Assembly: GCA_029572555.1 (NCBI GenBank)
Contig: JAKPVM010000211.1
Location: 373 to 64,372 of the forward strand
Reading direction: 5' to 3'
Source: Verrucomicrobiota bacterium
GTDB taxonomy: Bacteria > Verrucomicrobiota > Verrucomicrobiia > Limisphaerales > JAKPVM01
DNA length: 64,000 nt
In this document: positions 1 to 64,000 of the stretch, piece after piece
Numbering within the stretch: the stretch's first letter is position 1
Layout: each line of letters opens with the position of its first letter
The notes under the pieces: generated by a model
Told to the model about the DNA's origin: nothing
Databases searched by the model: none
Seen by the model: only the letters and a program-made list of their open reading frames with translations
Position numbers and translations under genes: made by a program

Positions 1-1734
1 GATTTTAATACCGATTATAAAATTGATATAGCTGTGGCGGTTCAAGAGAATAAGATAATTTTCTTGTATAATACTGATAATCAGGGCGGGTTTTCTCAAC
101 GTGAACTGGATTTGGGCTTTGTCCCAAACGGGTTGATTACAGACCGATTTTATGGAGATGCAAAGCCTGATTTAGCCACTTTAAGCGATCAAAATACTTT
201 GTGCGTTATTTATAATGATGGCTCATCAATACAGCATTTTAATGTTGTCGGTGGAATCAATTTAGTCGCCCTTGCATCGGGTGATTATAATAGAGATGGA
301 CGAAAGGATATTGTAATTTTGGACAGAAGCCAAAACAAAGTCTGGATAATGAAGCAACTTTTGTATGGAACTTTTGCTCTTGCTTCTCCTGCGAGTTGCG
401 ACGTTGGAAGTAATTCGAAGTCAATATGTCTTGCAGATTTTAATGCTGATAGATATGATGATATTGCTGTTGGTAATACGGATACTATTTCGATTTTATT
501 ATCGCAGGCAGATGGGACATTTGTATTAAACCAGACGATAAATCTTGGGCTTGAACCAAGCGTTCTTGCTGCTGCTGACCTTGATAAAGATGGCATCAAA
601 GAATTGATTGTTCCTACAGTTGACCAGTTGTTATTTGTGTTAAAGGGAGCAAGCGGTGGCACATTTAATTATCATCCTGGTGAACCAAATACGACGTTTG
701 TAATTGGTGAAGGGCAAAAGGCAATGGCGATTGATGAATTAAATAATGACGCAAGTTTAGATGCAGTTGTAGCAAATGCTGACTCAGGTAATATATCAGT
801 TTTGCTTAATAACAGAACGCCACGAACTTATTATGCTAATTACATAACATTGGAAGACACTCCGGTAGATATAATGCTTCGTGGTTCTTATGGACCGCTT
901 GATTATACGATACTTGGCATGCCTATTTTTGGTTTATTGGAATTAAAAGATGGATATACATTGGATCAAACAACAATAAGTCCTATGCTAACATTTATAC
1001 CAACGGCTGATGTTTATGGTTATGATTACTTCTATTTTATGGCTTCAGATGGAATTAAACAAAGCCTCGCAACGCGTATAACCATTAGAATTAAACCGGT
1101 TAATGACCAACCGTCGTTTGAATTAGCACAAGAGGAGGTTACCGTTGATGAGGATTCGGGCATAACAAAAATAGATAATTTTGTTATAAATGTGAATAAA
1201 GGAGCTGCAAATGAATTCAATCAGTCAATGCGTTATATTCTTTCAAATGACAATCCTGGTTTGTTCCTACGGCAGCCAACTATAAATTATCTTGGTGCAT
1301 TATCCGTTATGCCAAAGAGAAATGCTTATGGAAGTGCAGAGGTTACAGTTTATGCAAAAGATAGTGGTCGCACTGTCGACGGTGGAATTGATACATCAGA
1401 ACAAAGGACGTTCACTATTAATGTTGAAAACATAGATGACGCTCCTGTAATTTCAAGGTTGATTGGGTCATATTGGATATATAAGAATACTGCTGGTGCG
1501 TTTCAGGTTTATGTTAGCGATGTCGATACAGATGTTACATCTCTTGATTTGACCGTTACGAGTGACAACCAATCCGTTATTTCAGACAGTGATATAACTG
1601 TTTTAAATTATGGTACAATTCGATTTGTCCATTTTACACCAGTACAGAATGCCATAGGCAGAGTATTACTAACATTTACTTTATTTGATGGTACAGGCAC
1701 AACAAGCAGGAGTGTGTATGTAACAGTTAGATAG
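1..1734 (+). CDS. FG-GAP/VCBS-repeat plus cadherin-like (tandem-95 type) surface protein, 5' end cut by window edge
   Basis: Frame 1 is open from base 1: DFNTDYKIDIAV precedes the GTG at 34 used by the ORF track. Stop at 1732-1734. Repeated D-x-[ND]-x-D-G-x-x-D-[IL] FG-GAP/VCBS motifs (DYNRDGRKDIVILD, DFNADRYDDIAVGN, DLDKDGIKELIV, ELNNDASLDAVVAN). These are followed by beta-sandwich modules ending in VNDQPSF and NIDDAPVI, typical of cadherin-like repeats. Confidence 0.8.
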   Translation, partial: DFNTDYKIDIAVAVQENKIIFLYNTDNQGGFSQRELDLGFVPNGLITDRFYGDAKPDLATLSDQNTLCVIYNDGSSIQHFNVVGGINLVALASGDYNRDGRKDIVILDRSQNKVWIMKQLLYGTFALASPASCDVGSNSKSICLADFNADRYDDIAVGNTDTISILLSQADGTFVLNQTINLGLEPSVLAAADLDKDGIKELIVPTVDQLLFVLKGASGGTFNYHPGEPNTTFVIGEGQKAMAIDELNNDASLDAVVANADSGNISVLLNNRTPRTYYANYITLEDTPVDIMLRGSYGPLDYTILGMPIFGLLELKDGYTLDQTTISPMLTFIPTADVYGYDYFYFMASDGIKQSLATRITIRIKPVNDQPSFELAQEEVTVDEDSGITKIDNFVINVNKGAANEFNQSMRYILSNDNPGLFLRQPTINYLGALSVMPKRNAYGSAEVTVYAKDSGRTVDGGIDTSEQRTFTINVENIDDAPVISRLIGSYWIYKNTAGAFQVYVSDVDTDVTSLDLTVTSDNQSVISDSDITVLNYGTIRFVHFTPVQNAIGRVLLTFTLFDGTGTTSRSVYVTVR

Positions 1735-1754
1735 GATTAGAAATATAAACGAAA

Positions 1755-1785
1755 CTGCCCGGTTTTTTCCCGGGCAGTTTTTTTA
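1755..1785. terminator. Rho-independent terminator hairpin shared by convergent genes
   Basis: Perfect 8-bp GC-rich stem ctgcccgg (1755-1762) / ccgggcag (1770-1777) with a T-rich loop, followed by an 8-T tract (1778-1785). It lies between the stop of the + gene (1734) and the stop of pta on the - strand (1812). Confidence 0.7.
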
Positions 1786-1811
1786 TAATTAAATTATTTT
1801 TTAGCTAATAA

Positions 1812-2807
1812 TTATAGATTTGACATAATTGCCGCTATTGCAGCTACTTTAACAATGTCATCTGCTGAACAACCGCGTGAGAGGTCATGCGCTGGTTTAG
1901 CCATTCCTTGCACAAGAGGTCCGAGCGCCTGCGCACCGGCGAGGCGTTCAGTTATTTTATAGCAAATATTCCCTGCATCTAAATCGGGGAATATCAATAC
2001 ATTTGCTCTGCCTCCAACTGGCGAACCTTTGCATTTTTTCTCTGCAACAGCCGGTATTAAAGCAGCATCGGCTTGCATTTCACCATCAATTAAAACATCA
2101 GGCGCAAGTTTTTTAGCGAGTTCAGTGGCTTTTATAACTTTTTCCGTATCAGGAGATTTTGCCGAACCTTTTGTGGAATAGGAGAGCATTGCCACGCGAG
2201 GCTCTGTTCCGACAAGTTGTTTCCATGTGCCCGCTGAAGCAACCGCAATATCAGCGAGCTGTTCCGCTGATGGCATTTCAACCATACCGCAATCTGAATA
2301 GAGCAATACTCCATTTTCTCCCCATCGTTTGTCAGGGTGAATCATTATGAAAAATGAGGAGACTGTTTTTAGTCCCTGACGGGCTTTAATGATTTGTAAA
2401 GCCGGTCTTAAGTTGTCGCTTGTTGTATGGGTGGCTCCGGCTACATAACCATCAACAATTCCCTCTTTTAAAAGCATTGTCCCAAAGTACAAATAATCTT
2501 TAATTAAATTGCGTGCTATCTCGGGAGTAACGCCCTTTTCTTTCCGATATTGATACAATTTTTCAGCAAGTGGCTCCGAAATTGATTTGTCTTCAGGTGA
2601 CATAATTTCGCAACCACTTAAATCTATTCTCCACTGCCTGGCATCGGAATTTATCTTGTCAGGGTTCCCTATGAGGACCACACGACATATTTTCTCTTTT
2701 ACCAGCATTGAAGCGGCTTGGAGTGTTCGTTCATCTTCTGTTTCGGGCAGAACTATTTTTTTGTTTAGTGCCCGGGCTTTTTCTAATAATTGGTCTGCAA
2801 AGTTCAT
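1812..2807 (-). CDS. pta: phosphate acetyltransferase (short PTA_PTB form)
   Basis: 331 aa. N-terminus KKIVLPETEDERTLQAA and C-terminus GPLVQGMAKPAHDLSRGCSADDIVKVAAI match the conserved Pta pattern. ATG start. Confidence 0.9.
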   Translation of the reverse strand: MNFADQLLEKARALNKKIVLPETEDERTLQAASMLVKEKICRVVLIGNPDKINSDARQWRIDLSGCEIMSPEDKSISEPLAEKLYQYRKEKGVTPEIARNLIKDYLYFGTMLLKEGIVDGYVAGATHTTSDNLRPALQIIKARQGLKTVSSFFIMIHPDKRWGENGVLLYSDCGMVEMPSAEQLADIAVASAGTWKQLVGTEPRVAMLSYSTKGSAKSPDTEKVIKATELAKKLAPDVLIDGEMQADAALIPAVAEKKCKGSPVGGRANVLIFPDLDAGNICYKITERLAGAQALGPLVQGMAKPAHDLSRGCSADDIVKVAAIAAIMSNL

Positions 2808-2954
2808 AAGTATTATGAATAATATTTATTTCCGATTCTTACAAAATATTTTTAAAAATACAACACAAACTTTCTAAATATTATCTGTTTATTGTTGAAC
2901 TCATTTTTATTAAAATCAATTAAGTTTTAGTAACATGTTTTTAATATTTAGACT

Positions 2955-4478
2955 ATGGATAGAAAAATAAAGGTAGAGATATTGCCTGAAGGTAGAATTT
3001 TAGAAGTAGAATCGAGGACGTCTTTACAAGAAGTTCTATTTCAGGAAGGGGTTGAATTTCCGTGTGGAGGTAAGGGGATATGTAAAACCTGCAGAATAAA
3101 AGTGATAGAAGGAATATGGGAACCGAATGCAATTGAAAAAAAGGCGATTGGCAAAAAAGGTCTGGAAGAGGGGTGGAGATTAGCCTGTCAAGGAATTGCG
3201 CAAACCGATTTGAAAATTGAACTCCAAAAGGTTAAGGATGAAATTCTTGGGGATAACAGAAGAGTTCATTTTAAGCCACAAGAAGGGATTGGTGTTGCTG
3301 TTGACCTCGGTACCACAACGGTTGTAGCTCAACTTATTGATTTGGAGACCGGCGCATTATTGAGCACTGTGAACGAGTTAAACCAACAGGCGCAGTTTGG
3401 CGCTGATATAATGAGCAGAATTACTTTTGCTTTGACACCGGCGAATAAATTAACAGTTCAGAAGGTCATCACAGATCAAATTTGGAAGATGATTAAAAGT
3501 TTAATAGCAGAGACGAAGCGGAATTTTAAGCAGTTACAAAGAGTTGTTATTGCCGGAAATACTGTTATGCATCATCTGTTTTGTGGACTTTCTGTGGAGA
3601 GTCTTGCATTTTATCCATTTGAAACTTCAACAGTTGATTTACAGATTTTTGAACCAGCACAATTGGGATGGATAGGGGATGGAAAATTCAAAATATATTT
3701 TTTGCCTTGTATAGGAAGTTTTGTTGGTAGCGATATACTTTGTGGAATTTTATCTACGGCTTTATATAAGGACACATCGCTATCATTGCTTGTTGATTTA
3801 GGGACAAATGGGGAAATTGTTCTTGGAAATTGCAATAAAATCTTGTGCACATCAACAGCCGCAGGACCTGCGTTTGAAGGAGCAAGGATTTCTATGGGTA
3901 TGCGAGCTACAACGGGGGCAATATCAAGAGTGTGGGTTAATCAAGATGAACTAAATTATAAAGTTATAGGAAATGTTCCAGCAAAAGGGATTTGTGGAAG
4001 TGGTCTTGTTGATGCGACTGCGGTTGGTTTAAAACTCGGCTGGATTAATCGAATGGGAAGAATTGTGAATCGTTCTCAATTACAATTAAAAGATTCAGTT
4101 GTCATTACTCAAAATGATATTAGAGAACTGCAACTTGCAAAAGGCGCTATTTCAGCAGGTATTCGTATGCTTTTGGCTTTGTGGAAATCAGAAGTAAATG
4201 AGGTAAAAGCTACATACTTATCCGGTGCCTTCGGTAATTATATAAGTATTGAAAGCGCAAAGATAATTGGTCTCCTCCCATACGAATTAACAAATGTTCT
4301 GCCTGCTGGCAATACATCGCTTCACGGCGCAAAAATTGTGTTGTGCAACTTTTCCGAAGACGAAATGCGCTTTAATTCTTTAAAAAAGATTATCACAAGC
4401 ATACAACTTAAGAGTTTGTCCGAGTTTGAAGATTTATTTATTGAACAGTTGATATTTCCAAACCGAAAATCTGACTAA
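2955..4478 (+). CDS. 2Fe-2S ferredoxin domain plus ASKHA ATPase (DUF4445); RACo-like reductive activator of corrinoid proteins
   Basis: 507 aa. N-terminal plant-type ferredoxin Cys pattern CGGKGICKTCRIKV...C. This is followed by ASKHA phosphate motifs (VAVDLGTTTVVAQL, LLVDLGTNGEIVLG, TAAGPAFEG, ICGSGLVDA). Confidence 0.8.
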   Translation: MDRKIKVEILPEGRILEVESRTSLQEVLFQEGVEFPCGGKGICKTCRIKVIEGIWEPNAIEKKAIGKKGLEEGWRLACQGIAQTDLKIELQKVKDEILGDNRRVHFKPQEGIGVAVDLGTTTVVAQLIDLETGALLSTVNELNQQAQFGADIMSRITFALTPANKLTVQKVITDQIWKMIKSLIAETKRNFKQLQRVVIAGNTVMHHLFCGLSVESLAFYPFETSTVDLQIFEPAQLGWIGDGKFKIYFLPCIGSFVGSDILCGILSTALYKDTSLSLLVDLGTNGEIVLGNCNKILCTSTAAGPAFEGARISMGMRATTGAISRVWVNQDELNYKVIGNVPAKGICGSGLVDATAVGLKLGWINRMGRIVNRSQLQLKDSVVITQNDIRELQLAKGAISAGIRMLLALWKSEVNEVKATYLSGAFGNYISIESAKIIGLLPYELTNVLPAGNTSLHGAKIVLCNFSEDEMRFNSLKKIITSIQLKSLSEFEDLFIEQLIFPNRKSD

Positions 4479-4584
4479 TGACACTGAATTATTTAAATGT
4501 TATTATCATTTAAAATATTGTGTGAGGAAATAATCTGAATTTTGTCTAATCTATAGAAATAATGATTGAGTAGTGGCGTAACTT

Positions 4585-5121
4585 ATGGAAACAAAACTAA
4601 AATCCGCCACAGGGTGCATAAATAAAAGTTTTGAAGATTTATATAAAGAAAACGTAAGAAACGTTTATTATTATGCTTTAAGGATGCTTGGCAGTATTAC
4701 AGAAGCTGAGGATGCAACGCATGATGTTTTTATTAAAGCCTTCAGGGCTTATGCGCAATTTAGAAATGAATCAAGTCCTAAAACATGGTTATATAGAATA
4801 ACAGTAAATCATTGCAATTATTTATTAAAAGTTCGTGCTAAACATCCAATGACAGATATTGATGAAGCAGACATTGAAACCCAAAATGAGATTTATGATT
4901 CACCGATAAAAGTTATTGAAAATAAAGAGATTGGCTTACTTATTCAAAAAACTTTAGAAAAATTGCCGATTGAATACAGGACCGTTTTGTTATTAGCCAA
5001 GGATGAGAAATTAAGTTATGAAGAGATTGGACAATTAACAAACCAGACTACAGACGCAGTTAGAGGAAAACTGCACAGGGCAAGGAAACTATTCATATAT
5101 CATTTTAAAAAATTGAGATAG
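4585..5121 (+). CDS. ECF-type RNA polymerase sigma-70 family factor
   Basis: 178 aa. Region 2 (DATHDVFIKAFRAY...PKTWLYRITVNHCNYLLK) and region 4 HTH (LSYEEIGQLTNQTTDAVRGKLHRARKLF). No region 3, as expected for ECF sigmas. Confidence 0.85.
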   Translation: METKLKSATGCINKSFEDLYKENVRNVYYYALRMLGSITEAEDATHDVFIKAFRAYAQFRNESSPKTWLYRITVNHCNYLLKVRAKHPMTDIDEADIETQNEIYDSPIKVIENKEIGLLIQKTLEKLPIEYRTVLLLAKDEKLSYEEIGQLTNQTTDAVRGKLHRARKLFIYHFKKLR

Positions 5122-5125
5122 TTTT

Positions 5126-5353
5126 ATGAAGGAAGAATTTAAAAAAAAGTTAAATGAAGAGCATAAATACGAAGGTGCATTAAAAGAATCGACATCAAGT
5201 TCTGAACGAAAGTTCGATTCTGTGGAAGATTTGCTCAGGTACGACGCTAACCAAATATCTGTTCCAGAACAGGTTGAAAATAAAATTAAAAAGTCTATTG
5301 CAGAAGAAAAATCAAAGATTCCATTCTGGAAGAGATGGTTTAAGAAATTTTAG
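5126..5353 (+). CDS. small highly charged hypothetical protein in the anti-sigma position
   Basis: 75 aa. The ATG lies 4 nt after the sigma stop. K/E-rich, with a C-terminal amphipathic IPFWKRWFKKF. No zf-HC2 HxxxCxxC motif and no clear TM helix. The functional call rests on position only. Confidence 0.45.
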   Translation: MKEEFKKKLNEEHKYEGALKESTSSSERKFDSVEDLLRYDANQISVPEQVENKIKKSIAEEKSKIPFWKRWFKKF

Positions 5354-5402
5354 TGAGTATGTAAAAGGCATTAAAAGGTGATAAATTTATTTAGTAAATA
5401 TT

Positions 5403-6956
5403 ATGAATGTTTGCGAAGAAATTGAGACATTGATACGGGCTCGGTATCCGATATTATATATTGTTACGAGTGAAGAAAGCCGTATTCAAGAGGTAATACT
5501 TGGAATTGCAAATAGGAGGCAGAAAAAGGTATTTGAATGGAGTTATAGCACGGGTATCGTTCCGGCGGGCACATCAATCCAATCTCAAAAGGCGCGAAAC
5601 GCCGCCAGTCGCGACCCATTAATTGCGCTTGACCAAGTTATTGACCAGGTAGAACCTTCTATATTTATATTCAAAGATTTTCATCCGTTTTTAACAAGAA
5701 ACAATTTTGCGGTAATAAGAAAATTGAAGGAAATAGCCATACAACTTAAGAATAGTTATAAAACCGTTATTGTAGTTTCTCCTGTCTTTGAAATACCAGT
5801 CGAGATTGAAAAAGAAATCACCGTTATTAATTATCCATTGCCCGGCAAAGAAGAACTCTCACTGCTTCTTGATAAGATTGTTGAGGAGGTTAAAAAATAT
5901 AGAAATGTTAAGATTAATATAGACGAAAACGGAAGAGAAAAGCTGATACAAGCATCGCTTGGACTTACGATAAGCGAGGCGGAAAATGTGTTTGCAAAGA
6001 TTATCGTCAAAGATGAAAGGCTGAGCGGTGAAGATATAAACGAGGTTTTTTCGGAAAAACAGCAGATTATTAGAAAGAGTGGACTGCTTGAATATTATCA
6101 GTCAGAAGACGACTTTAACAACGTTGGCGGACTTTCGGTTTTAAAAGATTGGTTACAAAAACGCGCAGTTGCATTTACCGAACAGGCAAGAGAATTTGGT
6201 TTACCATCGCCTAAAGGAATACTTTTAATCGGTATTCAAGGTTGCGGAAAAAGCTTATGCGCAAAAGCCGTTTCAAATCTCTGGCAGTTGCCTTTATTAA
6301 GGTTTGATATGGGCAGGATGTTTGGCAGCCTCGTTGGTTCATCAGAAGAAAATATTCGCAAAGCGATTTCGGTTGCCGAATCAGTGTCGCCATGTATTTT
6401 ATGGGTAGATGAAATAGACAAGGCTTTTGCCGGCTCACAGGGGTCCGGCGCCACCGACGCAGGAACAACTGCGCGTGTCTTTAGCACATTTCTAACATGG
6501 CTTTCGGAGAAAAAAGCGCCCGTGTTTGTTGTTGCTACCGCAAATGATATTTCACAGTTGCCGCCTGAATTATTACGAAAGGGAAGATTGGATGAAATAT
6601 TTTTCGTTGACCTTCCCTCGTATGAAGAAAGAAAAGAGATTTTCAAAATCCACATTTCAAAACGGGGGCGCAATTCTGAAAACTTTAACATCGATTTATT
6701 AGCCGATAGAAGTAAAGACTTCAGCGGAGCGGAAATTGAAGAAGCCGTTATAAGCGCCCTTTACGACGCATTTTATTTAAAAACAGATATTTCAACAGAA
6801 CTTATTTTAAATGCTATAAAGCAAACTGTTCCTTTGTCTAAGACAATGGATGAACAAATTAGTCGTTTACGAACATGGTGTGAGGGCAGGGCAAGAAACG
6901 CAAGTGTTCCTCGGGATATATCATCTGAAACAATACTAAGGAGAATTGAATTCTAA
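5403..6956 (+). CDS. classical-clade AAA+ ATPase with ~240-aa N-terminal non-ATPase domain
   Basis: 517 aa. Walker A GIQGCGKS, Walker B ILWVDEIDKA, sensor-1 VVATAND, second region of homology/Arg fingers PELLRKGRLDE. Confidence 0.85.
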   Translation: MNVCEEIETLIRARYPILYIVTSEESRIQEVILGIANRRQKKVFEWSYSTGIVPAGTSIQSQKARNAASRDPLIALDQVIDQVEPSIFIFKDFHPFLTRNNFAVIRKLKEIAIQLKNSYKTVIVVSPVFEIPVEIEKEITVINYPLPGKEELSLLLDKIVEEVKKYRNVKINIDENGREKLIQASLGLTISEAENVFAKIIVKDERLSGEDINEVFSEKQQIIRKSGLLEYYQSEDDFNNVGGLSVLKDWLQKRAVAFTEQAREFGLPSPKGILLIGIQGCGKSLCAKAVSNLWQLPLLRFDMGRMFGSLVGSSEENIRKAISVAESVSPCILWVDEIDKAFAGSQGSGATDAGTTARVFSTFLTWLSEKKAPVFVVATANDISQLPPELLRKGRLDEIFFVDLPSYEERKEIFKIHISKRGRNSENFNIDLLADRSKDFSGAEIEEAVISALYDAFYLKTDISTELILNAIKQTVPLSKTMDEQISRLRTWCEGRARNASVPRDISSETILRRIEF

Positions 6957-7028
6957 TTCGCAAGAAATAAGAATGTTTAATATTCACGCAAACTTGATTT
7001 TTTTATGGTTGTTAATTAGATTCTAGAT

Positions 7029-7685
7029 ATGAAAAAAGTCGCGGTAATATTGTCAGGTTGTGGTGTGTTTGATGGTTCAGAAATTCACGAGTCAGTTCTT
7101 GTTTTGTTAGCTCTTGATAGGGCAAATGCACAGGCAATTTGCGTCGCCCCGGATATCCCCCAATTCCATACCGTAAATCATTATACAAAACAACCAGTTA
7201 AAGGTGAGACCAGAAATGTACTTGTTGAATCTGCAAGGATAGCGCGTGGCAATATTATCCCTTTGCATCAACTTAACGTGAATGATATTGATGCGGTGAT
7301 TCTTCCTGGCGGTTTTGGCGCGGCAAAAAATTTAAGCAATTTCGCTGTTGCAGAAGAAAATTTTACTGTGCATCCGGAAGTAGAAAAGATTTTAAAGGAC
7401 GCTCATAATAAAGGTAAACCTATCGGATTTGTTTGTATCGCCCCCGCAATAGCCGCCAGATTGTTTGGAAAAGAAAATGTTGAGTTTACTATTGGCACGG
7501 ATAAACAAACTGCGGTTGTTTTATCAAAATATGGCGCTCAACATGTCAATTGCACAGTGCATAATGCCGTTGTGGATAGAAAATTAAAGATAGTCACCAC
7601 TCCTGCATATATGCTTGCATCAAGAATAACTGAGGCTGAGGCCGGTATAAATAAACTTGTTCAGGCAATCCTTGAAATGGCGTAG
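7029..7685 (+). CDS. elbB: DJ-1/PfpI-family glyoxalase ElbB-like protein
   Basis: 218 aa. N-terminus KKVAVILSGCGVFDGSEIHESV and LPGGFGAAKNL are characteristic of ElbB. Confidence 0.75.
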   Translation: MKKVAVILSGCGVFDGSEIHESVLVLLALDRANAQAICVAPDIPQFHTVNHYTKQPVKGETRNVLVESARIARGNIIPLHQLNVNDIDAVILPGGFGAAKNLSNFAVAEENFTVHPEVEKILKDAHNKGKPIGFVCIAPAIAARLFGKENVEFTIGTDKQTAVVLSKYGAQHVNCTVHNAVVDRKLKIVTTPAYMLASRITEAEAGINKLVQAILEMA

Positions 7686-7749
7686 TTTATTAAACCAAAT
7701 GAATAGTTGTATTGTATAATGGATATTAGACATTTTAATTATATTAATT

Positions 7750-8697
7750 GTGATATCTAACCAATATGAGACTTATCCTTCTTATATTAGGCTGGCAAAG
7801 TCGGGTGAACTGAAATTTCGTGCTCAAAAGGCTCTTGAAATATTAAAATCTTGTACGCTGTGTCCCCATAAATGTGAAGTTAATAGAAGTGAAGATGTTT
7901 ATGGCTTTTGCAAAATTGGTCGGTATGCGTATATTGCGAGCTATTTTCCACATACCGGTGAGGAGGAGTGTATAAAAGGCTGGCGAGGGTCGGGAACTAT
8001 ATTTTTTTCCGGTTGTAATCTCCAATGTGTGTTCTGTCAGAATTGGGACATAAGCCATCACCGCACAGGAGAACCGACAGATGCTAATAGACTTGCTTCA
8101 ATAATGATTGAACTGCAAAAGGTTGGGTGTCACAACATAAACCTTGTTACGCCTACCCATATTATTCCACAATTTCTTGAAGCTCTTTGTATTGCTGTTA
8201 AAATGGGATTGAGATTGCCGATCGTTTATAATTCAGGGGGGTATGATTCAGTTAATGCGTTAAAATTTCTTGAAGGTGTGATTGATATTTATATGCCCGA
8301 TTTCAAAATCTGGGATTCAGAAATTGCGGCTCGTTTATTGCATTCACCTGATTATCCAGAGGTTGCAAGAAAGGTAATCAAAGAAATGCATCGGCAAGTT
8401 GGAGACCTGGAAATTAACAATGAAGGAATAGCAAAAAGAGGAGTATTATTAAGGCACCTTGTATTACCATCTAATCTTGCTGGGACTCGTGAATTAGCAA
8501 GATGGCTTGTTGATGAAGTATCTAAAAATATATATGTAAATTTAATGAATCAGTATCATCCAGACGGTTATGTAACCTACCCTGCTATGCAGGAAAATTA
8601 CAAGGAACTCGCTCGTCTTGTTAATAGAGATGAATTTAAGCAAGCTTACGACGACGCTCGGTCATCGGGGATTCACAGATTTAATTCAAATTCTTAA
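7750..8697 (+). CDS. radical SAM protein, PflX-like (COG1313-type)
   Basis: 315 aa. GTG start: the in-frame upstream stop is at 7717-7719 and there is no in-frame ATG before it. N-terminal CTLCPHKCEVNR...GFC motif, then GSGTIFFSGCNLQCVFCQNWDIS (CX3CX2C radical SAM cluster), GCHNINLVTPTH, VYNSGGYDS. Confidence 0.8.
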   Translation: MISNQYETYPSYIRLAKSGELKFRAQKALEILKSCTLCPHKCEVNRSEDVYGFCKIGRYAYIASYFPHTGEEECIKGWRGSGTIFFSGCNLQCVFCQNWDISHHRTGEPTDANRLASIMIELQKVGCHNINLVTPTHIIPQFLEALCIAVKMGLRLPIVYNSGGYDSVNALKFLEGVIDIYMPDFKIWDSEIAARLLHSPDYPEVARKVIKEMHRQVGDLEINNEGIAKRGVLLRHLVLPSNLAGTRELARWLVDEVSKNIYVNLMNQYHPDGYVTYPAMQENYKELARLVNRDEFKQAYDDARSSGIHRFNSNS

Positions 8698-8840
8698 AAT
8701 AAACCATTGCTTAAATCGGATTTTGAGATTAGTTTAATATAGACCTCATATACTAATGAAAAAGCAAAGGCTATATTTTTTGCTAAAGGCAAAAATAGAG
8801 TCAAAAGGTTATAAAATAACCGTTAAAAAATGGAGGATAT

Positions 8841-9302
8841 ATGCCATCAAAAAGGTTAAAAGAGTATCTGGATAAGAACAAAGTTAAATATATCAGCATA
8901 CAGCATTCGCCTGCGTACACATCACCGGAGATTGCCGCACAGAGTCATATTCCCGGAAGAATTCTTGCCAAAACGGTTATGGTTAAAATAGAGGGTAGAA
9001 TGGCAATGGTTGTACTTCCGACAAATAGAAAGGTAATATTATCTGAACTCAAGGAAGCGCTTGACGCAGAAAAGGTAACCCTTGCATCAGAAGATGAATT
9101 CAAGGAGATGTTTCCGGATTGTGAAATTGGGGCAATGCCGCCATTCGGAAATTTATATGGTATGGATGTTTATATTTCTCCTGAACTTACCGCTGAGCAA
9201 GAAATTGTCTTTAATGCTGGCACTCACACAGAATTAATTAAAATGGCGTATAAAGATTTTGAACGGCTTGTCCAACCAAAGGTTATAAGATTTTCAACAT
9301 AG
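8841..9302 (+). CDS. YbaK/aminoacyl-tRNA-synthetase-associated (trans-editing deacylase-like) domain protein
   Basis: 153 aa. The pattern AKTVMVKIEGRMAMVVLP...GAMPPFGNLYGMDVYIS...IVFNAGTHTELI resembles the YbaK/ProX fold family. Family call made by eye only. Confidence 0.6.
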   Translation: MPSKRLKEYLDKNKVKYISIQHSPAYTSPEIAAQSHIPGRILAKTVMVKIEGRMAMVVLPTNRKVILSELKEALDAEKVTLASEDEFKEMFPDCEIGAMPPFGNLYGMDVYISPELTAEQEIVFNAGTHTELIKMAYKDFERLVQPKVIRFST

Positions 9303-9305
9303 CCG

Positions 9306-9863
9306 TTAAGCGCGTTCCATATATTTGCCGGTGCGAGCGTCAACCTTGATTTTTTCACCAGCTTTAATAAAAAGTGGCACCATTATTGTAATGCCGGTTT
9401 CCAGTTTGACCGGTTTCATAACATTACTTGCTGAGTCACCCCGTATTCCTTCTGGGGCATCTACTACTGTAAGAACCACGCTTGGCGGCAATTCTACCAT
9501 AACTGCTCTATCTTCAACGAAAGTTATAGTAACTTCACCATTTTCCACAAGGTAGTCTTTAGCGTCTCCAATGATTTCAGGGCTGATAGTAACTGTTTCA
9601 TAAGTATTGGTGTCGGTAAAGACATAATCTTGTCCGTCTTTATAGCTAAATTCCATTTTTTTTGTAGTCAACGGGACCACATCAATTTTTTCTGTTGAAC
9701 TGAATCTTACATCTGAAGATTTTCCAGTTTTAATACTTCGCAATGTGGCCTGGACAAAAGCCCTTAAATTACCGGGCGTTCTATGCTGGGCATCTAATAC
9801 TATGGCAATATCGCCATTGTAATTAATAGCCATTCCTTTTCTTATGTCATTTGCATTCGGCAT
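9306..9863 (-). CDS. efp: translation elongation factor P
   Basis: 185 aa. Aligns without gaps to B. subtilis and E. coli EF-P across domain I (DIRKGMAINYNGDIAIVLDAQHRTPGNLRAFVQATLRSIKTG). Confidence 0.95.
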   Translation of the reverse strand: MPNANDIRKGMAINYNGDIAIVLDAQHRTPGNLRAFVQATLRSIKTGKSSDVRFSSTEKIDVVPLTTKKMEFSYKDGQDYVFTDTNTYETVTISPEIIGDAKDYLVENGEVTITFVEDRAVMVELPPSVVLTVVDAPEGIRGDSASNVMKPVKLETGITIMVPLFIKAGEKIKVDARTGKYMERA

Positions 9864-9998
9864 ATTTTAAATTACTTTCATTTATATTTCTCAATTTTAA
9901 AAATTAAGATAAAAATAGAATATATTACATATTTTTTATAAATCAAGAAAAGTTTATCAGGGAAAAATAAATCCTAATAATGTCTTCAATTGAACGTA

Positions 9999-11426
9999 TT
10001 ATCGCCTCATTTTATTATTTTTCTTAACAAGTTCCACTTTTGGTCTAGGTCTTGAAATGAGAACAATTGGGCATCCTTCAAATCCGAAGGCTTTTCGGAT
10101 TTTCCCGGTGAGATATTTTTCGTATTGTGGAGAAAGTAATTCTTTTTTATTAACGAATAACAAAAATGTGGGAGGTTTTGTCTTTATTTGTGTTGCGTAG
10201 AAAAATTTTAAAAACTCTCCTGTGTTGCTTATCGGTTGTTTTGTATTTACGGCGTCGTGTATTATTCTGTTAAGTACGGCGGTAGGGATTTTTTGATTGA
10301 GCTGAGATTTTACATATCTTATTGCTTCAATTAGTCTATCCAGGTTAATACCAGTTTTTGCAGAAGTGAAGATAACTTGGGCGTAAGATAAAAAAAACAG
10401 TTTATCTTGAACCCATTTTTGGAATTCATCCATTGGATCGTTTTTTTCGTTATTCTTTTTTTTCTCTTTTACTTGTTTTTCAATTGCTTCTGCGAATAAA
10501 TCCCATTTGTTAATTACAACAACGCAAGGCTTATTGTTTTCAGTTATTATGTCTGCAATTTTTTTGTCCTGTTCAGTTATTCCTGCATCTGCGTCCAGAA
10601 CAAAGATTACAATATCGCACCGTATTACTGAGTCTTCTGCTCTTTTGACGCTGAAGAATTCAACCGAACTGGATATGCTTCTTTTTTTTCTAATTCCTGC
10701 TGTGTCAATTAAAATATATTTTTGCCGTCGTCCATCGGTTTCAATTTCAAAAGGGACATCTATTGAATCTCGTGTTGTTCCGGGTATTGAACTTACTATA
10801 ACGCGTTCAGACTTTGTAAGCGCATTAATGATTGAAGATTTGCCAACATTAGGTTTACCAATTATCGCTAATTTTGTTGGGCTTTCTTCTTCGTGTTGAT
10901 TATCTTCTTTTTTTATTGGTTCTGACAATGAATTAATTGCTTCTTTTAATAGTTGTTCTACTCCGATGCCGTGAACGGCTGAAACTGGTAAAATGTTGTC
11001 AAAACCCAATCTTGTGAAATCAAGGATATTTAATTTTTCTTCTGGATTATCAACCTTATTAACAACAACAAATACGTTTTTCCCGGTTTTTCTAAGGTGT
11101 TTTGATATTTCCAAATCAAGAGGTGTCAAACCATCTTTTCCGTCAACAACAAAGAAAATTAGATTTGAAGAATCTATTGCGATTTGTACCTGTTCTACAG
11201 TTTCTTTAAGGATTTCGTCTTTTGTTTTTTCTTCCGGTAGAATTCCGAGTCCGCCGGTGTCAATGATTGTGAAAGGGATTCCGTGCCATTCTACCTCTGC
11301 GCTTACCCTATCACGAGTTACACCCGGCTCATTATGCACGATGGCAATCCGTCTTCCAGCAATCCTGTTAAACAGTGCGGATTTGCCAACGTTTGGCCTG
11401 CCGATTATTGAAATAATTCCAGACAT
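9999..11426 (-). CDS. der: ribosome-biogenesis GTPase Der (EngA)
   Basis: 475 aa. Two tandem G domains (GRPNVGKSALFN...DTGG...NKVD; GKPNVGKSSIIN...DTAG...NKWD) plus a C-terminal KH-like domain. Confidence 0.95.
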   Translation of the reverse strand: MSGIISIIGRPNVGKSALFNRIAGRRIAIVHNEPGVTRDRVSAEVEWHGIPFTIIDTGGLGILPEEKTKDEILKETVEQVQIAIDSSNLIFFVVDGKDGLTPLDLEISKHLRKTGKNVFVVVNKVDNPEEKLNILDFTRLGFDNILPVSAVHGIGVEQLLKEAINSLSEPIKKEDNQHEEESPTKLAIIGKPNVGKSSIINALTKSERVIVSSIPGTTRDSIDVPFEIETDGRRQKYILIDTAGIRKKRSISSSVEFFSVKRAEDSVIRCDIVIFVLDADAGITEQDKKIADIITENNKPCVVVINKWDLFAEAIEKQVKEKKKNNEKNDPMDEFQKWVQDKLFFLSYAQVIFTSAKTGINLDRLIEAIRYVKSQLNQKIPTAVLNRIIHDAVNTKQPISNTGEFLKFFYATQIKTKPPTFLLFVNKKELLSPQYEKYLTGKIRKAFGFEGCPIVLISRPRPKVELVKKNNKMRR

Positions 11427-11617
11427 AATAACCTATCAAATTACCATTTAGCTTTCAAATTACAATGGATAGCGAAAGATTTATTTCATTAGTATAAAAC
11501 TTATTTATGATGATATCACCATAATTTATCACACTTGACGAATATTGTTAATTTTGTAAGTTATAACAGTAAAATTTTATTTGATTTGTTTTTAAAAATT
11601 TTATATAAAAAATAACG

Positions 11618-14600
11618 ATGAAAGCCAGAGTATTGTATGTGGTCTTTTCATTTTTGTTCAGTTTCATAGCAAATGCGCAGCTGATAATAAATGAAATCCA
11701 TCATAACCCTGATGTAAAAACCGAACAGGTAGAATTTATCGAGTTATATAACAAAACCACGAATATAATTAATATTGGCGGATGGTATTTCTCTGATGGT
11801 GTTCAATACACCTTTCCATCGGGAACAACTATTGCGCCGCGTGGATATGTTGTTATAGCACAAAATCCTACTGCGCTTAAAACGAAATATGGATATTCTG
11901 GGGCTTACGGACCTTATGCGGGAGGTTTGTCTAAATATGGAGAAAAATTAACATTAAGAGATTCTTCGGGAGAGATTATTAATGAAGTTGAATATAAATG
12001 TGGTTTTCCTTGGCCAATTGTTGGTGATCCTCCCGGTTATTCAATTGAACTGATTCACCCTGACCTTGATAATAATCTTGGTAGCAGCTGGCGTATTTCA
12101 GTTTCAAGCAGCAATGCGCCTTCTGCCCGAACTGTTTTAATCCCGAAAAATTCAAACTGGAAATATTTTCGTGGAACAAATGAACCATCTTCGCAAATCG
12201 GATTGTGGAGATACATCAACTTTGACGACGGCTTATGGGAAGATGGGGTTACACCAATTGGTTACGACCCAGACTTACAGATGGGGACGCCATTAAGCGA
12301 TATGAACAGCAATTATACTACTATTTATTTACGAAAAACTTTTGTATTAGACGACCCTTATTCAATAACAGCTTTATATATTGACGCATTATACGATGAT
12401 GGTTTTAAAGTTTGGATAAACGGTGTTAATGGTTTAAATGCTAACATTACCACAGGTGAACTTCCATTTAAAGGAACAGCGCTTTCGGATAGAGAATCGG
12501 TTGCTTATTCTACTTCTATTATCCAATCGCCTTCTTCATATTTAAAGTCTGGAACGAATATAATTGCAATTCAAGTTGCAAATTCGACTCTGATAGATAA
12601 TCCGGATTGTTATATTGATATCCAACTAAGATCTCAAACTGGCATATCAACTGTTGGACCTACTCCAGGAAAAATTAATTCAGCATATTCAACAAACGCG
12701 GCGCCGAATATTCGTCAGGTTTCAAACACCCCTCAACAACCTTCATCTGCCGTTCCTGTTTTGATAACCGCCAAAGTTACCGATCCCGACGGTGTAGGCA
12801 GCGTTTTTCTTGAATATCAGATAGTTAATCCTGGTAATTACATTGATATTCTTGATTCAGCCTACACTAATTCTGCCAATTGGATAAAAGTTTTTATGAA
12901 CGATGAAGGACGCGATGGTGATGTAACAGCAGGAGACGATGTTTACTCTGTGACCATACCATCAACAGTGCAACAACATCGTAGGCTTATAAGATATCGG
13001 ATTACAGTCGCAGATAAATTTAGTATTTCCGCAAGGGTGCCGTATCCTGATGACCCACAACCAAACTTTGCCTATTTTGTTTATAATAACGTTCCGTCGT
13101 GGAGCGGCGCAGTTCAACCTGGCGGTTCAGGGACTAATGCCACAATTATAAATGTTCCAGCAGAAGAGATGGGACGGTTGGCAACATACCACCTTATATC
13201 AAAAAAGAGTTCTGTTGAATATGCAACAGGTTGGCAGATGACAGGCATTTCTGGTGGAATAAGTAACCGTTATACAGGAGACGTCTACTACTGGCCTGGC
13301 ACTTTGGTATATGATGGTAAGGTTTATGACCATATACATTTTCGAGCGCGCGGCGGTGTTTGGCGGTATGCAATGGTAAAGAATATGTGGAAATTCGATA
13401 TGAACCGCGGTCATGATTTCGAAGCGCGAGATAATTGGGGAAATAAATTCGATACGCCCTGGAACAAATTAAATTTAGGTGCTTCCATACAACAAGGGGA
13501 TTATAACCATAGAGGCGAACAGGGAATGTTTGAATCTGTGGGATTCCGGCTTTTTCAACTTGCAGGGGTTCCAGCGCCAAACACGACCTTTGTAACTTTC
13601 AGGGTAATAGACGAGGCTGGTGAGGCGAGTCCAACCACCCAATATGAAGGTGATTTCTGGGGGCTTTATCTCGCTACAGAACAGCTCAATGGAAGGTTTC
13701 TTGAAGAACATAACTTGCCTGATAGCAATTTTTATAAGATGGAAGGTGGAACGGGGGCATTGAATAATATTGGACCGAATGGCCCAACAGATAAATCAGA
13801 TTTAAATTATATTTTGAACAATTACACGGGGGCGTCGGATGCCTGGTGGAGAACAAACTGGGATTTATCAGGGTATTATAGTTATCAATCAATCGTTCAG
13901 GGAATCCACCATTATGATATTTCTTATGGTAAGAACTACTTCTATTATTATAATCCAACAATAAGACTATGGGTGATTGTCCCGTGGGATCTTGATTTAA
14001 CATGGGCTCACAATATGTATGATAGTGGTCAAGGAGGAGTTGACTATATAGCATTGCGATTATTTAATGCCACTCCGGTTGCTGGAACGGGGTTGCAAGC
14101 TGGAACTTCAAATATGAAGTTGGGTGGAACAAGGCCTCAAATTGAATTGGAGTTTAAAAACAGAGTTAGAGAAATCCGCGAACTGTTATTTAATCGCGAC
14201 CAGGCTTGGAGGTTAATTGATGAATATGCTGCTGTCTTGCGTGGACCAACAAATAGGCCATCAATTGTGGATGCAGATAGAATGATGTGGGATTATAACC
14301 CTAAAATGGCTAACTCTGCTTATTCCTCCAGTTTAGGCAAGGCCGGACAGGGTAGATTTTATCAATTTCCGAGTGAGAGTGCCACGAATTCAAGTCTTAA
14401 AGGCAGTTTTGATGCAACAGTGCGGATAATGAAAAACTATGTAAATATTCGATCAGATTGTCTTGATGGTCTTGCGGCAGACGCGCTTATCCCGAACCGT
14501 CCCGTAATTACATACACAGGACCGGAAAATTATCCTATAAATAAGTTGTCTTTTAGAACTTCATCTTTTTCCACACCATCTACAACAAATACATTTGGAT

Positions 14601-17600
14601 ACATTAAATGGCGAATCGCTGAAATTACAGATACGAATATCACTCCTTATATGACTAACGAACCATTTAAATATGAAATAGAATCTGTGTGGGAGAGCGG
14701 CAAAATAACCAATTTATTAACTGATATTACAATACCGACTGAGTATGTTCGTATAGGGAGTCGTTATCGTGTAAGGGCGCAATACGGTGATAATTATGGA
14801 AGGGCAAGCAGTTGGTCTCTACCTATTGAATTTGTAGTAAGCCAGCCTGATAACGCAGAGTTGCTAAAACAGTATTTGCGGGTTACCGAAATAATGTATA
14901 ACCCTCCGCCTGGTGGATATGAATACATTGAGTTAAAGAATATTAGCAGTGACGTAACTCTTGATTTAGCCGGCGTTAAATTCACACAAGGTATAGATTT
15001 TACCTTTGGTTTAGGTGCCAGTATTTTGCCCGGTGAATATATTATCGTTACTGGCGCTCCATCAGATAATAATTTTGCTGCATTTCGGTCGTTTTATGGA
15101 ATAAACGCAATGGTCAAAATTTTTGGTCCATTTAGTGGTAAACTTGACAATGCAGGAGAACAAATTGTCTTGAGGACTGCGGCTGGCGGGTCGGATATTG
15201 TTAATTTTACTTATGACAACAGCCGTGGATGGGATTTGTCTGCTGCTGGCACAGGACACTCCCTCGTGTTTAATAACGCATATCTTTATGAAGAGAATAA
15301 TTATGCAAATTACCCAGGAAGTTGGAGCGCAAGCGCATTCATAAATGGTTCACCCGGTTCTACCGACCCCATCATCTCATCGCAGCAGGTCTTTATAAAT
15401 GAAGTGATTGTTAATTCGGATTCTTCCAATCCTGCTCTTTCAAATAATTGGATAGAATTGTTCAATTCTTCAGACTCAAATGTGATTTTAGGAGATGGAT
15501 GGTTTTTAAGCGATGACCCGGCGGCTTTGAATAAGTGGGGCATCCCTGCTTCTACTGTTGTTTCGGCTAACGGATTTGTGGCTTTGAATTTAGGCATATT
15601 TACAAATCAAACGCTCGTAAACTTCAGTAAGGCAGGCGGCCAGGTTTATCTGTCATATATCAAGGGTGGAAATGAAGATAGAGTTGTTGATATTGCAAGG
15701 TTCAAAGGCATGAATAATGGGTTATCCTGGGGTAGGTATCCTGACGGCAACCCTTATTGGTCAACATTATCGTGGCAGACCCCGGGTTCTACAAACGCGG
15801 CGCAAATAAAACCTTTGGTAATAAGCGAAATTTATTTCCATCCGCCTGATTTTCCTGATGGTACGGACAACACGCAGGATGAATACATTGAAATTTTTAA
15901 TCCATCGCCAGACACAATTACAATGTCTCAACAATGGCGGATTGATGGCGGCATTGAATTTTATTTCCCAACGAATATCTCAATCTCGTCTGGGGAATAC
16001 GCTCTTGTTGTGAATTTTGACCCAACAAATACTGCTCAATTAGATGCATTTAAATTCCGGGTCGGTGTTTCAAATTCAAATCTTAAAATTTTTGGTCCCT
16101 ATTCAGGGAAACTCGCTAACGACGGTGAGCGTGTTGCGCTGGAATATCAGACGATAGTTGATGCAGTGTTGAATCAAACTGCTTTTGTTATTGCTGATGA
16201 GGTGATATATTTTGACCGCTCTCCCTGGCCCTGTGGGGCTGATGGATCTGGTAATTCAATTCAGAGAGTGAATCCCGATAAAAATGGGGATGATCCCGAA
16301 AACTGGAATGCCCAACTTCCGACTCCTGGCACAGAAAGAACTCCAATACCGCCCGGTGTTCCGGAGATTATGGCACAACCTCAATCAAGGATTGTCCCAA
16401 CAAATGCTAACGTGAGTTTTTTCGTTTCTCTTTGTGGCACGCCACCTTATACCTACCAATGGAGATTTAATGGTAATTATTTAATTAACGAGACCAATTC
16501 AACCTTAAATTTATATAATGTGAGGCTTACCGATAGTGGCGAATATTCAGTAGTGGTTGGCAATTCAGCGGGGGCTATTACAAGCGCAGTTGCCGTATTG
16601 ATTGTTCAACTACCACCGGAGATAATTCAGCATCCTCAAAGTTTAGTTACGACAGGTTATACGACCGTAATAATGACTGTTGCAGCAAGCGGAACTGAGC
16701 CAATCTATTACCAATGGTTGTTTAATGGGATACCGATCCAAGGAGCTACAAATACAGTATTGACAATAGCCAACGTTGATAAATCAAACGAAGGAAATTA
16801 TACAGTTATCGTCTATAATAGTGCTGGATCTTCAATTAGTTCAAATGCATCCCTCACTTTAATGATGCCTCCATTTATTGAACAACATCCTCAATCTACT
16901 AACATCCTTGAAAAGGCTACTAATATTTTCACCGTGAAAGCCACAGGAGATTCGCCTCTATTTTATCAGTGGCTATTCAATGGCGATCCAATTTCAGGGG
17001 CAAACTCGTCGAGTTTGATAATAACGAATACAAGTGAGACCGATGAAGGCGATTATTCTGTTATTGTAACAAATCAGTATGGTATAGCAATTAGCGAACC
17101 AGCGCATTTAACGGTACTTGTTCGCCCATATATCACAATGCAACCTACCCCTTCAAGTATTGTTGTGCCTGTGGGTAGCGATGTGAGTTTTACAATTTCA
17201 GCAGGAGGCACTTTACCTTTAAGTTATAGATGGCGAAAAAGTTCTACCTCCTTGACTAATATTATTCTTTACTCTCATACCTGCGTGTTCACGCTTTATA
17301 ATGTTAAAACCACAGATTCAGGATTATATAACTGCGCTATAACAAACATAGTAGGCGCAGCAAGAGGAATAAGCGCAAACGCAAGTTTAACTGTATTAGC
17401 CCCCCCAATAATAACGAACCAGCCACAGAGTATAACACCGGTGATTGGCTCTAACGCATCACTTGTAGTTGGTGTTTCAGGGAGTTCTCCTCTTTCATAT
17501 CAATGGTGGTTTAACCTCACAAATAAGATAGAATTGGCAACTAACGCTGCTCTTAATATCACAAATATCCAGCAAAAAGACCTTGGTTTATATTTTGTTG

Positions 17601-18133
17601 TTGTTACGAATCCAGTCGGTAGCGTTACAAGTTCTATTGCCAGTTTAGGATTAATTGGCACCCCAACAATAGTTGTTCAACCGGTGAGCAAAGATGCGCC
17701 CTTCGGGGAATCCGTAAGTTTCGAAGTGATTGCTACTGGCGATGAACCACTACGTTATCAATGGTTTTGTAATTGGATGCCAATTTCCGGCGCTGAATCC
17801 AATGTTCTCTATTTAAAGGCAGTTAAAGATTCTGATAATGGCATTTATAGGGTATTAGTGTCAAACTCCTCAGGATCGGCGTTAAGCGATGAGGCTATTT
17901 TATCAATAACAAATACATTTGAATTAAGAATCAAATCTATTAAGATATTAAATAATACTGTTGTAATAAGATGCGAAGGGTTGCCTGATGCTGATTTTGT
18001 GTTTGAAGCCTCACAAAACCTCGGCGTATGGGTACCATTGATATCGAACCGACCGCAAAATGGAGTAATTGAGTATTTTGATGATTCAATAACTAATTCA
18101 AATAGAAAGTTTTATAGGATAAAATTGTATTGA
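11618..18133 (+). CDS. giant secreted protein: lamin-tail domain (LTD), CotH atypical-kinase domain, three more LTDs, six Ig-like domains, short C-terminal module
   Basis: 2171 aa. Signal peptide MKARVLYVVFSFLFSFIANAQ.
- LTD motifs: LIINEIHHNP..VEFIELYN..IGGWYF (~11681); RVTEIMYNPP..YEYIELKN (~14875); VFINEVIVNS..NWIELFN (~15390); LVISEIYFHP..EYIEIFN (~15815).
- CotH-like core ~13180-14500: WNKLNL, GVPAPNTTFVTFRV, FWGLYLATEQLNGRFLEE, NYFYYYNPTIRLWVIVPWDLDLTW.
- Ig array 16361-17914, each domain with a YQW[RLF]FNG motif.
- Ends ...NRKFYRIKLY. Confidence 0.9.
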   Translation: MKARVLYVVFSFLFSFIANAQLIINEIHHNPDVKTEQVEFIELYNKTTNIINIGGWYFSDGVQYTFPSGTTIAPRGYVVIAQNPTALKTKYGYSGAYGPYAGGLSKYGEKLTLRDSSGEIINEVEYKCGFPWPIVGDPPGYSIELIHPDLDNNLGSSWRISVSSSNAPSARTVLIPKNSNWKYFRGTNEPSSQIGLWRYINFDDGLWEDGVTPIGYDPDLQMGTPLSDMNSNYTTIYLRKTFVLDDPYSITALYIDALYDDGFKVWINGVNGLNANITTGELPFKGTALSDRESVAYSTSIIQSPSSYLKSGTNIIAIQVANSTLIDNPDCYIDIQLRSQTGISTVGPTPGKINSAYSTNAAPNIRQVSNTPQQPSSAVPVLITAKVTDPDGVGSVFLEYQIVNPGNYIDILDSAYTNSANWIKVFMNDEGRDGDVTAGDDVYSVTIPSTVQQHRRLIRYRITVADKFSISARVPYPDDPQPNFAYFVYNNVPSWSGAVQPGGSGTNATIINVPAEEMGRLATYHLISKKSSVEYATGWQMTGISGGISNRYTGDVYYWPGTLVYDGKVYDHIHFRARGGVWRYAMVKNMWKFDMNRGHDFEARDNWGNKFDTPWNKLNLGASIQQGDYNHRGEQGMFESVGFRLFQLAGVPAPNTTFVTFRVIDEAGEASPTTQYEGDFWGLYLATEQLNGRFLEEHNLPDSNFYKMEGGTGALNNIGPNGPTDKSDLNYILNNYTGASDAWWRTNWDLSGYYSYQSIVQGIHHYDISYGKNYFYYYNPTIRLWVIVPWDLDLTWAHNMYDSGQGGVDYIALRLFNATPVAGTGLQAGTSNMKLGGTRPQIELEFKNRVREIRELLFNRDQAWRLIDEYAAVLRGPTNRPSIVDADRMMWDYNPKMANSAYSSSLGKAGQGRFYQFPSESATNSSLKGSFDATVRIMKNYVNIRSDCLDGLAADALIPNRPVITYTGPENYPINKLSFRTSSFSTPSTTNTFGYIKWRIAEITDTNITPYMTNEPFKYEIESVWESGKITNLLTDITIPTEYVRIGSRYRVRAQYGDNYGRASSWSLPIEFVVSQPDNAELLKQYLRVTEIMYNPPPGGYEYIELKNISSDVTLDLAGVKFTQGIDFTFGLGASILPGEYIIVTGAPSDNNFAAFRSFYGINAMVKIFGPFSGKLDNAGEQIVLRTAAGGSDIVNFTYDNSRGWDLSAAGTGHSLVFNNAYLYEENNYANYPGSWSASAFINGSPGSTDPIISSQQVFINEVIVNSDSSNPALSNNWIELFNSSDSNVILGDGWFLSDDPAALNKWGIPASTVVSANGFVALNLGIFTNQTLVNFSKAGGQVYLSYIKGGNEDRVVDIARFKGMNNGLSWGRYPDGNPYWSTLSWQTPGSTNAAQIKPLVISEIYFHPPDFPDGTDNTQDEYIEIFNPSPDTITMSQQWRIDGGIEFYFPTNISISSGEYALVVNFDPTNTAQLDAFKFRVGVSNSNLKIFGPYSGKLANDGERVALEYQTIVDAVLNQTAFVIADEVIYFDRSPWPCGADGSGNSIQRVNPDKNGDDPENWNAQLPTPGTERTPIPPGVPEIMAQPQSRIVPTNANVSFFVSLCGTPPYTYQWRFNGNYLINETNSTLNLYNVRLTDSGEYSVVVGNSAGAITSAVAVLIVQLPPEIIQHPQSLVTTGYTTVIMTVAASGTEPIYYQWLFNGIPIQGATNTVLTIANVDKSNEGNYTVIVYNSAGSSISSNASLTLMMPPFIEQHPQSTNILEKATNIFTVKATGDSPLFYQWLFNGDPISGANSSSLIITNTSETDEGDYSVIVTNQYGIAISEPAHLTVLVRPYITMQPTPSSIVVPVGSDVSFTISAGGTLPLSYRWRKSSTSLTNIILYSHTCVFTLYNVKTTDSGLYNCAITNIVGAARGISANASLTVLAPPIITNQPQSITPVIGSNASLVVGVSGSSPLSYQWWFNLTNKIELATNAALNITNIQQKDLGLYFVVVTNPVGSVTSSIASLGLIGTPTIVVQPVSKDAPFGESVSFEVIATGDEPLRYQWFCNWMPISGAESNVLYLKAVKDSDNGIYRVLVSNSSGSALSDEAILSITNTFELRIKSIKILNNTVVIRCEGLPDADFVFEASQNLGVWVPLISNRPQNGVIEYFDDSITNSNRKFYRIKLY
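16361..17914 (+). repeat. six tandem Ig-like (I-set type) domain repeats of ~86 aa (intragenic, approximate borders)
   Basis: Each unit starts with P-x-I-x-x-Q/H-P-Q/x-S and contains Y-[YT]-YQW-x-FNG ... D-x-G-x-Y-x-V-x-V-x-N ... A-x-L-T/x-V. The six units read PEIMAQPQS, PPEIIQHPQS, PPFIEQHPQS, RPYITMQPTP, PPIITNQPQS, TPTIVVQPVS. Confidence 0.85.
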
Positions 18134-18251
18134 TGACTGTTCAAAAAAAGCTGGAAATAAATTATAATCGGTATATAAATAAATTGTGTCAAAAAAATAA
18201 GTTGAGTTGACCAAGGTTGTATTAATATAAGAAAACTTGCGATGAATTGTT

Positions 18252-18328
18252 GCGCGCGTAGCTTAACTGGATAGAGTGGCGGCCTCCGGAGCCGTAGGTT
18301 GTGGGTTCAAATCCCACCGCGCGCACCA
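18252..18328 (+). tRNA. tRNA-Arg (anticodon CCG), CCA encoded
   Basis: Manual cloverleaf. Acceptor GCGCGCG / CGCGCGC, D arm GCTT..GAGT, anticodon stem GCGGC/GCCGT with loop CTCCGGA (CCG at 18286-18288). T arm GTGGG-TTCAAAT-CCCAC, discriminator A, then CCA at 18326-18328. Confidence 0.9.
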
Positions 18329-18359
18329 TAAATCGCCTAAATTAATAAATTGAATCGTC

Positions 18360-18788
18360 ATGGATAATGATGAGAATGTAAAAAGCAAAGTGATTGATGG
18401 GGATGGAGTCACAAGGAAAATATTGATCCTTGACGACGACCAATGGTTTACCAATCTGCTTGTTGAATTACTTCAAACTCAACATTTTCAAACCAAAACT
18501 GTTGATAATGGCGTTGAAGGAATAAAAGAAATAATGAATTCGGATTTCGATGTAATATTGTGCGATATAATGATGCCAAATCTTTCGGGGGATATGTTTT
18601 ATGTTGCCGTCCAGAGGACAAAGCCGCATTTATGCAAGCGGTTCATTTTTATGAGCGGTCATAAAGGCAATCCCAAAATAGAGGCATTTATTAAAAGCAT
18701 AAATGGAAAAGTGCTCTGGAAACCTTTTGAATTACATCAACTTACCGAAGCAATAAGAGATGTTGAAATGAAAGTAAAAGGGGGTTAA
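18360..18788 (+). CDS. stand-alone response regulator receiver domain (CheY-like)
   Basis: 142 aa. Acidic pocket ILILDDD, phospho-acceptor VILCDIMMP, conserved FIFMSGH and WKPF. No output domain. Confidence 0.85.
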   Translation: MDNDENVKSKVIDGDGVTRKILILDDDQWFTNLLVELLQTQHFQTKTVDNGVEGIKEIMNSDFDVILCDIMMPNLSGDMFYVAVQRTKPHLCKRFIFMSGHKGNPKIEAFIKSINGKVLWKPFELHQLTEAIRDVEMKVKGG

Positions 18789-19095
18789 TTACTTCTAAAT
18801 TTGAAAAAGAATATAATTAGAATCCTTAACTCAAACTATTAATTATAACTTAATATGTCCCTCCCGAGTTTTGACAATTAGTGCGGTAAAATCAATTTTT
18901 TAAAAAATAAATCACTGTTTTTCAATGTATTATGAATTTGCATTTCTTAATTTATGAGGCGCGTCAAAAGTCGGGAAGGATACATAAAATTTACATCCTA
19001 TCTCCAATCAACTGTCTACTACCTCCTGTTTCCAGTCTACTTAAATTTTATTTATTCTTGTGTATCTTAATTTTTTCTGCTATGTTAAATTTATT

Positions 19096-19998
19096 ATGAA
19101 TAATAATCAGAATACGCAACAGATAGAACAACAAAAAGGTAAGAATGGCAAATTTAATATTCCTTTAGCCGTTGTTTCAATTATTGCAATTGTACTGTGC
19201 GTTCTTTCCATTGTTCTAAAGACTAAAATGGATGATCAAAAAGTTAAATATGATAAAGATATTGAAGATAAAAAAACAGAGTTGATAAAGACTCGCGAGA
19301 TATTGACAGAAGTGCGTGAGGTAAATACTACTCTGACGCAAACGCTTGAAAAGAAAACTAACGAGATAAGTGAGATTTCTAATATTCTGAACCAGACGCG
19401 GAAAGAATTACAGGAAACAAAGGCTCTTGCTGAGAGTAAAGAAAAGGCGCGACAGGAGGCCGAATCAAAAATACAGCAATTAACAAGTGAAAAGACTGAA
19501 TTACAAAAGCAAATTGTGACACTGAATAGTAACATTCAGGAATTAACAAATACTGTTAATATTCTGACTGGCGAGCGTGATAATTTGACAAAATATATGT
19601 CAGAACTTACTAACTCGGTAAAAAATCTTGAAAATCAGATTGCAGATGTCCAGAAGAAACTTGCGAATTCAGAAGGCGAACGTGAATTTTTATTGACAGA
19701 ATTAAAACGACTACAGGCAGAAAAAGCGGAACTTGAGCGTCAATTAAATGACCTTGCGTTTCTTAAAGAACAAGTTTCTAAATTAAAAGCAGAACTTGCA
19801 ATTGCTCGGCGATTGGAGTGGATAAGAAAGGGACTTTATGGCGATGCTAAAGGGGCGGAATTGTTAATGACTATTGGCGGACCTAAACCACAACAACCTA
19901 AAACAAATTACAATATTGAAGCTGAAATCAAAACCGATGGGACATTAAAGGTACAGTCCGGTTCCACAAATGCGCCACAACCTGCCCCAAAGAATTAG
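19096..19998 (+). CDS. single-pass membrane protein with long coiled-coil ectodomain/cytodomain
   Basis: The ORF track starts at GTG 19060. The in-frame ATG at 19096 (MNNNQNTQQ) is more plausible. One TM helix (IPLAVVSIIAIVLCVLSIVL), then ~200 aa of heptad-like E/K/L/Q-rich sequence. No recognisable family. Confidence 0.6.
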   Translation: MNNNQNTQQIEQQKGKNGKFNIPLAVVSIIAIVLCVLSIVLKTKMDDQKVKYDKDIEDKKTELIKTREILTEVREVNTTLTQTLEKKTNEISEISNILNQTRKELQETKALAESKEKARQEAESKIQQLTSEKTELQKQIVTLNSNIQELTNTVNILTGERDNLTKYMSELTNSVKNLENQIADVQKKLANSEGEREFLLTELKRLQAEKAELERQLNDLAFLKEQVSKLKAELAIARRLEWIRKGLYGDAKGAELLMTIGGPKPQQPKTNYNIEAEIKTDGTLKVQSGSTNAPQPAPKN

Positions 19999-20020
19999 GT
20001 TGTTTTAGCCTCTATTAAGA

Positions 20021-21064
20021 ATGATAAGGCTACGGTTTTGTTTTTTATTAGTTCTTTTCGCAATTGCTGCGGGATGTGCAACAAATAAGCGGGAAATTTA
20101 TGAGCCGGTAGTTTATACCTCGCCCGAGAATTCCGCACCTTATCTGAAGATTAATAGGATTTCTAACGAAAAATTAGAATTGCAGGTAGCAGTAAGACGT
20201 TTTGTTCCGCAGCAAGGTACGGGTGCAGAAATTTGGCTTGTCGGCGTAACGCATATAGGAGAATCTAACTATTATTCTAATATTCAAATGTTCCTAGATA
20301 AAATGACAGTGGTTTTATATGAGGGGGTAGGATTTAGCGAGACAAAACAAAATCAGTCAACAGAATCCCAAAATACATCCACACATAAAAATATAGCGAA
20401 GAAAAAATCAACAGATTCATCGTTTCAATCTAAGCTTGCGTATTCACTTGGACTTAGTTTTCAGCTTGATGCCATTGATTATGACAGACCAAATTTTAAG
20501 AATTGTGATATGACCGTATCTCAGCTCCAGAACGTCTTTACAGCGCAGGTTGCAACAAATAAATCTATGTCGACAGAAGGATTAAGAGAATGGGAAAAAA
20601 TAAAGCAGCTTTATCAGGGTGAGTCACTTTCAACTATATTAATGGAATATGCACTTAAGTTAATTGGTAGTAATCCCCGAATGATTGCGCTCGTAAAGAT
20701 ATTATTTATTGAAACTTTAGGCAAGATTCAGGGAGACATAAATAACTGGAGCGGATTACCGCCGGGCATCAAAGATTTGTTTCAGGTTTTAATTCAAGAG
20801 AGAAATAATTTGATAACAAGCCAGCTTAAGGAAGAATTATCTAAATGCAAAAGAAATAGTAGAATAGCCTTATTTTATGGGGCGGCGCATATGAGCGATT
20901 TGGAAAAAAGATTGGTAAAAGAACTCAATTATCGTCCACTTGACCAGATTTGGTATAAAGCATTTTCTGTTGATTTAAAGGAACACAAGGTTACTGAATT
21001 TGAGAGGACATTTATTAGTAATACGGTCGATATGGTTATTAGAGAAATGCAGGGTAAAAATTAG
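20021..21064 (+). CDS. lipoprotein, TraB/GumN-like family (tentative)
   Basis: 347 aa. Lipobox LFAIAAGC. N-terminal WLVGVTHIGESNYY...VVLYEG and C-terminal LFYGAAHM resemble the paired TraB/GumN motifs. Family assignment made by eye. Confidence 0.55.
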   Translation: MIRLRFCFLLVLFAIAAGCATNKREIYEPVVYTSPENSAPYLKINRISNEKLELQVAVRRFVPQQGTGAEIWLVGVTHIGESNYYSNIQMFLDKMTVVLYEGVGFSETKQNQSTESQNTSTHKNIAKKKSTDSSFQSKLAYSLGLSFQLDAIDYDRPNFKNCDMTVSQLQNVFTAQVATNKSMSTEGLREWEKIKQLYQGESLSTILMEYALKLIGSNPRMIALVKILFIETLGKIQGDINNWSGLPPGIKDLFQVLIQERNNLITSQLKEELSKCKRNSRIALFYGAAHMSDLEKRLVKELNYRPLDQIWYKAFSVDLKEHKVTEFERTFISNTVDMVIREMQGKN

Positions 21065-21160
21065 TATTTCGTTAATTGTAATCTTTGTTAAAAAATTTTC
21101 TCTTTATTTGAAATATTAAAAATACTGTTTAAAATGATAGTAATACTAATAAAGAAATTT

Positions 21161-22456
21161 ATGGGCAACACAGCAAGATTAGAATTGGATGGCAAGGTAT
21201 ATGAATTCCCAGTTGTAACAGGTTCTGAAAATGAAAAAGCAATAGACATAACAAAGTTAAGGGATACCACCGGTTACATTACTTTTGACGATGGGTATGC
21301 AAATACCGGTTCGTGTGTTAGCAATATAACATTTATAGACGGAGAAAAGGGTGTTCTAAGATACAGGGGAATTCCCATTGAAGAACTTGCTGAAAAATCA
21401 ACATTTGTAGAAACTGCCTATCTTTTGATTTACGGACATTTACCAACAAAGAAGGAACTTCAAAACTTTTCGAATTTACTTACACAGAATCAATTTCTCC
21501 ACGAAGATATGAAATATCATTTTGAGGGATTTTCTGCTGGTGCGCATCCAATGGCAATACTATCTGCGATGATTAATGCGAGCAGTTGTTTTTATCCGGG
21601 TTTAATGTTAGGGCGTCCATTCCCAGAGAGATTTGATATTCACGCAGCGCGTCTTATTTCACAGGTTAGAACGATTGCAGCTTTTTCTTATAGAAAATCT
21701 CGGGGTTTGCCAATTATTTATCCTAAAAAAACATTGAAATATACCGCAAACTTTTTACACATGATGTTCTCCGACGTTTATGAGGATTATGAATTGAAGC
21801 CCGAAGTTGTCCATGCGCTTGACTTAATATTTTTATTACATGCCGACCACGAACAAAATTGTTCTACTTCTACTGTGAGGATGGTGGCTTCAAGTCAGGC
21901 GAATCTATTTGCTTGCGCTGCTGCTGGCGTGTGTGCCTTGTGGGGACCGTTACACGGCGGGGCAAATCAGGCTGTAATCAAGATGCTTGAGGAAATAAGA
22001 GAAGCCGGTGACGACGGTTCTAAATTTATTTCTGAGGTCAAAAGTAAAACCAGTGGAAAACGATTGATGGGATTTGGACACAGGATTTACAAAAATTATG
22101 ACCCCCGGGCAAAGATTATAAAGAAAGTTTGTGATGACTTATTAAAGACGCTAAATAGGGTTGATCCTCTGCTTGATATTGCTAAAAAACTTGAAGAAAC
22201 TGCTCTTAAAGATTCTTATTTTATTGAACGCAGGCTTTATCCAAATGTAGATTTTTATAGCGGGATAATTATGCGAGCAGTAGGAATACCCACCGAAATG
22301 TTCACGGTTATTTTTGCAATTGGTAGGACTCCGGGTTGGATAGCTAACTTTAAAGAGATTATGGATAATCCTAAATGCCGCATCTATCGTCCAAGACAAA
22401 TTTATAATGGAAAAACTGTAAATCACTATATGCCAATTGAGGAAAGAGGAGAATAG
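21161..22456 (+). CDS. gltA: citrate synthase
   Basis: [33 protein letters not shown] is a typical N-terminus. Also [20 protein letters not shown] and [14 protein letters not shown] signatures. An alternative upstream ATG at 21134 adds 9 aa. Confidence 0.9.
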
Positions 22457-22506
22457 GATATATATGAATAAAACAGCGATAGGCTGTTTACAATGTTAAA
22501 GTTGTA

Positions 22507-24048
22507 TTATTCCCACTCAATTGTACCGGGTGGTTTACTTGTGATGTCAAAAACGCAACGGTTAACCCCCTGAACTTCATTTACTATGCGACTTGAAAGT
22601 TTTTCCAATATCTCATAAGGTAGTTTTACCCAATCGGCTGTCATACCATCTTGCGAATCTACTGCTCGGATTGCGATTGTGTAGTCATAAGTTCGTTCGT
22701 CGCCCATTACTCCGACACTCCTCACAGGAATTAAAACTGCAAAACTTTGCCAGATTTTATAGTACCATCCGCTATTTTTCATTTCTTCAACCACAATCCA
22801 ATCTGCATTTCGCAAAATCTCGAGCCGTTCAGAGTTTACCTCTCCGACAATTCTTACGGCAAGTCCTGGGCCGGGAAATGGTTGACGATAGACAATTTCA
22901 CGTGGCAGTCCAAGTTCAATACCAAGCTGGCGCACTTCATCTTTGAAAAGGCATTTGAGTGGCTCAACAAGTTCAAACTTCATCCGTTTTGGCAAACCAC
23001 CAACGTTATGATGGCTTTTTATTAAAGATGCGGGATTTCCACCAATCGGGACGGATTCTATGACGTCAGGGTAAAGTGTGCCTTGCGCAAGAAATTTGGC
23101 TTTACCGACTTTTTTTGTTGCAGATTCAAATACTTCTATAAATGTTTTTCCAATAATCTTTCGTTTTTTTTCAGGATCTTTAACTCCTTTAAGCCTTTTG
23201 AGAAAAATATCAGTGGCATCTTCATAAACCAACTTTATCTTAAAATTCTGAACAAAGACCTGCTGGACAAATTCGGATTCTTTTGCTCTTAAAAGGCCGT
23301 TATTGACAAAAATACAGGTTAATTGGTCGCCAATAGCTTTATGTATCAAGGCTGTTGCAACGCTTGAATCAACTCCACCACTGAGCCCAAGGATTACATT
23401 TTCATTGCCGACTTGTTGTTGAATTTGCGAAACAGCCTGGTCTATGTAATTGCGCATTGTCCAGTTTTTGTCGCAACCGCAAATTTGATGTACAAAATTT
23501 GATAGGATTTCTTTTCCTCTTGGGGTGTGAACGACTTCGGGGTGGAATTGTAGACCGAATATTTTTTTGGCTGGGTATTCAATTGCGGCATAGTCAGAGT
23601 TTTCGGTAATTCCGACAACTACAAAGCCTTCTGGCAAAGCCGTTAATTTGTCTCCGTGTGAATTCCAGACAACAAGATTGTTAGGAAGATTTTTAAATAA
23701 TAGACAGGCATCATCTACTACCGTTAAATTGGTTTTCCCATATTCGCGTTTTAATCCCTTTTCAACCTTACCTCCAAGAAAATGAGCAATTAATTGCATT
23801 CCATAGCAAATACCCAGTATTGGGACGCCTAATTCAAAAATATTTTTATCTAGAAGTGGGGCATTAGCATCACAAACGCTTGCTGGTCCGCCGGATAATA
23901 TAATGCCTTTTGGATAAATTTTCGCGATTTTTTTAGCAGGAGTGTCAAATCGCAATATTGTTGAATAGACATTGCATTCTCGAATTCTCCTTGCAATTAC
24001 TTGAGTATATTGAGAACCAAAATCGAGAATTACGATTGTATCTGCCAT
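22507..24048 (-). CDS. guaA: glutamine-hydrolysing GMP synthase
   Basis: 513 aa. GATase domain ([20 protein letters not shown]), ATP-PPase loop [11 protein letters not shown]-terminal dimerisation domain ending PPGTIEWE. Confidence 0.95.
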
Positions 24049-24070
24049 AGATGTTGAGCAGTAATCAGGA

Positions 24071-24433
24071 TTATTTATTTTCCATAACTATTTTGACCTC
24101 AGCAGTTTTTGCGTCGTATTCAATTCGCATTCCTGTAGGAGGTTGTGGAATGGAAGGTAAATATTTTTCCGTAACAAGTTCCTTTAAGTCTTTTGGAAAA
24201 CGTCCTTCATTTGCCTCAAAATCCTTTATCGCCTTTTTTATATTGGCAAGGTCAAGGGTTTTATCGGAATATTTTTTTGCCTTAGCCACTGCCCCCAAAT
24301 AATCAGCCGGCGCTGTTACAGGATTCCCGCTGGAAAAGTTTGTTTGTTGTGATTTAGATTCTGCATCTGATTTCTTTCCACATCCGCAGAAAATGAAAAT
24401 CGCTACTACTAATAGTGTAAATAATATCTTCAT
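24071..24433 (-). CDS. small lipoprotein, unknown function
   Basis: The ORF track begins at 24520. The internal ATG at 24433 gives [21 protein letters not shown], a clean lipoprotein signal plus lipobox. 120 aa from that start. Confidence 0.55.
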
Positions 24434-24538
24434 AGTTATAAAAATATAACTTTTAGGGTCATTTAACAAGTAATAAATAATTAAAATAAAATTGATTCGA
24501 ATATTAAAATATGACGTCATATTATATAATAAATAGCT

Positions 24539-25957
24539 ATGAAAAAATTAACCAGACGTCGGTTTTTATTAACTTCTGCTACGACTCTTGCGTTCACAAG
24601 TTTAGCCCCTCGTTCGTGGTCCCAAGTAGTTGGAGCAAATGAGGACATTCGAATCGCTGTAATTGGTGTTAATGGCAGAGGGGCATCGCACATCAACGAG
24701 TTTAAAAAAATAAAGGGGGTTAGAATCGTTGCCCTTTGCGATGTGGATTTGAAGGTCCTTGATGGGCGAGCGAAAAATTTGGCTGGAGTAAAAAAATATC
24801 AGGACTTCAGAAAACTGCTTGAGGATAAAGAAATTGACGCTGTTTCAATAGCAACGACAAATCATTCGCATTCTTTGATTACTGTCTCTGCGTGTCAGGC
24901 AGAAAAAGATGTATATGTGGAGAAACCTTGCAGTCATAATGTTTTTGAAGGACGTAAATGCGTGGAGGCAGCGCGTAAATATAAGCGAATTGTCCAACAC
25001 GGTACACAAAAGCGCGGGAGTGCAAGTTTTAATCAGCTCGCTACAATTGTTAAAAATGAACGATATGGAAAACTTCTCGTTGCTAAAGGATATTGTTGCA
25101 AACCAAGATGGAGTATAGGTTTTAAACCGGTTAAAGACCCGCCGCCCAATCTTGATTTTGACATCTGGCTTGGTCCAGCTCCAAAACAACCATACCATGA
25201 AAACCTTGTTCATTATAACTGGCATTGGTTCTGGGACTTTGGTAATGGGGATATTGGTAATCAAGGTGTTCACGAAATGGATGTTGCTCGATGGGTTTCC
25301 GGTGTTACCTTGCCAAAGAGTGTTATCAGTCTTGGTGGACGTTATGTGAATGAGCCTGACTATAAGGACCAAGGGCAAACACCAAACCAGATGGTTGCGG
25401 TATATGATTTTGGGGGTTTGTTGATACTTTTTGAAGTGCGCGGTCTTGTCGGCAAGGACCCGAAATGGCAGCCTAAAGTAGCAAATGAATTTTACTTTGA
25501 ACAGGGTGTTATAAGAGGAAACAAGTTTTATCCAAAGAATTCAAATGAAGGTGAACCTTTACCAAAGGTTGATGGCAGCGTGAACGAAGGTGGGGTATTC
25601 AGTAATTTTATTGACTGCGTTAGATCGCGGAAGCAGGAGAACTTAAATGCGGATATTCTTCAGGGACATTTATCAAGCGCATTGTGTCACCTCGGTAACA
25701 TATCATATCGTCTTGCTAACGAGAAACGATTTGAAAAACCATCCGATTTTAGTGATAATGAAGTTGTCGGCGAAAGTATTATGATGGCGTTGGAAAATAC
25801 TAAGGCTATCGGTGTTGACCCTCAAAAGGCTACACTATGGATAGGTCCTAAATTGTTTTTCAATCCCGAGAAAGAAAAATTTATCAATAACCCTATTGCT
25901 GATAAACTTTTAACTCGTGAATATCGTGTCCCATTCATTGTCCCGGAGAAGGTGTAA
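24539..25957 (+). CDS. Tat-signal Gfo/Idh/MocA family oxidoreductase
   Basis: 472 aa. Twin-arginine leader TRRRFLLTSATTLAF, Rossmann IAVIGVNGRGASH, EKP motif (VYVEKP). Confidence 0.85.
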   Translation: MKKLTRRRFLLTSATTLAFTSLAPRSWSQVVGANEDIRIAVIGVNGRGASHINEFKKIKGVRIVALCDVDLKVLDGRAKNLAGVKKYQDFRKLLEDKEIDAVSIATTNHSHSLITVSACQAEKDVYVEKPCSHNVFEGRKCVEAARKYKRIVQHGTQKRGSASFNQLATIVKNERYGKLLVAKGYCCKPRWSIGFKPVKDPPPNLDFDIWLGPAPKQPYHENLVHYNWHWFWDFGNGDIGNQGVHEMDVARWVSGVTLPKSVISLGGRYVNEPDYKDQGQTPNQMVAVYDFGGLLILFEVRGLVGKDPKWQPKVANEFYFEQGVIRGNKFYPKNSNEGEPLPKVDGSVNEGGVFSNFIDCVRSRKQENLNADILQGHLSSALCHLGNISYRLANEKRFEKPSDFSDNEVVGESIMMALENTKAIGVDPQKATLWIGPKLFFNPEKEKFINNPIADKLLTREYRVPFIVPEKV

Positions 25958-25984
25958 GTTTATTTTACAATCTAACAGGAAAGT

Positions 25985-26473
25985 TTAGACAAGGTTTTGT
26001 TCAACTTCTCGTATTATTAATATAACCTTTTCTGGGGTGGTTGCTGTTAAAAGATTTTTTGTTACACCCACCTGTCTCAAAATGCGACTTATCCTTGCCA
26101 AAATATGAAGATGCTGGGTCACATTGGGGGCGACAATTAAGAAAAAAAGTTTTGCAGGTTCTCCGTCTATTGAACCAAATGGTATTCCTTCTTTATGGCG
26201 TCCGAATACAATTACCGATCTATCGACAAGTCCAACCAGTGCGTTTCTTGCATGGGGTAGGGCAATACCATCGCCAATTCCTGTGCTATGAAGTTTTTCC
26301 CGTTCAAGTATAGCGCGAAATAGCGTCTCACTTGCATCAGGACGATTTTTTATTTCCGGGATTTTGCTTACCAGCGCCCGCAAAACCTCATCTTTTTGAT
26401 TTTGTTTCAGATTTAACTCAATTGTTTCTGGCGATAATAAGTCGCTTATCAAGATTTTTTGACTTTCTTCCAT
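25985..26473 (-). CDS. ptsN: PTS EIIA(Ntr/fructose)-type regulatory protein
   Basis: The ORF track start at 26497 is a TTG. The ATG at 26473 gives MEESQKILISDLLSPETIELNL. Active-site region HSTGIGDGIALPHAR (phospho-His) is conserved. Confidence 0.7.
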   Translation of the reverse strand: MEESQKILISDLLSPETIELNLKQNQKDEVLRALVSKIPEIKNRPDASETLFRAILEREKLHSTGIGDGIALPHARNALVGLVDRSVIVFGRHKEGIPFGSIDGEPAKLFFLIVAPNVTQHLHILARISRILRQVGVTKNLLTATTPEKVILIIREVEQNLV

Positions 26474-26562
26474 ATTATTAAAATAAAGATGCAACAAAAA
26501 TTAAAATTTATCAAAGCAATTTGTTGCAATTTGAAATTAAATATGCAAGATTTCATTTTAGT

Positions 26563-26638
26563 GGGCGCTTGGCGCAGAGGCTAGCGCGTCTCGTTTACAC
26601 CGAGTAGGTCGCAGGTTCAAGTCCTGCAGCGCCCACCA
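26563..26638 (+). tRNA. tRNA-Val (anticodon UAC), CCA encoded
   Basis: Manual cloverleaf. Acceptor GGGCGCT / AGCGCCC, D arm GCGC..GCGC, anticodon loop TTTACAC (TAC at 26596-26598). T arm GCAGG-TTCAAGT-CCTGC, discriminator A, CCA at 26636-26638. Confidence 0.9.
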
Positions 26639-26712
26639 TTTTGAATTCAAAACCAACAAAATACGTCAAATCTAATAGTAATAGTTTAAATCTTCAACAG
26701 TTGAGGTGATAG

Positions 26713-27402
26713 ATGAATGTTGGCAGAAAAAACAATATAGGTTTTACACTGATTGAACTTCTTGTCGTAATTGCTATAATTGCAATACTTGCCAGTATGT
26801 TACTGCCTGCACTTGCACGTGCTAAAGAATCTGCCCGTAAGATTAGTTGTTTGAATAACTTACGACAATTGGGAACTGCTTTGAGGATGTATGTGGATGA
26901 CAACGACTATAGATTTCCGCCAAACCGAATGACTAACCGCTGGTCTAATCTTATGTATTCATATTATCAAAACCTTAAGATACTCGTTTGTCCGTCTGAT
27001 AGCGCTGAACCTAAAACTGCATCGCCTTCCGAAGCTTATAATTTGAAACCTGATTATTCGCCGCGCAGCTATGTGATGAATGGGTGGGATGATTATTACA
27101 TCTATAATGATATGAAAATTCCAGTGGAGGTTACGATTAAAGAATCGCTTGTTCATTATCCAAGCGATACGATTGCAATGGGTGAAAAATTAACCGAAGA
27201 ATGGGATTTTTATGTCGATATAGTTAGCGTCGATGATCTCCGCATTATTGACCAGTGGCGACATTTTAATGGTGGAAATTATCTGTTTATTGATGGAAGT
27301 GTAAGATGGCTAAAGTGTGGAAAGAGTCTTTCGCCGATTAATTTATGGGGTGTAACTGATGCTTGCAGGAATGTCCCGATGGTAGTAGAACCAGCAAAAT
27401 AG
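26713..27402 (+). CDS. prepilin-type N-terminal cleavage/methylation domain protein with H-X9-DG C-terminal motif (DUF1559-like pseudopilin)
   Basis: 229 aa. [30 protein letters not shown] is the prepilin methylation motif plus conserved helix. [16 protein letters not shown] is an exact H-X9-DG motif. Confidence 0.85.
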
Positions 27403-27455
27403 AAAACGGCCTCTTTCTAAACCAGTTGGCTTAAATGAGACCGTTTTTATTTTTC
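27403..27455. terminator. candidate bidirectional terminator hairpin
   Basis: aaaacggcctc (27403-27413) pairs with gagaccgtttt (27437-27447), 10 of 11 bp, with a 23-nt loop, followed by tttttatttttc. It lies between the convergent genes ending at 27402 and 27463. The long loop lowers confidence. Confidence 0.4.
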
Positions 27456-27462
27456 TAAATAA

Positions 27463-27771
27463 TTAGAATCGATTCCAGTTTCCGCGACGTCCGCCACGGT
27501 TTCTGTCGTTGTTGGGACGCTCTTCGCGTGGACGGGCAAGATTAACTGTTAATTGCCGATCGTGAAAGGTATTTCCATTCATTCCTTCGATAGCTTTTTG
27601 GGCTTCTTCAGGACTGCTCATAGTTACAAATGCAAAACCTCGTGAACGACCGCTTGCTCTATCTACCATTAGGTTTGTTTCAGTGACCGTACCAAATGCT
27701 GAAAACGCATCGTGAAGGTCATTTTCCGTAGTTTTGTAGGCTAAATTTCCTACAAATAATTTAGTACTCAT
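27463..27771 (-). CDS. RRM-type RNA-binding protein with Arg/Gly-rich tail
   Basis: 102 aa. RNP-2 KLFVGNL and RNP-1 RGFAFVTM. C-terminal RPNNDRNRGGRRGNWNRF. Confidence 0.9.
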   Translation of the reverse strand: MSTKLFVGNLAYKTTENDLHDAFSAFGTVTETNLMVDRASGRSRGFAFVTMSSPEEAQKAIEGMNGNTFHDRQLTVNLARPREERPNNDRNRGGRRGNWNRF

Positions 27772-27975
27772 TTATTATTTACCATTATTCCAATGAAGAT
27801 TAATCTTTGCGAGGCTGTTCCCGACCATCGGGTTTCGGACTGCCTTTAACTGAACGTTTTCCTATTGGCTGTCCACCATACCCTCGTGATTATCCATCAA
27901 GGAATGTTATCATATTCAGCTACATAACAAAGAAATGCAAGAAAAATTTTAATTTATTTTAATTTCAAAATTTCA

Positions 27976-29340
27976 TCAAAGTTTCCAGCCTTTCCTATAC
28001 GGCGGATTGATTAATTTATTTGCCTCATCATTATTGGAAAAGCGCATCTTTTTGTTATCCCAGTTAAGGGTTTGACCGGGAAAGCGAGTGGCAATTAGCC
28101 CAAGCAAGGCAGTTTTTGTTAAAGGTCCGCCATAGCCAAAGTTTGAACCTGCTTGTTTTTCATTGCGGATTGCGTCTATCCAATCCCACATATGATTTTT
28201 AACGCGCTTTATTTTTTCCGCAGGCGCATTTTTTCCAGAATATTGATCCATCAATGCTTCAGGGATTAATCTGCATCCCCCTGCGCCGTGAGATCCGTGA
28301 ACAATCATTCCTTTATCTCCGAAAAGAATTGCGCCTGTTCCGGGAGGTTTATCATCACTGGCAAATCCCTCAGGTTTAGGAATTTGATTGTTTCCATCAA
28401 ACCAAACGATTTTTACAGGACCATTCTCAGATTGGAATTCATAAGTAATTTTTGTTGCAGGCGGATAGGTTAAGCCGTGTTTTTTAAGGTCATAATCTCT
28501 GGTTTCGGCTGTAACAGAAGTAGGCGCATTTAGGTTTAGAGCCCAGAATGTTGGATCTACAACATGACAAAACCAATCACCCACGGTTCCTGTTCCGAAG
28601 TGTAGCCATCCGCGCCAATTCCAATGTACCCATAGTGGTGTGTAGGGTATGAATGGGACAGGACCTACCCATAAATCGTAGTCCAGCCCTTTTGGTACTT
28701 CATAAGTTTGATTGATTTTATCCAGATTTCTAATCTGGCAGTAAACTTCTTTAAAAGCATCGCAACCTGCATGAACGGTATGAACTTTTCCAATCGCACC
28801 AGCCCATACCCATTCACAGAGTCTTCGGATTGAACCGCTGGAATGCCCTTGATTGCCAAGCTGCGTAATGACTTTATGCTTTTTAGCAGCTTCCATTAAT
28901 GTCCGGATTTCATTTATGTTGCGGGCAAGGGGTTTTTCACAATAAATATGTTTTTTCCGTCTCATTGCTTCCATTGCGATTACAGCGTGGGTATGGTCAG
29001 GAGTCCCTATTATGACAGCATCAATCTCCTTATCCATTTTATCTAACATCTGGCGATAATCTTTGAACCTGGTTGCCTTGGGATATTGGTTAAATTTTTT
29101 TGCTGCAAAGTTTTCATCAACATCGCAAAGAGCAACGAGATTGTGTCCTTCACCAGCAGCCGCATCAATGTCTGCCCCGCCTTGTCCACCAATGCCAATA
29201 CCGGCTATGTTGAGTTTTTCGTTTGGTGAAATTCTCGGAGCGCCTTCAACCATAAGGGATGGGAAAATATAAAATAACGCAATACCTTTGCCAGAGGCTC
29301 CAAGAAACCTTCTCCGTGAGAATTGTTTTGATTTTTTCAT
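27976..29340 (-). CDS. Tat-signal Gfo/Idh/MocA family oxidoreductase
   Basis: 454 aa. SRRRFLGASGKG twin-arginine leader, IAGIGIGGQGGAD Rossmann motif, IYCEKP. Confidence 0.85.
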   Translation of the reverse strand: MKKSKQFSRRRFLGASGKGIALFYIFPSLMVEGAPRISPNEKLNIAGIGIGGQGGADIDAAAGEGHNLVALCDVDENFAAKKFNQYPKATRFKDYRQMLDKMDKEIDAVIIGTPDHTHAVIAMEAMRRKKHIYCEKPLARNINEIRTLMEAAKKHKVITQLGNQGHSSGSIRRLCEWVWAGAIGKVHTVHAGCDAFKEVYCQIRNLDKINQTYEVPKGLDYDLWVGPVPFIPYTPLWVHWNWRGWLHFGTGTVGDWFCHVVDPTFWALNLNAPTSVTAETRDYDLKKHGLTYPPATKITYEFQSENGPVKIVWFDGNNQIPKPEGFASDDKPPGTGAILFGDKGMIVHGSHGAGGCRLIPEALMDQYSGKNAPAEKIKRVKNHMWDWIDAIRNEKQAGSNFGYGGPLTKTALLGLIATRFPGQTLNWDNKKMRFSNNDEANKLINPPYRKGWKL

Positions 29341-29456
29341 AAACAGGAATTTTCCGCACTAATTAGCAAAGAAATCCGTCGTATGTCAAGTCTAGTCTAA
29401 TTTAAAATCCTTGATACGTTAAGACCATAGAGACTAATATTTCCTGAAATTTAAAA

Positions 29457-30446
29457 ATGAATTTCCTGGATAAATTTTTAAGTGATATTAATCAAAGTCC
29501 GGCGATGCCTCTTGCAGTGTTTCCCGGAATACAACTTGTTGGCGGCAGATTAATAGATGTGGCTACTGATAGTGAAACACAAGTTGCCGTTTCAAACGCA
29601 ATTCATAAGAGATATAAAACCCCGGTTGTGATGACTGCAATGGATTTAAGTGTGGAATCTGAGGCTTTTGGTTGTCCGATTGCCTTTGGTGAAAATGAGG
29701 TGCCAACCGTGTCTTCACCGATTGTTAGTTCTGAATCTGATATTGAATCTTTACGTGTGCCAGAGATTGGCGAAAAAAGGACATCAGTATATTTAAAAAC
29801 TGCATCAATGCTTAAGTCTTTGGAGGATAAGCCGTATACATTAGCGGTAACAATTGGTCCATTTTCTCTGGCTGGAAGGTTGATGGGGATGAATGATGCT
29901 CTCTGTCTGACGATTACTGATACCTCTACCCTTCATAAATTGTTGGAAAAGTGCGCAATGTTTTTAGTTAATTATGCGCGGGCATTTAAGACAAATAAGG
30001 CTGATGGTCTTCTTATTGCAGAGCCTGCTGCTGGTTTGCTTTCCCCTCCATCGGTAGAAGAATTCTCATCTAATTATTTAAAACAGATTGTGGCTGAAGT
30101 TCAGGATGGGTCTTTTCCGGTTGTCCTTCATAATTGTGGAGCAAAATTGCAACATCTTAAAGCAAAACTATCAGCTAGCACTTATGCCCTGCATTTTGGC
30201 GCACCAATGAATATAATTGAGGCTTTAAAATCATCCCAGGATAGAATAATTTTGGGAAATCTTGATCCAGCTGCAGTATTTTTAAATTCCACCGCAGAGG
30301 AAACTTATGCGAAAACATTGGAGTTGTTGCAACTGACAAAAGATTTTCGGAATTTTATTATTTCATCTGGCTGTGATATACCTGCGGGAACGAAGATTGA
30401 AAACCTTGACGGCTTTTTTGAAGCCTGCAAAAAAAATAAAAAGTAG
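29457..30446 (+). CDS. uroporphyrinogen-decarboxylase-fold protein, MtaA/CmuA-like (MT2-type) methyltransferase
   Basis: 329 aa. URO-D family layout: MDLSVESEAFGCPI, IAEPAAGLLSP. Candidate Zn ligands in the MtaA positions: LHNCG (His, Cys) and SSGCDIP (Cys). Confidence 0.65.
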   Translation: MNFLDKFLSDINQSPAMPLAVFPGIQLVGGRLIDVATDSETQVAVSNAIHKRYKTPVVMTAMDLSVESEAFGCPIAFGENEVPTVSSPIVSSESDIESLRVPEIGEKRTSVYLKTASMLKSLEDKPYTLAVTIGPFSLAGRLMGMNDALCLTITDTSTLHKLLEKCAMFLVNYARAFKTNKADGLLIAEPAAGLLSPPSVEEFSSNYLKQIVAEVQDGSFPVVLHNCGAKLQHLKAKLSASTYALHFGAPMNIIEALKSSQDRIILGNLDPAAVFLNSTAEETYAKTLELLQLTKDFRNFIISSGCDIPAGTKIENLDGFFEACKKNKK

Positions 30447-30491
30447 TTTGGTTTTTCTGGTTTTAATACTTTCGTATGATAAAGTATTTCT

Positions 30492-32696
30492 ATGAAAAAA
30501 AATATTTTATTTATCTTGTTTGTTTCGTTATTTGTAGGTTGTGGTTTATCAGAAAATGGTGAAAAAAGTTTTTATGTATCGCCTAATGTTAAGGACGGTG
30601 GTGATGGAAGTAAAGGTAAGCCATTTAAATCTTTGATACAGGCTCGCGATTCAATACGGCAGCTTCGCAAAAATGGTTTTTTAAAATCTAATGAAGTCGT
30701 CACAATTTATATAAGTCCCGGAATTTATAACTTAGATGCCACATTTGAACTGACATCAGAAGACAGCGGTTTTAAAGGAGCGCCTGTTATATATAAAGCG
30801 CAAAAAAATAACACAGCCCATTTTTATGGCGGGACAGTTATCCCACCGGGCGAATTCCATCCCGTAAATGATAGAACAGTAATTGATAGATTTGTTCCTG
30901 AAGCCAGAGGAAAGGTGTTAGTCTGTGATTTATCAAAGTATTTTTCAAAGCCTTTTGAACAGTTTAAAAATAGATATAGAGGGGCGCCTGTTGCACCCTG
31001 GCTTTATATGAATGATAAACCAATGACGCTTGCTCGGTATCCAAATGAAAGTAAAGGATGGGCAGAGTTCTCAAAGGCTATTGACACAGGATTGCCAAAA
31101 CAGGATGCGCCTGACCCATCTTTGCGCAAACCGCATCCCGGCTCATTTGTTTTTGAAGATGATAGACCAGCCCGCTGGAATATAGATGAGGGGGTGTGGT
31201 TGCTTGGATACTGGACTCATGATTGGTTTGAAGAAGTAATTAAAGTTGCATCTTATGATAAAGAGAAAAAAATTATCACACTTGCAGAACCACACGTTTA
31301 TGGAGTTGCAGGAGGAACATGGGGCGCAGCAAAACGGCGTTTTTACGCCCTTAATCTTCTTGATGAACTGGATTCGCCGGGAGAGTGGTATCTGGATAGG
31401 ACGAAGATGTTGTTATATTTTTACCCTCTTGAAAAGATGGAAAACGCAAAAATTGTTTTAGCCTCATTGACAAATCCAATGGTTAAAATGAACGGGGCAA
31501 AATATTTAAAATTTATTGGGATAAACTTTGAATATAGCCATAGCGATGGCGTTGTTATGCAGAATACTGCTGAGATTGAGATTGCGGGTTGCACGATTGC
31601 AGATCTTGCTGGGAATGGGGTAGTTTTAAATGGAAATAGCAACATTATAAAATCGTGCGATATATATAATTTAGGGCAAGGTGGCATTTCATTAAATGGT
31701 GGTGATAGAAAGTTGTTGGTGTCGGCGAATAATTTAGCTATCAATAACCATATTCACCATTATGGTATATTTCAACGAACTTACGCGCCCGGAATTGGTG
31801 TAAATGGGTGTGGACAAATTGTTAAAAACAATCGTATTCACGATGCCCCGCATAATGCTGTTCTTTATGGTGGAAACGAACATTTATTTGAGAAAAATGA
31901 GGTCTATCGTGTTGTGCTCGAAACAGGAGACGCAGGCGCATTTTATTCGGGAAGAGATTGGACAAGTCAGGGAAATATTTTAAGACACAATTTTATCCAT
32001 CATCTTGGCGAAGGCGATTTATCACACATTAATACGATGGGTGTTTATCTTGATGATTGCGATTGCGGAGATACGCTTGAAGGGAACATCTTTTATCGCT
32101 CAGGTCGCGCAATAATGATTGGAGGTGGACGGGATAACATTGTTATCAATAATCTTGTGGTCGAATGTCCGATTGGAATTCATATTGACTCTCGTGGTAC
32201 TACATGGAAGCAGTGGAATAATCCTTCAGACCCAAGTTGGCATTTAGAGGCAAAGGCTCAACGATTTAATTATACCCAACCACCATGGAGCACTAAATAT
32301 CCGAAGCTCGCACGCATAATGCAGGAAGAACCCCAATGGCCATTAGGAAATGTTTTAAAGAACAATGTTTTTGTTGATTGTTCAAAACGAGTATATGATT
32401 TTGATGGGAATACAAGAAAGATATTGGACAGGTTGGAGATTTCCGATAATCTTGTCGTCAATACAAGCGGTGCTCCCGAAATTTCTACTTCAAAAGGACT
32501 GAAAGGTTTTAGAGACCTTATTGGAACGCAGGATTCATTTGTAAATTTGGGATTCAAGGATTTAGCAAAAGGCAATTTAACGTTCAATAAGAATGCACTC
32601 ATTTATAAAGAATTATCGGGGTTTAAACCTATCCCATTTGAACAGATTGGACTAATCGATGATGACTATCGTAAAACAATCCCATCCAAAAATTAA
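30492..32696 (+). CDS. right-handed parallel beta-helix repeat lipoprotein (possible polysaccharide lyase/hydrolase fold)
   Basis: 734 aa. Lipobox FVSLFVGCG. Repeated ~22-aa beta-helix turns: IAGCTIADLAGNGVVLNGNSNIIKSCDIYNLGQGGISLNGG, NNRIHDAPHNAVLYGGNEHLFEKNEVY, GNIFYRSGRAIMIGGGRDNIVINNLV. Confidence 0.75.
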   Translation: MKKNILFILFVSLFVGCGLSENGEKSFYVSPNVKDGGDGSKGKPFKSLIQARDSIRQLRKNGFLKSNEVVTIYISPGIYNLDATFELTSEDSGFKGAPVIYKAQKNNTAHFYGGTVIPPGEFHPVNDRTVIDRFVPEARGKVLVCDLSKYFSKPFEQFKNRYRGAPVAPWLYMNDKPMTLARYPNESKGWAEFSKAIDTGLPKQDAPDPSLRKPHPGSFVFEDDRPARWNIDEGVWLLGYWTHDWFEEVIKVASYDKEKKIITLAEPHVYGVAGGTWGAAKRRFYALNLLDELDSPGEWYLDRTKMLLYFYPLEKMENAKIVLASLTNPMVKMNGAKYLKFIGINFEYSHSDGVVMQNTAEIEIAGCTIADLAGNGVVLNGNSNIIKSCDIYNLGQGGISLNGGDRKLLVSANNLAINNHIHHYGIFQRTYAPGIGVNGCGQIVKNNRIHDAPHNAVLYGGNEHLFEKNEVYRVVLETGDAGAFYSGRDWTSQGNILRHNFIHHLGEGDLSHINTMGVYLDDCDCGDTLEGNIFYRSGRAIMIGGGRDNIVINNLVVECPIGIHIDSRGTTWKQWNNPSDPSWHLEAKAQRFNYTQPPWSTKYPKLARIMQEEPQWPLGNVLKNNVFVDCSKRVYDFDGNTRKILDRLEISDNLVVNTSGAPEISTSKGLKGFRDLIGTQDSFVNLGFKDLAKGNLTFNKNALIYKELSGFKPIPFEQIGLIDDDYRKTIPSKN

Positions 32697-32830
32697 ACCA
32701 ATTTTGTAAATATATTGTCCTATTTTATAATTGTATTTGTTTATTTAATTAATTACTATACCCTCCTAAAGTAAATTTATAACTAATAAGACATATTAGT
32801 AATGTTTGATTAATTTTGAAAATTTAAAAT

Positions 32831-35488
32831 ATGGCGACTAATTCAAAAAATAATAAGATTGGATTTTTAATTTTTTTAGTTGTTCTTGCTCTAATTGCGT
32901 TGTTTTTATTTAGAGACAGTTTGAAACCCGAGCTTGTTGTTTTTGCAAATGATGGCCCACTTGGTGCAATCAGCACTGAAGCCACACGCTTACCCGGTTC
33001 ATTTTTTGGATTCTGGCTAGATACATATCTCGCAGGTTATGAAATGCCAAGTGCCGTGCCCAACTTTTCAGTGGCTTTAGCTTTAATTTTGAAGCCTCTG
33101 CTTTTTGCAAAATTCTATGTCCCATTTACGGTTTTGATTTTAGGAATTAGTGCCTGGATATTTTTTAGACAACTTGGATTTAATTCTTTGATATGTTCGC
33201 TTGGCGCTATTGCAGCAGCGCTAAATATGAATTCGTTTTCCAATGCCTGCTGGGGACAATGTTCTCGTGCTTTGACTCAAGCAGCAATATTCCTTGCATT
33301 GGCTGCTATTATAAGTGCAAAACATGGGAAACCAATCCTAAAGTGTCTTCTTGCAGCTGTTGCTGTTGGGTTTGGAATTATGGAAGGATTTGATGTGGGG
33401 GCTTTATATAGCATTGTTGTAGCGGTTTTTGTGATTTTCATTTCACTTATTGAAGAAGGAAAATTTCAGAAGAAAATATTAAATGGAATTTTTCGTGTAG
33501 CGATAATTGCAATTTTTTCAGCAATTGTAGCAGCTCATGTCTTATTAACTTTATTGACTACGCAAATTGTGAATGTTGGCATCACAGATAATGATGCAAG
33601 GTCTAAAACCGAACGTTGGTACTTTACGACACAATGGAGTTTGCCAAAAATAGAGACCTTAAGAGTAATAATACCGGGGCTTTTTGGTTATAGGATGGTT
33701 GATTCAGGAAGCAGATTGTATGAAGCCTCATACTGGGGTAGGGTAGGAAGAGATCCAAGAAGAGACCTCGGAATGAACGAGGGTTATGATAGACATTCTG
33801 GTTCGGGCGAATATGCCGGTATATTAGTCGTACTGATTGCCGGATGGTCTGTGTTAGAATCTTTCAGGAAAAAAAATCCGGTTTTTTCAAGAAATCAAAT
33901 TAAGATGATTTGGTTTTGGTTTGGGACTGCTGTTGTGTGTTTGTTACTTTCTTATGGACGATTTGCGCCATTTTATAAGATTATTTATGCTTTACCATTC
34001 TTTTCTGCAATTCGCAATCCTATCAAATTTATGCATATATTCCATCTTGCTCTGATAATTTTATTTGGCTATGGATTGGTAGGGATGTGGACAAGATATA
34101 TGACTGGAGAATGGGATAAAGTTAAAGGGGTAATGGAGAACCTAAAACATTGGTGGAAAAAGGCAGATGTATTTGATAAAAAGCTTCTTTGGGGGTTAAT
34201 TATTTTTATTGTAATAAGCATACTCGGAACAATGATTTACTCTGCCTCAAGAAAGGATATCGAAAATTATTTATTAAGAGAAGGATTTTCTGACCCTCCT
34301 CAAATTGCTTCTCTAATCGCAAACTTTAGTATTAATGAGGTTTATCTTTATTTAATGTTTTTAATCATTTCAGCAGTTGTAATAGTATTGATAATGGCTG
34401 GATTTTTTTCTAAAAACAGGGCTAAAATTGCTGGTCTTATTCTTGGCGCAATTCTTGTGTTTGACCTCTGTCGTGCAAATGCCCCCTGGATTATTTATTA
34501 CGATTATAAGGAAAAATATGCAACAAATCCTGTGATAGATTTTTTAAAGGAGAAATCGCATAGTGCAAGAGTGTCTTATGATATTCGATTCGTTGGATTA
34601 AAATTATTGGCTGCATCAGGAAAACCATTGCAGCAAGATATTGTGCAATTAGAACAAAATTTCGCTATGTTGTATTATCAAGAGTGGTTACAACATCATT
34701 TTCTGTATTACAACATCCAGAGCGCTAATTTTGCGCAGATGCCAAGAATGCCAAAAGATTATGAAAATATGATAAGAACGTTTTTAACTCTTCAATTAAT
34801 GCCACGTTATTGGCAATTGATGAATACGAAATATTTAGTAGGTTTAAAAGATTTTGCTGATTTATTGAATACTCATTTAGACCCTGTTGAAAAAAGATTT
34901 AAAGTAATAATGCCTTTTAACCTTGAACCAAAACCTGGTGTTGAACGAGCCACAAGACTTGAAGAGTTAACCGCAGTGCCAAAAACAAATGGGTTGTTTG
35001 CATTAGTAGAATGGCAGGCTGCCTTGCCGCGTGTGGCATTGTATAAAAATTGGATAAATATAACTAATGAGCAAGAGGCTTTGCAAAAATTGACTGATTT
35101 GAATCTTGATTTGTGGAAAACGGTTGTAGTCTTAAGCAATTTACCGTTCCCATCAGCTCCTACTGAACAGAGCAACGCAACACCCATTGAAATCAAATCT
35201 TATGCTCCTAAACGAATAACAATTGAAGTTGAAAACAAAGAACCATCGGTTTTACTTTTAAATGATAGATATACGTCTGATTGGAAAGTCTGGATTGATG
35301 AAAAGCAATCCACTGTTTTCCGAGCGAATTATTTGATGAGGGGGGTTTATTTAGAACCGGGTAAACACACCGTTGAATTTAGATTCATAAAGTCGCCGTT
35401 GAGTTTATTTATAAGCCTTTCTGCAATTGGTATTGGGATTTTAATCGGTATTTACTTGTTAATTTCTCATAAAAGTAAATCTCAATAA
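32831..35488 (+). CDS. large polytopic membrane protein, YfhO-like (putative glycosyl-transfer/glycan-handling)
   Basis: 885 aa. About 12 or more N-terminal TM helices, a soluble C-terminal part, and a final TM helix. The C-terminus YLMRGVYLEPGKHTVEFRFIKSP..LSAIGIGILIGIYLL resembles the YfhO family tail. Call made by eye. Confidence 0.6.
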   Translation: MATNSKNNKIGFLIFLVVLALIALFLFRDSLKPELVVFANDGPLGAISTEATRLPGSFFGFWLDTYLAGYEMPSAVPNFSVALALILKPLLFAKFYVPFTVLILGISAWIFFRQLGFNSLICSLGAIAAALNMNSFSNACWGQCSRALTQAAIFLALAAIISAKHGKPILKCLLAAVAVGFGIMEGFDVGALYSIVVAVFVIFISLIEEGKFQKKILNGIFRVAIIAIFSAIVAAHVLLTLLTTQIVNVGITDNDARSKTERWYFTTQWSLPKIETLRVIIPGLFGYRMVDSGSRLYEASYWGRVGRDPRRDLGMNEGYDRHSGSGEYAGILVVLIAGWSVLESFRKKNPVFSRNQIKMIWFWFGTAVVCLLLSYGRFAPFYKIIYALPFFSAIRNPIKFMHIFHLALIILFGYGLVGMWTRYMTGEWDKVKGVMENLKHWWKKADVFDKKLLWGLIIFIVISILGTMIYSASRKDIENYLLREGFSDPPQIASLIANFSINEVYLYLMFLIISAVVIVLIMAGFFSKNRAKIAGLILGAILVFDLCRANAPWIIYYDYKEKYATNPVIDFLKEKSHSARVSYDIRFVGLKLLAASGKPLQQDIVQLEQNFAMLYYQEWLQHHFLYYNIQSANFAQMPRMPKDYENMIRTFLTLQLMPRYWQLMNTKYLVGLKDFADLLNTHLDPVEKRFKVIMPFNLEPKPGVERATRLEELTAVPKTNGLFALVEWQAALPRVALYKNWINITNEQEALQKLTDLNLDLWKTVVVLSNLPFPSAPTEQSNATPIEIKSYAPKRITIEVENKEPSVLLLNDRYTSDWKVWIDEKQSTVFRANYLMRGVYLEPGKHTVEFRFIKSPLSLFISLSAIGIGILIGIYLLISHKSKSQ

Positions 35489-35582
35489 CAACCGATTATT
35501 GTCTGGTTCACAAACCCATTTATTATCTTGATAATAATCATTTTTTTTGGTATATATCTATTATAAATAGATCCCTTAACTT

Positions 35583-35777
35583 ATGTTCAATAACTTAGTC
35601 AGAAAATTAATGATTAATTTAAAGCCTTATTTGAGAGATAGATTTGATGAACTTTGCAAAAAGGGGAATAGAGAAATTGCAAATTACAACATTTATCAAC
35701 TTTGTTGTGATCTTTATTATTTGATTAAAAAGGGAATTGATAACGGAAATCAGACCTCTAATTTTTTAACATTATGA
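35583..35777 (+). CDS. questionable 64-aa ORF whose stop overlaps the giant-gene start (ATGA)
   Basis: ORF-track ORF in a very AT-rich leader. Its TGA at 35775-35777 overlaps the ATG at 35774. No recognisable motif. It may be a chance ORF. Confidence 0.2.
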   Translation: MFNNLVRKLMINLKPYLRDRFDELCKKGNREIANYNIYQLCCDLYYLIKKGIDNGNQTSNFLTL

Positions 35778-38700
35778 AAGCGCTAAAGTTATTCTTTTTG
35801 CTTTTGATTTTGTTATGCGCAGACACGATTGCAATTATAGGCAATACAAACTCGCCTGTGATTCTAAAACAACCAACATCGCGAACTGTGATTCCATTTT
35901 CAACAACACGTTTTTATGTGCAGGCGGATGGGGGACAGCCATTATATTATCAGTGGTTTAAAGAGGACACCCCAATTTTATCCGCTACAAACAATGATTT
36001 TATTATTTTAAAGTCTCAATTATTAGATGCCGGTCTTTATAAAATAGTGGTGAGTAATTTATATGGTTCAATAACAAGCACTCCTGCATTTTTGAATATA
36101 GACTCAAACGCATTATCTGACGCATTAGATAACAGTCAACTGATTTTTAATAGTGCTGGAGAATCCACCTGGTTTAAACAAACAAACATATTTTACTTCG
36201 GTGGAGACTCAGCGCAGGGGGAAGTGTTTTTAACGAATGGACAATCATTTATTGAGACAACGATTGTTGGTCCGGGATATTTAACTTTTTGGTGGAAATT
36301 GGATGCAGACGATGGAGGAGAATTAACTGTGGATATATTCAAAGAAGATAGTTTGATTGTTTACGACAATAGTGCAAACGACCTTTTAACAACTTTTCAA
36401 ATTAATGGATACGGAGAAGTAGCGGATCAAATAATTTTAAATGCTAATAGTGTGATGTTCCCATTAATTGTTAATTATTTTTCGTTCACTTACTGGGGTC
36501 AGGGATTTAATGGAAATGAAAAAATGGACTTGCGGTTTTATTTAAATGATGGACTTGACGGCGCGCCGGGAACTCAAATATGGGATAGTGGATGGTTTTC
36601 AATTTCAGAAACGCAAAAATCTATGGTTATTTTTGATGAAGATTTCGGTTTACAACTGAATACACAGTCTTTTACATGGTCAATTTCTACAATGGGGATT
36701 GAAACAGGTGAATCTACCGGATTATGGTTATACAGTCCACCGACAATTGGCAACAATTATACGGATTATTGGACAAGGACTAATGAGAATTGGGATTTAA
36801 GATTCAGCGAGCAAGCACCTATTGATTTTGAGGCGAAATTAGGAGTGATGCAAATTAATCAAACCAATATTCTTTCATTTTTTGGTTATACCGATTGGAG
36901 GTATGATTATGTTTACATTCCATCAGGGATTAACACTGTTAGATGGACATTGAAAAAGGGTGAATTAAGCCAACGTTTTTCAATTCAAGCATGGCTTGAT
37001 AATGTAAGTTACATTTCATGCCAGAATAATGAACCGATAATTATTTCTCAGCCATTGAATCAAAAAGTTCCCGCAGGTGGAACAGCAACGTTTACAGTTG
37101 AAACGGTTGGGTCTCAACCTTTTTCTTACCAATGGTATAAAAATGGCATCCCATTGCAAGATGATGGAAAATTTTACGGATCAAAGAGCAATGTGTTTAT
37201 TATCAACAATGTTCAATCAGATGATATAGACAATTATTTTGTTGTGGTAACCAATAGTTATGGCGCATCCATTAGTTCAAATGTTTGGTTAAGGACTCAT
37301 CCGCTTGCAGCATTTGGAAACAATTGGTTTGGTCAAACTATTATCCCGCAAAGTGCAACGAATGTTATTCAAATATCAGCAGGCGGCAATCACAACCTTG
37401 CGCTTAGAAATGACGGAACAGTTGTAGCATGGGGATGCAATGATTTTGGTCAGACTGATGTTCCAATTCTTAGTAATGTTGTTCAAATTGCAGCTGGCGA
37501 GCTTCACTCCCTTGCTTTACTCGCTAATGGAACTGTGGTTGGCTGGGGAAATAATGATTTTGGTCAAATCAGCATACCTGGAAATCTTTCAGATGTAGTT
37601 TCAATTGCTGCTGGCGCATACCATAGTCTTGCATTAAAGGCAGATGGCACTGTTGTTGCGTGGGGCGATGATAGTTGCAGCCAAGTTGATGTCCCTAACA
37701 ATCTTATAGGCGTAGTTGCAATTGATGGAGGTTATAATCATAGTGTCGCTTTGCTGAATAATGGTAGAGTGGTTGTATGGGGAGGTTTTAATGCAATGCA
37801 ACAAACATCAGGGCTGACTAACATTATTTCCGTTGCAGCCGGGTGTGATTATAACCTTGCATTGAGATCAGATGGGAGTGTTATCTCGTGGGGAAAATAT
37901 TTCATTGTACCTCTGGAAATTTCTAATATTGTGGCAATTGATGCTGGACATGATTTCAATCTTGCATTGCGAAATGACGGGACGTTATTTGTTTGGGCAA
38001 ATCAAACAGGAACAGCGCAATCAGAAATTGTAAGATTTGACCAAGTTGAAAATGCTATTGCTATTGCTGAGGGTGGAAATCATTTTCTTGTACTTCAAGG
38101 CAATGGTGAACCTCATTTTACGGTTAATCCGAAAAGCACGAGGGCATTTTTAACTAAAAATATTTTATTCGGTGCGGCTGCTGTGGGAAATCAACCAGTT
38201 ACTTATCAGTGGCTATTCAACAATTTGCCGATTTTGACTGCAACAAATAACTTTTTAGTTGTTGATAATTTATTAGTTGAAAATTCAGGTTTTTACACCT
38301 GTGTTGCAAGTAATATTATGGGTATTGCTAATAGCACAGTTGCGCATTTGACCGTTATGTCTCCTGCAGCGCCTTTGATTACTCAGCATCCTTCAAGCAC
38401 TAATTTAATTGTAAATCAGAAGTTGATACTTTCTGTTACGGCGAGTGGCTCTCAACCACTGTATTATCAATGGCAGAAAGACGGTGTAAATCTACCCGGT
38501 GAAACGAACAGTCTGCTGATTATTAATGAAGTTAATCCTGATAACGTTGGTGTTTACAATGTAATTGTAAATAATGATTTTGGTTTTCAGGTTAGTATGT
38601 CGGCAATAGTCAATGTTTTATCTCCGCCAATTATTACATATCAGCCAAGAGGGTGTGATTTGGTTTCAGGTGAAAATGCAATGCTCTTTGTATCTGTAAG

Positions 38701-41700
38701 CGGTAGTGAGCCTTTTTCTTTTCAATGGCGAAAAAACGGAGAATCGTTAATAAATGAGACGAATTCAATGCTTCAACTTTATAATGTTACGGATTCTTTT
38801 GCAGGGGCGTATGATGTGGTGGTTTCGAACCTATTTGGTGTAGTAACAAGTGCGCTGGCTTTTATTACAGTAGGTATTCCCCCTGAAATTGTTTCTGAGC
38901 CTTCTGATGCAACTGCTATTGCAGGTAGTAATGTGCAATTTTCAGTCTCTTCCACTGGAAGTGATCCTCTATTCTATCAGTGGCGACTGAATGATTTTGA
39001 GATTCCCGGTGAAACCAATTCAATCCTGCTGATAAGAAATGTAAGCGAAGCAAATGCAGGTTTATATAGTGTTTATGTCTGGAATAGATACGGTTCTTAT
39101 TTAAGCGTTGCCGCGTCTCTTACTGTTCATGTGCCTCCGATTATTACTGAACAGCCGAAGGATTTAGAGGTGGAAAGCGGTGCTGCTGCAATTTTTGAGG
39201 TTTCGGCAATTGGCACACCTCCATTGGCTTACCAATGGTTAAAAGATTCTAATGTATTAATTGGGCAAACAAATACGGAATTGGTTATCGACAGCGCAGG
39301 CATTCAAAATGGAGGAGTTTATAGTGTAATTGTTAGTAATCTTGGCGGTGTTGTGGTAAGCCAACCCGCAAAATTGGTAATCAAAATATCCCCTGAATTT
39401 GTCTGGGCTTACAACATCGGCGGAGCAGAACAGGATTCAACAAAAGTTGTCGCATCAGATAGTTCTGGAAATCTGGTTGCAGTTTGCCAAATAATCGGAA
39501 ATCTGAATATTAATGGGACCAATATTAAATCGCGCGGCTATTCAGACGTTTTAATATTAAAATATTCCGGCGGCGGCGATATTTTGTGGTTAGAACAAGC
39601 AGGAGGAACATGGAACGATAATCCCACAGGGCTTGCGATTGACAGTGAAAACTCTATTTATATTGCAGGGATGTACGAAAAGTCCGCTACTTTTGGGAAC
39701 ACTAATATTTTGCAAAATGGAGCACAAGAAAGTGGATTATTACGGTCAGACACAGATATTTTTATTGCCAAATACAACAAAGACGGAATTCTACAATGGG
39801 TCAAAACAGCAGGAGGAATTGGAAATGAATCAGTAACGTCTATAGCAATTGATGGTAATGGGAATCTAATTGTAGTTGGCATATATGAAGATGTTACCAT
39901 ATTTGAGAATCAAACTTTTCCATCTGTCGGAGAACAAGATTTATTTATTGCAAAATATACGTCTGCTGGGAATTTGATGTGGGTTAAAACCGCAGGAGGT
40001 TTTGGAAAAGATAAAATTAATTCTGTCGCTGCTGATGATTCAGGAAATATTTATATTACTGGTTCATATTCAACCGGAATGCGATTTGGTAATATTGTAT
40101 TAGAAAGTTTAGTCCAGCCTGATGTGTTTGTTGCCAAATATGATTTAAATGGCAAAGTTTTGTGGGTTAAATCTTTTCCCGGCGACGATGCTGAAGATGG
40201 AACGGCAATTGCAGTTAGCCCTTCTGGTGAAAAGATTTATGTGGGTGGGATATTTGGAGTAATTGGCAAATCTGTAAAGATGACTTTTGGAAATAATACA
40301 TTTCAATCAATTTCTGGAATAGATATTTTTATTGTTCAACTCGATTCAAATGGAAATCCAGTTATGTCAGACGCTTATGACTATGGATATTTTGATTACT
40401 TATCCTCTATATCAATCAGTCTTCAAAATAAAATTTTACTTACTGGTTCTACTTGTGGTGAAATATGTAAAGGGATTGTCCTCTTACTTGATGAAAGGTC
40501 TGAAAGCGCGAATCCCTATTTTTTAAATACAGATGAGTTTTTTATAAACAATGCAAATGTTTTAAGCGGTTGTTTTACTTGTGATAATAGTATTTACATT
40601 GGCGGGAATTTCGTAGATTCGGCAAGTTTTGGAACAATTTATTTAATATCTGCCGGGGGAACAGATGGTTTTTTAGCGAAAATATCTCAATATTCGGCTG
40701 GCCCGCCTATTATTATCGGTCAACCTGTTGACAGACAGACTCTTATTGGAGGAAATGTAAGATTTCAAGCGGGAGTGATTGGCACGCCTCCGTTCTATTA
40801 TCAGTGGTTTAAGAATAATCAAACAATTGTGGGAGCAACCAACCCTTTCCTGGAAATTAAAAACGCAACTTATTTTGACGAAGGCGATTATTATGTAATT
40901 ATTACAAACCCTTATGGTTCTGTTAGCAGTAGAAATGTTCATCTAAGTATTGCCATTGCGCCTTCCATAGTTGTTGAACCGCAGGATATTCAAGTGTCTG
41001 TGGGTGAAAATGTGTCTATGAGCGCTAATGTTGAGGGAACATCTCCTATGACATTTAATTGGTATCATAATGGAGTATTAATTCCTATGGCAAATTCTTC
41101 TTCAATACTTTTGAGCGCTATAAGTATTGAAGATGCAGGTGAATATCAATTGATAGTCACAAATATAGCAGGATGTTCAACCAGTCGTGTTGCGGTCTTA
41201 ACAGTTGGAATGATGCCTGTCATAGTACAACAACCGGAGAATCAACAGACAGTAGCAGGAATTAGCGCCGAATTTTCAGTAATAGCTAAGGGAAATGAAC
41301 CTTTATATTATCAATGGTACTTCAACGATTCTCTTTTATTAGGGGAAACAAATCGCGAGTTAAGACTCTATCGTGCTACAACTTTAATATCAGGTGAATA
41401 TTTTGTTACTGTGTCAAATCCTTATGGAACAGCAACGAGCAGAGTTGTGATGCTAACGGTAGCAGTACCACCACAAATTTTAGTGCAACCGGTATCTCAA
41501 CTTGTTTCACTCGGCGGTTCAGTAACTTTTACCGTTGTTCCTGTTGATGCAACCGGCGTCAATTACCAGTGGTTCAAAGACGAAAAAGCGATACCAATGG
41601 CGACGAATTCTACCATCGAAATCCAGAATATAAATTTTGCCGACGCAGGCGCCTACCACGTTGTTTTGTATAACTTTATTGGTGGTACGAGAAGTGATAT

Positions 41701-44152
41701 TGCATCGTTAAAATTGCAAATTCCGACTCTTGTATTAACGGATAATTTTGAAGACAGGGTTGTAACTAATTCTACCTCTGGATATGGTCGTTCAAGTAAT
41801 GTTAATGCTACGCGACAAAGCGGTGAACCAATTAGTGTCGGTAAAAGAGGGACAAATTCGGTCTGGATGTCATGGGTAGTTTCCGCTTCTGGGATTGCAA
41901 CGGTCAGTCTGCAAGGTAGTAGTTTTGATACATTGCTTGCTGTCTACACTGGTTCTTCTCTTACGAATTTGGTTCAAGTTGCGGCAAATGATGATGCGGA
42001 ACTTACTGAAAAATACAGTGAAGTTAGGTTTAACGCTACAGCTGGCACTGAGTATATTATTGCTGTTGATGGACTTGGTGGTGGCGGAGAAATTGTAATG
42101 AATTGGTCTATGGAGGCAACAGCGGCAAGATTACCAGAGATTGTTTTCGAACCAAGCGATACAAATGTTCAAGAAGGGGCAAGCATATTTTTTGAATCAA
42201 CATCTGCTTCTGGACGGGCAACGGTTGAATGGTATTTCAATGGTGTATTGATTGCTTCAAATTTAACATCACTAACGTTGGAAAATGTGACCACGGATAA
42301 GGTGGGTATATATCAGGCTGTTTTAAAGGAAGGCGAGCGGGTAATTTCCACTAAACCAGCACGATTACAAATAAATCAGGTTGATGGAGTTTCAGACCCA
42401 AGGTTATCATCGCACGACAAATTTGGAGAGGCACTTGAGCGAGTGTTTGAAAATTACTCCACTAATCCATCACAACATTCACCCCGCAGGATAATAAGAA
42501 ATCAAGGTCCGTCGCGTGGATTTACTGGTTCACAAGTATTTAGCACTTACGGTTCTACAACGGATCCGGGAGAGCCTATACATTGTGGAGTTCCAGGCGG
42601 GGCATCGGAGTGGTTTATTTATCAAGCGCCGACAAATGGTTTGCTTGTAATAGATACCTTTGGCAGCACGTTTGATACCGTTTTAGCTGTTTATGATGTT
42701 GCTGACAATTATCCACCGGGGAATTACAGCGACCTCAGGTCGGTAGCCTGCAACAACGATGTTTCATCTACAAATACTCTTAGCAGAGTTGAATTTTATG
42801 CTACTGCGGAAACTATTTATTACATTGCTGTTGATGGGGTGGGGGGTTCCTCTGGGACAGTATATCTTAATTATAATTTGACCGCTCCACCAACAATTGT
42901 AAACCAACCTCAAAATCAAATTGTAATGGAGGGTACAAATGTCTCTTTCTCTGTAACTGCAAACGGCACGAATTTAACATATCAATGGAGATTTAATTCA
43001 GTGAATATAAATGGCGGAACGAATGGTACCCTTTTATTAACAAATGTGAATTCAAGTAGCGCCGGATATTATTCTGTGATTGTTAGCAACATTGCAGGAA
43101 TGGTAATTAGTTCAAATGCCTTATTAACAATTAACTCGTCGCCTATGATTATCACTCAGCCTTCAAACGTTGTGGTAGCAAAAGGAGGGAATGCAAATTT
43201 ACTTGCATCTGTTTTAGGCACATCACCACTTGGCTATCAATGGCTATTTAATTCAACCCCTATTTCATACGGAACGAGTAATTTGTTAAGTTTGACCAGC
43301 GTTGAACCGACAGCCTCCGGACAATATAAACTTATAGTTACAAACAGCGTTGGCGTTGTAACAAGTTCGCCCGCTTATTTAACTGTGGTTGTCCCATCGA
43401 ATCAGGTTATTTTAACGGCTGAGGATACCACGAGTTTAATAACTCTTGGTCCTGCCAGCACTAACGGTGTCGTTTTAGGTTATATAATAACTTCTGCTCC
43501 TACAAATGGGGTTTTATCCGGTAATGGCAACTTAAGAAGCTATGCACCGCTAACCAATTATTCTGGAAGTGATACGTTTAAATTCGCTATTTACGACGGC
43601 GCCTATACATCGGAACAGGCGACAGTATCATTAACTATTAGCGAAGTAAACGATCCACCTGCATTCGGATTGATGACAAATATAGTTGAATATGAAAACT
43701 GCTTAATTAATTTTGTTTGTCCTGCAATGGATGTGGAAACACCGGTACCAAACCTACTATTTTCGCTGGGTGCGGGCGCCCCTGAAGGCGCTACTATTTC
43801 TCCCTCGGGAGAATTTTTATGGACACCATCCTCATCACAGATTGGCACAAATCCTGTAAGGATTATAGTTACCGATACAGGGACACCTCCTTTATCGGCT
43901 ACTCAATCAATTTGTATTACAGTCTTACAATTAAAACCAATTGAAATTACACGTATTGAAACCACGACGAATGGTTTGATTAGATTGTTAATACAGGGAA
44001 GAGTCGGGAGGACTAACACAATTGAGTCAACTATTATATTCAATGTATGGACACCTGAAACAAACATCGTTCCGTCAGTAGAAACTTTTGAGTGGTTTAT
44101 TAATCCTTTACCTCAAAATAAAAGGTTTTATCGGGTAAAAGTAAGAAACTAA
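35774..44152 (+). CDS. giant secreted mosaic protein: Ig-like arrays, RCC1-like propeller, SBBP beta-propeller repeats, two PPC-like beta-sandwiches, cadherin-like domains, short C-terminal module
   Basis: 2792 aa. Signal peptide MKALKLFFLLLILLCADTIA. Approximate map:
- Ig 35853-36105.
- Two ...GPGYLTFWWKLDADDGGELT / ...VRWTLKKGELSQRFSIQAWLDNVSY jelly-roll-like regions 36110-37020.
- Ig 37025-37300.
- RCC1-like 37300-38100.
- 5 Ig 38108-39387.
- SBBP 39390-40700.
- 4 Ig 40700-41722.
- PPC-like 41740-42110 (SGEP...FDTLLAVYTG...NDD...AGTEYIIAVDG).
- Ig 42130-42380.
- PPC-like 42500-42880 (PGEP...FDTVLAVYDV...NND...YYIAVDG).
- 2 Ig 42885-43390.
- Cadherin-like 43390-43930 (VNDPPAF; SGEFLWTPSSSQIGTNPVRIIVTDTGTPPLS).
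- Ends ...NKRFYRVKVRN. Confidence 0.9.
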   Translation: MKALKLFFLLLILLCADTIAIIGNTNSPVILKQPTSRTVIPFSTTRFYVQADGGQPLYYQWFKEDTPILSATNNDFIILKSQLLDAGLYKIVVSNLYGSITSTPAFLNIDSNALSDALDNSQLIFNSAGESTWFKQTNIFYFGGDSAQGEVFLTNGQSFIETTIVGPGYLTFWWKLDADDGGELTVDIFKEDSLIVYDNSANDLLTTFQINGYGEVADQIILNANSVMFPLIVNYFSFTYWGQGFNGNEKMDLRFYLNDGLDGAPGTQIWDSGWFSISETQKSMVIFDEDFGLQLNTQSFTWSISTMGIETGESTGLWLYSPPTIGNNYTDYWTRTNENWDLRFSEQAPIDFEAKLGVMQINQTNILSFFGYTDWRYDYVYIPSGINTVRWTLKKGELSQRFSIQAWLDNVSYISCQNNEPIIISQPLNQKVPAGGTATFTVETVGSQPFSYQWYKNGIPLQDDGKFYGSKSNVFIINNVQSDDIDNYFVVVTNSYGASISSNVWLRTHPLAAFGNNWFGQTIIPQSATNVIQISAGGNHNLALRNDGTVVAWGCNDFGQTDVPILSNVVQIAAGELHSLALLANGTVVGWGNNDFGQISIPGNLSDVVSIAAGAYHSLALKADGTVVAWGDDSCSQVDVPNNLIGVVAIDGGYNHSVALLNNGRVVVWGGFNAMQQTSGLTNIISVAAGCDYNLALRSDGSVISWGKYFIVPLEISNIVAIDAGHDFNLALRNDGTLFVWANQTGTAQSEIVRFDQVENAIAIAEGGNHFLVLQGNGEPHFTVNPKSTRAFLTKNILFGAAAVGNQPVTYQWLFNNLPILTATNNFLVVDNLLVENSGFYTCVASNIMGIANSTVAHLTVMSPAAPLITQHPSSTNLIVNQKLILSVTASGSQPLYYQWQKDGVNLPGETNSLLIINEVNPDNVGVYNVIVNNDFGFQVSMSAIVNVLSPPIITYQPRGCDLVSGENAMLFVSVSGSEPFSFQWRKNGESLINETNSMLQLYNVTDSFAGAYDVVVSNLFGVVTSALAFITVGIPPEIVSEPSDATAIAGSNVQFSVSSTGSDPLFYQWRLNDFEIPGETNSILLIRNVSEANAGLYSVYVWNRYGSYLSVAASLTVHVPPIITEQPKDLEVESGAAAIFEVSAIGTPPLAYQWLKDSNVLIGQTNTELVIDSAGIQNGGVYSVIVSNLGGVVVSQPAKLVIKISPEFVWAYNIGGAEQDSTKVVASDSSGNLVAVCQIIGNLNINGTNIKSRGYSDVLILKYSGGGDILWLEQAGGTWNDNPTGLAIDSENSIYIAGMYEKSATFGNTNILQNGAQESGLLRSDTDIFIAKYNKDGILQWVKTAGGIGNESVTSIAIDGNGNLIVVGIYEDVTIFENQTFPSVGEQDLFIAKYTSAGNLMWVKTAGGFGKDKINSVAADDSGNIYITGSYSTGMRFGNIVLESLVQPDVFVAKYDLNGKVLWVKSFPGDDAEDGTAIAVSPSGEKIYVGGIFGVIGKSVKMTFGNNTFQSISGIDIFIVQLDSNGNPVMSDAYDYGYFDYLSSISISLQNKILLTGSTCGEICKGIVLLLDERSESANPYFLNTDEFFINNANVLSGCFTCDNSIYIGGNFVDSASFGTIYLISAGGTDGFLAKISQYSAGPPIIIGQPVDRQTLIGGNVRFQAGVIGTPPFYYQWFKNNQTIVGATNPFLEIKNATYFDEGDYYVIITNPYGSVSSRNVHLSIAIAPSIVVEPQDIQVSVGENVSMSANVEGTSPMTFNWYHNGVLIPMANSSSILLSAISIEDAGEYQLIVTNIAGCSTSRVAVLTVGMMPVIVQQPENQQTVAGISAEFSVIAKGNEPLYYQWYFNDSLLLGETNRELRLYRATTLISGEYFVTVSNPYGTATSRVVMLTVAVPPQILVQPVSQLVSLGGSVTFTVVPVDATGVNYQWFKDEKAIPMATNSTIEIQNINFADAGAYHVVLYNFIGGTRSDIASLKLQIPTLVLTDNFEDRVVTNSTSGYGRSSNVNATRQSGEPISVGKRGTNSVWMSWVVSASGIATVSLQGSSFDTLLAVYTGSSLTNLVQVAANDDAELTEKYSEVRFNATAGTEYIIAVDGLGGGGEIVMNWSMEATAARLPEIVFEPSDTNVQEGASIFFESTSASGRATVEWYFNGVLIASNLTSLTLENVTTDKVGIYQAVLKEGERVISTKPARLQINQVDGVSDPRLSSHDKFGEALERVFENYSTNPSQHSPRRIIRNQGPSRGFTGSQVFSTYGSTTDPGEPIHCGVPGGASEWFIYQAPTNGLLVIDTFGSTFDTVLAVYDVADNYPPGNYSDLRSVACNNDVSSTNTLSRVEFYATAETIYYIAVDGVGGSSGTVYLNYNLTAPPTIVNQPQNQIVMEGTNVSFSVTANGTNLTYQWRFNSVNINGGTNGTLLLTNVNSSSAGYYSVIVSNIAGMVISSNALLTINSSPMIITQPSNVVVAKGGNANLLASVLGTSPLGYQWLFNSTPISYGTSNLLSLTSVEPTASGQYKLIVTNSVGVVTSSPAYLTVVVPSNQVILTAEDTTSLITLGPASTNGVVLGYIITSAPTNGVLSGNGNLRSYAPLTNYSGSDTFKFAIYDGAYTSEQATVSLTISEVNDPPAFGLMTNIVEYENCLINFVCPAMDVETPVPNLLFSLGAGAPEGATISPSGEFLWTPSSSQIGTNPVRIIVTDTGTPPLSATQSICITVLQLKPIEITRIETTTNGLIRLLIQGRVGRTNTIESTIIFNVWTPETNIVPSVETFEWFINPLPQNKRFYRVKVRN
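37300..38100 (+). repeat. seven short RCC1-like propeller blades (intragenic, approximate borders)
   Basis: Seven ~38-aa units of the form [VI]-x-I-[AS]-[AG]-G-x-x-H-[NS]-[LV]-AL-x-x-[DN]-G-[TS]-V-x-[AGV]-WG-x-[ND]-x-x-GQ. Examples: VIQISAGGNHNLALRNDGTVVAWGCNDFGQ, VVQIAAGELHSLALLANGTVVGWGNNDFGQ, VVSIAAGAYHSLALKADGTVVAWGDDSCSQ. Confidence 0.8.
38108..39387 (+). repeat. five tandem Ig-like (I-set type) domains (intragenic, approximate borders)
   Basis: Units carry the motifs PVTYQWLFNN, PLYYQWQKDG, PFSFQWRKNG, PLFYQWRLND and PLAYQWLKDS. Each is followed by [DN]-x-G-x-Y-x-[CV]-x-[AV]-x-N. Confidence 0.85.
39390..40700 (+). repeat. SBBP-type beta-propeller repeats (intragenic, approximate borders)
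   Basis: Recurrent ~55-aa units with D-[IV]-[FL]-I-[AL]-KY-x-x-x-G-x-[IL]-x-W-[VL]-[KE]-[TQS]-[AF]-GG and D-x-x-GN-[IL]-Y-[IV]-[AT]-G. Examples: DVLILKYSGGGDILWLEQAGG, DIFIAKYNKDGILQWVKTAGG, DLFIAKYTSAGNLMWVKTAGG, DVFVAKYDLNGKVLWVKSFPG. Confidence 0.8.
40700..41722 (+). repeat. four tandem Ig-like (I-set type) domains (intragenic, approximate borders)
   Basis: Motifs PPFYYQWFKNN, PMTFNWYHNG, PLYYQWYFND, GVNYQWFKDE, each with a downstream D-x-G-x-Y. Confidence 0.85.
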
Positions 44153-45375
44153 ATTTTTTTATTTTTTAAATCCTTTAATATTTCAGCCAACTTTTCATAT
44201 TGCGGCAGCGAATTATAAAGTTGCGCTGAAATTCTTAATACCCTTTTTGGATAATTATCCCACGGTATAATAGGGACTTCAATTTTATGATTTTCCCAGA
44301 GAAATGTTTGTAATGCGTCCATATAGAGGGGATTTGGTGAAGAAGAATAATTTGTAGCATCCCATATTGGAATTGTTGCCATTGAACCAATAAGTTCAAC
44401 CGGCGCAGGTGTTCTTATGCCAAGCGCACTGTAAATAACCTCTCGTGCTGCAATAACAAGAGAATGGTTCCTTTTCATTATGGTATCCCATCCATTATTT
44501 ACGAGTGAACGGAAGTATTTAATTACCTCCGGTACGCAAAAATATGGAGTTGGGTCGTCTGTCCCTGTCCATCCAAATTCAATTAGAAAACGAGATAGGT
44601 CTGTTCGTTGTGTATTTGCTCCGTGGCTTATTGCAATAGGACGAATTTTATTAATCCATTTCTTGTTAACATAAAGGAAACCAGCCCCTTTTGGTGAACA
44701 AAGCCATTTATGACAGTTTGCTGTGTAGAAATCCGGGTCTAATTCTTTGATACTTAATGGAATCATTCCAGGTGTATGTGAACCATCAATCACCAGCGGT
44801 ATTTCTTTCTTTTTTAATTCACGAATAATCTTTTCAACTGGAAAAATTAATGCAGTTGGACTTGTAATATGATCAATTAACACCGCTCTGGTTTTTGTTG
44901 TTACGTTAGACATAATAGCATGGAATATTTCTTCCTGCGAATTCAGAGGAAACGGGATTTTTGCAACAACCGTTTTTGCGCCAGTTTTTTGCGCAGTGTA
45001 TTCAACAATATTTTTGCAAGCATTATATTCGTGATTTGTAATTAAAATCTCATCGCCGGGGTGAAATTCTAATGAGTTGAAAACACAATTAACTCCATAC
45101 GTAACATTGGGAACAAAAACAAGACAATCGGGGTCTGCATCAACAAATTGAGCTATACATATTCTTGCTTCATCAAGCATTTTCTCATAATCACGCACAA
45201 AGAATTGTACCGGCTGTCTTTCCATTTGTGTTCTCAATTTATTTTGATATTGCAAAATCGGCTCCGGACAACTTCCAAAAGAACCATGATTAAAAAAGAT
45301 AATATCTTTTTGTAGTTCCCAAATCTCCGGGAATATTGGTTCTGTTATCATATTTGTTAACATTATATTATTCAT
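44149..45375 (-). CDS. class-V aminotransferase-fold PLP enzyme (isopenicillin-N-epimerase / cysteine-desulfurase-like)
   Basis: 408 aa. FFNHGSFGSCP N-terminal motif, DGSHTPG, PLP-lysine context ANCHKWLCSPKGAGFLYV. Its stop codon (cta on the + strand, 44149-44151) overlaps the giant gene's stop (44150-44152). Confidence 0.85.
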   Translation of the reverse strand: MNNIMLTNMITEPIFPEIWELQKDIIFFNHGSFGSCPEPILQYQNKLRTQMERQPVQFFVRDYEKMLDEARICIAQFVDADPDCLVFVPNVTYGVNCVFNSLEFHPGDEILITNHEYNACKNIVEYTAQKTGAKTVVAKIPFPLNSQEEIFHAIMSNVTTKTRAVLIDHITSPTALIFPVEKIIRELKKKEIPLVIDGSHTPGMIPLSIKELDPDFYTANCHKWLCSPKGAGFLYVNKKWINKIRPIAISHGANTQRTDLSRFLIEFGWTGTDDPTPYFCVPEVIKYFRSLVNNGWDTIMKRNHSLVIAAREVIYSALGIRTPAPVELIGSMATIPIWDATNYSSSPNPLYMDALQTFLWENHKIEVPIIPWDNYPKRVLRISAQLYNSLPQYEKLAEILKDLKNKKI

Positions 45376-45428
45376 TGTTAGATAGAATTTTTAATGACAT
45401 TATCAAATTATTTCCACAATATAAATCT

Positions 45429-46466
45429 ATGTCCGTTTACGAATTAGAAGAAAAAGAAAAAACGGTGAAGTATTTTAAGAACTTACTACATAGTGATAGG
45501 TTGCCACATTCTTTGCTTTTATACGGTGGAAATGTTGAGAAATTAGAAACAGCAGCAAAATATTTAGCAAAAATATTGAACTGTGAAAATCCACCAGTAA
45601 AAGGGGAGACAGGAGGTAATCTCGAATGTTGTGATTCTTGTTCAAGCTGCCGTAGGATTCAAGAGGAGACCTATCCTGATGTTTATTGGATTCGTCCAGA
45701 GTCAAAATTGCGTCAAATAACTGTTGATTCAATCCGAGAATTAATAAGAGAGATTCAATTAAAGCCACTTGAGGGGAAATGGAAAGTTGCTGTTATTGTT
45801 GCTGCTGATAGAATGCATCAAAATGCTGCAAATGCGTTTTTGAAAACCCTTGAAGAACCACCGGCTCATTCGTTGATAATATTGATAACAATAGAACCAC
45901 ACCGGTTACTTCCAACAATATTATCACGATGCCAGAAAATTAACCTCACTGAATCTGATATTCAGCAAATTAACCAATTTAAAGATTTTTTACAACAGAT
46001 TGCATCATTAATTCTTGGCAGTGGAAAAGAAGTTTTAGGACGATACAAACTTCTTGATTTACTTGTTCAGAAACTTAATGAAATTAGAGATGGTGTAGAA
46101 CAGAATATTTCTTCCGGTTCGCCAGAAAAAAGATTTAAAAACGTTGAAATTGATAGTCAAGTATTAGAAAAGTGGCAAAAGGAAGCCAAATCTCTTATTG
46201 AGTCTGAATACAGACGCCAGCGGCAGGAACTTTTTAAAGCAGTTCAATGGTTATTCAGGGATATTTGGCTGCAGACAATTAAAGATTCACAGCAACTACT
46301 GGCTTTGCCAGAGTTGGCAGATTATACATCAAAGATTGCCAATAAAATTACCCCTGAAGATGCAAAATTAAATCTTGAGATATTTGAGGATTGTCAAAGG
46401 CTTTTTTTTACTAATGTTCAGGAGATGCTGATTTTAGAAGTAACATTATTGCGTTTACAATTTTAG
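45429..46466 (+). CDS. holB: DNA polymerase III subunit delta prime
   Basis: The ORF track start at 45336 is a TTG that overlaps the divergent gene. The in-frame ATG at 45429 gives MSVYELEEKEK. Motifs LPHSLLLYGG, the Zn module CDSCSSCRRI, AANAFLKTLEEPP and SRCQ. Confidence 0.85.
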   Translation: MSVYELEEKEKTVKYFKNLLHSDRLPHSLLLYGGNVEKLETAAKYLAKILNCENPPVKGETGGNLECCDSCSSCRRIQEETYPDVYWIRPESKLRQITVDSIRELIREIQLKPLEGKWKVAVIVAADRMHQNAANAFLKTLEEPPAHSLIILITIEPHRLLPTILSRCQKINLTESDIQQINQFKDFLQQIASLILGSGKEVLGRYKLLDLLVQKLNEIRDGVEQNISSGSPEKRFKNVEIDSQVLEKWQKEAKSLIESEYRRQRQELFKAVQWLFRDIWLQTIKDSQQLLALPELADYTSKIANKITPEDAKLNLEIFEDCQRLFFTNVQEMLILEVTLLRLQF

Positions 46467-46488
46467 ATAATTAAAAGCGCTTTTTTCA

Positions 46489-47841
46489 ATGGGCATAGGA
46501 TTAAAACGCAACAACATAAGTAATTCGGATAAGTATGAGAGAATATCGCTTTTCGTGACCGGTATTTTTCTTGGTTTGGTGTTTTCAAAAGGGGGTAACC
46601 CGGTTATTTTTGCCGACAGAATTTCTCCGCCAGCCAATTTTTATGAGTTTATTTTTCAACCCTATCCATTTGAATGGTTTTATTGGATTCTGGGAGTAGT
46701 GGCATTAATTAATCTTTTTAAAATCAAATGGTCTCTTGCACCTCGTAATATTTGGGCACTACTGCCTTTATTCTGGTTTATGTGGCAAGTTATTTCATCA
46801 ATCAATACTGTGGATTCAAGGCTTACCTCTTTAACTTTACCACATTTTTTTGCCTGTATCTTATGCTATTTTATTGGATTTTTCAGAAGTAAAGATTTTT
46901 TAAGTTATTCGTATGATTTATACGCCGGCATCTTTTTAGGCTTTTTATGGGTTTTAGGTAATGGAATAGAACAGCATTTTGGGGGACTTGAAACTATAAG
47001 ACAAAATTATGAACAATCATTACAATCCTTTTCACCTGAACAGAGATCGCTTCTGGACACCTACGAATTCAGGGTAAAAATAATGAGCAACAGGATTTTT
47101 TCCACATTTATTTATCCAAACGCCTTTGCAGGGGGATTGTTACTGCTTGCGCCGACAATGTTTTATCTTTTATACAAAAACAATAAGAACAGGAGATTAT
47201 CTTTAAAATTCTTATCTTATGTTATTTTAGGATTAAGCCTTTTTTGCCTTTACTGGTCGGGTTCAAAGGCAGGATTGATTGTCATTGCGCTCACTATAGT
47301 TTTATTGTTGTTTAAGAACTGGAACTTGCCCAAAAAATACAAAGTTTTGGCAACGCTCGTTTTGATTATTTTGGTTGGCTGTGTATTTGCTATAAAATAT
47401 GCTGATTATTTTCATCGTGGGGCAAAAAGTCTTGGTGCGCGTTTTGATTATTGGAGGGCTGCTACTGAGATTACTATACAACATCCTTTTTTAGGCACCG
47501 GACCCGGGACGTTCTCAATCCCATACAGGAATATTAAAAAACCAGAGTCGGAAATGGCTAAACTTGCCCATAATGACTATATTCAACAAGCATCCGATTC
47601 GGGTATTCCAGGAATGGTTTTATATACTGGTTTTATAATTTGGGTGTTAAATCGCGGTTTTAGACTTGGATTTCAGAACAAAGAATTGCTACCAATTTTT
47701 ATAGGATTATTTGCGTGGAGTATTCATAGTTTTTTTGAATTTCACCTATATATACCAGCGCTGGCATACCTTGCATTTGCTTTTGCTGGAGTTCTGGCTT
47801 CATTTTCTTATGATAAAAAGATTAATGAACAGGTAAAATAA
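46489..47841 (+). CDS. O-antigen ligase family (Wzy_C domain) polytopic membrane protein
   Basis: 450 aa, ~10 TM helices. Periplasmic-loop motif GTGPGTF...AHNDYIQQASDSGIPG, typical of WaaL/PglL/Wzy_C proteins. Confidence 0.75.
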   Translation: MGIGLKRNNISNSDKYERISLFVTGIFLGLVFSKGGNPVIFADRISPPANFYEFIFQPYPFEWFYWILGVVALINLFKIKWSLAPRNIWALLPLFWFMWQVISSINTVDSRLTSLTLPHFFACILCYFIGFFRSKDFLSYSYDLYAGIFLGFLWVLGNGIEQHFGGLETIRQNYEQSLQSFSPEQRSLLDTYEFRVKIMSNRIFSTFIYPNAFAGGLLLLAPTMFYLLYKNNKNRRLSLKFLSYVILGLSLFCLYWSGSKAGLIVIALTIVLLLFKNWNLPKKYKVLATLVLIILVGCVFAIKYADYFHRGAKSLGARFDYWRAATEITIQHPFLGTGPGTFSIPYRNIKKPESEMAKLAHNDYIQQASDSGIPGMVLYTGFIIWVLNRGFRLGFQNKELLPIFIGLFAWSIHSFFEFHLYIPALAYLAFAFAGVLASFSYDKKINEQVK

Positions 47842-47882
47842 TATAGACAAAATTCCGATTTATTTTATAATGCGATCCAGTA

Positions 47883-48326
47883 ATGAGAATATTATTCCTC
47901 AATGGGCCAAATTTAAACTTGTTAGGATTGAGAGAACCGGATTTATATGGAAACTCAACCCTTGTTGAAATTGAAAAGCAAGTTTCCTTAAAGGCTAAAG
48001 AATTAGATGTGGATGTAGAATTTAGACAGTCCAACTCGGAGGGCGAACTGATTACATGGATTCAAGAGGCTCGGAATAATTTTAATGGTTTGGTTATTAA
48101 TGCCGGGGCTTATACACACACAAGTATTGGGATTCGGGATGCCATAACCGCTGTTAAAATCCCGACTGTAGAAATCCATTTGTCAAATATACATTCACGC
48201 GAGCAGTTTCGTCATAACTCAATGATAGCGCCGGTTTGTATTGGGCAGATTATTGGTTTTGGTGGGTATTCTTATGTGCTCGGGTTAATAGCCATCTATA
48301 ACGTTATAGTTAATAAATCAGTTTAA
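47883..48326 (+). CDS. aroQ: type II 3-dehydroquinate dehydratase
   Basis: 147 aa. MRILFLNGPNLNLLGLREPDLYG, INAGAYTHTSIGIRDA, VEIHLSNIHSRE. Confidence 0.95.
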   Translation: MRILFLNGPNLNLLGLREPDLYGNSTLVEIEKQVSLKAKELDVDVEFRQSNSEGELITWIQEARNNFNGLVINAGAYTHTSIGIRDAITAVKIPTVEIHLSNIHSREQFRHNSMIAPVCIGQIIGFGGYSYVLGLIAIYNVIVNKSV

Positions 48327-48385
48327 GTACTTAATTTGTGGTTGTTTTTAACAATTTATGCAAGATATTTTTAAAAATTCTATAA

Positions 48386-48414
48386 TTGACGCCATTTATT
48401 TAATAAAATATTAT
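48386..48414 (+). promoter_or_regulatory. candidate sigma-70-type promoter for accBC
   Basis: TTGACG (48386-48391), a 17-nt spacer, then TATTAT (48409-48414), ~105 nt upstream of the accB GTG. accB also has a GGAGG at 48509-48513, 5 nt before its GTG. Promoter consensus for this lineage is unknown to me. Confidence 0.35.
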
Positions 48415-48518
48415 ACATTTCATATTATAAAGAGTTGAAAAGAAATTTAGGGAAAATCAAAGAAAAATGAATTTATCGCAAAATAAGTTGGTTAACAAAC
48501 AATTAACTGGAGGTTATC

Positions 48519-48998
48519 GTGGACCTTAAAGATATTAAAGCAATTGTTGACCTGATGAAAAAAAACTCTATAACGGAGTTTGAATTAGAAAAGCAGGATT
48601 TTAAAATACGACTAAAACGAGGGATTGCTGGGATGTCTCCTGTATATGAGGAACAATTGCCACAGACGATGGTACCACAACAGGCACAGTTTCTACCTTT
48701 ACCAACTCAGACAGTTCCAGTTCAAACCCAACCGGCTCCGCAAATAGCTCAAGAGACAGAGATTGATATTAAATCGCCGATGATTGGCACTTTTTATAGG
48801 GCGCCATCACCAGAATCTGCGCCTTATGTTGAGATTGGCACTGAGGTTCATCCCGATACCATAGTCTGTATAATAGAGGCAATGAAGGTTATGAATGAAA
48901 TTAAGGCGGAAGTTCATGGGATAATCACTAAAGTATTGGTGGAAAACGCAAAACCCGTTGAATTTGGACAGCCATTGTTCAAGGTTAAACCCCTTTAA
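48519..48998 (+). CDS. accB: acetyl-CoA carboxylase biotin carboxyl carrier protein
   Basis: 159 aa. GTG start with a strong GGAGG RBS. Pro/Gln-rich linker. Biotinyl-lysine motif IEAMKVMNEI. Confidence 0.9.
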   Translation: MDLKDIKAIVDLMKKNSITEFELEKQDFKIRLKRGIAGMSPVYEEQLPQTMVPQQAQFLPLPTQTVPVQTQPAPQIAQETEIDIKSPMIGTFYRAPSPESAPYVEIGTEVHPDTIVCIIEAMKVMNEIKAEVHGIITKVLVENAKPVEFGQPLFKVKPL

Positions 48999-49027
48999 TG
49001 ATTATATAGCAACTTTTTCCAACCACA

Positions 49028-50407
49028 ATGTTTGAAAAGATTTTAATTGCAAATAGAGGTGAAATTGCAGTCCGAGTAATCAGGGCTTGCAAGGAGCTAA
49101 ATATTAAAACAGTGGCAGTTTATTCTGAGGCGGACAGTAATTCAATGCATGTTCAGATGGCTGATGAAGCTATATGTTTAGGCAAAGCCCCCGCAAATGA
49201 AAGTTACTTAAAAGTAGAAAGACTTATCAGCGCTGCGGAAATTACTGATGTGGATGCAATTCACCCCGGATATGGTTTTTTATCTGAAAGTGTTCATTTT
49301 GCCGATATTTGTGAAAAATGTAATATAAAATTCATTGGCCCCAGCCCTAACGCGATGAAATCCCTTGAAAATAAGGCAGTTAGCCGTGATTTGGCGAAAA
49401 AGGCTGGTGTACCAATCCCACCGGGTTCAGACGGTCCGGTAGAAAATGAACAGGATGCTCTTGCGGTTTCAAAAAAAATTGGCTATCCAGTTTTAATTAA
49501 AGCAATTGCAGGGGGGGGCGGACGCGGTATGCGTGTGGCTCATAATGATATTTCGCTTGTACGCGGCTTTCACACTGCAAAATCAGAAGCGGAAAAGGCA
49601 TTCGGCGATGCTGGCGTTTATATTGAGAAATTTATTGAAAATCCACATCATATTGAATTTCAGATACTTGGAGATAACAAGGGAAATATTATTCACCTTG
49701 GAGAACGAGACTGTTCCATCCAGAGGAGAAACCAGAAAATTATTGAAGAAACGCCATCTCCATTGATTGAAAATAAATTCAAAGACCTCAGAAAAAAAAT
49801 GGGAAAAGCGGCTATAAGAATCGCGCAGGAAGCAAAATATACAAATGCAGGAACAGTTGAGTTCATTGTAGATGATAAAGGAAACTTTTATTTTCTTGAA
49901 GTTAATAAAAGAATTCAGGTTGAACATCCAATAACAGAAGAGGTTACAGGCGTTGATTTGGTTAAGATGCAAATCTTACTGGCTGCTGGTGAGCCGTTAA
50001 AACTTCCAGATGTCCAGATAAGAGGACATGCCATTGAGTGCCGTATAAATGCTGAGGATCCTTATGATGATTTCAAACCTTCGCCGGGCACCATAGGAAT
50101 TTATTATCCGCCCGGTGGAAAAGGGATTCGTTTAGATAGTCATATTTACTCGGGATATAGTGTGCCACCATATTATGATTCGTTAATCGGAAAGTTAATT
50201 GCTTATGGGAAGGATAGAAGAGAAGCCCTTACTAAAATGATAAGGGCTATGAGTGAGTTTGTCGTCTCCGACATTAAAACTACTATCCCATTTCAGTTAG
50301 AAATATTGAAAGACCCGAATTTTGCGCGCGGTTCTTACTCCACTAACTTTGTAGATAAGTTTTTTGAATCAGCAGGAAGAAAAGAAGTAATTGAGGAAAA
50401 AATGTGA
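49028..50407 (+). CDS. accC: acetyl-CoA carboxylase biotin carboxylase subunit
   Basis: 459 aa. MFEKILIANRGEIAVRVIRAC, glycine loop KAIAGGGGRGMRV, EMNTR-like EVNKRIQVEHPITE. Confidence 0.95.
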   Translation: MFEKILIANRGEIAVRVIRACKELNIKTVAVYSEADSNSMHVQMADEAICLGKAPANESYLKVERLISAAEITDVDAIHPGYGFLSESVHFADICEKCNIKFIGPSPNAMKSLENKAVSRDLAKKAGVPIPPGSDGPVENEQDALAVSKKIGYPVLIKAIAGGGGRGMRVAHNDISLVRGFHTAKSEAEKAFGDAGVYIEKFIENPHHIEFQILGDNKGNIIHLGERDCSIQRRNQKIIEETPSPLIENKFKDLRKKMGKAAIRIAQEAKYTNAGTVEFIVDDKGNFYFLEVNKRIQVEHPITEEVTGVDLVKMQILLAAGEPLKLPDVQIRGHAIECRINAEDPYDDFKPSPGTIGIYYPPGGKGIRLDSHIYSGYSVPPYYDSLIGKLIAYGKDRREALTKMIRAMSEFVVSDIKTTIPFQLEILKDPNFARGSYSTNFVDKFFESAGRKEVIEEKM

Positions 50408-50417
50408 TTCGTATCTA

Positions 50418-51068
50418 ATGAGAAAGATTTCAGATTGTAAATTATATACCTTTGTTGACACATCTTACTTGATTGGGAGAAACTCTGACAAAATTGCGCA
50501 GCAACTTTGTGATGGTGGTTCAGATATAATTCAATTGAGGGCAAAATCGGAAGAAAAAGAAACCATCATCAGGATTGCAGAATCCATTCTTCCAATAACT
50601 GAGAAAGCGGGAATACCATTAGTGATAAATGATTATCCCGATATAGCAAAAAAAGTCGGTGCTCAATTTTGCCATCTTGGACAGGAAGATTTTTTTGATG
50701 CTGGCTATAAAACTGCTGACGAAATAACCGGGGTTACAAGGACAATTGGTCTTGGATTGAGTTCGCATTCAATTGAACAAGCGCAACGCGCAGTATTCGC
50801 TCAACCGGATTATATTGCAGTGGGTCCGGTGTTTCCAACCGCCACTAAACCGCAAGCAAAACCAGTCACATTAGAGTTAGTTAAATGGGCTTCAAAAAAT
50901 GTGATGATACCATTTTTTGCGATTGGCGGTATTAATTTAAGTAATATTGACGAGGTTCTTTCCGCAGGGGCAAGAAGAATAGGCGTGGTTTCTGCAATAC
51001 TCGAAAAGGCAGATATTGTAAGTATATGTAAACAGTTTAAGAAAAAAATAGAACAATTATCATTATGA
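50418..51068 (+). CDS. thiE: thiamine-phosphate synthase
   Basis: The ORF track start at 50391 is a TTG inside accC. The in-frame ATG at 50418 gives MRKISDCKLYTFVD. Motifs IIQLRAK, LVINDYPDIA, GLSSHS, AVGPVFPTATK, FAIGGI. Confidence 0.85.
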   Translation: MRKISDCKLYTFVDTSYLIGRNSDKIAQQLCDGGSDIIQLRAKSEEKETIIRIAESILPITEKAGIPLVINDYPDIAKKVGAQFCHLGQEDFFDAGYKTADEITGVTRTIGLGLSSHSIEQAQRAVFAQPDYIAVGPVFPTATKPQAKPVTLELVKWASKNVMIPFFAIGGINLSNIDEVLSAGARRIGVVSAILEKADIVSICKQFKKKIEQLSL

Positions 51069-51964
51069 GTGTACTTATTGTAGGTTCAACGGCTCTGGAT
51101 TCAATAAAAACGCCAATTGCAGAGAATTTAAGACTTCTCGGCGGTTCTGCCAGTTACGGCGCTGTTGCGGCAAGTTTTTTTTCTCCGGTGAAAATGGTAG
51201 GAGTAGTTGGTGAAGATTTTCCGAAAAAGTTTATAAATTTTTATAAAAAGCATAATATCGATATTGAGGGACTGCAAATCCAGAAGGGAAAGACATTCCA
51301 TTGGGTTGGTGAGTATGAAATAAATATGAATAGCCGCCGCACGATTTCGACAGAACTTGGTGTATTTGAAAATTTTAATCCAATTCTTCCTCCATCTTAT
51401 AAAGATTCGAGTTATGTGGTTCTTGCGAATATTTCCCCTTCGTTGCAATGCAATGTGCTTGACCAGATTAAAAAGCCAAAATTCGTCGCAGCCGACACAA
51501 TGGATCTCTGGTTAAATATTGCGTTAGAAGAATTATTGAGGTTGTTGAAAAGAGTAGATTTGTTTGTCCTTAATGATAGCGAGGCAAAGATTCTTACTAA
51601 AGAAGATAATGTTATTAAGGCTATAAAAGGCATTCATAAATTAGGACCGAAATATGTAATAGTTAAAAAAGGGGAGCACGGTTCGATTTTGTCATCAAAT
51701 AATGGGTTATTTATTGCCCCGGCATATCCATTAGAAAGGGTGATTGATCCTACGGGTGCAGGGGATTCATTTCTTGGCGCGTTAATGGGTTATTTAGCCA
51801 GTAAAAATGGTAATCCTATCAGTCATATCAGAAAAGCAATCATTTACGGTTCAATAGTCGCCTCGTTTTGTTGCGAGGGTTTTGGTTTATCCCGCCTCAC
51901 TAAAATAAACAGAAACCTAATTGATGAACGGTTCAATCGCATCAAGAAGATGTGTTTGTTTTAG
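51065..51964 (+). CDS. PfkB-family carbohydrate/nucleoside kinase
   Basis: 299 aa. The ATG overlaps the thiE stop (ATGA at 51065-51068). N-terminal GGSASYGA motif and C-terminal DPTGAGDSFLGA anion-hole motif. Confidence 0.85.
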   Translation: MSVLIVGSTALDSIKTPIAENLRLLGGSASYGAVAASFFSPVKMVGVVGEDFPKKFINFYKKHNIDIEGLQIQKGKTFHWVGEYEINMNSRRTISTELGVFENFNPILPPSYKDSSYVVLANISPSLQCNVLDQIKKPKFVAADTMDLWLNIALEELLRLLKRVDLFVLNDSEAKILTKEDNVIKAIKGIHKLGPKYVIVKKGEHGSILSSNNGLFIAPAYPLERVIDPTGAGDSFLGALMGYLASKNGNPISHIRKAIIYGSIVASFCCEGFGLSRLTKINRNLIDERFNRIKKMCLF

Positions 51965-51966
51965 TG

Positions 51967-54900
51967 TTATTTCCTAATTTGTTTTAGGCTGAACAGTTCA
52001 AAGATTCCATAAGAAACCGTTGAGTAGTTTAATCCCGGAGGAGGTCCTTTTGGTGGGGCTTGTTGGAACATTCCAGGCCATGCGCTCCCAAGAGGTGGAT
52101 TATTGTGGTGTGGCCCAAGGGTGTTTTTAAGTGTGCCAATAACTACAACATCGATAGTATTTGTCCCGTTTTTTATAAATGGACTTACATTGCACTCAAA
52201 TGGCTCAAAGCCGATATATCCTGCTAATCTGTTGTTCACTATTACTTTTGCAACGCTGCCATACCAATTGTTAAGACAAACTCGGTATTCACCTTCCATT
52301 TTATTGATAACAAATTTTTGAGAATATGATATACCTGCTGAATAAAATGGATGTCCTTGTTTGTTCCAACCCGTTGTTTGGGATTCGAGCCCGCTATTAT
52401 CGATTAAATGTTTTGTAACCCTTTGGTGTGATGGTAGTTCTGATGAATAGCTATAAATTCTGACTCCCTTGAGTTCGCTGCCATTTTTTAAAATGAATTT
52501 TACCTCAGCTAGCCCTACGAAGCCGTTATCAGGCGGGTTATCACCGCAGGGATAGGTGACACCGTTATAATTTTCCAGAATATCAAATTTTACAAAGCGG
52601 GTGTTGTTTGCATTAATTGGCAATATTTGCGGAGCTTCGGCGGCGCCGTTTGCCTTTTTTAATATAAATTCGCCGAGGTTATATTCCAGACCGCTTTTTA
52701 TTAATGTTCCGGCAGAAATACGGAGACGCTTTACTCCGCGAGTTGTCAAGTCTTTGACATGGTTTTCGTTGTAGTTCCAGATTTTGATTTCTGATAGTTC
52801 AACAATGCTGCCAAGGTCAAAAACAATAAAAGGCGCTCTATCATTTTGTAATGGTTCGTAACCGACTCCACTGCTTAGCCACATTGTACCATCGGGATTG
52901 TGAGAGTGTGTGTTATTATCAACTGGTTTGCTCAATGTTATTTGTCCATCTTCAACTATGACCCAATTCTTGTCTGCTGGTTTTAATTTAAAGCTACCGA
53001 GCACATAAATTGGTTCAATTTCATTATATATAGTCATTGGCTTTGCAAACAATTTTATTTCATTTACACCGGGTTTAACGGTATGAACTATACTCATTTT
53101 CTTAAAAGATTTATCAAGCCACCAATTTTTAGTATTGGTATTAAGTTTTGTTCCATTGCAAGTAATTTGGTTATAAATTTCAGGCTTTTCTATCACAACA
53201 GCAAGGTTTGATGGAACAGAATTTTCTATAGTAAATTTATAAGTAACCTCAAACCCGCTATTTTCAGGAAATTTATGTTTTATAATTTCATCTTTGAATT
53301 GGACTGCGCTATCCCAGGGATTGCGTGGCATTCCATTTTTGTTAAATGCAAATTGATTTGCTCTATAAAAATAAACATCGTTAAGTGTTTCGCCCCTTGC
53401 CGTTATATCAACATAATCAACAATAAGGATATTGGGTTGAAGCCGTTTTGTTGAAATGTCGCTTACGGGTTCTATTTCAGTTGAGATGAAATTAGTTTTT
53501 ACTACTTTGGTTTCATTTTTTGATAAAAATAGCAAAAGACTTCCTACCGGTGGCAATTCAAATGAAAAGTTTATGCCGCTATTTTCTTTGTTATATGGAT
53601 ATGGATAAATTTTGCCCGTGTGTGGGTCGAGTTGTTCAACACCATTTAGTCTGGTTTTTACAATGCCCTTTGATGGGACATCAATGCTTGTGTTGACAAG
53701 GAACAATATTTCCCCATCTGCGAGTTGTCTTCTATGATGGAAGAGGATTCCTTTGTCGTTTTTCTCTCTGAAAATGCCAAAGCCAGATTCAATCTGATTA
53801 TTTATTAGTAATGATATTGTTTCCTCTTGTAATAACCGGCGGTTGTTTTCGGTTATTTTGGAATTGGCTAATTGTGGCGCTAATTTTCCATCTACCCTTG
53901 TTGGCAGACTTCCACAACTTATTATATTGCCACCGTTTGCAGCAAATTTTTCAAACAATTCAATTGTTCTGCTATCCAGGTTGAATTCCAGACTAACATT
54001 CGAAGCCTTTGACTGAATAGGAGGAAAAACAACAGTATGATATGAACGTTTTCCAACTCTTAATTCTTTTCCATTAACTGCTCCATTGTTTGCGATTACA
54101 TCTTCACAACCGAGGTCATACTCAACTTGTGAAGATTCGAGTTCTTTTAAGAAGTTAAAAAATGAATTACCGATTTCATTCAATTCTTTGCCTTTTTCTT
54201 GATACATCCAGGCAGTTGTTGTGGGTTCGATTACAAGAATTTTATTGATTTGTTCTCCCTGTGTGATGGCTGCGGTAAGGCGGTGAAAATAATTTGCTAC
54301 TATATGATATGCCTCCCACCACGGTTCGTGGTATGAAAAAGATTGTGGATGGTCACGTTTACGCGCGCCACGGATTGTAATATATGAAAGATGTTCATCA
54401 AGTGTGTTTACCCCAAAGACTTGTAGCCAATCGCCGATTCGTTTCATATCCTCAAATCTCAGATCCCATCCGCCTGCGCCATAGAGTTCAACGAGCGTTC
54501 TTCGTCTCCCAAGTTGATTTGCTATGCTTGAAATCTCTTTACAAGACCTAATGTTGCCAAATTGTGAGTGGGTATTTTCAGAGTATTGATTCATTAAAAT
54601 GTCAATGCCGGGTCTATGTTGCCATGCTGCCATTGCCATATTATCAGGTACTGAAATACAAATAGGCCAATCGTGTTCCCAGTAATGACCTGTGAATTCA
54701 AGGTTGTTTGTTGAACAATATTCGTAATACGGTTTTGCCCATCGTTCTATAAATAGAGTAAGAAGAGTAGAATAATAGTTATGTCTAACCATCTGCCAAT
54801 CACCAACTTCCTTCGTGAGCGATGGTAGATTATCCAGTAAACTATATCTCCATTTTTTTCGGAATTGTTGGTTTATATCATCAGTCCAGGGAAATCCGCC

Positions 54901-55647
54901 AGCGGGTCTAATTTCTGGTTCATCGGTGAAAGAACCGGGTACTCGCTTGCCAAATTGGTTTCCTATTTTTCTACGGTATGCTTCTAAGGTTACATTTAAA
55001 AATTTTTCAGTAACTCCTGGTTGTATCAAATCTACATAGAACCTGTTTCCATGCCACGCTGATATGGGGGCAAATTGTTTGAAAGCAGTCAGATACCTTC
55101 CTTCAGTAAAAACTTTGTTCCTTAAAACATCAGTTGTAATATTTTTGATTGTATTATCTTCGATTTTATAAATGGCAATTATATTTGTGTTCCATTGTGT
55201 AGGGGTTGATGATTCTTTAAAATGAAGACCCTTTCCCCGAGATTCTGGCATCAATTCTGGTACCCATCCGCCAGCAAATCCAGAAGGATAAGAATTTTCG
55301 TCATAAATCCAGATGTTCATATCTAACCGCTCGGCTTGTTTAAGAGCCAATTTCCAGAGTTCAAACCACTCTTCTGATAAGTAAGGTGTCATTAATCCGG
55401 GACGCGGATGCACAAAGACCTGTTTTACCCCTTGAGATGACAAATCTTGCATAGTGCTTTTTATTTGTTCTTCGGTCAGCATATCATTCCATACCCACAG
55501 CGGAGAACTTGCATATTCTCGTGGGGGATTTATGAATAGTTTTTGTAAATCTCTATAAGTGGGGTTTGCTCCACAAGTGTAGTTGAATGCCACAAAAAAT
55601 AAAATTGCTATTATGAAGAGTCGCACAATTTGATTTTTTATTTTCAT
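51967..55647 (-). CDS. large secreted glycoside-hydrolase-like protein with discoidin (F5/8 type C)-like domain; family uncertain
   Basis: 1226 aa. Signal peptide. N-terminus INPPREYASSPLWVWNDMLTEEQI...GVKQVFVHPRPGLMTPYLSEEWF...IWIYDENSYPSGFAGG resembles uncharacterised GH-like TIM-barrel proteins. Region VFDLGSIVELSEIKIWNYNENHVKDLTTRGVKRLRISA resembles a discoidin/CBM32-type domain. Confidence 0.75.
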   Translation of the reverse strand: MKIKNQIVRLFIIAILFFVAFNYTCGANPTYRDLQKLFINPPREYASSPLWVWNDMLTEEQIKSTMQDLSSQGVKQVFVHPRPGLMTPYLSEEWFELWKLALKQAERLDMNIWIYDENSYPSGFAGGWVPELMPESRGKGLHFKESSTPTQWNTNIIAIYKIEDNTIKNITTDVLRNKVFTEGRYLTAFKQFAPISAWHGNRFYVDLIQPGVTEKFLNVTLEAYRRKIGNQFGKRVPGSFTDEPEIRPAGGFPWTDDINQQFRKKWRYSLLDNLPSLTKEVGDWQMVRHNYYSTLLTLFIERWAKPYYEYCSTNNLEFTGHYWEHDWPICISVPDNMAMAAWQHRPGIDILMNQYSENTHSQFGNIRSCKEISSIANQLGRRRTLVELYGAGGWDLRFEDMKRIGDWLQVFGVNTLDEHLSYITIRGARKRDHPQSFSYHEPWWEAYHIVANYFHRLTAAITQGEQINKILVIEPTTTAWMYQEKGKELNEIGNSFFNFLKELESSQVEYDLGCEDVIANNGAVNGKELRVGKRSYHTVVFPPIQSKASNVSLEFNLDSRTIELFEKFAANGGNIISCGSLPTRVDGKLAPQLANSKITENNRRLLQEETISLLINNQIESGFGIFREKNDKGILFHHRRQLADGEILFLVNTSIDVPSKGIVKTRLNGVEQLDPHTGKIYPYPYNKENSGINFSFELPPVGSLLLFLSKNETKVVKTNFISTEIEPVSDISTKRLQPNILIVDYVDITARGETLNDVYFYRANQFAFNKNGMPRNPWDSAVQFKDEIIKHKFPENSGFEVTYKFTIENSVPSNLAVVIEKPEIYNQITCNGTKLNTNTKNWWLDKSFKKMSIVHTVKPGVNEIKLFAKPMTIYNEIEPIYVLGSFKLKPADKNWVIVEDGQITLSKPVDNNTHSHNPDGTMWLSSGVGYEPLQNDRAPFIVFDLGSIVELSEIKIWNYNENHVKDLTTRGVKRLRISAGTLIKSGLEYNLGEFILKKANGAAEAPQILPINANNTRFVKFDILENYNGVTYPCGDNPPDNGFVGLAEVKFILKNGSELKGVRIYSYSSELPSHQRVTKHLIDNSGLESQTTGWNKQGHPFYSAGISYSQKFVINKMEGEYRVCLNNWYGSVAKVIVNNRLAGYIGFEPFECNVSPFIKNGTNTIDVVVIGTLKNTLGPHHNNPPLGSAWPGMFQQAPPKGPPPGLNYSTVSYGIFELFSLKQIRK

Positions 55648-55854
55648 AATTCAATTATGTAAAAAACTGCATTTGCAAGTAAAGGAATATTAGAAAATTC
55701 TTATTAGTAGCTCAGATTAATCATAAAGTAGGCTGGTTCTATTCTCAAATTATATATATTGGCAGAAGATATGCTATTTATATATGTAAAAATATTGTTG
55801 CATTTTTTAAATGATGAGTATTAGATTTGTTTTCTATTTTAAGCCAGTATAAAA

Positions 55855-58800
55855 ATGAAAAGTTTGTTTTATAAAAGTGCCGTTTTGATGGCGGCGATGG
55901 TTTCTTGTTTAAGTCTTCAAGGTCAATATGCAACTAATTGGGTTGTGATAAACGATCATCATCGTGGGACTACAACATCGCCTTATGCGAATTTATACAA
56001 TCCGCTTGGAGATGATGCCGGATTAAGCGGATCTTTGACAAACACTGTTTCTTACGCGGTGCTATCACAGGGCGCAAAAACTCCGGCTTCCATAACAATT
56101 ATAAACAATGGTGCAGCATCCGCTGATACAATGGGCGCTCCGAATGCTGGAACTCCTGCTGGTAATTGGTTTCTACCGTATGTTGACTTTGGTTCCGGCA
56201 GTCGTGATGCGATTCAATTATCAGGATCATCGACGATTACATATACTTTTAACGGATTAGATTCCACAAAGAGATACATATTCAAAGGTACGGCTGCACG
56301 TGGTGCAAGTTATTCAGACCGATGGACTCTTGTTACATTGAATAGCGCTAACTCTTTTACTCATTCACATACTCCCACATGGGCACAGGCAACCTCGCCG
56401 AATTATGGTGTTTTGACTACTGCTGATGGTGGAACGACGGCTACGAATCAGGCTGCATTCAATTCAGGTGAAAATCGTGTTGCCGGCGCAATGATTGTGT
56501 TCAGTGATATTAATCCCGGTTCTGATGGTTCTTTTTCAATTACAGTTGAAACATATAGAGGGAATGTTCCGGGCGGTTCTTCCAGTGGTAATTACGGATA
56601 TGCGTTTTCAGCATTAAGTCTTGAGGAAATAAATATTCAACTTTCTGCGGTTGCAATAACAAATCAGCCACAAAACCAGACCGTGGTTGAATTAGGTTTA
56701 GCTACTTTCACTGCTGGGATTAGTGGAAATCCTGTTCCAACAATTCAATGGTTTAAAAATGATTTCCCAATTCTCTCTGCAACAAATTCAAGTCTTACTC
56801 TATCTCCTGCAAATCTAAGCGATGATGGCGCGATATTTTATGTCAGGGCGACTAATGCGATTAGCAATGTGGTTTACTGGGTGCAAAGTAGTAATGCAAT
56901 TCTAAGGGTAGTTCCTGATACCAATCCACCAGTTCTGCTCGGAGCGGCAAGTGGTTATCCTGACAATGTTGCAGTTTTCTTTTCAGAAAAAATCAATCCT
57001 ATTACAGCCACTAATATTACAAATTATAGTATCACGAGTTCTTATGGTAGTCTTGCTATTTATGGGGCTCTACTTGCAGCAGGAGAAACTAATGTAATTT
57101 TAACAACATCAACTCAACGGCTTGGTATTACTTATACATTAACTGTAAATGGAATCAGAGACCAATCATCCGCCGGTAATTTAATTATTACAAATAGTAG
57201 GACTACATTTGTTGCTGAGTCGTTTTTAACTGTGGATATAGGCAATCCAACTACTGCAACAATTGTTAATCCGGTGAGTGGTGGATTTAATATTACGACA
57301 GGAGGAACTAATATAGGAGACTATTCTGACCAATTTTCATTTGTTTATCGTCAGCAGGTTGGTGATTTTGATGTCAAAGTGCGTGTTTCTGAACTTACTT
57401 TAACTGACCCATGGGCAAGGGCAGGGCTGATGGTGAGGGAGAGTCTTGCGGCGAATAGCACTTTTTCGGCTGTCTTTGCGACACCAAGCGCTGTTGGTTG
57501 TTTTTTTGAGTCGCGACCAAATACTGGTGTGTCAAGTACTCGAAGCGGGTTTTATCCTGTAACCTGTCCATATACATGGCTACGGCTTAAACGATCGGGC
57601 AGCACTTTCAGAGGATATGCAAGTTTTAACGGAGAAAATTGGTATCAACTTGGTTCAGCGACAATTAATATGCCTTCAAGTGTATATTTTGGTATGGCTG
57701 TAAGTAGCAGGAACGGGGCAATGCTGGCTACTGCTGGTTTTAGAGATATGGAGAACATATTCAGCGATACCGGAGTTTATGTCTCAATGCCAATTGAACC
57801 GTTAGGACCGTCTTCTCGCAAGACTTGCTTTGCAATAAGCGAAATAATGTATAATCATAGTAATGTAGGAGGGTATTCAAATAGTTTAGAGTTTATAGAA
57901 CTATATAATTCAAACCCATGGCCCGAAGAAATCAGCGGTTATAGCATCGGTGGCTCGGTAAAATATAAGTTTGGAAGCAATGTTTGGGTCAACGGTGGCG
58001 GTTTTGTTGTAGTAGCGCGGAATCCGAATTTAATTACACAAGTTTATGGAATTACAAATATATTTGGACCGTGGAATGATGCCGTTAATGATGGATTACC
58101 GGGTGATAAAGGCACCGTAAGGCTTTTGAGTGAAATCGGTGCTGTTTACCTTGAAGTAAACTATAATGACAGAGGTGAATGGCCTGCCGGTGCAGATGGT
58201 ACAGGACATTCTTTGGTTTTAGTCAGACCTTCTTATGGTGAGGATGACCCGCGCGCATGGGGAGTAAGTGATTTAGAAGGAGGGTCACCGGGACGAGGTG
58301 ATAGCTACAGCGGTGGAAACTTAAGAAATGTTGTAATAAATGAATTTCTTGCAAATTCCGTTGAACCATACGTTGATTATATAGAACTATATAACAAAGG
58401 AAATCAGCCTGTTGATATTTCTGCCTGCACTTTGAGCGATGATCCAATTACAAATAAATTTGTTATACCCGCTGGTACGACGATACCGGGAGGTGGTTTG
58501 GTTACATTTCGGCAAAATGACTTTGGTTTTGGTTTAGATTCAGGTGGAGAGACAATTTACTTAAAAGATTCAACAGGGCAACGAATTCTTGATTGCATAA
58601 GATATGAACCGCAAATGCCGAATCGTTCGAGCGGACGTTATCCTGACGGGGCAGCGGAGATATATCCACTCAGTGTTATGAGCCCGGGAACGAATAATTC
58701 TAATTTTAGTATATATGTTGATGATATTGTGATTAACGAGTTAATGTATGAACCCATAAGTTTTGATGAAGACGAACAATATGTAGAATTGTATAATAAC

Positions 58801-61800
58801 GGGACTAATGCAATAGATATCAGCGGATGGAAGTTCACTTCGGGCATTTCGTTTACATTTCCGAGCAACACAATAATTTCAGCCAATGGTTATCTCATTG
58901 TTGCAAAGAGCGTTAACAAACTTCTCTCCCGATATAGTGGTGAACTTGATTCTTCTATAGTTGTTGGTGATTTTTCAGGTTCGTTAGCTGGTGGCGGAGA
59001 AAGAGTAGCCCTTGGCAAACCAATACTAACCTATTCAACTAATTCGTCCGGTGTGGTCAAAAGTAATACTGTTTATGCAATAGTGGACGAGGTTACATAC
59101 GGAGTTGGAGGAAGGTGGGGAAAATGGGCGAATGAAGGTGGTAGTAGCCTTGAGTTAAGAGATGCGAGGGCAAATCACAGGCTTGCATATAACTGGGGCG
59201 ATAGTATCGAGACCTCAAAAGCACAATGGGTTACCGTTGAAGCGACAGGTCCAATGGATAATGGTAGTAGTGATACTGCAAATTATCTTGAAATCTATTT
59301 GAGCGGTGAAGGCGAAGCCTTAATTGATAATGTTGAAGTGATTAGTGGCGGAGCTAATGTTGTTGCTAATTCAACTTTTGAAGGTGGCGTAAGTGGATGG
59401 ACATTCAGGGGCACGCACGAAAGGTCAAGTTTGGAAATAACAGAAGGATACAATAGCAGCAGTTGCCTTCATATACGCGCAAGTGCGCGAGGCGATTATG
59501 GTGCAAATAGAATATTATGCTCATTGAACCCCACCCCAAGTAGTACTATAACAATTAGAGCAAAACTTAGATGGCTTTGCGGTATGCCAGAAGTTGTAAT
59601 GAGACTTCATGGAAATTCTATGGAAGCTTATGGACTACTTTTAAATCCGACTAATTATCCTAAACTTGGTACACCCGGACGACGCAATAGTATAGCAGTT
59701 GATAATGCGCCACCGGCTATTTACGAAATGAGACATAATCCTATTGTTCCAAACGCAAACCAGTCAGTTGTTGTAACGGCAAGGATTAATGATCCAGACA
59801 AAATCGGATATGTAAAATTGTATTATAGGATAGAACCTTTAAGTAATTACACAGTTGTTACAATGCTTGATAGCGGTACCGGAGGTGATAATGTTAGCAG
59901 GGATGGTGTTTACAGCGCAACAATACCCGGTCAGTCTGCGGGTACGATGGTAGCGTTCTTTGTTATAGCGGCAGATGGAACAGGTATAACAAATCAATTC
60001 CCATACAACGCTTCACCGAGTGGAAATGAATGTCTTGTGCGGTTCGGAGATGCTACGCCTATAGGGGCATTTTTCCCATACCGATTATGGCTTACTCAAA
60101 ATTCGGTTAACCGCTGGATTAATAGACCGATTTTAAGCAATGATCCGATTGAAGGCACTTTTGTTTATGGGAATTGGAGGGTAATTTATAATATGGGATC
60201 GCGGTATGCAGGAAGTCCTTACCATCAGGGATTTAGTGGTCCAACAGGAAATAATTGTCATTATGTCTTGGAAATGCCACTTGACGATAAACTACTTGGC
60301 ACTGAAAGTTTCAATAAAATTCACGGTCCGGGGAACGGTTCTTTTGATGATAATACGATTCAACGGGAGCAGACTGCTTATTGGCTTGCAAGGAAAATAG
60401 GCTTGCCGTGGTTATATCGTCGGTATGTGGCAATGTATGTGAATGGGGTAAGACGTGGCACATTGATGGAAGATATGCAAACTCCTAATGGCGATGTCGT
60501 AGAGGAGTATTTTCCAGATGATAAAGACGGTTTCTTGTATAAATTACAACCCTGGTTTGAAATGGATGATGTTGCAACTGGAAGTATGCCATTTAATAAT
60601 CGTTCCTGGTGCACATTGAATAAGTATACAACCACTGTAAATGGTGTACCTGGACGACACAAACTCGCGCGATACAGGGTTAATTATCTTGCCCGTTCAT
60701 ATAAAGGTACAGGTAGCAATTATACAAATGTATTTGCTTTGGTCGATGCAGCAAACACTTATGGTTCCGGAATTGATACTTATATGGCTAATATGGAACT
60801 GATTGTTGATGTGGAAAATTGGGTGAGAACCTTTGCTGTTGAACACGCGTGTGGAAACTGGGATAGTTTTGGAAACAGAAATGCTCAAAATATGTATGGA
60901 TACAAGCCTCTCAAAGATAGATGGAAATTAATTATATTTGATTTTAATATTGTGCTTGGTAACAGTTCTGATAATCCGGGCGCATATTTATTTCAATATA
61001 ACACCGCTGATATCCCTATGCCATATCTCTATCATAACGGCACAGTTTATCCTTATCGTAGGATTTTTTGGAGGGGAATGAAGGAGTTGTGTAACGGACC
61101 AATGTTGCCGGAAAACCTTAATAAAGTTATTGATTCTAAATACGCCGCATTTAAGGACCACGGGGTCACAACGCTTTCACCAAATATTGCAGCGCCAGAT
61201 GCAATAAAAAGTTTTATATCATCAGCACGCACAAGCATTCTCTCGCAGATGACTGCGGAAGATGCAACTTCTTTTTCAGTTGGTACCACGAATTATTTAA
61301 CCACCCCAACAAACCTTATAGAGTTTCAAGGGTCAGCGCCAGTTGAAATAACATCAATAAAAATTAATGGCTATGATTATCGGTTAAAATTGACTTCTAC
61401 AAAGACATTTACAATCAAAGTTTCTATTAGCGATGCAACAAATCGATTAGTATTTCAAGGCTATGATTATTATGGAAATCCAATCCCAACTGCAACAAAC
61501 ACTGTAACTGTGGTATATACAGGTCCGGTGGATACGCCACAAGGAAACGTTGTATTTAATGAAATTATGTATAATCCGACTAATACCGGCGCCGCTTATG
61601 TAGAGTTATACAATAATTCAACTAATTTTACCTTTGATTTGAGTGGTTGGCGAATAAATGGGCTTGGCTATGTATTTGCTTATGGGAGTTTTATTGCGCC
61701 TCGCAGTTGTATAGTCATTGCAAAAGAAATGTCTATTTTTTATCAAACTTATGGATTTTATCCGTTTGATGTATATCCGGGTGCTTTGCAAAATGATGGT

Positions 61801-64000
61801 GAAACCTTGACGTTGTTAAAACCGGAGATAGGTTCGGATGGAAAGACTAATGAAGTTATAATTGATAGAGTAAGGTATGAAGCCTTGTCGCCTTGGCCTG
61901 CGCTGGCAAATGGGCAAAGTGCTTCTTTACAATTGATTGATTCAACGAACGATAACAGTCGTGTAGCGAACTGGTCAGATGGGATGGGATGGAGATATTT
62001 TTCTTACACAGGTCAATTATCAGCATCAACTAAACGGCTGTTACTATTTCCTAATTCTGCTGGTGAGATATACATTGATGATATAAAGCTTGTGGCAGGT
62101 ACGGTTCCGGAGGTGGGAGATAATCTAATTAGAGGTGGAGATTTTGAGGGTGCATTTCTTACTAACAATGGTGGATACTGGGGAATGGCAGGTACAGGGG
62201 GGGTGCAAAGTGATATTTCCACTAATGTAAGTCACGGCGGGATGAGCAGTTTGAGGATTATATTTACTGTATCAGGAGGACAACCGAACAATATTAACCA
62301 AGATACACTTGTCACGGTTAGTAACATATACACATTAAGTTTCTGGTATTTACCTTCAACAAATGTTGAAAAGTTCACAGCCCGATTTGGTAGTTCATTT
62401 AGGCCTGAGGTTAATGTAAAGCCTATACTTTACACACCCGGTACTAACAACTCTATTGCAGTGCCATTACCGGCATTTGATCCTATCTGGTTAAACGAGG
62501 TTCAAGCGGAGAATATAACTGGTATTGTTGACAACTATGGTGAACACGACCCGTGGTTAGAGATATATAATATGGGGACAAATGCAGTTGATTTAAGTTC
62601 GTATTATCTTACAGATTCTTATAACAATTTAAACAAATGGCAATTTCCAGAAGGGACAACACTTAACGGTGGTGAATTTAAGGTTATCTGGCTTGACGGT
62701 CAGGAGAGTCAATCTACATCAGGATACATACATACAGCATTTCGGATACCCTCGACTAACGGTTCAATAGCGATTACAAAATTATTATCAAGCACATACG
62801 GTGTCATAGATTATTTAAATTATAAAAACCTTCCTGCGGATTATAGTTATGGTGATGGACCTGATGGACAACCTTTTTATAGGCAGAAGTTTTATTATCC
62901 GACGGCTGGTGGAACGAACGATATGCGCATAGTGCCGATAAGGGTGTACATTAACGAATGGATGGCTGACACCACGATTATCAATCCTGGTACTGGTGGG
63001 TATGACGACTGGTTTGAACTTTACAATGCTGAAACTAACGAGGTTGATTTAAGTGGTTATTATCTATCTGACAATCCGACAAACTTGACACAATTTGAGA
63101 TACCCAATGGTTGTGTTATACCGCCAAAGGGATTTTTACTTATCTGGGCTGATAATAATCCGACGACTACGAATCTTGTTATGCCGACAGATGTACATGT
63201 TAACTTTGCGCTTAACCGTGGTGGTGAGTCTATCGGGTTATTTGGTCCTGATGGTTCTGTTGTTGACCTTATTGAGTTTGGTTCTCAAACTACGGATTTG
63301 AGTGAAGGTCGTTATCCTGACGGTGGTTCAACCATTCGCTTTTTACAACAACCGACACCCGGCAGGACAAATTCGTTGCCTGTGATAGGTGCAAATCTTC
63401 CTCCTGTTATTGAACCTATTGAAGACAAAGTTGCTGTTGTTAATCAAACATTAAGGTTTAATGTAATAGCGACAGACCCCGATTTACCACTGCAACAATT
63501 AAGTTATGAGATAATCAGTGGTCCGACAGGTGCAACGATTGACCCTGTAAGCGGTGAATTTAGTTGGACGCCGACTACTGTGGGGACAAATGTATTTACT
63601 GTTCGCGTAATAGATAATGGTGAACCGCCGCTTGAAGCCAGTGCAAGTTTTAATGTTATTGTCAATTTGACAGGGAATCAGGCGCCCGTTCTTGAGGCAA
63701 TTGGGAACAAGGCAATAGACGAAGGCAGTTTACTGACCTTTACAGCACGGGCTACTGATGACCCTGTACAGGCGCTTAGATTTAGTCTTGGTAATGGTGC
63801 GCCCAATGGTGCATCTATTGATGCGGTGAGTGGTGTATTTAGTTGGACGCCGACGGAGTTGCAGGGTCCCGACGTATATTCTGTTACGATAATAGTTACT
63901 GACAACGGCACACCACAGATGAGCGATTCTGAGACGATTCAGATTGTTGTATCAGAGGTGAACAGCGCGCCCGTATTATTGCCTATTGGGACTCAAAATT
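55855..64000 (+). CDS. giant secreted LTD-CotH-LTD-cadherin-like protein, 3' end beyond window (NOT in supplied ORF track)
   Basis: Manual translation of frame 1 from the ATG at 55855 (MKSLFYKSAVLMAAMVSCLSLQGQYA signal peptide) is stop-free to base 64000 (2715 codons). Approximate map:
- Unknown N-terminal domain 55930-56640.
- Ig 56660-56920 (PVPTIQWFKND).
- SbsA/Big_5-like 56920-57210.
- Concanavalin/DUF1349-like 57210-57790 (GDFDVKVRVSELTLTDPWARAGLMVRES).
- LTDs at ~57840 (FAISEIMYNH..LEFIELYN), ~58330 (VVINEFLANS..DYIELYN) and ~58725 (IVINELMYEP..QYVELYN).
- CotH core ~60000-61290 (FNKIHGPGNGSFDDNTIQREQTAYWLARKIGLPW, YVNGVRRGTLMED, NMYGYKPLKDRWKLIIFDFNIVLG).
- LTDs at ~61550 (VVFNEIMYNP..AYVELYN), ~62490 (IWLNEVQAEN..PWLEIYN) and ~62945 (VYINEWMADT..DWFELYN).
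- Cadherin-like units from ~63390 (SGEFSWTPTTVGTNVFTVRVIDNGEPPL; SGVFSWTPTELQGPDVYSVTIIVTDNGTPQM). Confidence 0.85.
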   Translation, partial: MKSLFYKSAVLMAAMVSCLSLQGQYATNWVVINDHHRGTTTSPYANLYNPLGDDAGLSGSLTNTVSYAVLSQGAKTPASITIINNGAASADTMGAPNAGTPAGNWFLPYVDFGSGSRDAIQLSGSSTITYTFNGLDSTKRYIFKGTAARGASYSDRWTLVTLNSANSFTHSHTPTWAQATSPNYGVLTTADGGTTATNQAAFNSGENRVAGAMIVFSDINPGSDGSFSITVETYRGNVPGGSSSGNYGYAFSALSLEEINIQLSAVAITNQPQNQTVVELGLATFTAGISGNPVPTIQWFKNDFPILSATNSSLTLSPANLSDDGAIFYVRATNAISNVVYWVQSSNAILRVVPDTNPPVLLGAASGYPDNVAVFFSEKINPITATNITNYSITSSYGSLAIYGALLAAGETNVILTTSTQRLGITYTLTVNGIRDQSSAGNLIITNSRTTFVAESFLTVDIGNPTTATIVNPVSGGFNITTGGTNIGDYSDQFSFVYRQQVGDFDVKVRVSELTLTDPWARAGLMVRESLAANSTFSAVFATPSAVGCFFESRPNTGVSSTRSGFYPVTCPYTWLRLKRSGSTFRGYASFNGENWYQLGSATINMPSSVYFGMAVSSRNGAMLATAGFRDMENIFSDTGVYVSMPIEPLGPSSRKTCFAISEIMYNHSNVGGYSNSLEFIELYNSNPWPEEISGYSIGGSVKYKFGSNVWVNGGGFVVVARNPNLITQVYGITNIFGPWNDAVNDGLPGDKGTVRLLSEIGAVYLEVNYNDRGEWPAGADGTGHSLVLVRPSYGEDDPRAWGVSDLEGGSPGRGDSYSGGNLRNVVINEFLANSVEPYVDYIELYNKGNQPVDISACTLSDDPITNKFVIPAGTTIPGGGLVTFRQNDFGFGLDSGGETIYLKDSTGQRILDCIRYEPQMPNRSSGRYPDGAAEIYPLSVMSPGTNNSNFSIYVDDIVINELMYEPISFDEDEQYVELYNNGTNAIDISGWKFTSGISFTFPSNTIISANGYLIVAKSVNKLLSRYSGELDSSIVVGDFSGSLAGGGERVALGKPILTYSTNSSGVVKSNTVYAIVDEVTYGVGGRWGKWANEGGSSLELRDARANHRLAYNWGDSIETSKAQWVTVEATGPMDNGSSDTANYLEIYLSGEGEALIDNVEVISGGANVVANSTFEGGVSGWTFRGTHERSSLEITEGYNSSSCLHIRASARGDYGANRILCSLNPTPSSTITIRAKLRWLCGMPEVVMRLHGNSMEAYGLLLNPTNYPKLGTPGRRNSIAVDNAPPAIYEMRHNPIVPNANQSVVVTARINDPDKIGYVKLYYRIEPLSNYTVVTMLDSGTGGDNVSRDGVYSATIPGQSAGTMVAFFVIAADGTGITNQFPYNASPSGNECLVRFGDATPIGAFFPYRLWLTQNSVNRWINRPILSNDPIEGTFVYGNWRVIYNMGSRYAGSPYHQGFSGPTGNNCHYVLEMPLDDKLLGTESFNKIHGPGNGSFDDNTIQREQTAYWLARKIGLPWLYRRYVAMYVNGVRRGTLMEDMQTPNGDVVEEYFPDDKDGFLYKLQPWFEMDDVATGSMPFNNRSWCTLNKYTTTVNGVPGRHKLARYRVNYLARSYKGTGSNYTNVFALVDAANTYGSGIDTYMANMELIVDVENWVRTFAVEHACGNWDSFGNRNAQNMYGYKPLKDRWKLIIFDFNIVLGNSSDNPGAYLFQYNTADIPMPYLYHNGTVYPYRRIFWRGMKELCNGPMLPENLNKVIDSKYAAFKDHGVTTLSPNIAAPDAIKSFISSARTSILSQMTAEDATSFSVGTTNYLTTPTNLIEFQGSAPVEITSIKINGYDYRLKLTSTKTFTIKVSISDATNRLVFQGYDYYGNPIPTATNTVTVVYTGPVDTPQGNVVFNEIMYNPTNTGAAYVELYNNSTNFTFDLSGWRINGLGYVFAYGSFIAPRSCIVIAKEMSIFYQTYGFYPFDVYPGALQNDGETLTLLKPEIGSDGKTNEVIIDRVRYEALSPWPALANGQSASLQLIDSTNDNSRVANWSDGMGWRYFSYTGQLSASTKRLLLFPNSAGEIYIDDIKLVAGTVPEVGDNLIRGGDFEGAFLTNNGGYWGMAGTGGVQSDISTNVSHGGMSSLRIIFTVSGGQPNNINQDTLVTVSNIYTLSFWYLPSTNVEKFTARFGSSFRPEVNVKPILYTPGTNNSIAVPLPAFDPIWLNEVQAENITGIVDNYGEHDPWLEIYNMGTNAVDLSSYYLTDSYNNLNKWQFPEGTTLNGGEFKVIWLDGQESQSTSGYIHTAFRIPSTNGSIAITKLLSSTYGVIDYLNYKNLPADYSYGDGPDGQPFYRQKFYYPTAGGTNDMRIVPIRVYINEWMADTTIINPGTGGYDDWFELYNAETNEVDLSGYYLSDNPTNLTQFEIPNGCVIPPKGFLLIWADNNPTTTNLVMPTDVHVNFALNRGGESIGLFGPDGSVVDLIEFGSQTTDLSEGRYPDGGSTIRFLQQPTPGRTNSLPVIGANLPPVIEPIEDKVAVVNQTLRFNVIATDPDLPLQQLSYEIISGPTGATIDPVSGEFSWTPTTVGTNVFTVRVIDNGEPPLEASASFNVIVNLTGNQAPVLEAIGNKAIDEGSLLTFTARATDDPVQALRFSLGNGAPNGASIDAVSGVFSWTPTELQGPDVYSVTIIVTDNGTPQMSDSETIQIVVSEVNSAPVLLPIGTQN

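Follow-up and report, generated by a model that had tools for sequence, protein, structure and literature searches.

The reading frame that opens at position 55855 of the analysed window (the whole stretch of 64,000 nucleotides) is a genuine gene, and the last 8 kb of the window are fully coding. The reading that we prefer, at a probability of about 60%, is that of an intact gene in a low-GC Verrucomicrobiia-like bacterium, monocistronic and encoding an exported surface or matrix protein in which an active CotH kinase would be carried on an array of β-sandwich modules, between a variable head and a tail for export or attachment. The 2870-residue product is an ordinary member of the known class of Verrucomicrobiota giants that combine lamin tail domains (LTDs) with CotH.

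Limits, homologs and surroundings of the gene

The earlier note had claimed a stop-free frame 1 from an ATG at 55855 to base 64000, and translation bore this out, with 2715 codons and zero in-frame stops. This ATG is the earliest start codon of the open frame; an in-frame TAA (55840-55842) lies four codons upstream. The base composition of the region gives a per-codon stop probability of 0.066, at which 2715 open codons would arise by chance with a probability of ~1e-81; the remaining five frames contain 120-295 stops each. The GC content at codon positions 1, 2 and 3 is 0.47, 0.46 and 0.30 in the frame of the giant gene, a coding signature. As the note had described, the supplied ORF list holds only short and mostly antisense ORFs here (ten in 55855-64000, with lengths of 60-94 aa, of which eight are antisense), and it contains no ORF of at least 150 aa after 55647. 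Its suspicion that a closing stop was required was also correct: ORFs that run off either window end were left out of the listing, so the apparent gap over the last 8 kb is a tool artefact, by which genes cut by the window edge are hidden. The description of the gene as unannotated holds for the supplied ORF list only, since NCBI routinely names its homologs 'lamin tail domain-containing protein'.

The true size, which had been called unknown, is now 2870 aa. A metagenome contig (Ga0116174_10120460, 1403 bases; L001 below) matches window positions 63817-64000 at 183 of 184 bases. In it the frame ends at codon 2870, which places the stop at a position equivalent to 64465-64467, beyond the window. 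The window thereby holds the first 95% of an 8.6-kb gene. Because L001 is from another sample and has one mismatch in the overlap, the last 155 codons belong to a near-identical strain and not to the window itself. The C-terminal module derived from L001 matches the ending of 25 of the 26 untruncated aligned homologs. An exact-match search of genome contigs with 44 bases from the window end gave no match, no record was found for a contig encoding the neighbouring 1226-aa protein, and the exact window sequence was absent from the databases searched.

Approximately 30 collinear homologs were found in Verrucomicrobiia metagenome-assembled genomes, with 35–76% identity over 65-95% of the query; in 29 of them, at 35-55% identity, the module order is collinear. 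Comparison with the gene of the closest homolog (P0001, from GCA_049969835.1) gave a pN of 0.15 and a pS of 0.81; pS is saturated, so that dN/dS is not quantifiable and the result is read only as pN far below pS. The giant gene is under purifying selection.

The gene is the third giant gene of the window, as had been noted. The first (11618-18133) encodes 2171 aa with LTD, CotH and Ig modules and the second (35774-44152) encodes 2792 aa with Ig and RCC1 modules; together the three genes, of 6.5–8.6 kb, occupy ~23 kb (37%) of the 64-kb window. A recent duplication of the first was rejected, based on an identity of 29–33% that is confined to LTD and Ig modules. A GH106-like gene (51967-55647, minus strand) is transcribed divergently, and the promoter and 5'UTR of the giant gene presumably lie in the AT-rich region between the two (Table 1). 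A scan of this region for sigma-70-like promoters returned five sites against 3.0±1.4 in shuffled sequences, which is not above the shuffles, and thus no promoter was assigned. Secretion or anchoring machinery is not encoded near the giant gene, where the neighbours are housekeeping genes, and there is no synteny with the locus of the closest homolog.

Table 1. Features of the giant gene and its upstream region in the window (residue numbers refer to the 2870-aa precursor)
Feature	Position	Strand	Evidence
AT-rich intergenic region	55648..55854	+	between divergent GH106-like gene and giant gene
Giant gene, codons 1-2715 of 2870	55855..64000	+	open frame, start codon, codon bias, L001, pN/pS
Signal peptide, residues 1-23, probable cleavage before Q24	55855..55923	+	hydrophobicity, homolog layout
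Head domain, residues 24-265, all-β, without Pfam/NCBIfam model	55924..56649	+	scans, AF2 model
Ig domain (Ig_3/I-set), residues 267-336	56653..56862	+	hmmscan
Big_5-like bacterial Ig domain, weak, residues 370-447	56962..57195	+	E 0.0096, below cut-off
DUF1349-like module, marginal, residues 488-621	57316..57717	+	30 bits vs cut-off 32.4
LTD copies 1-3, ~residues 655-800, 820-945, 952-1100	57817..59154	+	Pfam, own profile
CBM_4_9-like module, marginal, residues 1167-~1290	59353..59724	+	26.6 bits vs cut-off 25.9
Ig-like module, residues 1285-1395, choice-of-anchor X motif ~1335-1364	59707..60039	+	NF041940, 29.3 bits vs cut-off 25
CotH atypical-kinase domain (predicted), residues 1400-1800	60052..61254	+	PF08757 52.5 bits, profile, AF2 model
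Ig-like linker, weak Big_15, residues 1829-1884	61339..61506	+	E 0.0046
LTD copy 4, residues 1895-2045	61537..61989	+	Pfam, own iterated profile
Second CBM_4_9-like module, weak, residues 2090-2165	62122..62349	+	E 0.0034
LTD copies 5 and 6, residues 2206-2355, 2363-2500	62470..63354	+	Pfam, own iterated profile
He_PIG/Big_9/cadherin-like repeats 1 and 2 (2515-2605, 2610-2698) and start of repeat 3 (from 2705)	63397..64000	+	

Modules and probable export of the protein

The Ig domain, six LTDs, CotH core and cadherin-like units that the sequence had suggested were all matched by hmmscan. From the N-terminus, the order is signal peptide, head, Ig, Big_5, DUF1349-like, three LTDs, CBM-like, Ig (choice-of-anchor X) and CotH, followed by Ig, LTD, CBM-like, two LTDs, three He_PIG repeats and the terminal tail. 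The LTD family (PF00932) scored 269 bits (3e-81) over six stretches, and our own iterated profile recovered the same six copies. Identity between the copies is 18-38% and no DNA tandem repeats were detected; the LTD copies are thus ancient. Scanned by itself, the C-terminal segment gave 32.3 bits for Cadherin (cut-off 28.8), and He_PIG scored 45.7 bits in the whole-protein scan, 66 bits in the C-terminal segment and 37.8 bits in the L001 segment. Outside the window, L001 carries repeat 3 to residue 2794, the tail (2797-2870) and then the stop. The Ig/choice-of-anchor X cassette also precedes CotH in the first giant gene. The Big_5-, DUF1349- and CBM4/9-like modules are additions to the domain list of the earlier note. 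PF13205 is carried by homologs, which supports the Big_5-like assignment, and PF07081 (DUF1349) is precomputed on P0004, P0009, P0019 and P0030. The second CBM-like module is missing in approximately one third of the homologs (P0010-13, P0021, P0022, P0025, P0027 and P0031; coverage 2-8%).

The N-terminus, MKSLFYKSAVLMAAMVSCLSLQG followed by Q, is built like a Sec signal peptide, as had been proposed. It contains the one hydrophobic 19-mer peak of the whole protein and can be aligned to the start of homologs P0001-P0003, which share the layout ending in G or S before Q. The hydrophobicity scan found no transmembrane anchor. A lipoprotein was rejected, as the residues around Cys18 (MVSC) do not form a canonical lipobox and lack conservation among the homologs. 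The mature protein would have a mass of ~309 kDa and a pI of 4.7. A gene of more than 5 kb, a signal-peptide-like N-terminus, the lack of a transmembrane segment and ~17 β-sandwich modules are the features looked for in a giant surface protein, and the He_PIG, cadherin-like, CBM and choice-of-anchor X modules are of kinds typically seen in extracellular proteins. Reva & Tummler 2008, quoted in PMC5177795, put the share of bacterial giant genes that code for surface proteins or PKS/NRPS at more than 90%. The best reading of the sequence is that Sec exports the protein, and its final site would be the cell surface or extracellular matrix, where the β-sandwich modules may together make an extended stalk that offers sites for binding glycans or other surfaces.

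Scans against Pfam and NCBIfam returned no family for the head. It was found in 411 representative clusters of otherwise different proteins, and only four homologs of the giant protein share it; within the family, the head is an interchangeable part. Its AF2 model (pLDDT 91, pTM 0.91) had no PDB neighbour at E<=1e-3, showed weak similarity to predicted structures of phage tail-fibre type (E ~3e-5, TM 0.41-0.54), and weakly resembles CBM folds. Such a variable head may set target specificity.

The 'RF[YF]R' tail, ~72 aa without a model at the extreme C-terminus, ends almost every full-length homolog. It is present on all three giant proteins of the window and nowhere else in the window. A local hmmsearch of 244 proteins, a set biased towards relatives of the giant protein, placed it within 6 aa of the C-terminus in 114 of 121 matches, and it is common to ~120 otherwise dissimilar proteins. 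A homolog search with the tail profile returned only contig-end fragments of 69–132 aa, which give little information on distribution. Anchoring by a type IX secretion system (T9SS), PEP-CTERM or dockerin was rejected, as no model matches: the tail did not match the T9SS CTD (Por_Secre_tail) at E<=0.1 in NCBIfam, nor did 20 tail sequences at E<=1 in Pfam, the C-terminus (...SPKQRFFRTRVLN) has no hydrophobic segment and no NCBIfam match to PEP-CTERM/exosortase, and Pfam scans of the whole protein or its segments found no dockerin family. The conserved tail may help to carry the protein across the outer membrane or to attach it there. A bolder and rather unlikely reading is that the tail is a previously undescribed C-terminal sorting or anchoring signal of PVC giant surface proteins, functionally analogous to the T9SS CTD, and the widespread head a new target-binding module. 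If true, the two would define a family of surface-displayed CotH kinases phosphorylating extracellular substrates.

The CotH module and the alternative readings

In the hmmscan, PF08757 covers residues 1494-1767 with 52.5 bits, well over its cut-off of 23.8. A single-sequence phmmer search of the CotH region against the PDB gave no match, and thus a family profile was needed, which aligned to Bacillus cereus CotH (5jd9) with an E value of 6e-9. In this alignment, D1670 (codon 60862-60864) lies on B. cereus D224 and D1696 (codon 60940-60942) on D247, and these are the predicted catalytic and metal-binding residues, respectively. Definitions of the catalytic residues were taken from PMC7821199, in which the D228Q and D251A mutants of B. 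subtilis CotH are catalytically dead; the offset between the two Bacillus proteins was inferred from the spacing of 23 residues that D224/D247 and D228/D251 share. K1563 falls in an alignment gap, so that the position of the ATP-binding Lys in Bacillus CotH could not be assigned. K1563, D1670, N1679 and D1696 are invariant in 30 sequences. The AF2 model of the module is of moderate quality (pLDDT 64, pTM 0.68); its top PDB matches are 5jd9 and 5jda (E 8e-11 and 5e-10, TM 0.61-0.68), and the next are other atypical kinases at E>=6e-3. No module of the protein is more constrained than CotH, which has the lowest pN (0.085). Invariant residues together with the strongest constraint are the pattern expected of an enzyme, and the module is probably an active atypical kinase. 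[quoted passage not shown]

Extracellular kinases in general face the problem of how ATP is supplied outside the cell, and the scarcity of ATP there is one argument for a purely structural or adhesive giant surface protein in which CotH binds a ligand and is not an enzyme. β-sandwich binding and spacer modules also make up most of the protein, and CotH2, CotH3 and CotH7 of Mucorales are surface ligands for host GRP78 and integrin (PMC9973265). Against this stand the constraint on the module and the equivalents of the catalytic Asp, metal-binding Asp, Asn and Lys, which are invariant among 30 homologs at a CotH-module identity of 32-53%, and we consider an adhesive role unlikely. A surface-tethered kinase with a non-protein substrate such as a glycan, aided in polysaccharide capture or modification by the CBM-like, DUF1349-like and head modules, would be in keeping with the flanking of the kinase by two CBM_4_9-like modules and a DUF1349-like module, the weak resemblance of the head to CBM folds, the divergently transcribed GH106-like protein, and the LTD-CotH proteins of the C. 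thermocellum cellulosome (Cthe_0239, PMC6083626). However, the only characterised CotH enzymes phosphorylate proteins, the CBM matches are marginal, and the GH106-like adjacency is not conserved at the locus of the closest homolog; this possibility appears distinctly improbable.

Lamin tail domains could also point to an intracellular, lamin-like cytoskeletal or cell-shape protein, a speculation put forward for Fuma_00096, an LTD-bearing giant from the planctomycete Fuerstia (PMC5177795). The signal-peptide-like N-terminus argues against such a role here, an LTD corresponds to no more of a lamin than its Ig-fold tail, the Pfam scans of the protein reported no intermediate-filament or coiled-coil family, and the companion modules are all extracellular in type, leaving this reading very little probability. 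That the frame is open by chance or is a decaying pseudogene draws its sole support from its absence from the ORF list, and is already refuted by its openness, its codon-position bias, its full-length collinear homologs and a pN far below pS; we regard it as vanishingly improbable.

Relation to known systems and significance

Bacillus CotH (5jd9/5jda; B. subtilis) shares the Pfam family, the atypical kinase fold as predicted here, and the D228/D251-equivalent Asp residues, at an identity of only 14% and with four residues inserted between the catalytic Asp and the conserved Asn. Bacillus CotH is a protein of ~360 aa (the 5jd9 chain has 359 residues) that becomes part of the spore coat, whereas here CotH is one module in a 2870-aa predicted secreted protein. 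The lineage of the giant protein is not known for spore formation. Cthe_0239 of Clostridium thermocellum (LTD, LTD, Fn3, CotH) is extracellular and combines LTDs, a β-sandwich spacer and CotH, and CseP/Cthe_0044 is a cellulosomal CotH protein of the same species (PMC6083626). The C. thermocellum LTD-CotH proteins differ in phylum; the giant protein is without a detected dockerin, is ~2.6x heavier (309 vs 117 kDa), and contains six LTDs as well as numerous other modules. Fuma_00096 of Fuerstia marisgermanicae (8.7 kb; LTD, Ig-like and PapD-like modules) resembles it in belonging to the PVC superphylum, in exceeding 5 kb and in its Ig-like and LTD modules (PMC5177795), and the giant protein differs in its embedded CotH kinase module and its defined head-and-tail organisation. 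The Verrucomicrobiia 'lamin tail' giants (P0001 and P0002-P0031) share the order from Ig to tail, the signal-peptide layout and the tail itself, but only four homologs share the head, and about a third lack the second CBM-like module.

The gene adds one more member to a large class of Verrucomicrobiota LTD-CotH giants, which account for a considerable part of such genomes. The invariant residues of the predicted kinase, the common terminal tail and the interchangeable head provide handles on the function of these proteins, and bear on whether secreted CotH kinases are used by bacteria outside the Firmicutes.

A giant reading frame and its recovered end

Translation of window positions 55855-64000 on the plus strand yields 2715 codons with zero stops, as an earlier note on this DNA had claimed. 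The frame starts at the ATG at 55855; it follows an in-frame TAA (55840-55842) that lies four codons upstream, with no earlier start codon in between. At the base composition of the region, stops should occur about once in ~15 codons, which puts the probability of a 2715-codon open run at ~1e-81. A six-frame check left only this frame open, the remaining five carrying 120-295 stops each, and GC content at codon positions 1, 2 and 3 is 0.47, 0.46 and 0.30. The ORF listing has no entry of at least 150 aa past 55647 and within 55855-64000 holds only ten ORFs of 60-94 aa, eight of them antisense, which is the track of short, mostly antisense ORFs that the earlier note described. It had supposed that the track needs a closing stop; by its own description the listing omits ORFs running off either end, and the "empty" region is therefore a track artefact.

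A 44-base exact probe from the window end had no match in the genome-contig collection and matched one metagenome contig, Ga0116174_10120460 (L001; 1403 bases). The flanking gene product is not on record. The reverse complement of L001 is identical to window 63817-64000 at 183 of 184 positions, and since the lone mismatch exchanges Ser for Thr, we take L001 to derive from a near-identical strain. Downstream extension, as proposed in the earlier note, thereby reached a stop: L001 adds 155 codons up to a TAA at the position equivalent to 64465-64467, for a total of 2870 codons (2870 aa), with the C-terminus ...NKRYQIEYADTLESNWL...QRFFRTRVLN*. Its last ~72 residues recur as the ending of 25 of the 26 untruncated homologs in the alignment, which supports this terminus as the true end of the gene, here called giant 3. 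A convergent 214-aa ORF on the plus strand of L001 (93-737) ends 16 bases from the giant 3 stop; judging by its sequence, it may be the repeat-bearing C-terminal part of DNA gyrase subunit A.

Module layout and the two terminal modules

Module assignment drew on NCBIfam, on Pfam scans of the full-length protein and of its parts, and on our own LTD profile. The Ig, six LTDs, CotH core and cadherin-like units that had been read from the sequence were all matched above threshold in the Pfam scan, and the signal peptide was likewise recovered. No membrane anchor was found in the protein, the signal peptide being its sole hydrophobic stretch. The mature protein has a computed mass of ~309 kDa and a pI of 4.7. 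Pairwise identity among the six LTDs is only 18-38% and no DNA tandem repeats were found, which indicates that the LTD repeats are old.

Modules of the giant 3 protein, and tail modules of the three giant genes
Feature	Location	Remarks
Signal peptide	residues 1-23	only hydrophobic stretch in protein
Head	residues 24-265 (window 55924-56649)	no Pfam or NCBIfam model
Ig_3/I-set	residues 267-336	above threshold
Big_5-like	residues 370-447	weak
DUF1349-like	residues 488-621	marginal
LTD 1-3	residues ~655-800, 820-945, 952-1100	above threshold
CBM_4_9-like	residues 1167-~1290	marginal
Ig-like with choice-of-anchor X motif	residues 1285-1395	above threshold
CotH	residues 1400-1800	above threshold
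Ig-like	residues 1829-1884	weak
LTD 4	residues 1895-2045	above threshold
CBM-like (second)	residues 2090-2165	weak
LTD 5-6	residues 2206-2355, 2363-2500	above threshold
Three He_PIG/Big_9/cadherin-like repeats	residues 2515-2794	above threshold
Terminal tail	residues 2797-2870	no Pfam or NCBIfam model
Tail module, giant 1	window 17951-18121	~60-72 aa in all three giants (...W...RF[YF]R + 3-6 aa + stop)
Tail module, giant 2	window 43967-44137	
Tail module, giant 3	L001 756-977, minus strand (= window 64243-64464)	

The head had no sequence relative in Pfam, NCBIfam or PDB. Matches to it were nevertheless obtained in 411 representative clusters (E<=1e-10 for 305), where it usually follows immediately on a signal peptide, in proteins of 250-4500 aa, and is sometimes present in two to three copies. 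AlphaFold models the head with high confidence (pLDDT 91, pTM 0.91) as an all-β structure. No PDB entry was similar to this model at E<=1e-3, and its resemblance to structures predicted for phage proteins, a tail-fibre protein among them, is only modest (E about 3e-5, TM 0.41-0.54).

For the tail, the PDB gave only a weak match, to a glucanase/chitosanase chain (E 0.002), and Pfam and NCBIfam gave no model. An iterated tail profile found matches in 120 proteins of very different architectures, out of a set of 244 biased towards giant 3 relatives, and 114 of the 121 matches lie at most 6 residues from the C-terminus. In a six-frame translation of the window the profile hit the three giant genes only, each time 3-5 residues before the stop (E 2.5e-13, 2.8e-6 and 4.4e-5). 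Such a position at the extreme C-terminus across architectures is as expected of a sorting or anchoring domain, and the tail is a candidate for such a C-terminal domain of PVC bacteria. Our literature search found no paper mentioning the tail motif in such a context.

The CotH module and a proposed function

A single-sequence search of the PDB with the CotH region found nothing. A 12-sequence profile of residues 1400-1800 matched only Bacillus cereus CotH (5jd9/5jda, E 6e-9), pairing D1670 (GNWDSF) with D224 of the 5jd9 chain (NFDGF) and D1696 (IFDFN) with D247 (WDYD). The 23-residue spacing of D224 and D247 equals that of D228 and D251 in B. subtilis CotH, whose D228Q and D251A mutants are catalytically dead (PMC7821199). 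D1670, D1696, N1679 and K1563 are invariant across all 30 aligned homologs. An AlphaFold model built from the profile is of moderate quality (pLDDT 64, pTM 0.68); its two top PDB matches are 5jd9 and 5jda (E about 1e-10, TM 0.61-0.68), and far weaker matches are to other atypical kinases (CtkA, HipA, PI4K). By the profile alignment, the invariant residues and the model match, the module shares its fold and catalytic residues with active CotH kinases, and it is predicted to be a competent kinase.

Our preferred reading is that the giant 3 protein is exported by Sec and displayed at the cell surface or within the matrix, where the β-sandwich array would provide a stalk and binding modules, the head would set target specificity, CotH would phosphorylate extracellular or surface substrates, and the tail may serve export or anchoring. 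Fungal CotH proteins serve as ligands (PMC9973265), and the protein could likewise be a non-catalytic adhesin, although the invariance of its catalytic residues argues against this. The intracellular, lamin-like role speculated for Fuma_00096 of Fuerstia (PMC5177795) is contradicted by the N-terminal signal peptide and by modules of the kinds found in extracellular proteins. A further rival to the proposed role is a kinase acting on glycans, which is favoured by the CBM-like modules and has a cellulosomal precedent in Cthe_0239, composed of LTD, LTD, Fn3 and CotH (PMC6083626).

Homologs, genomic neighbourhood and family

The exact protein is absent from a collection of 5.8 billion proteins; its best match is P0001, a 76% identical partial protein of the Verrucomicrobiia MAG GCA_049969835.1. 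Approximately 30 proteins of 2300-3700 aa match over most of its length, and the homologs named by NCBI are each a "lamin tail domain-containing protein" of Verrucomicrobia/Verrucomicrobiia. In a 30-sequence alignment the full module order is collinear, at 35-55% identity per module, with two exceptions: the head was found only in P0001 and three other homologs (P0002, P0003 and P0027), and the second CBM-like module is absent from about one third. The head is interchangeable among the homologs. Compared with the P0001 gene, giant 3 has a pN of 0.15 per site with saturated synonymous sites (0.81), and CotH is its most constrained module (pN 0.085). The gene is real and under selection, and both the earlier observation and its interpretation are correct.

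Along P0002, identity to giant 3 forms a mosaic, with 38% for CotH, 70% for the head and 74-78% from LTD4 to LTD6, suggesting recombination or module exchange among family members. Like giant 3, its two closest homologs, P0001 and P0002, are "partial" genes that run into contig ends. Assemblies seem to break regularly within such giant, repeat-rich genes, which are therefore systematically under-annotated.

A 207-base AT-rich spacer separates giant 3 from a divergent minus-strand gene (51967-55647) for a 1226-aa GH106-like protein (alpha-L-rhamnosidase family) with a DUF4457 region. The P0001 locus has no synteny with the window, and this adjacency is not kept there. Other window neighbours are housekeeping genes (class-V aminotransferase, holB-like, Wzy_C, accB, accC, thiE, pfkB, pta, der, citrate synthase and guaA), and among the window genes no operon partner or obvious secretion machinery was seen near giant 3. 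At the left edge (34-1734; the listed GTG start is mechanical and the true start codon may differ) lies another probable surface protein, with FG-GAP repeats and Big_9. Giant 1 (11618-18133) carries four LTDs, CotH and six Ig domains; it is 29-33% identical to giant 3 in LTD and Ig modules only and is no more than a distant paralog. Giant 2 (35774-44152) joins ~14 Ig domains to β-propeller repeats of the RCC1 and SBBP types. An (RCC1)5 protein and proteins with LTD and CotH are likewise part of the Clostridium thermocellum cellulosome (PMC6083626), so the module set of giants 1 and 2 is found again in the extracellular systems of phyla that are not related.

Giant 3 belongs to the known, annotated and functionally unstudied LTD/CotH surface giants of Verrucomicrobia and is no new kind of system. 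Its main appeal lies in a conserved kinase active site together with two unmodelled terminal modules.
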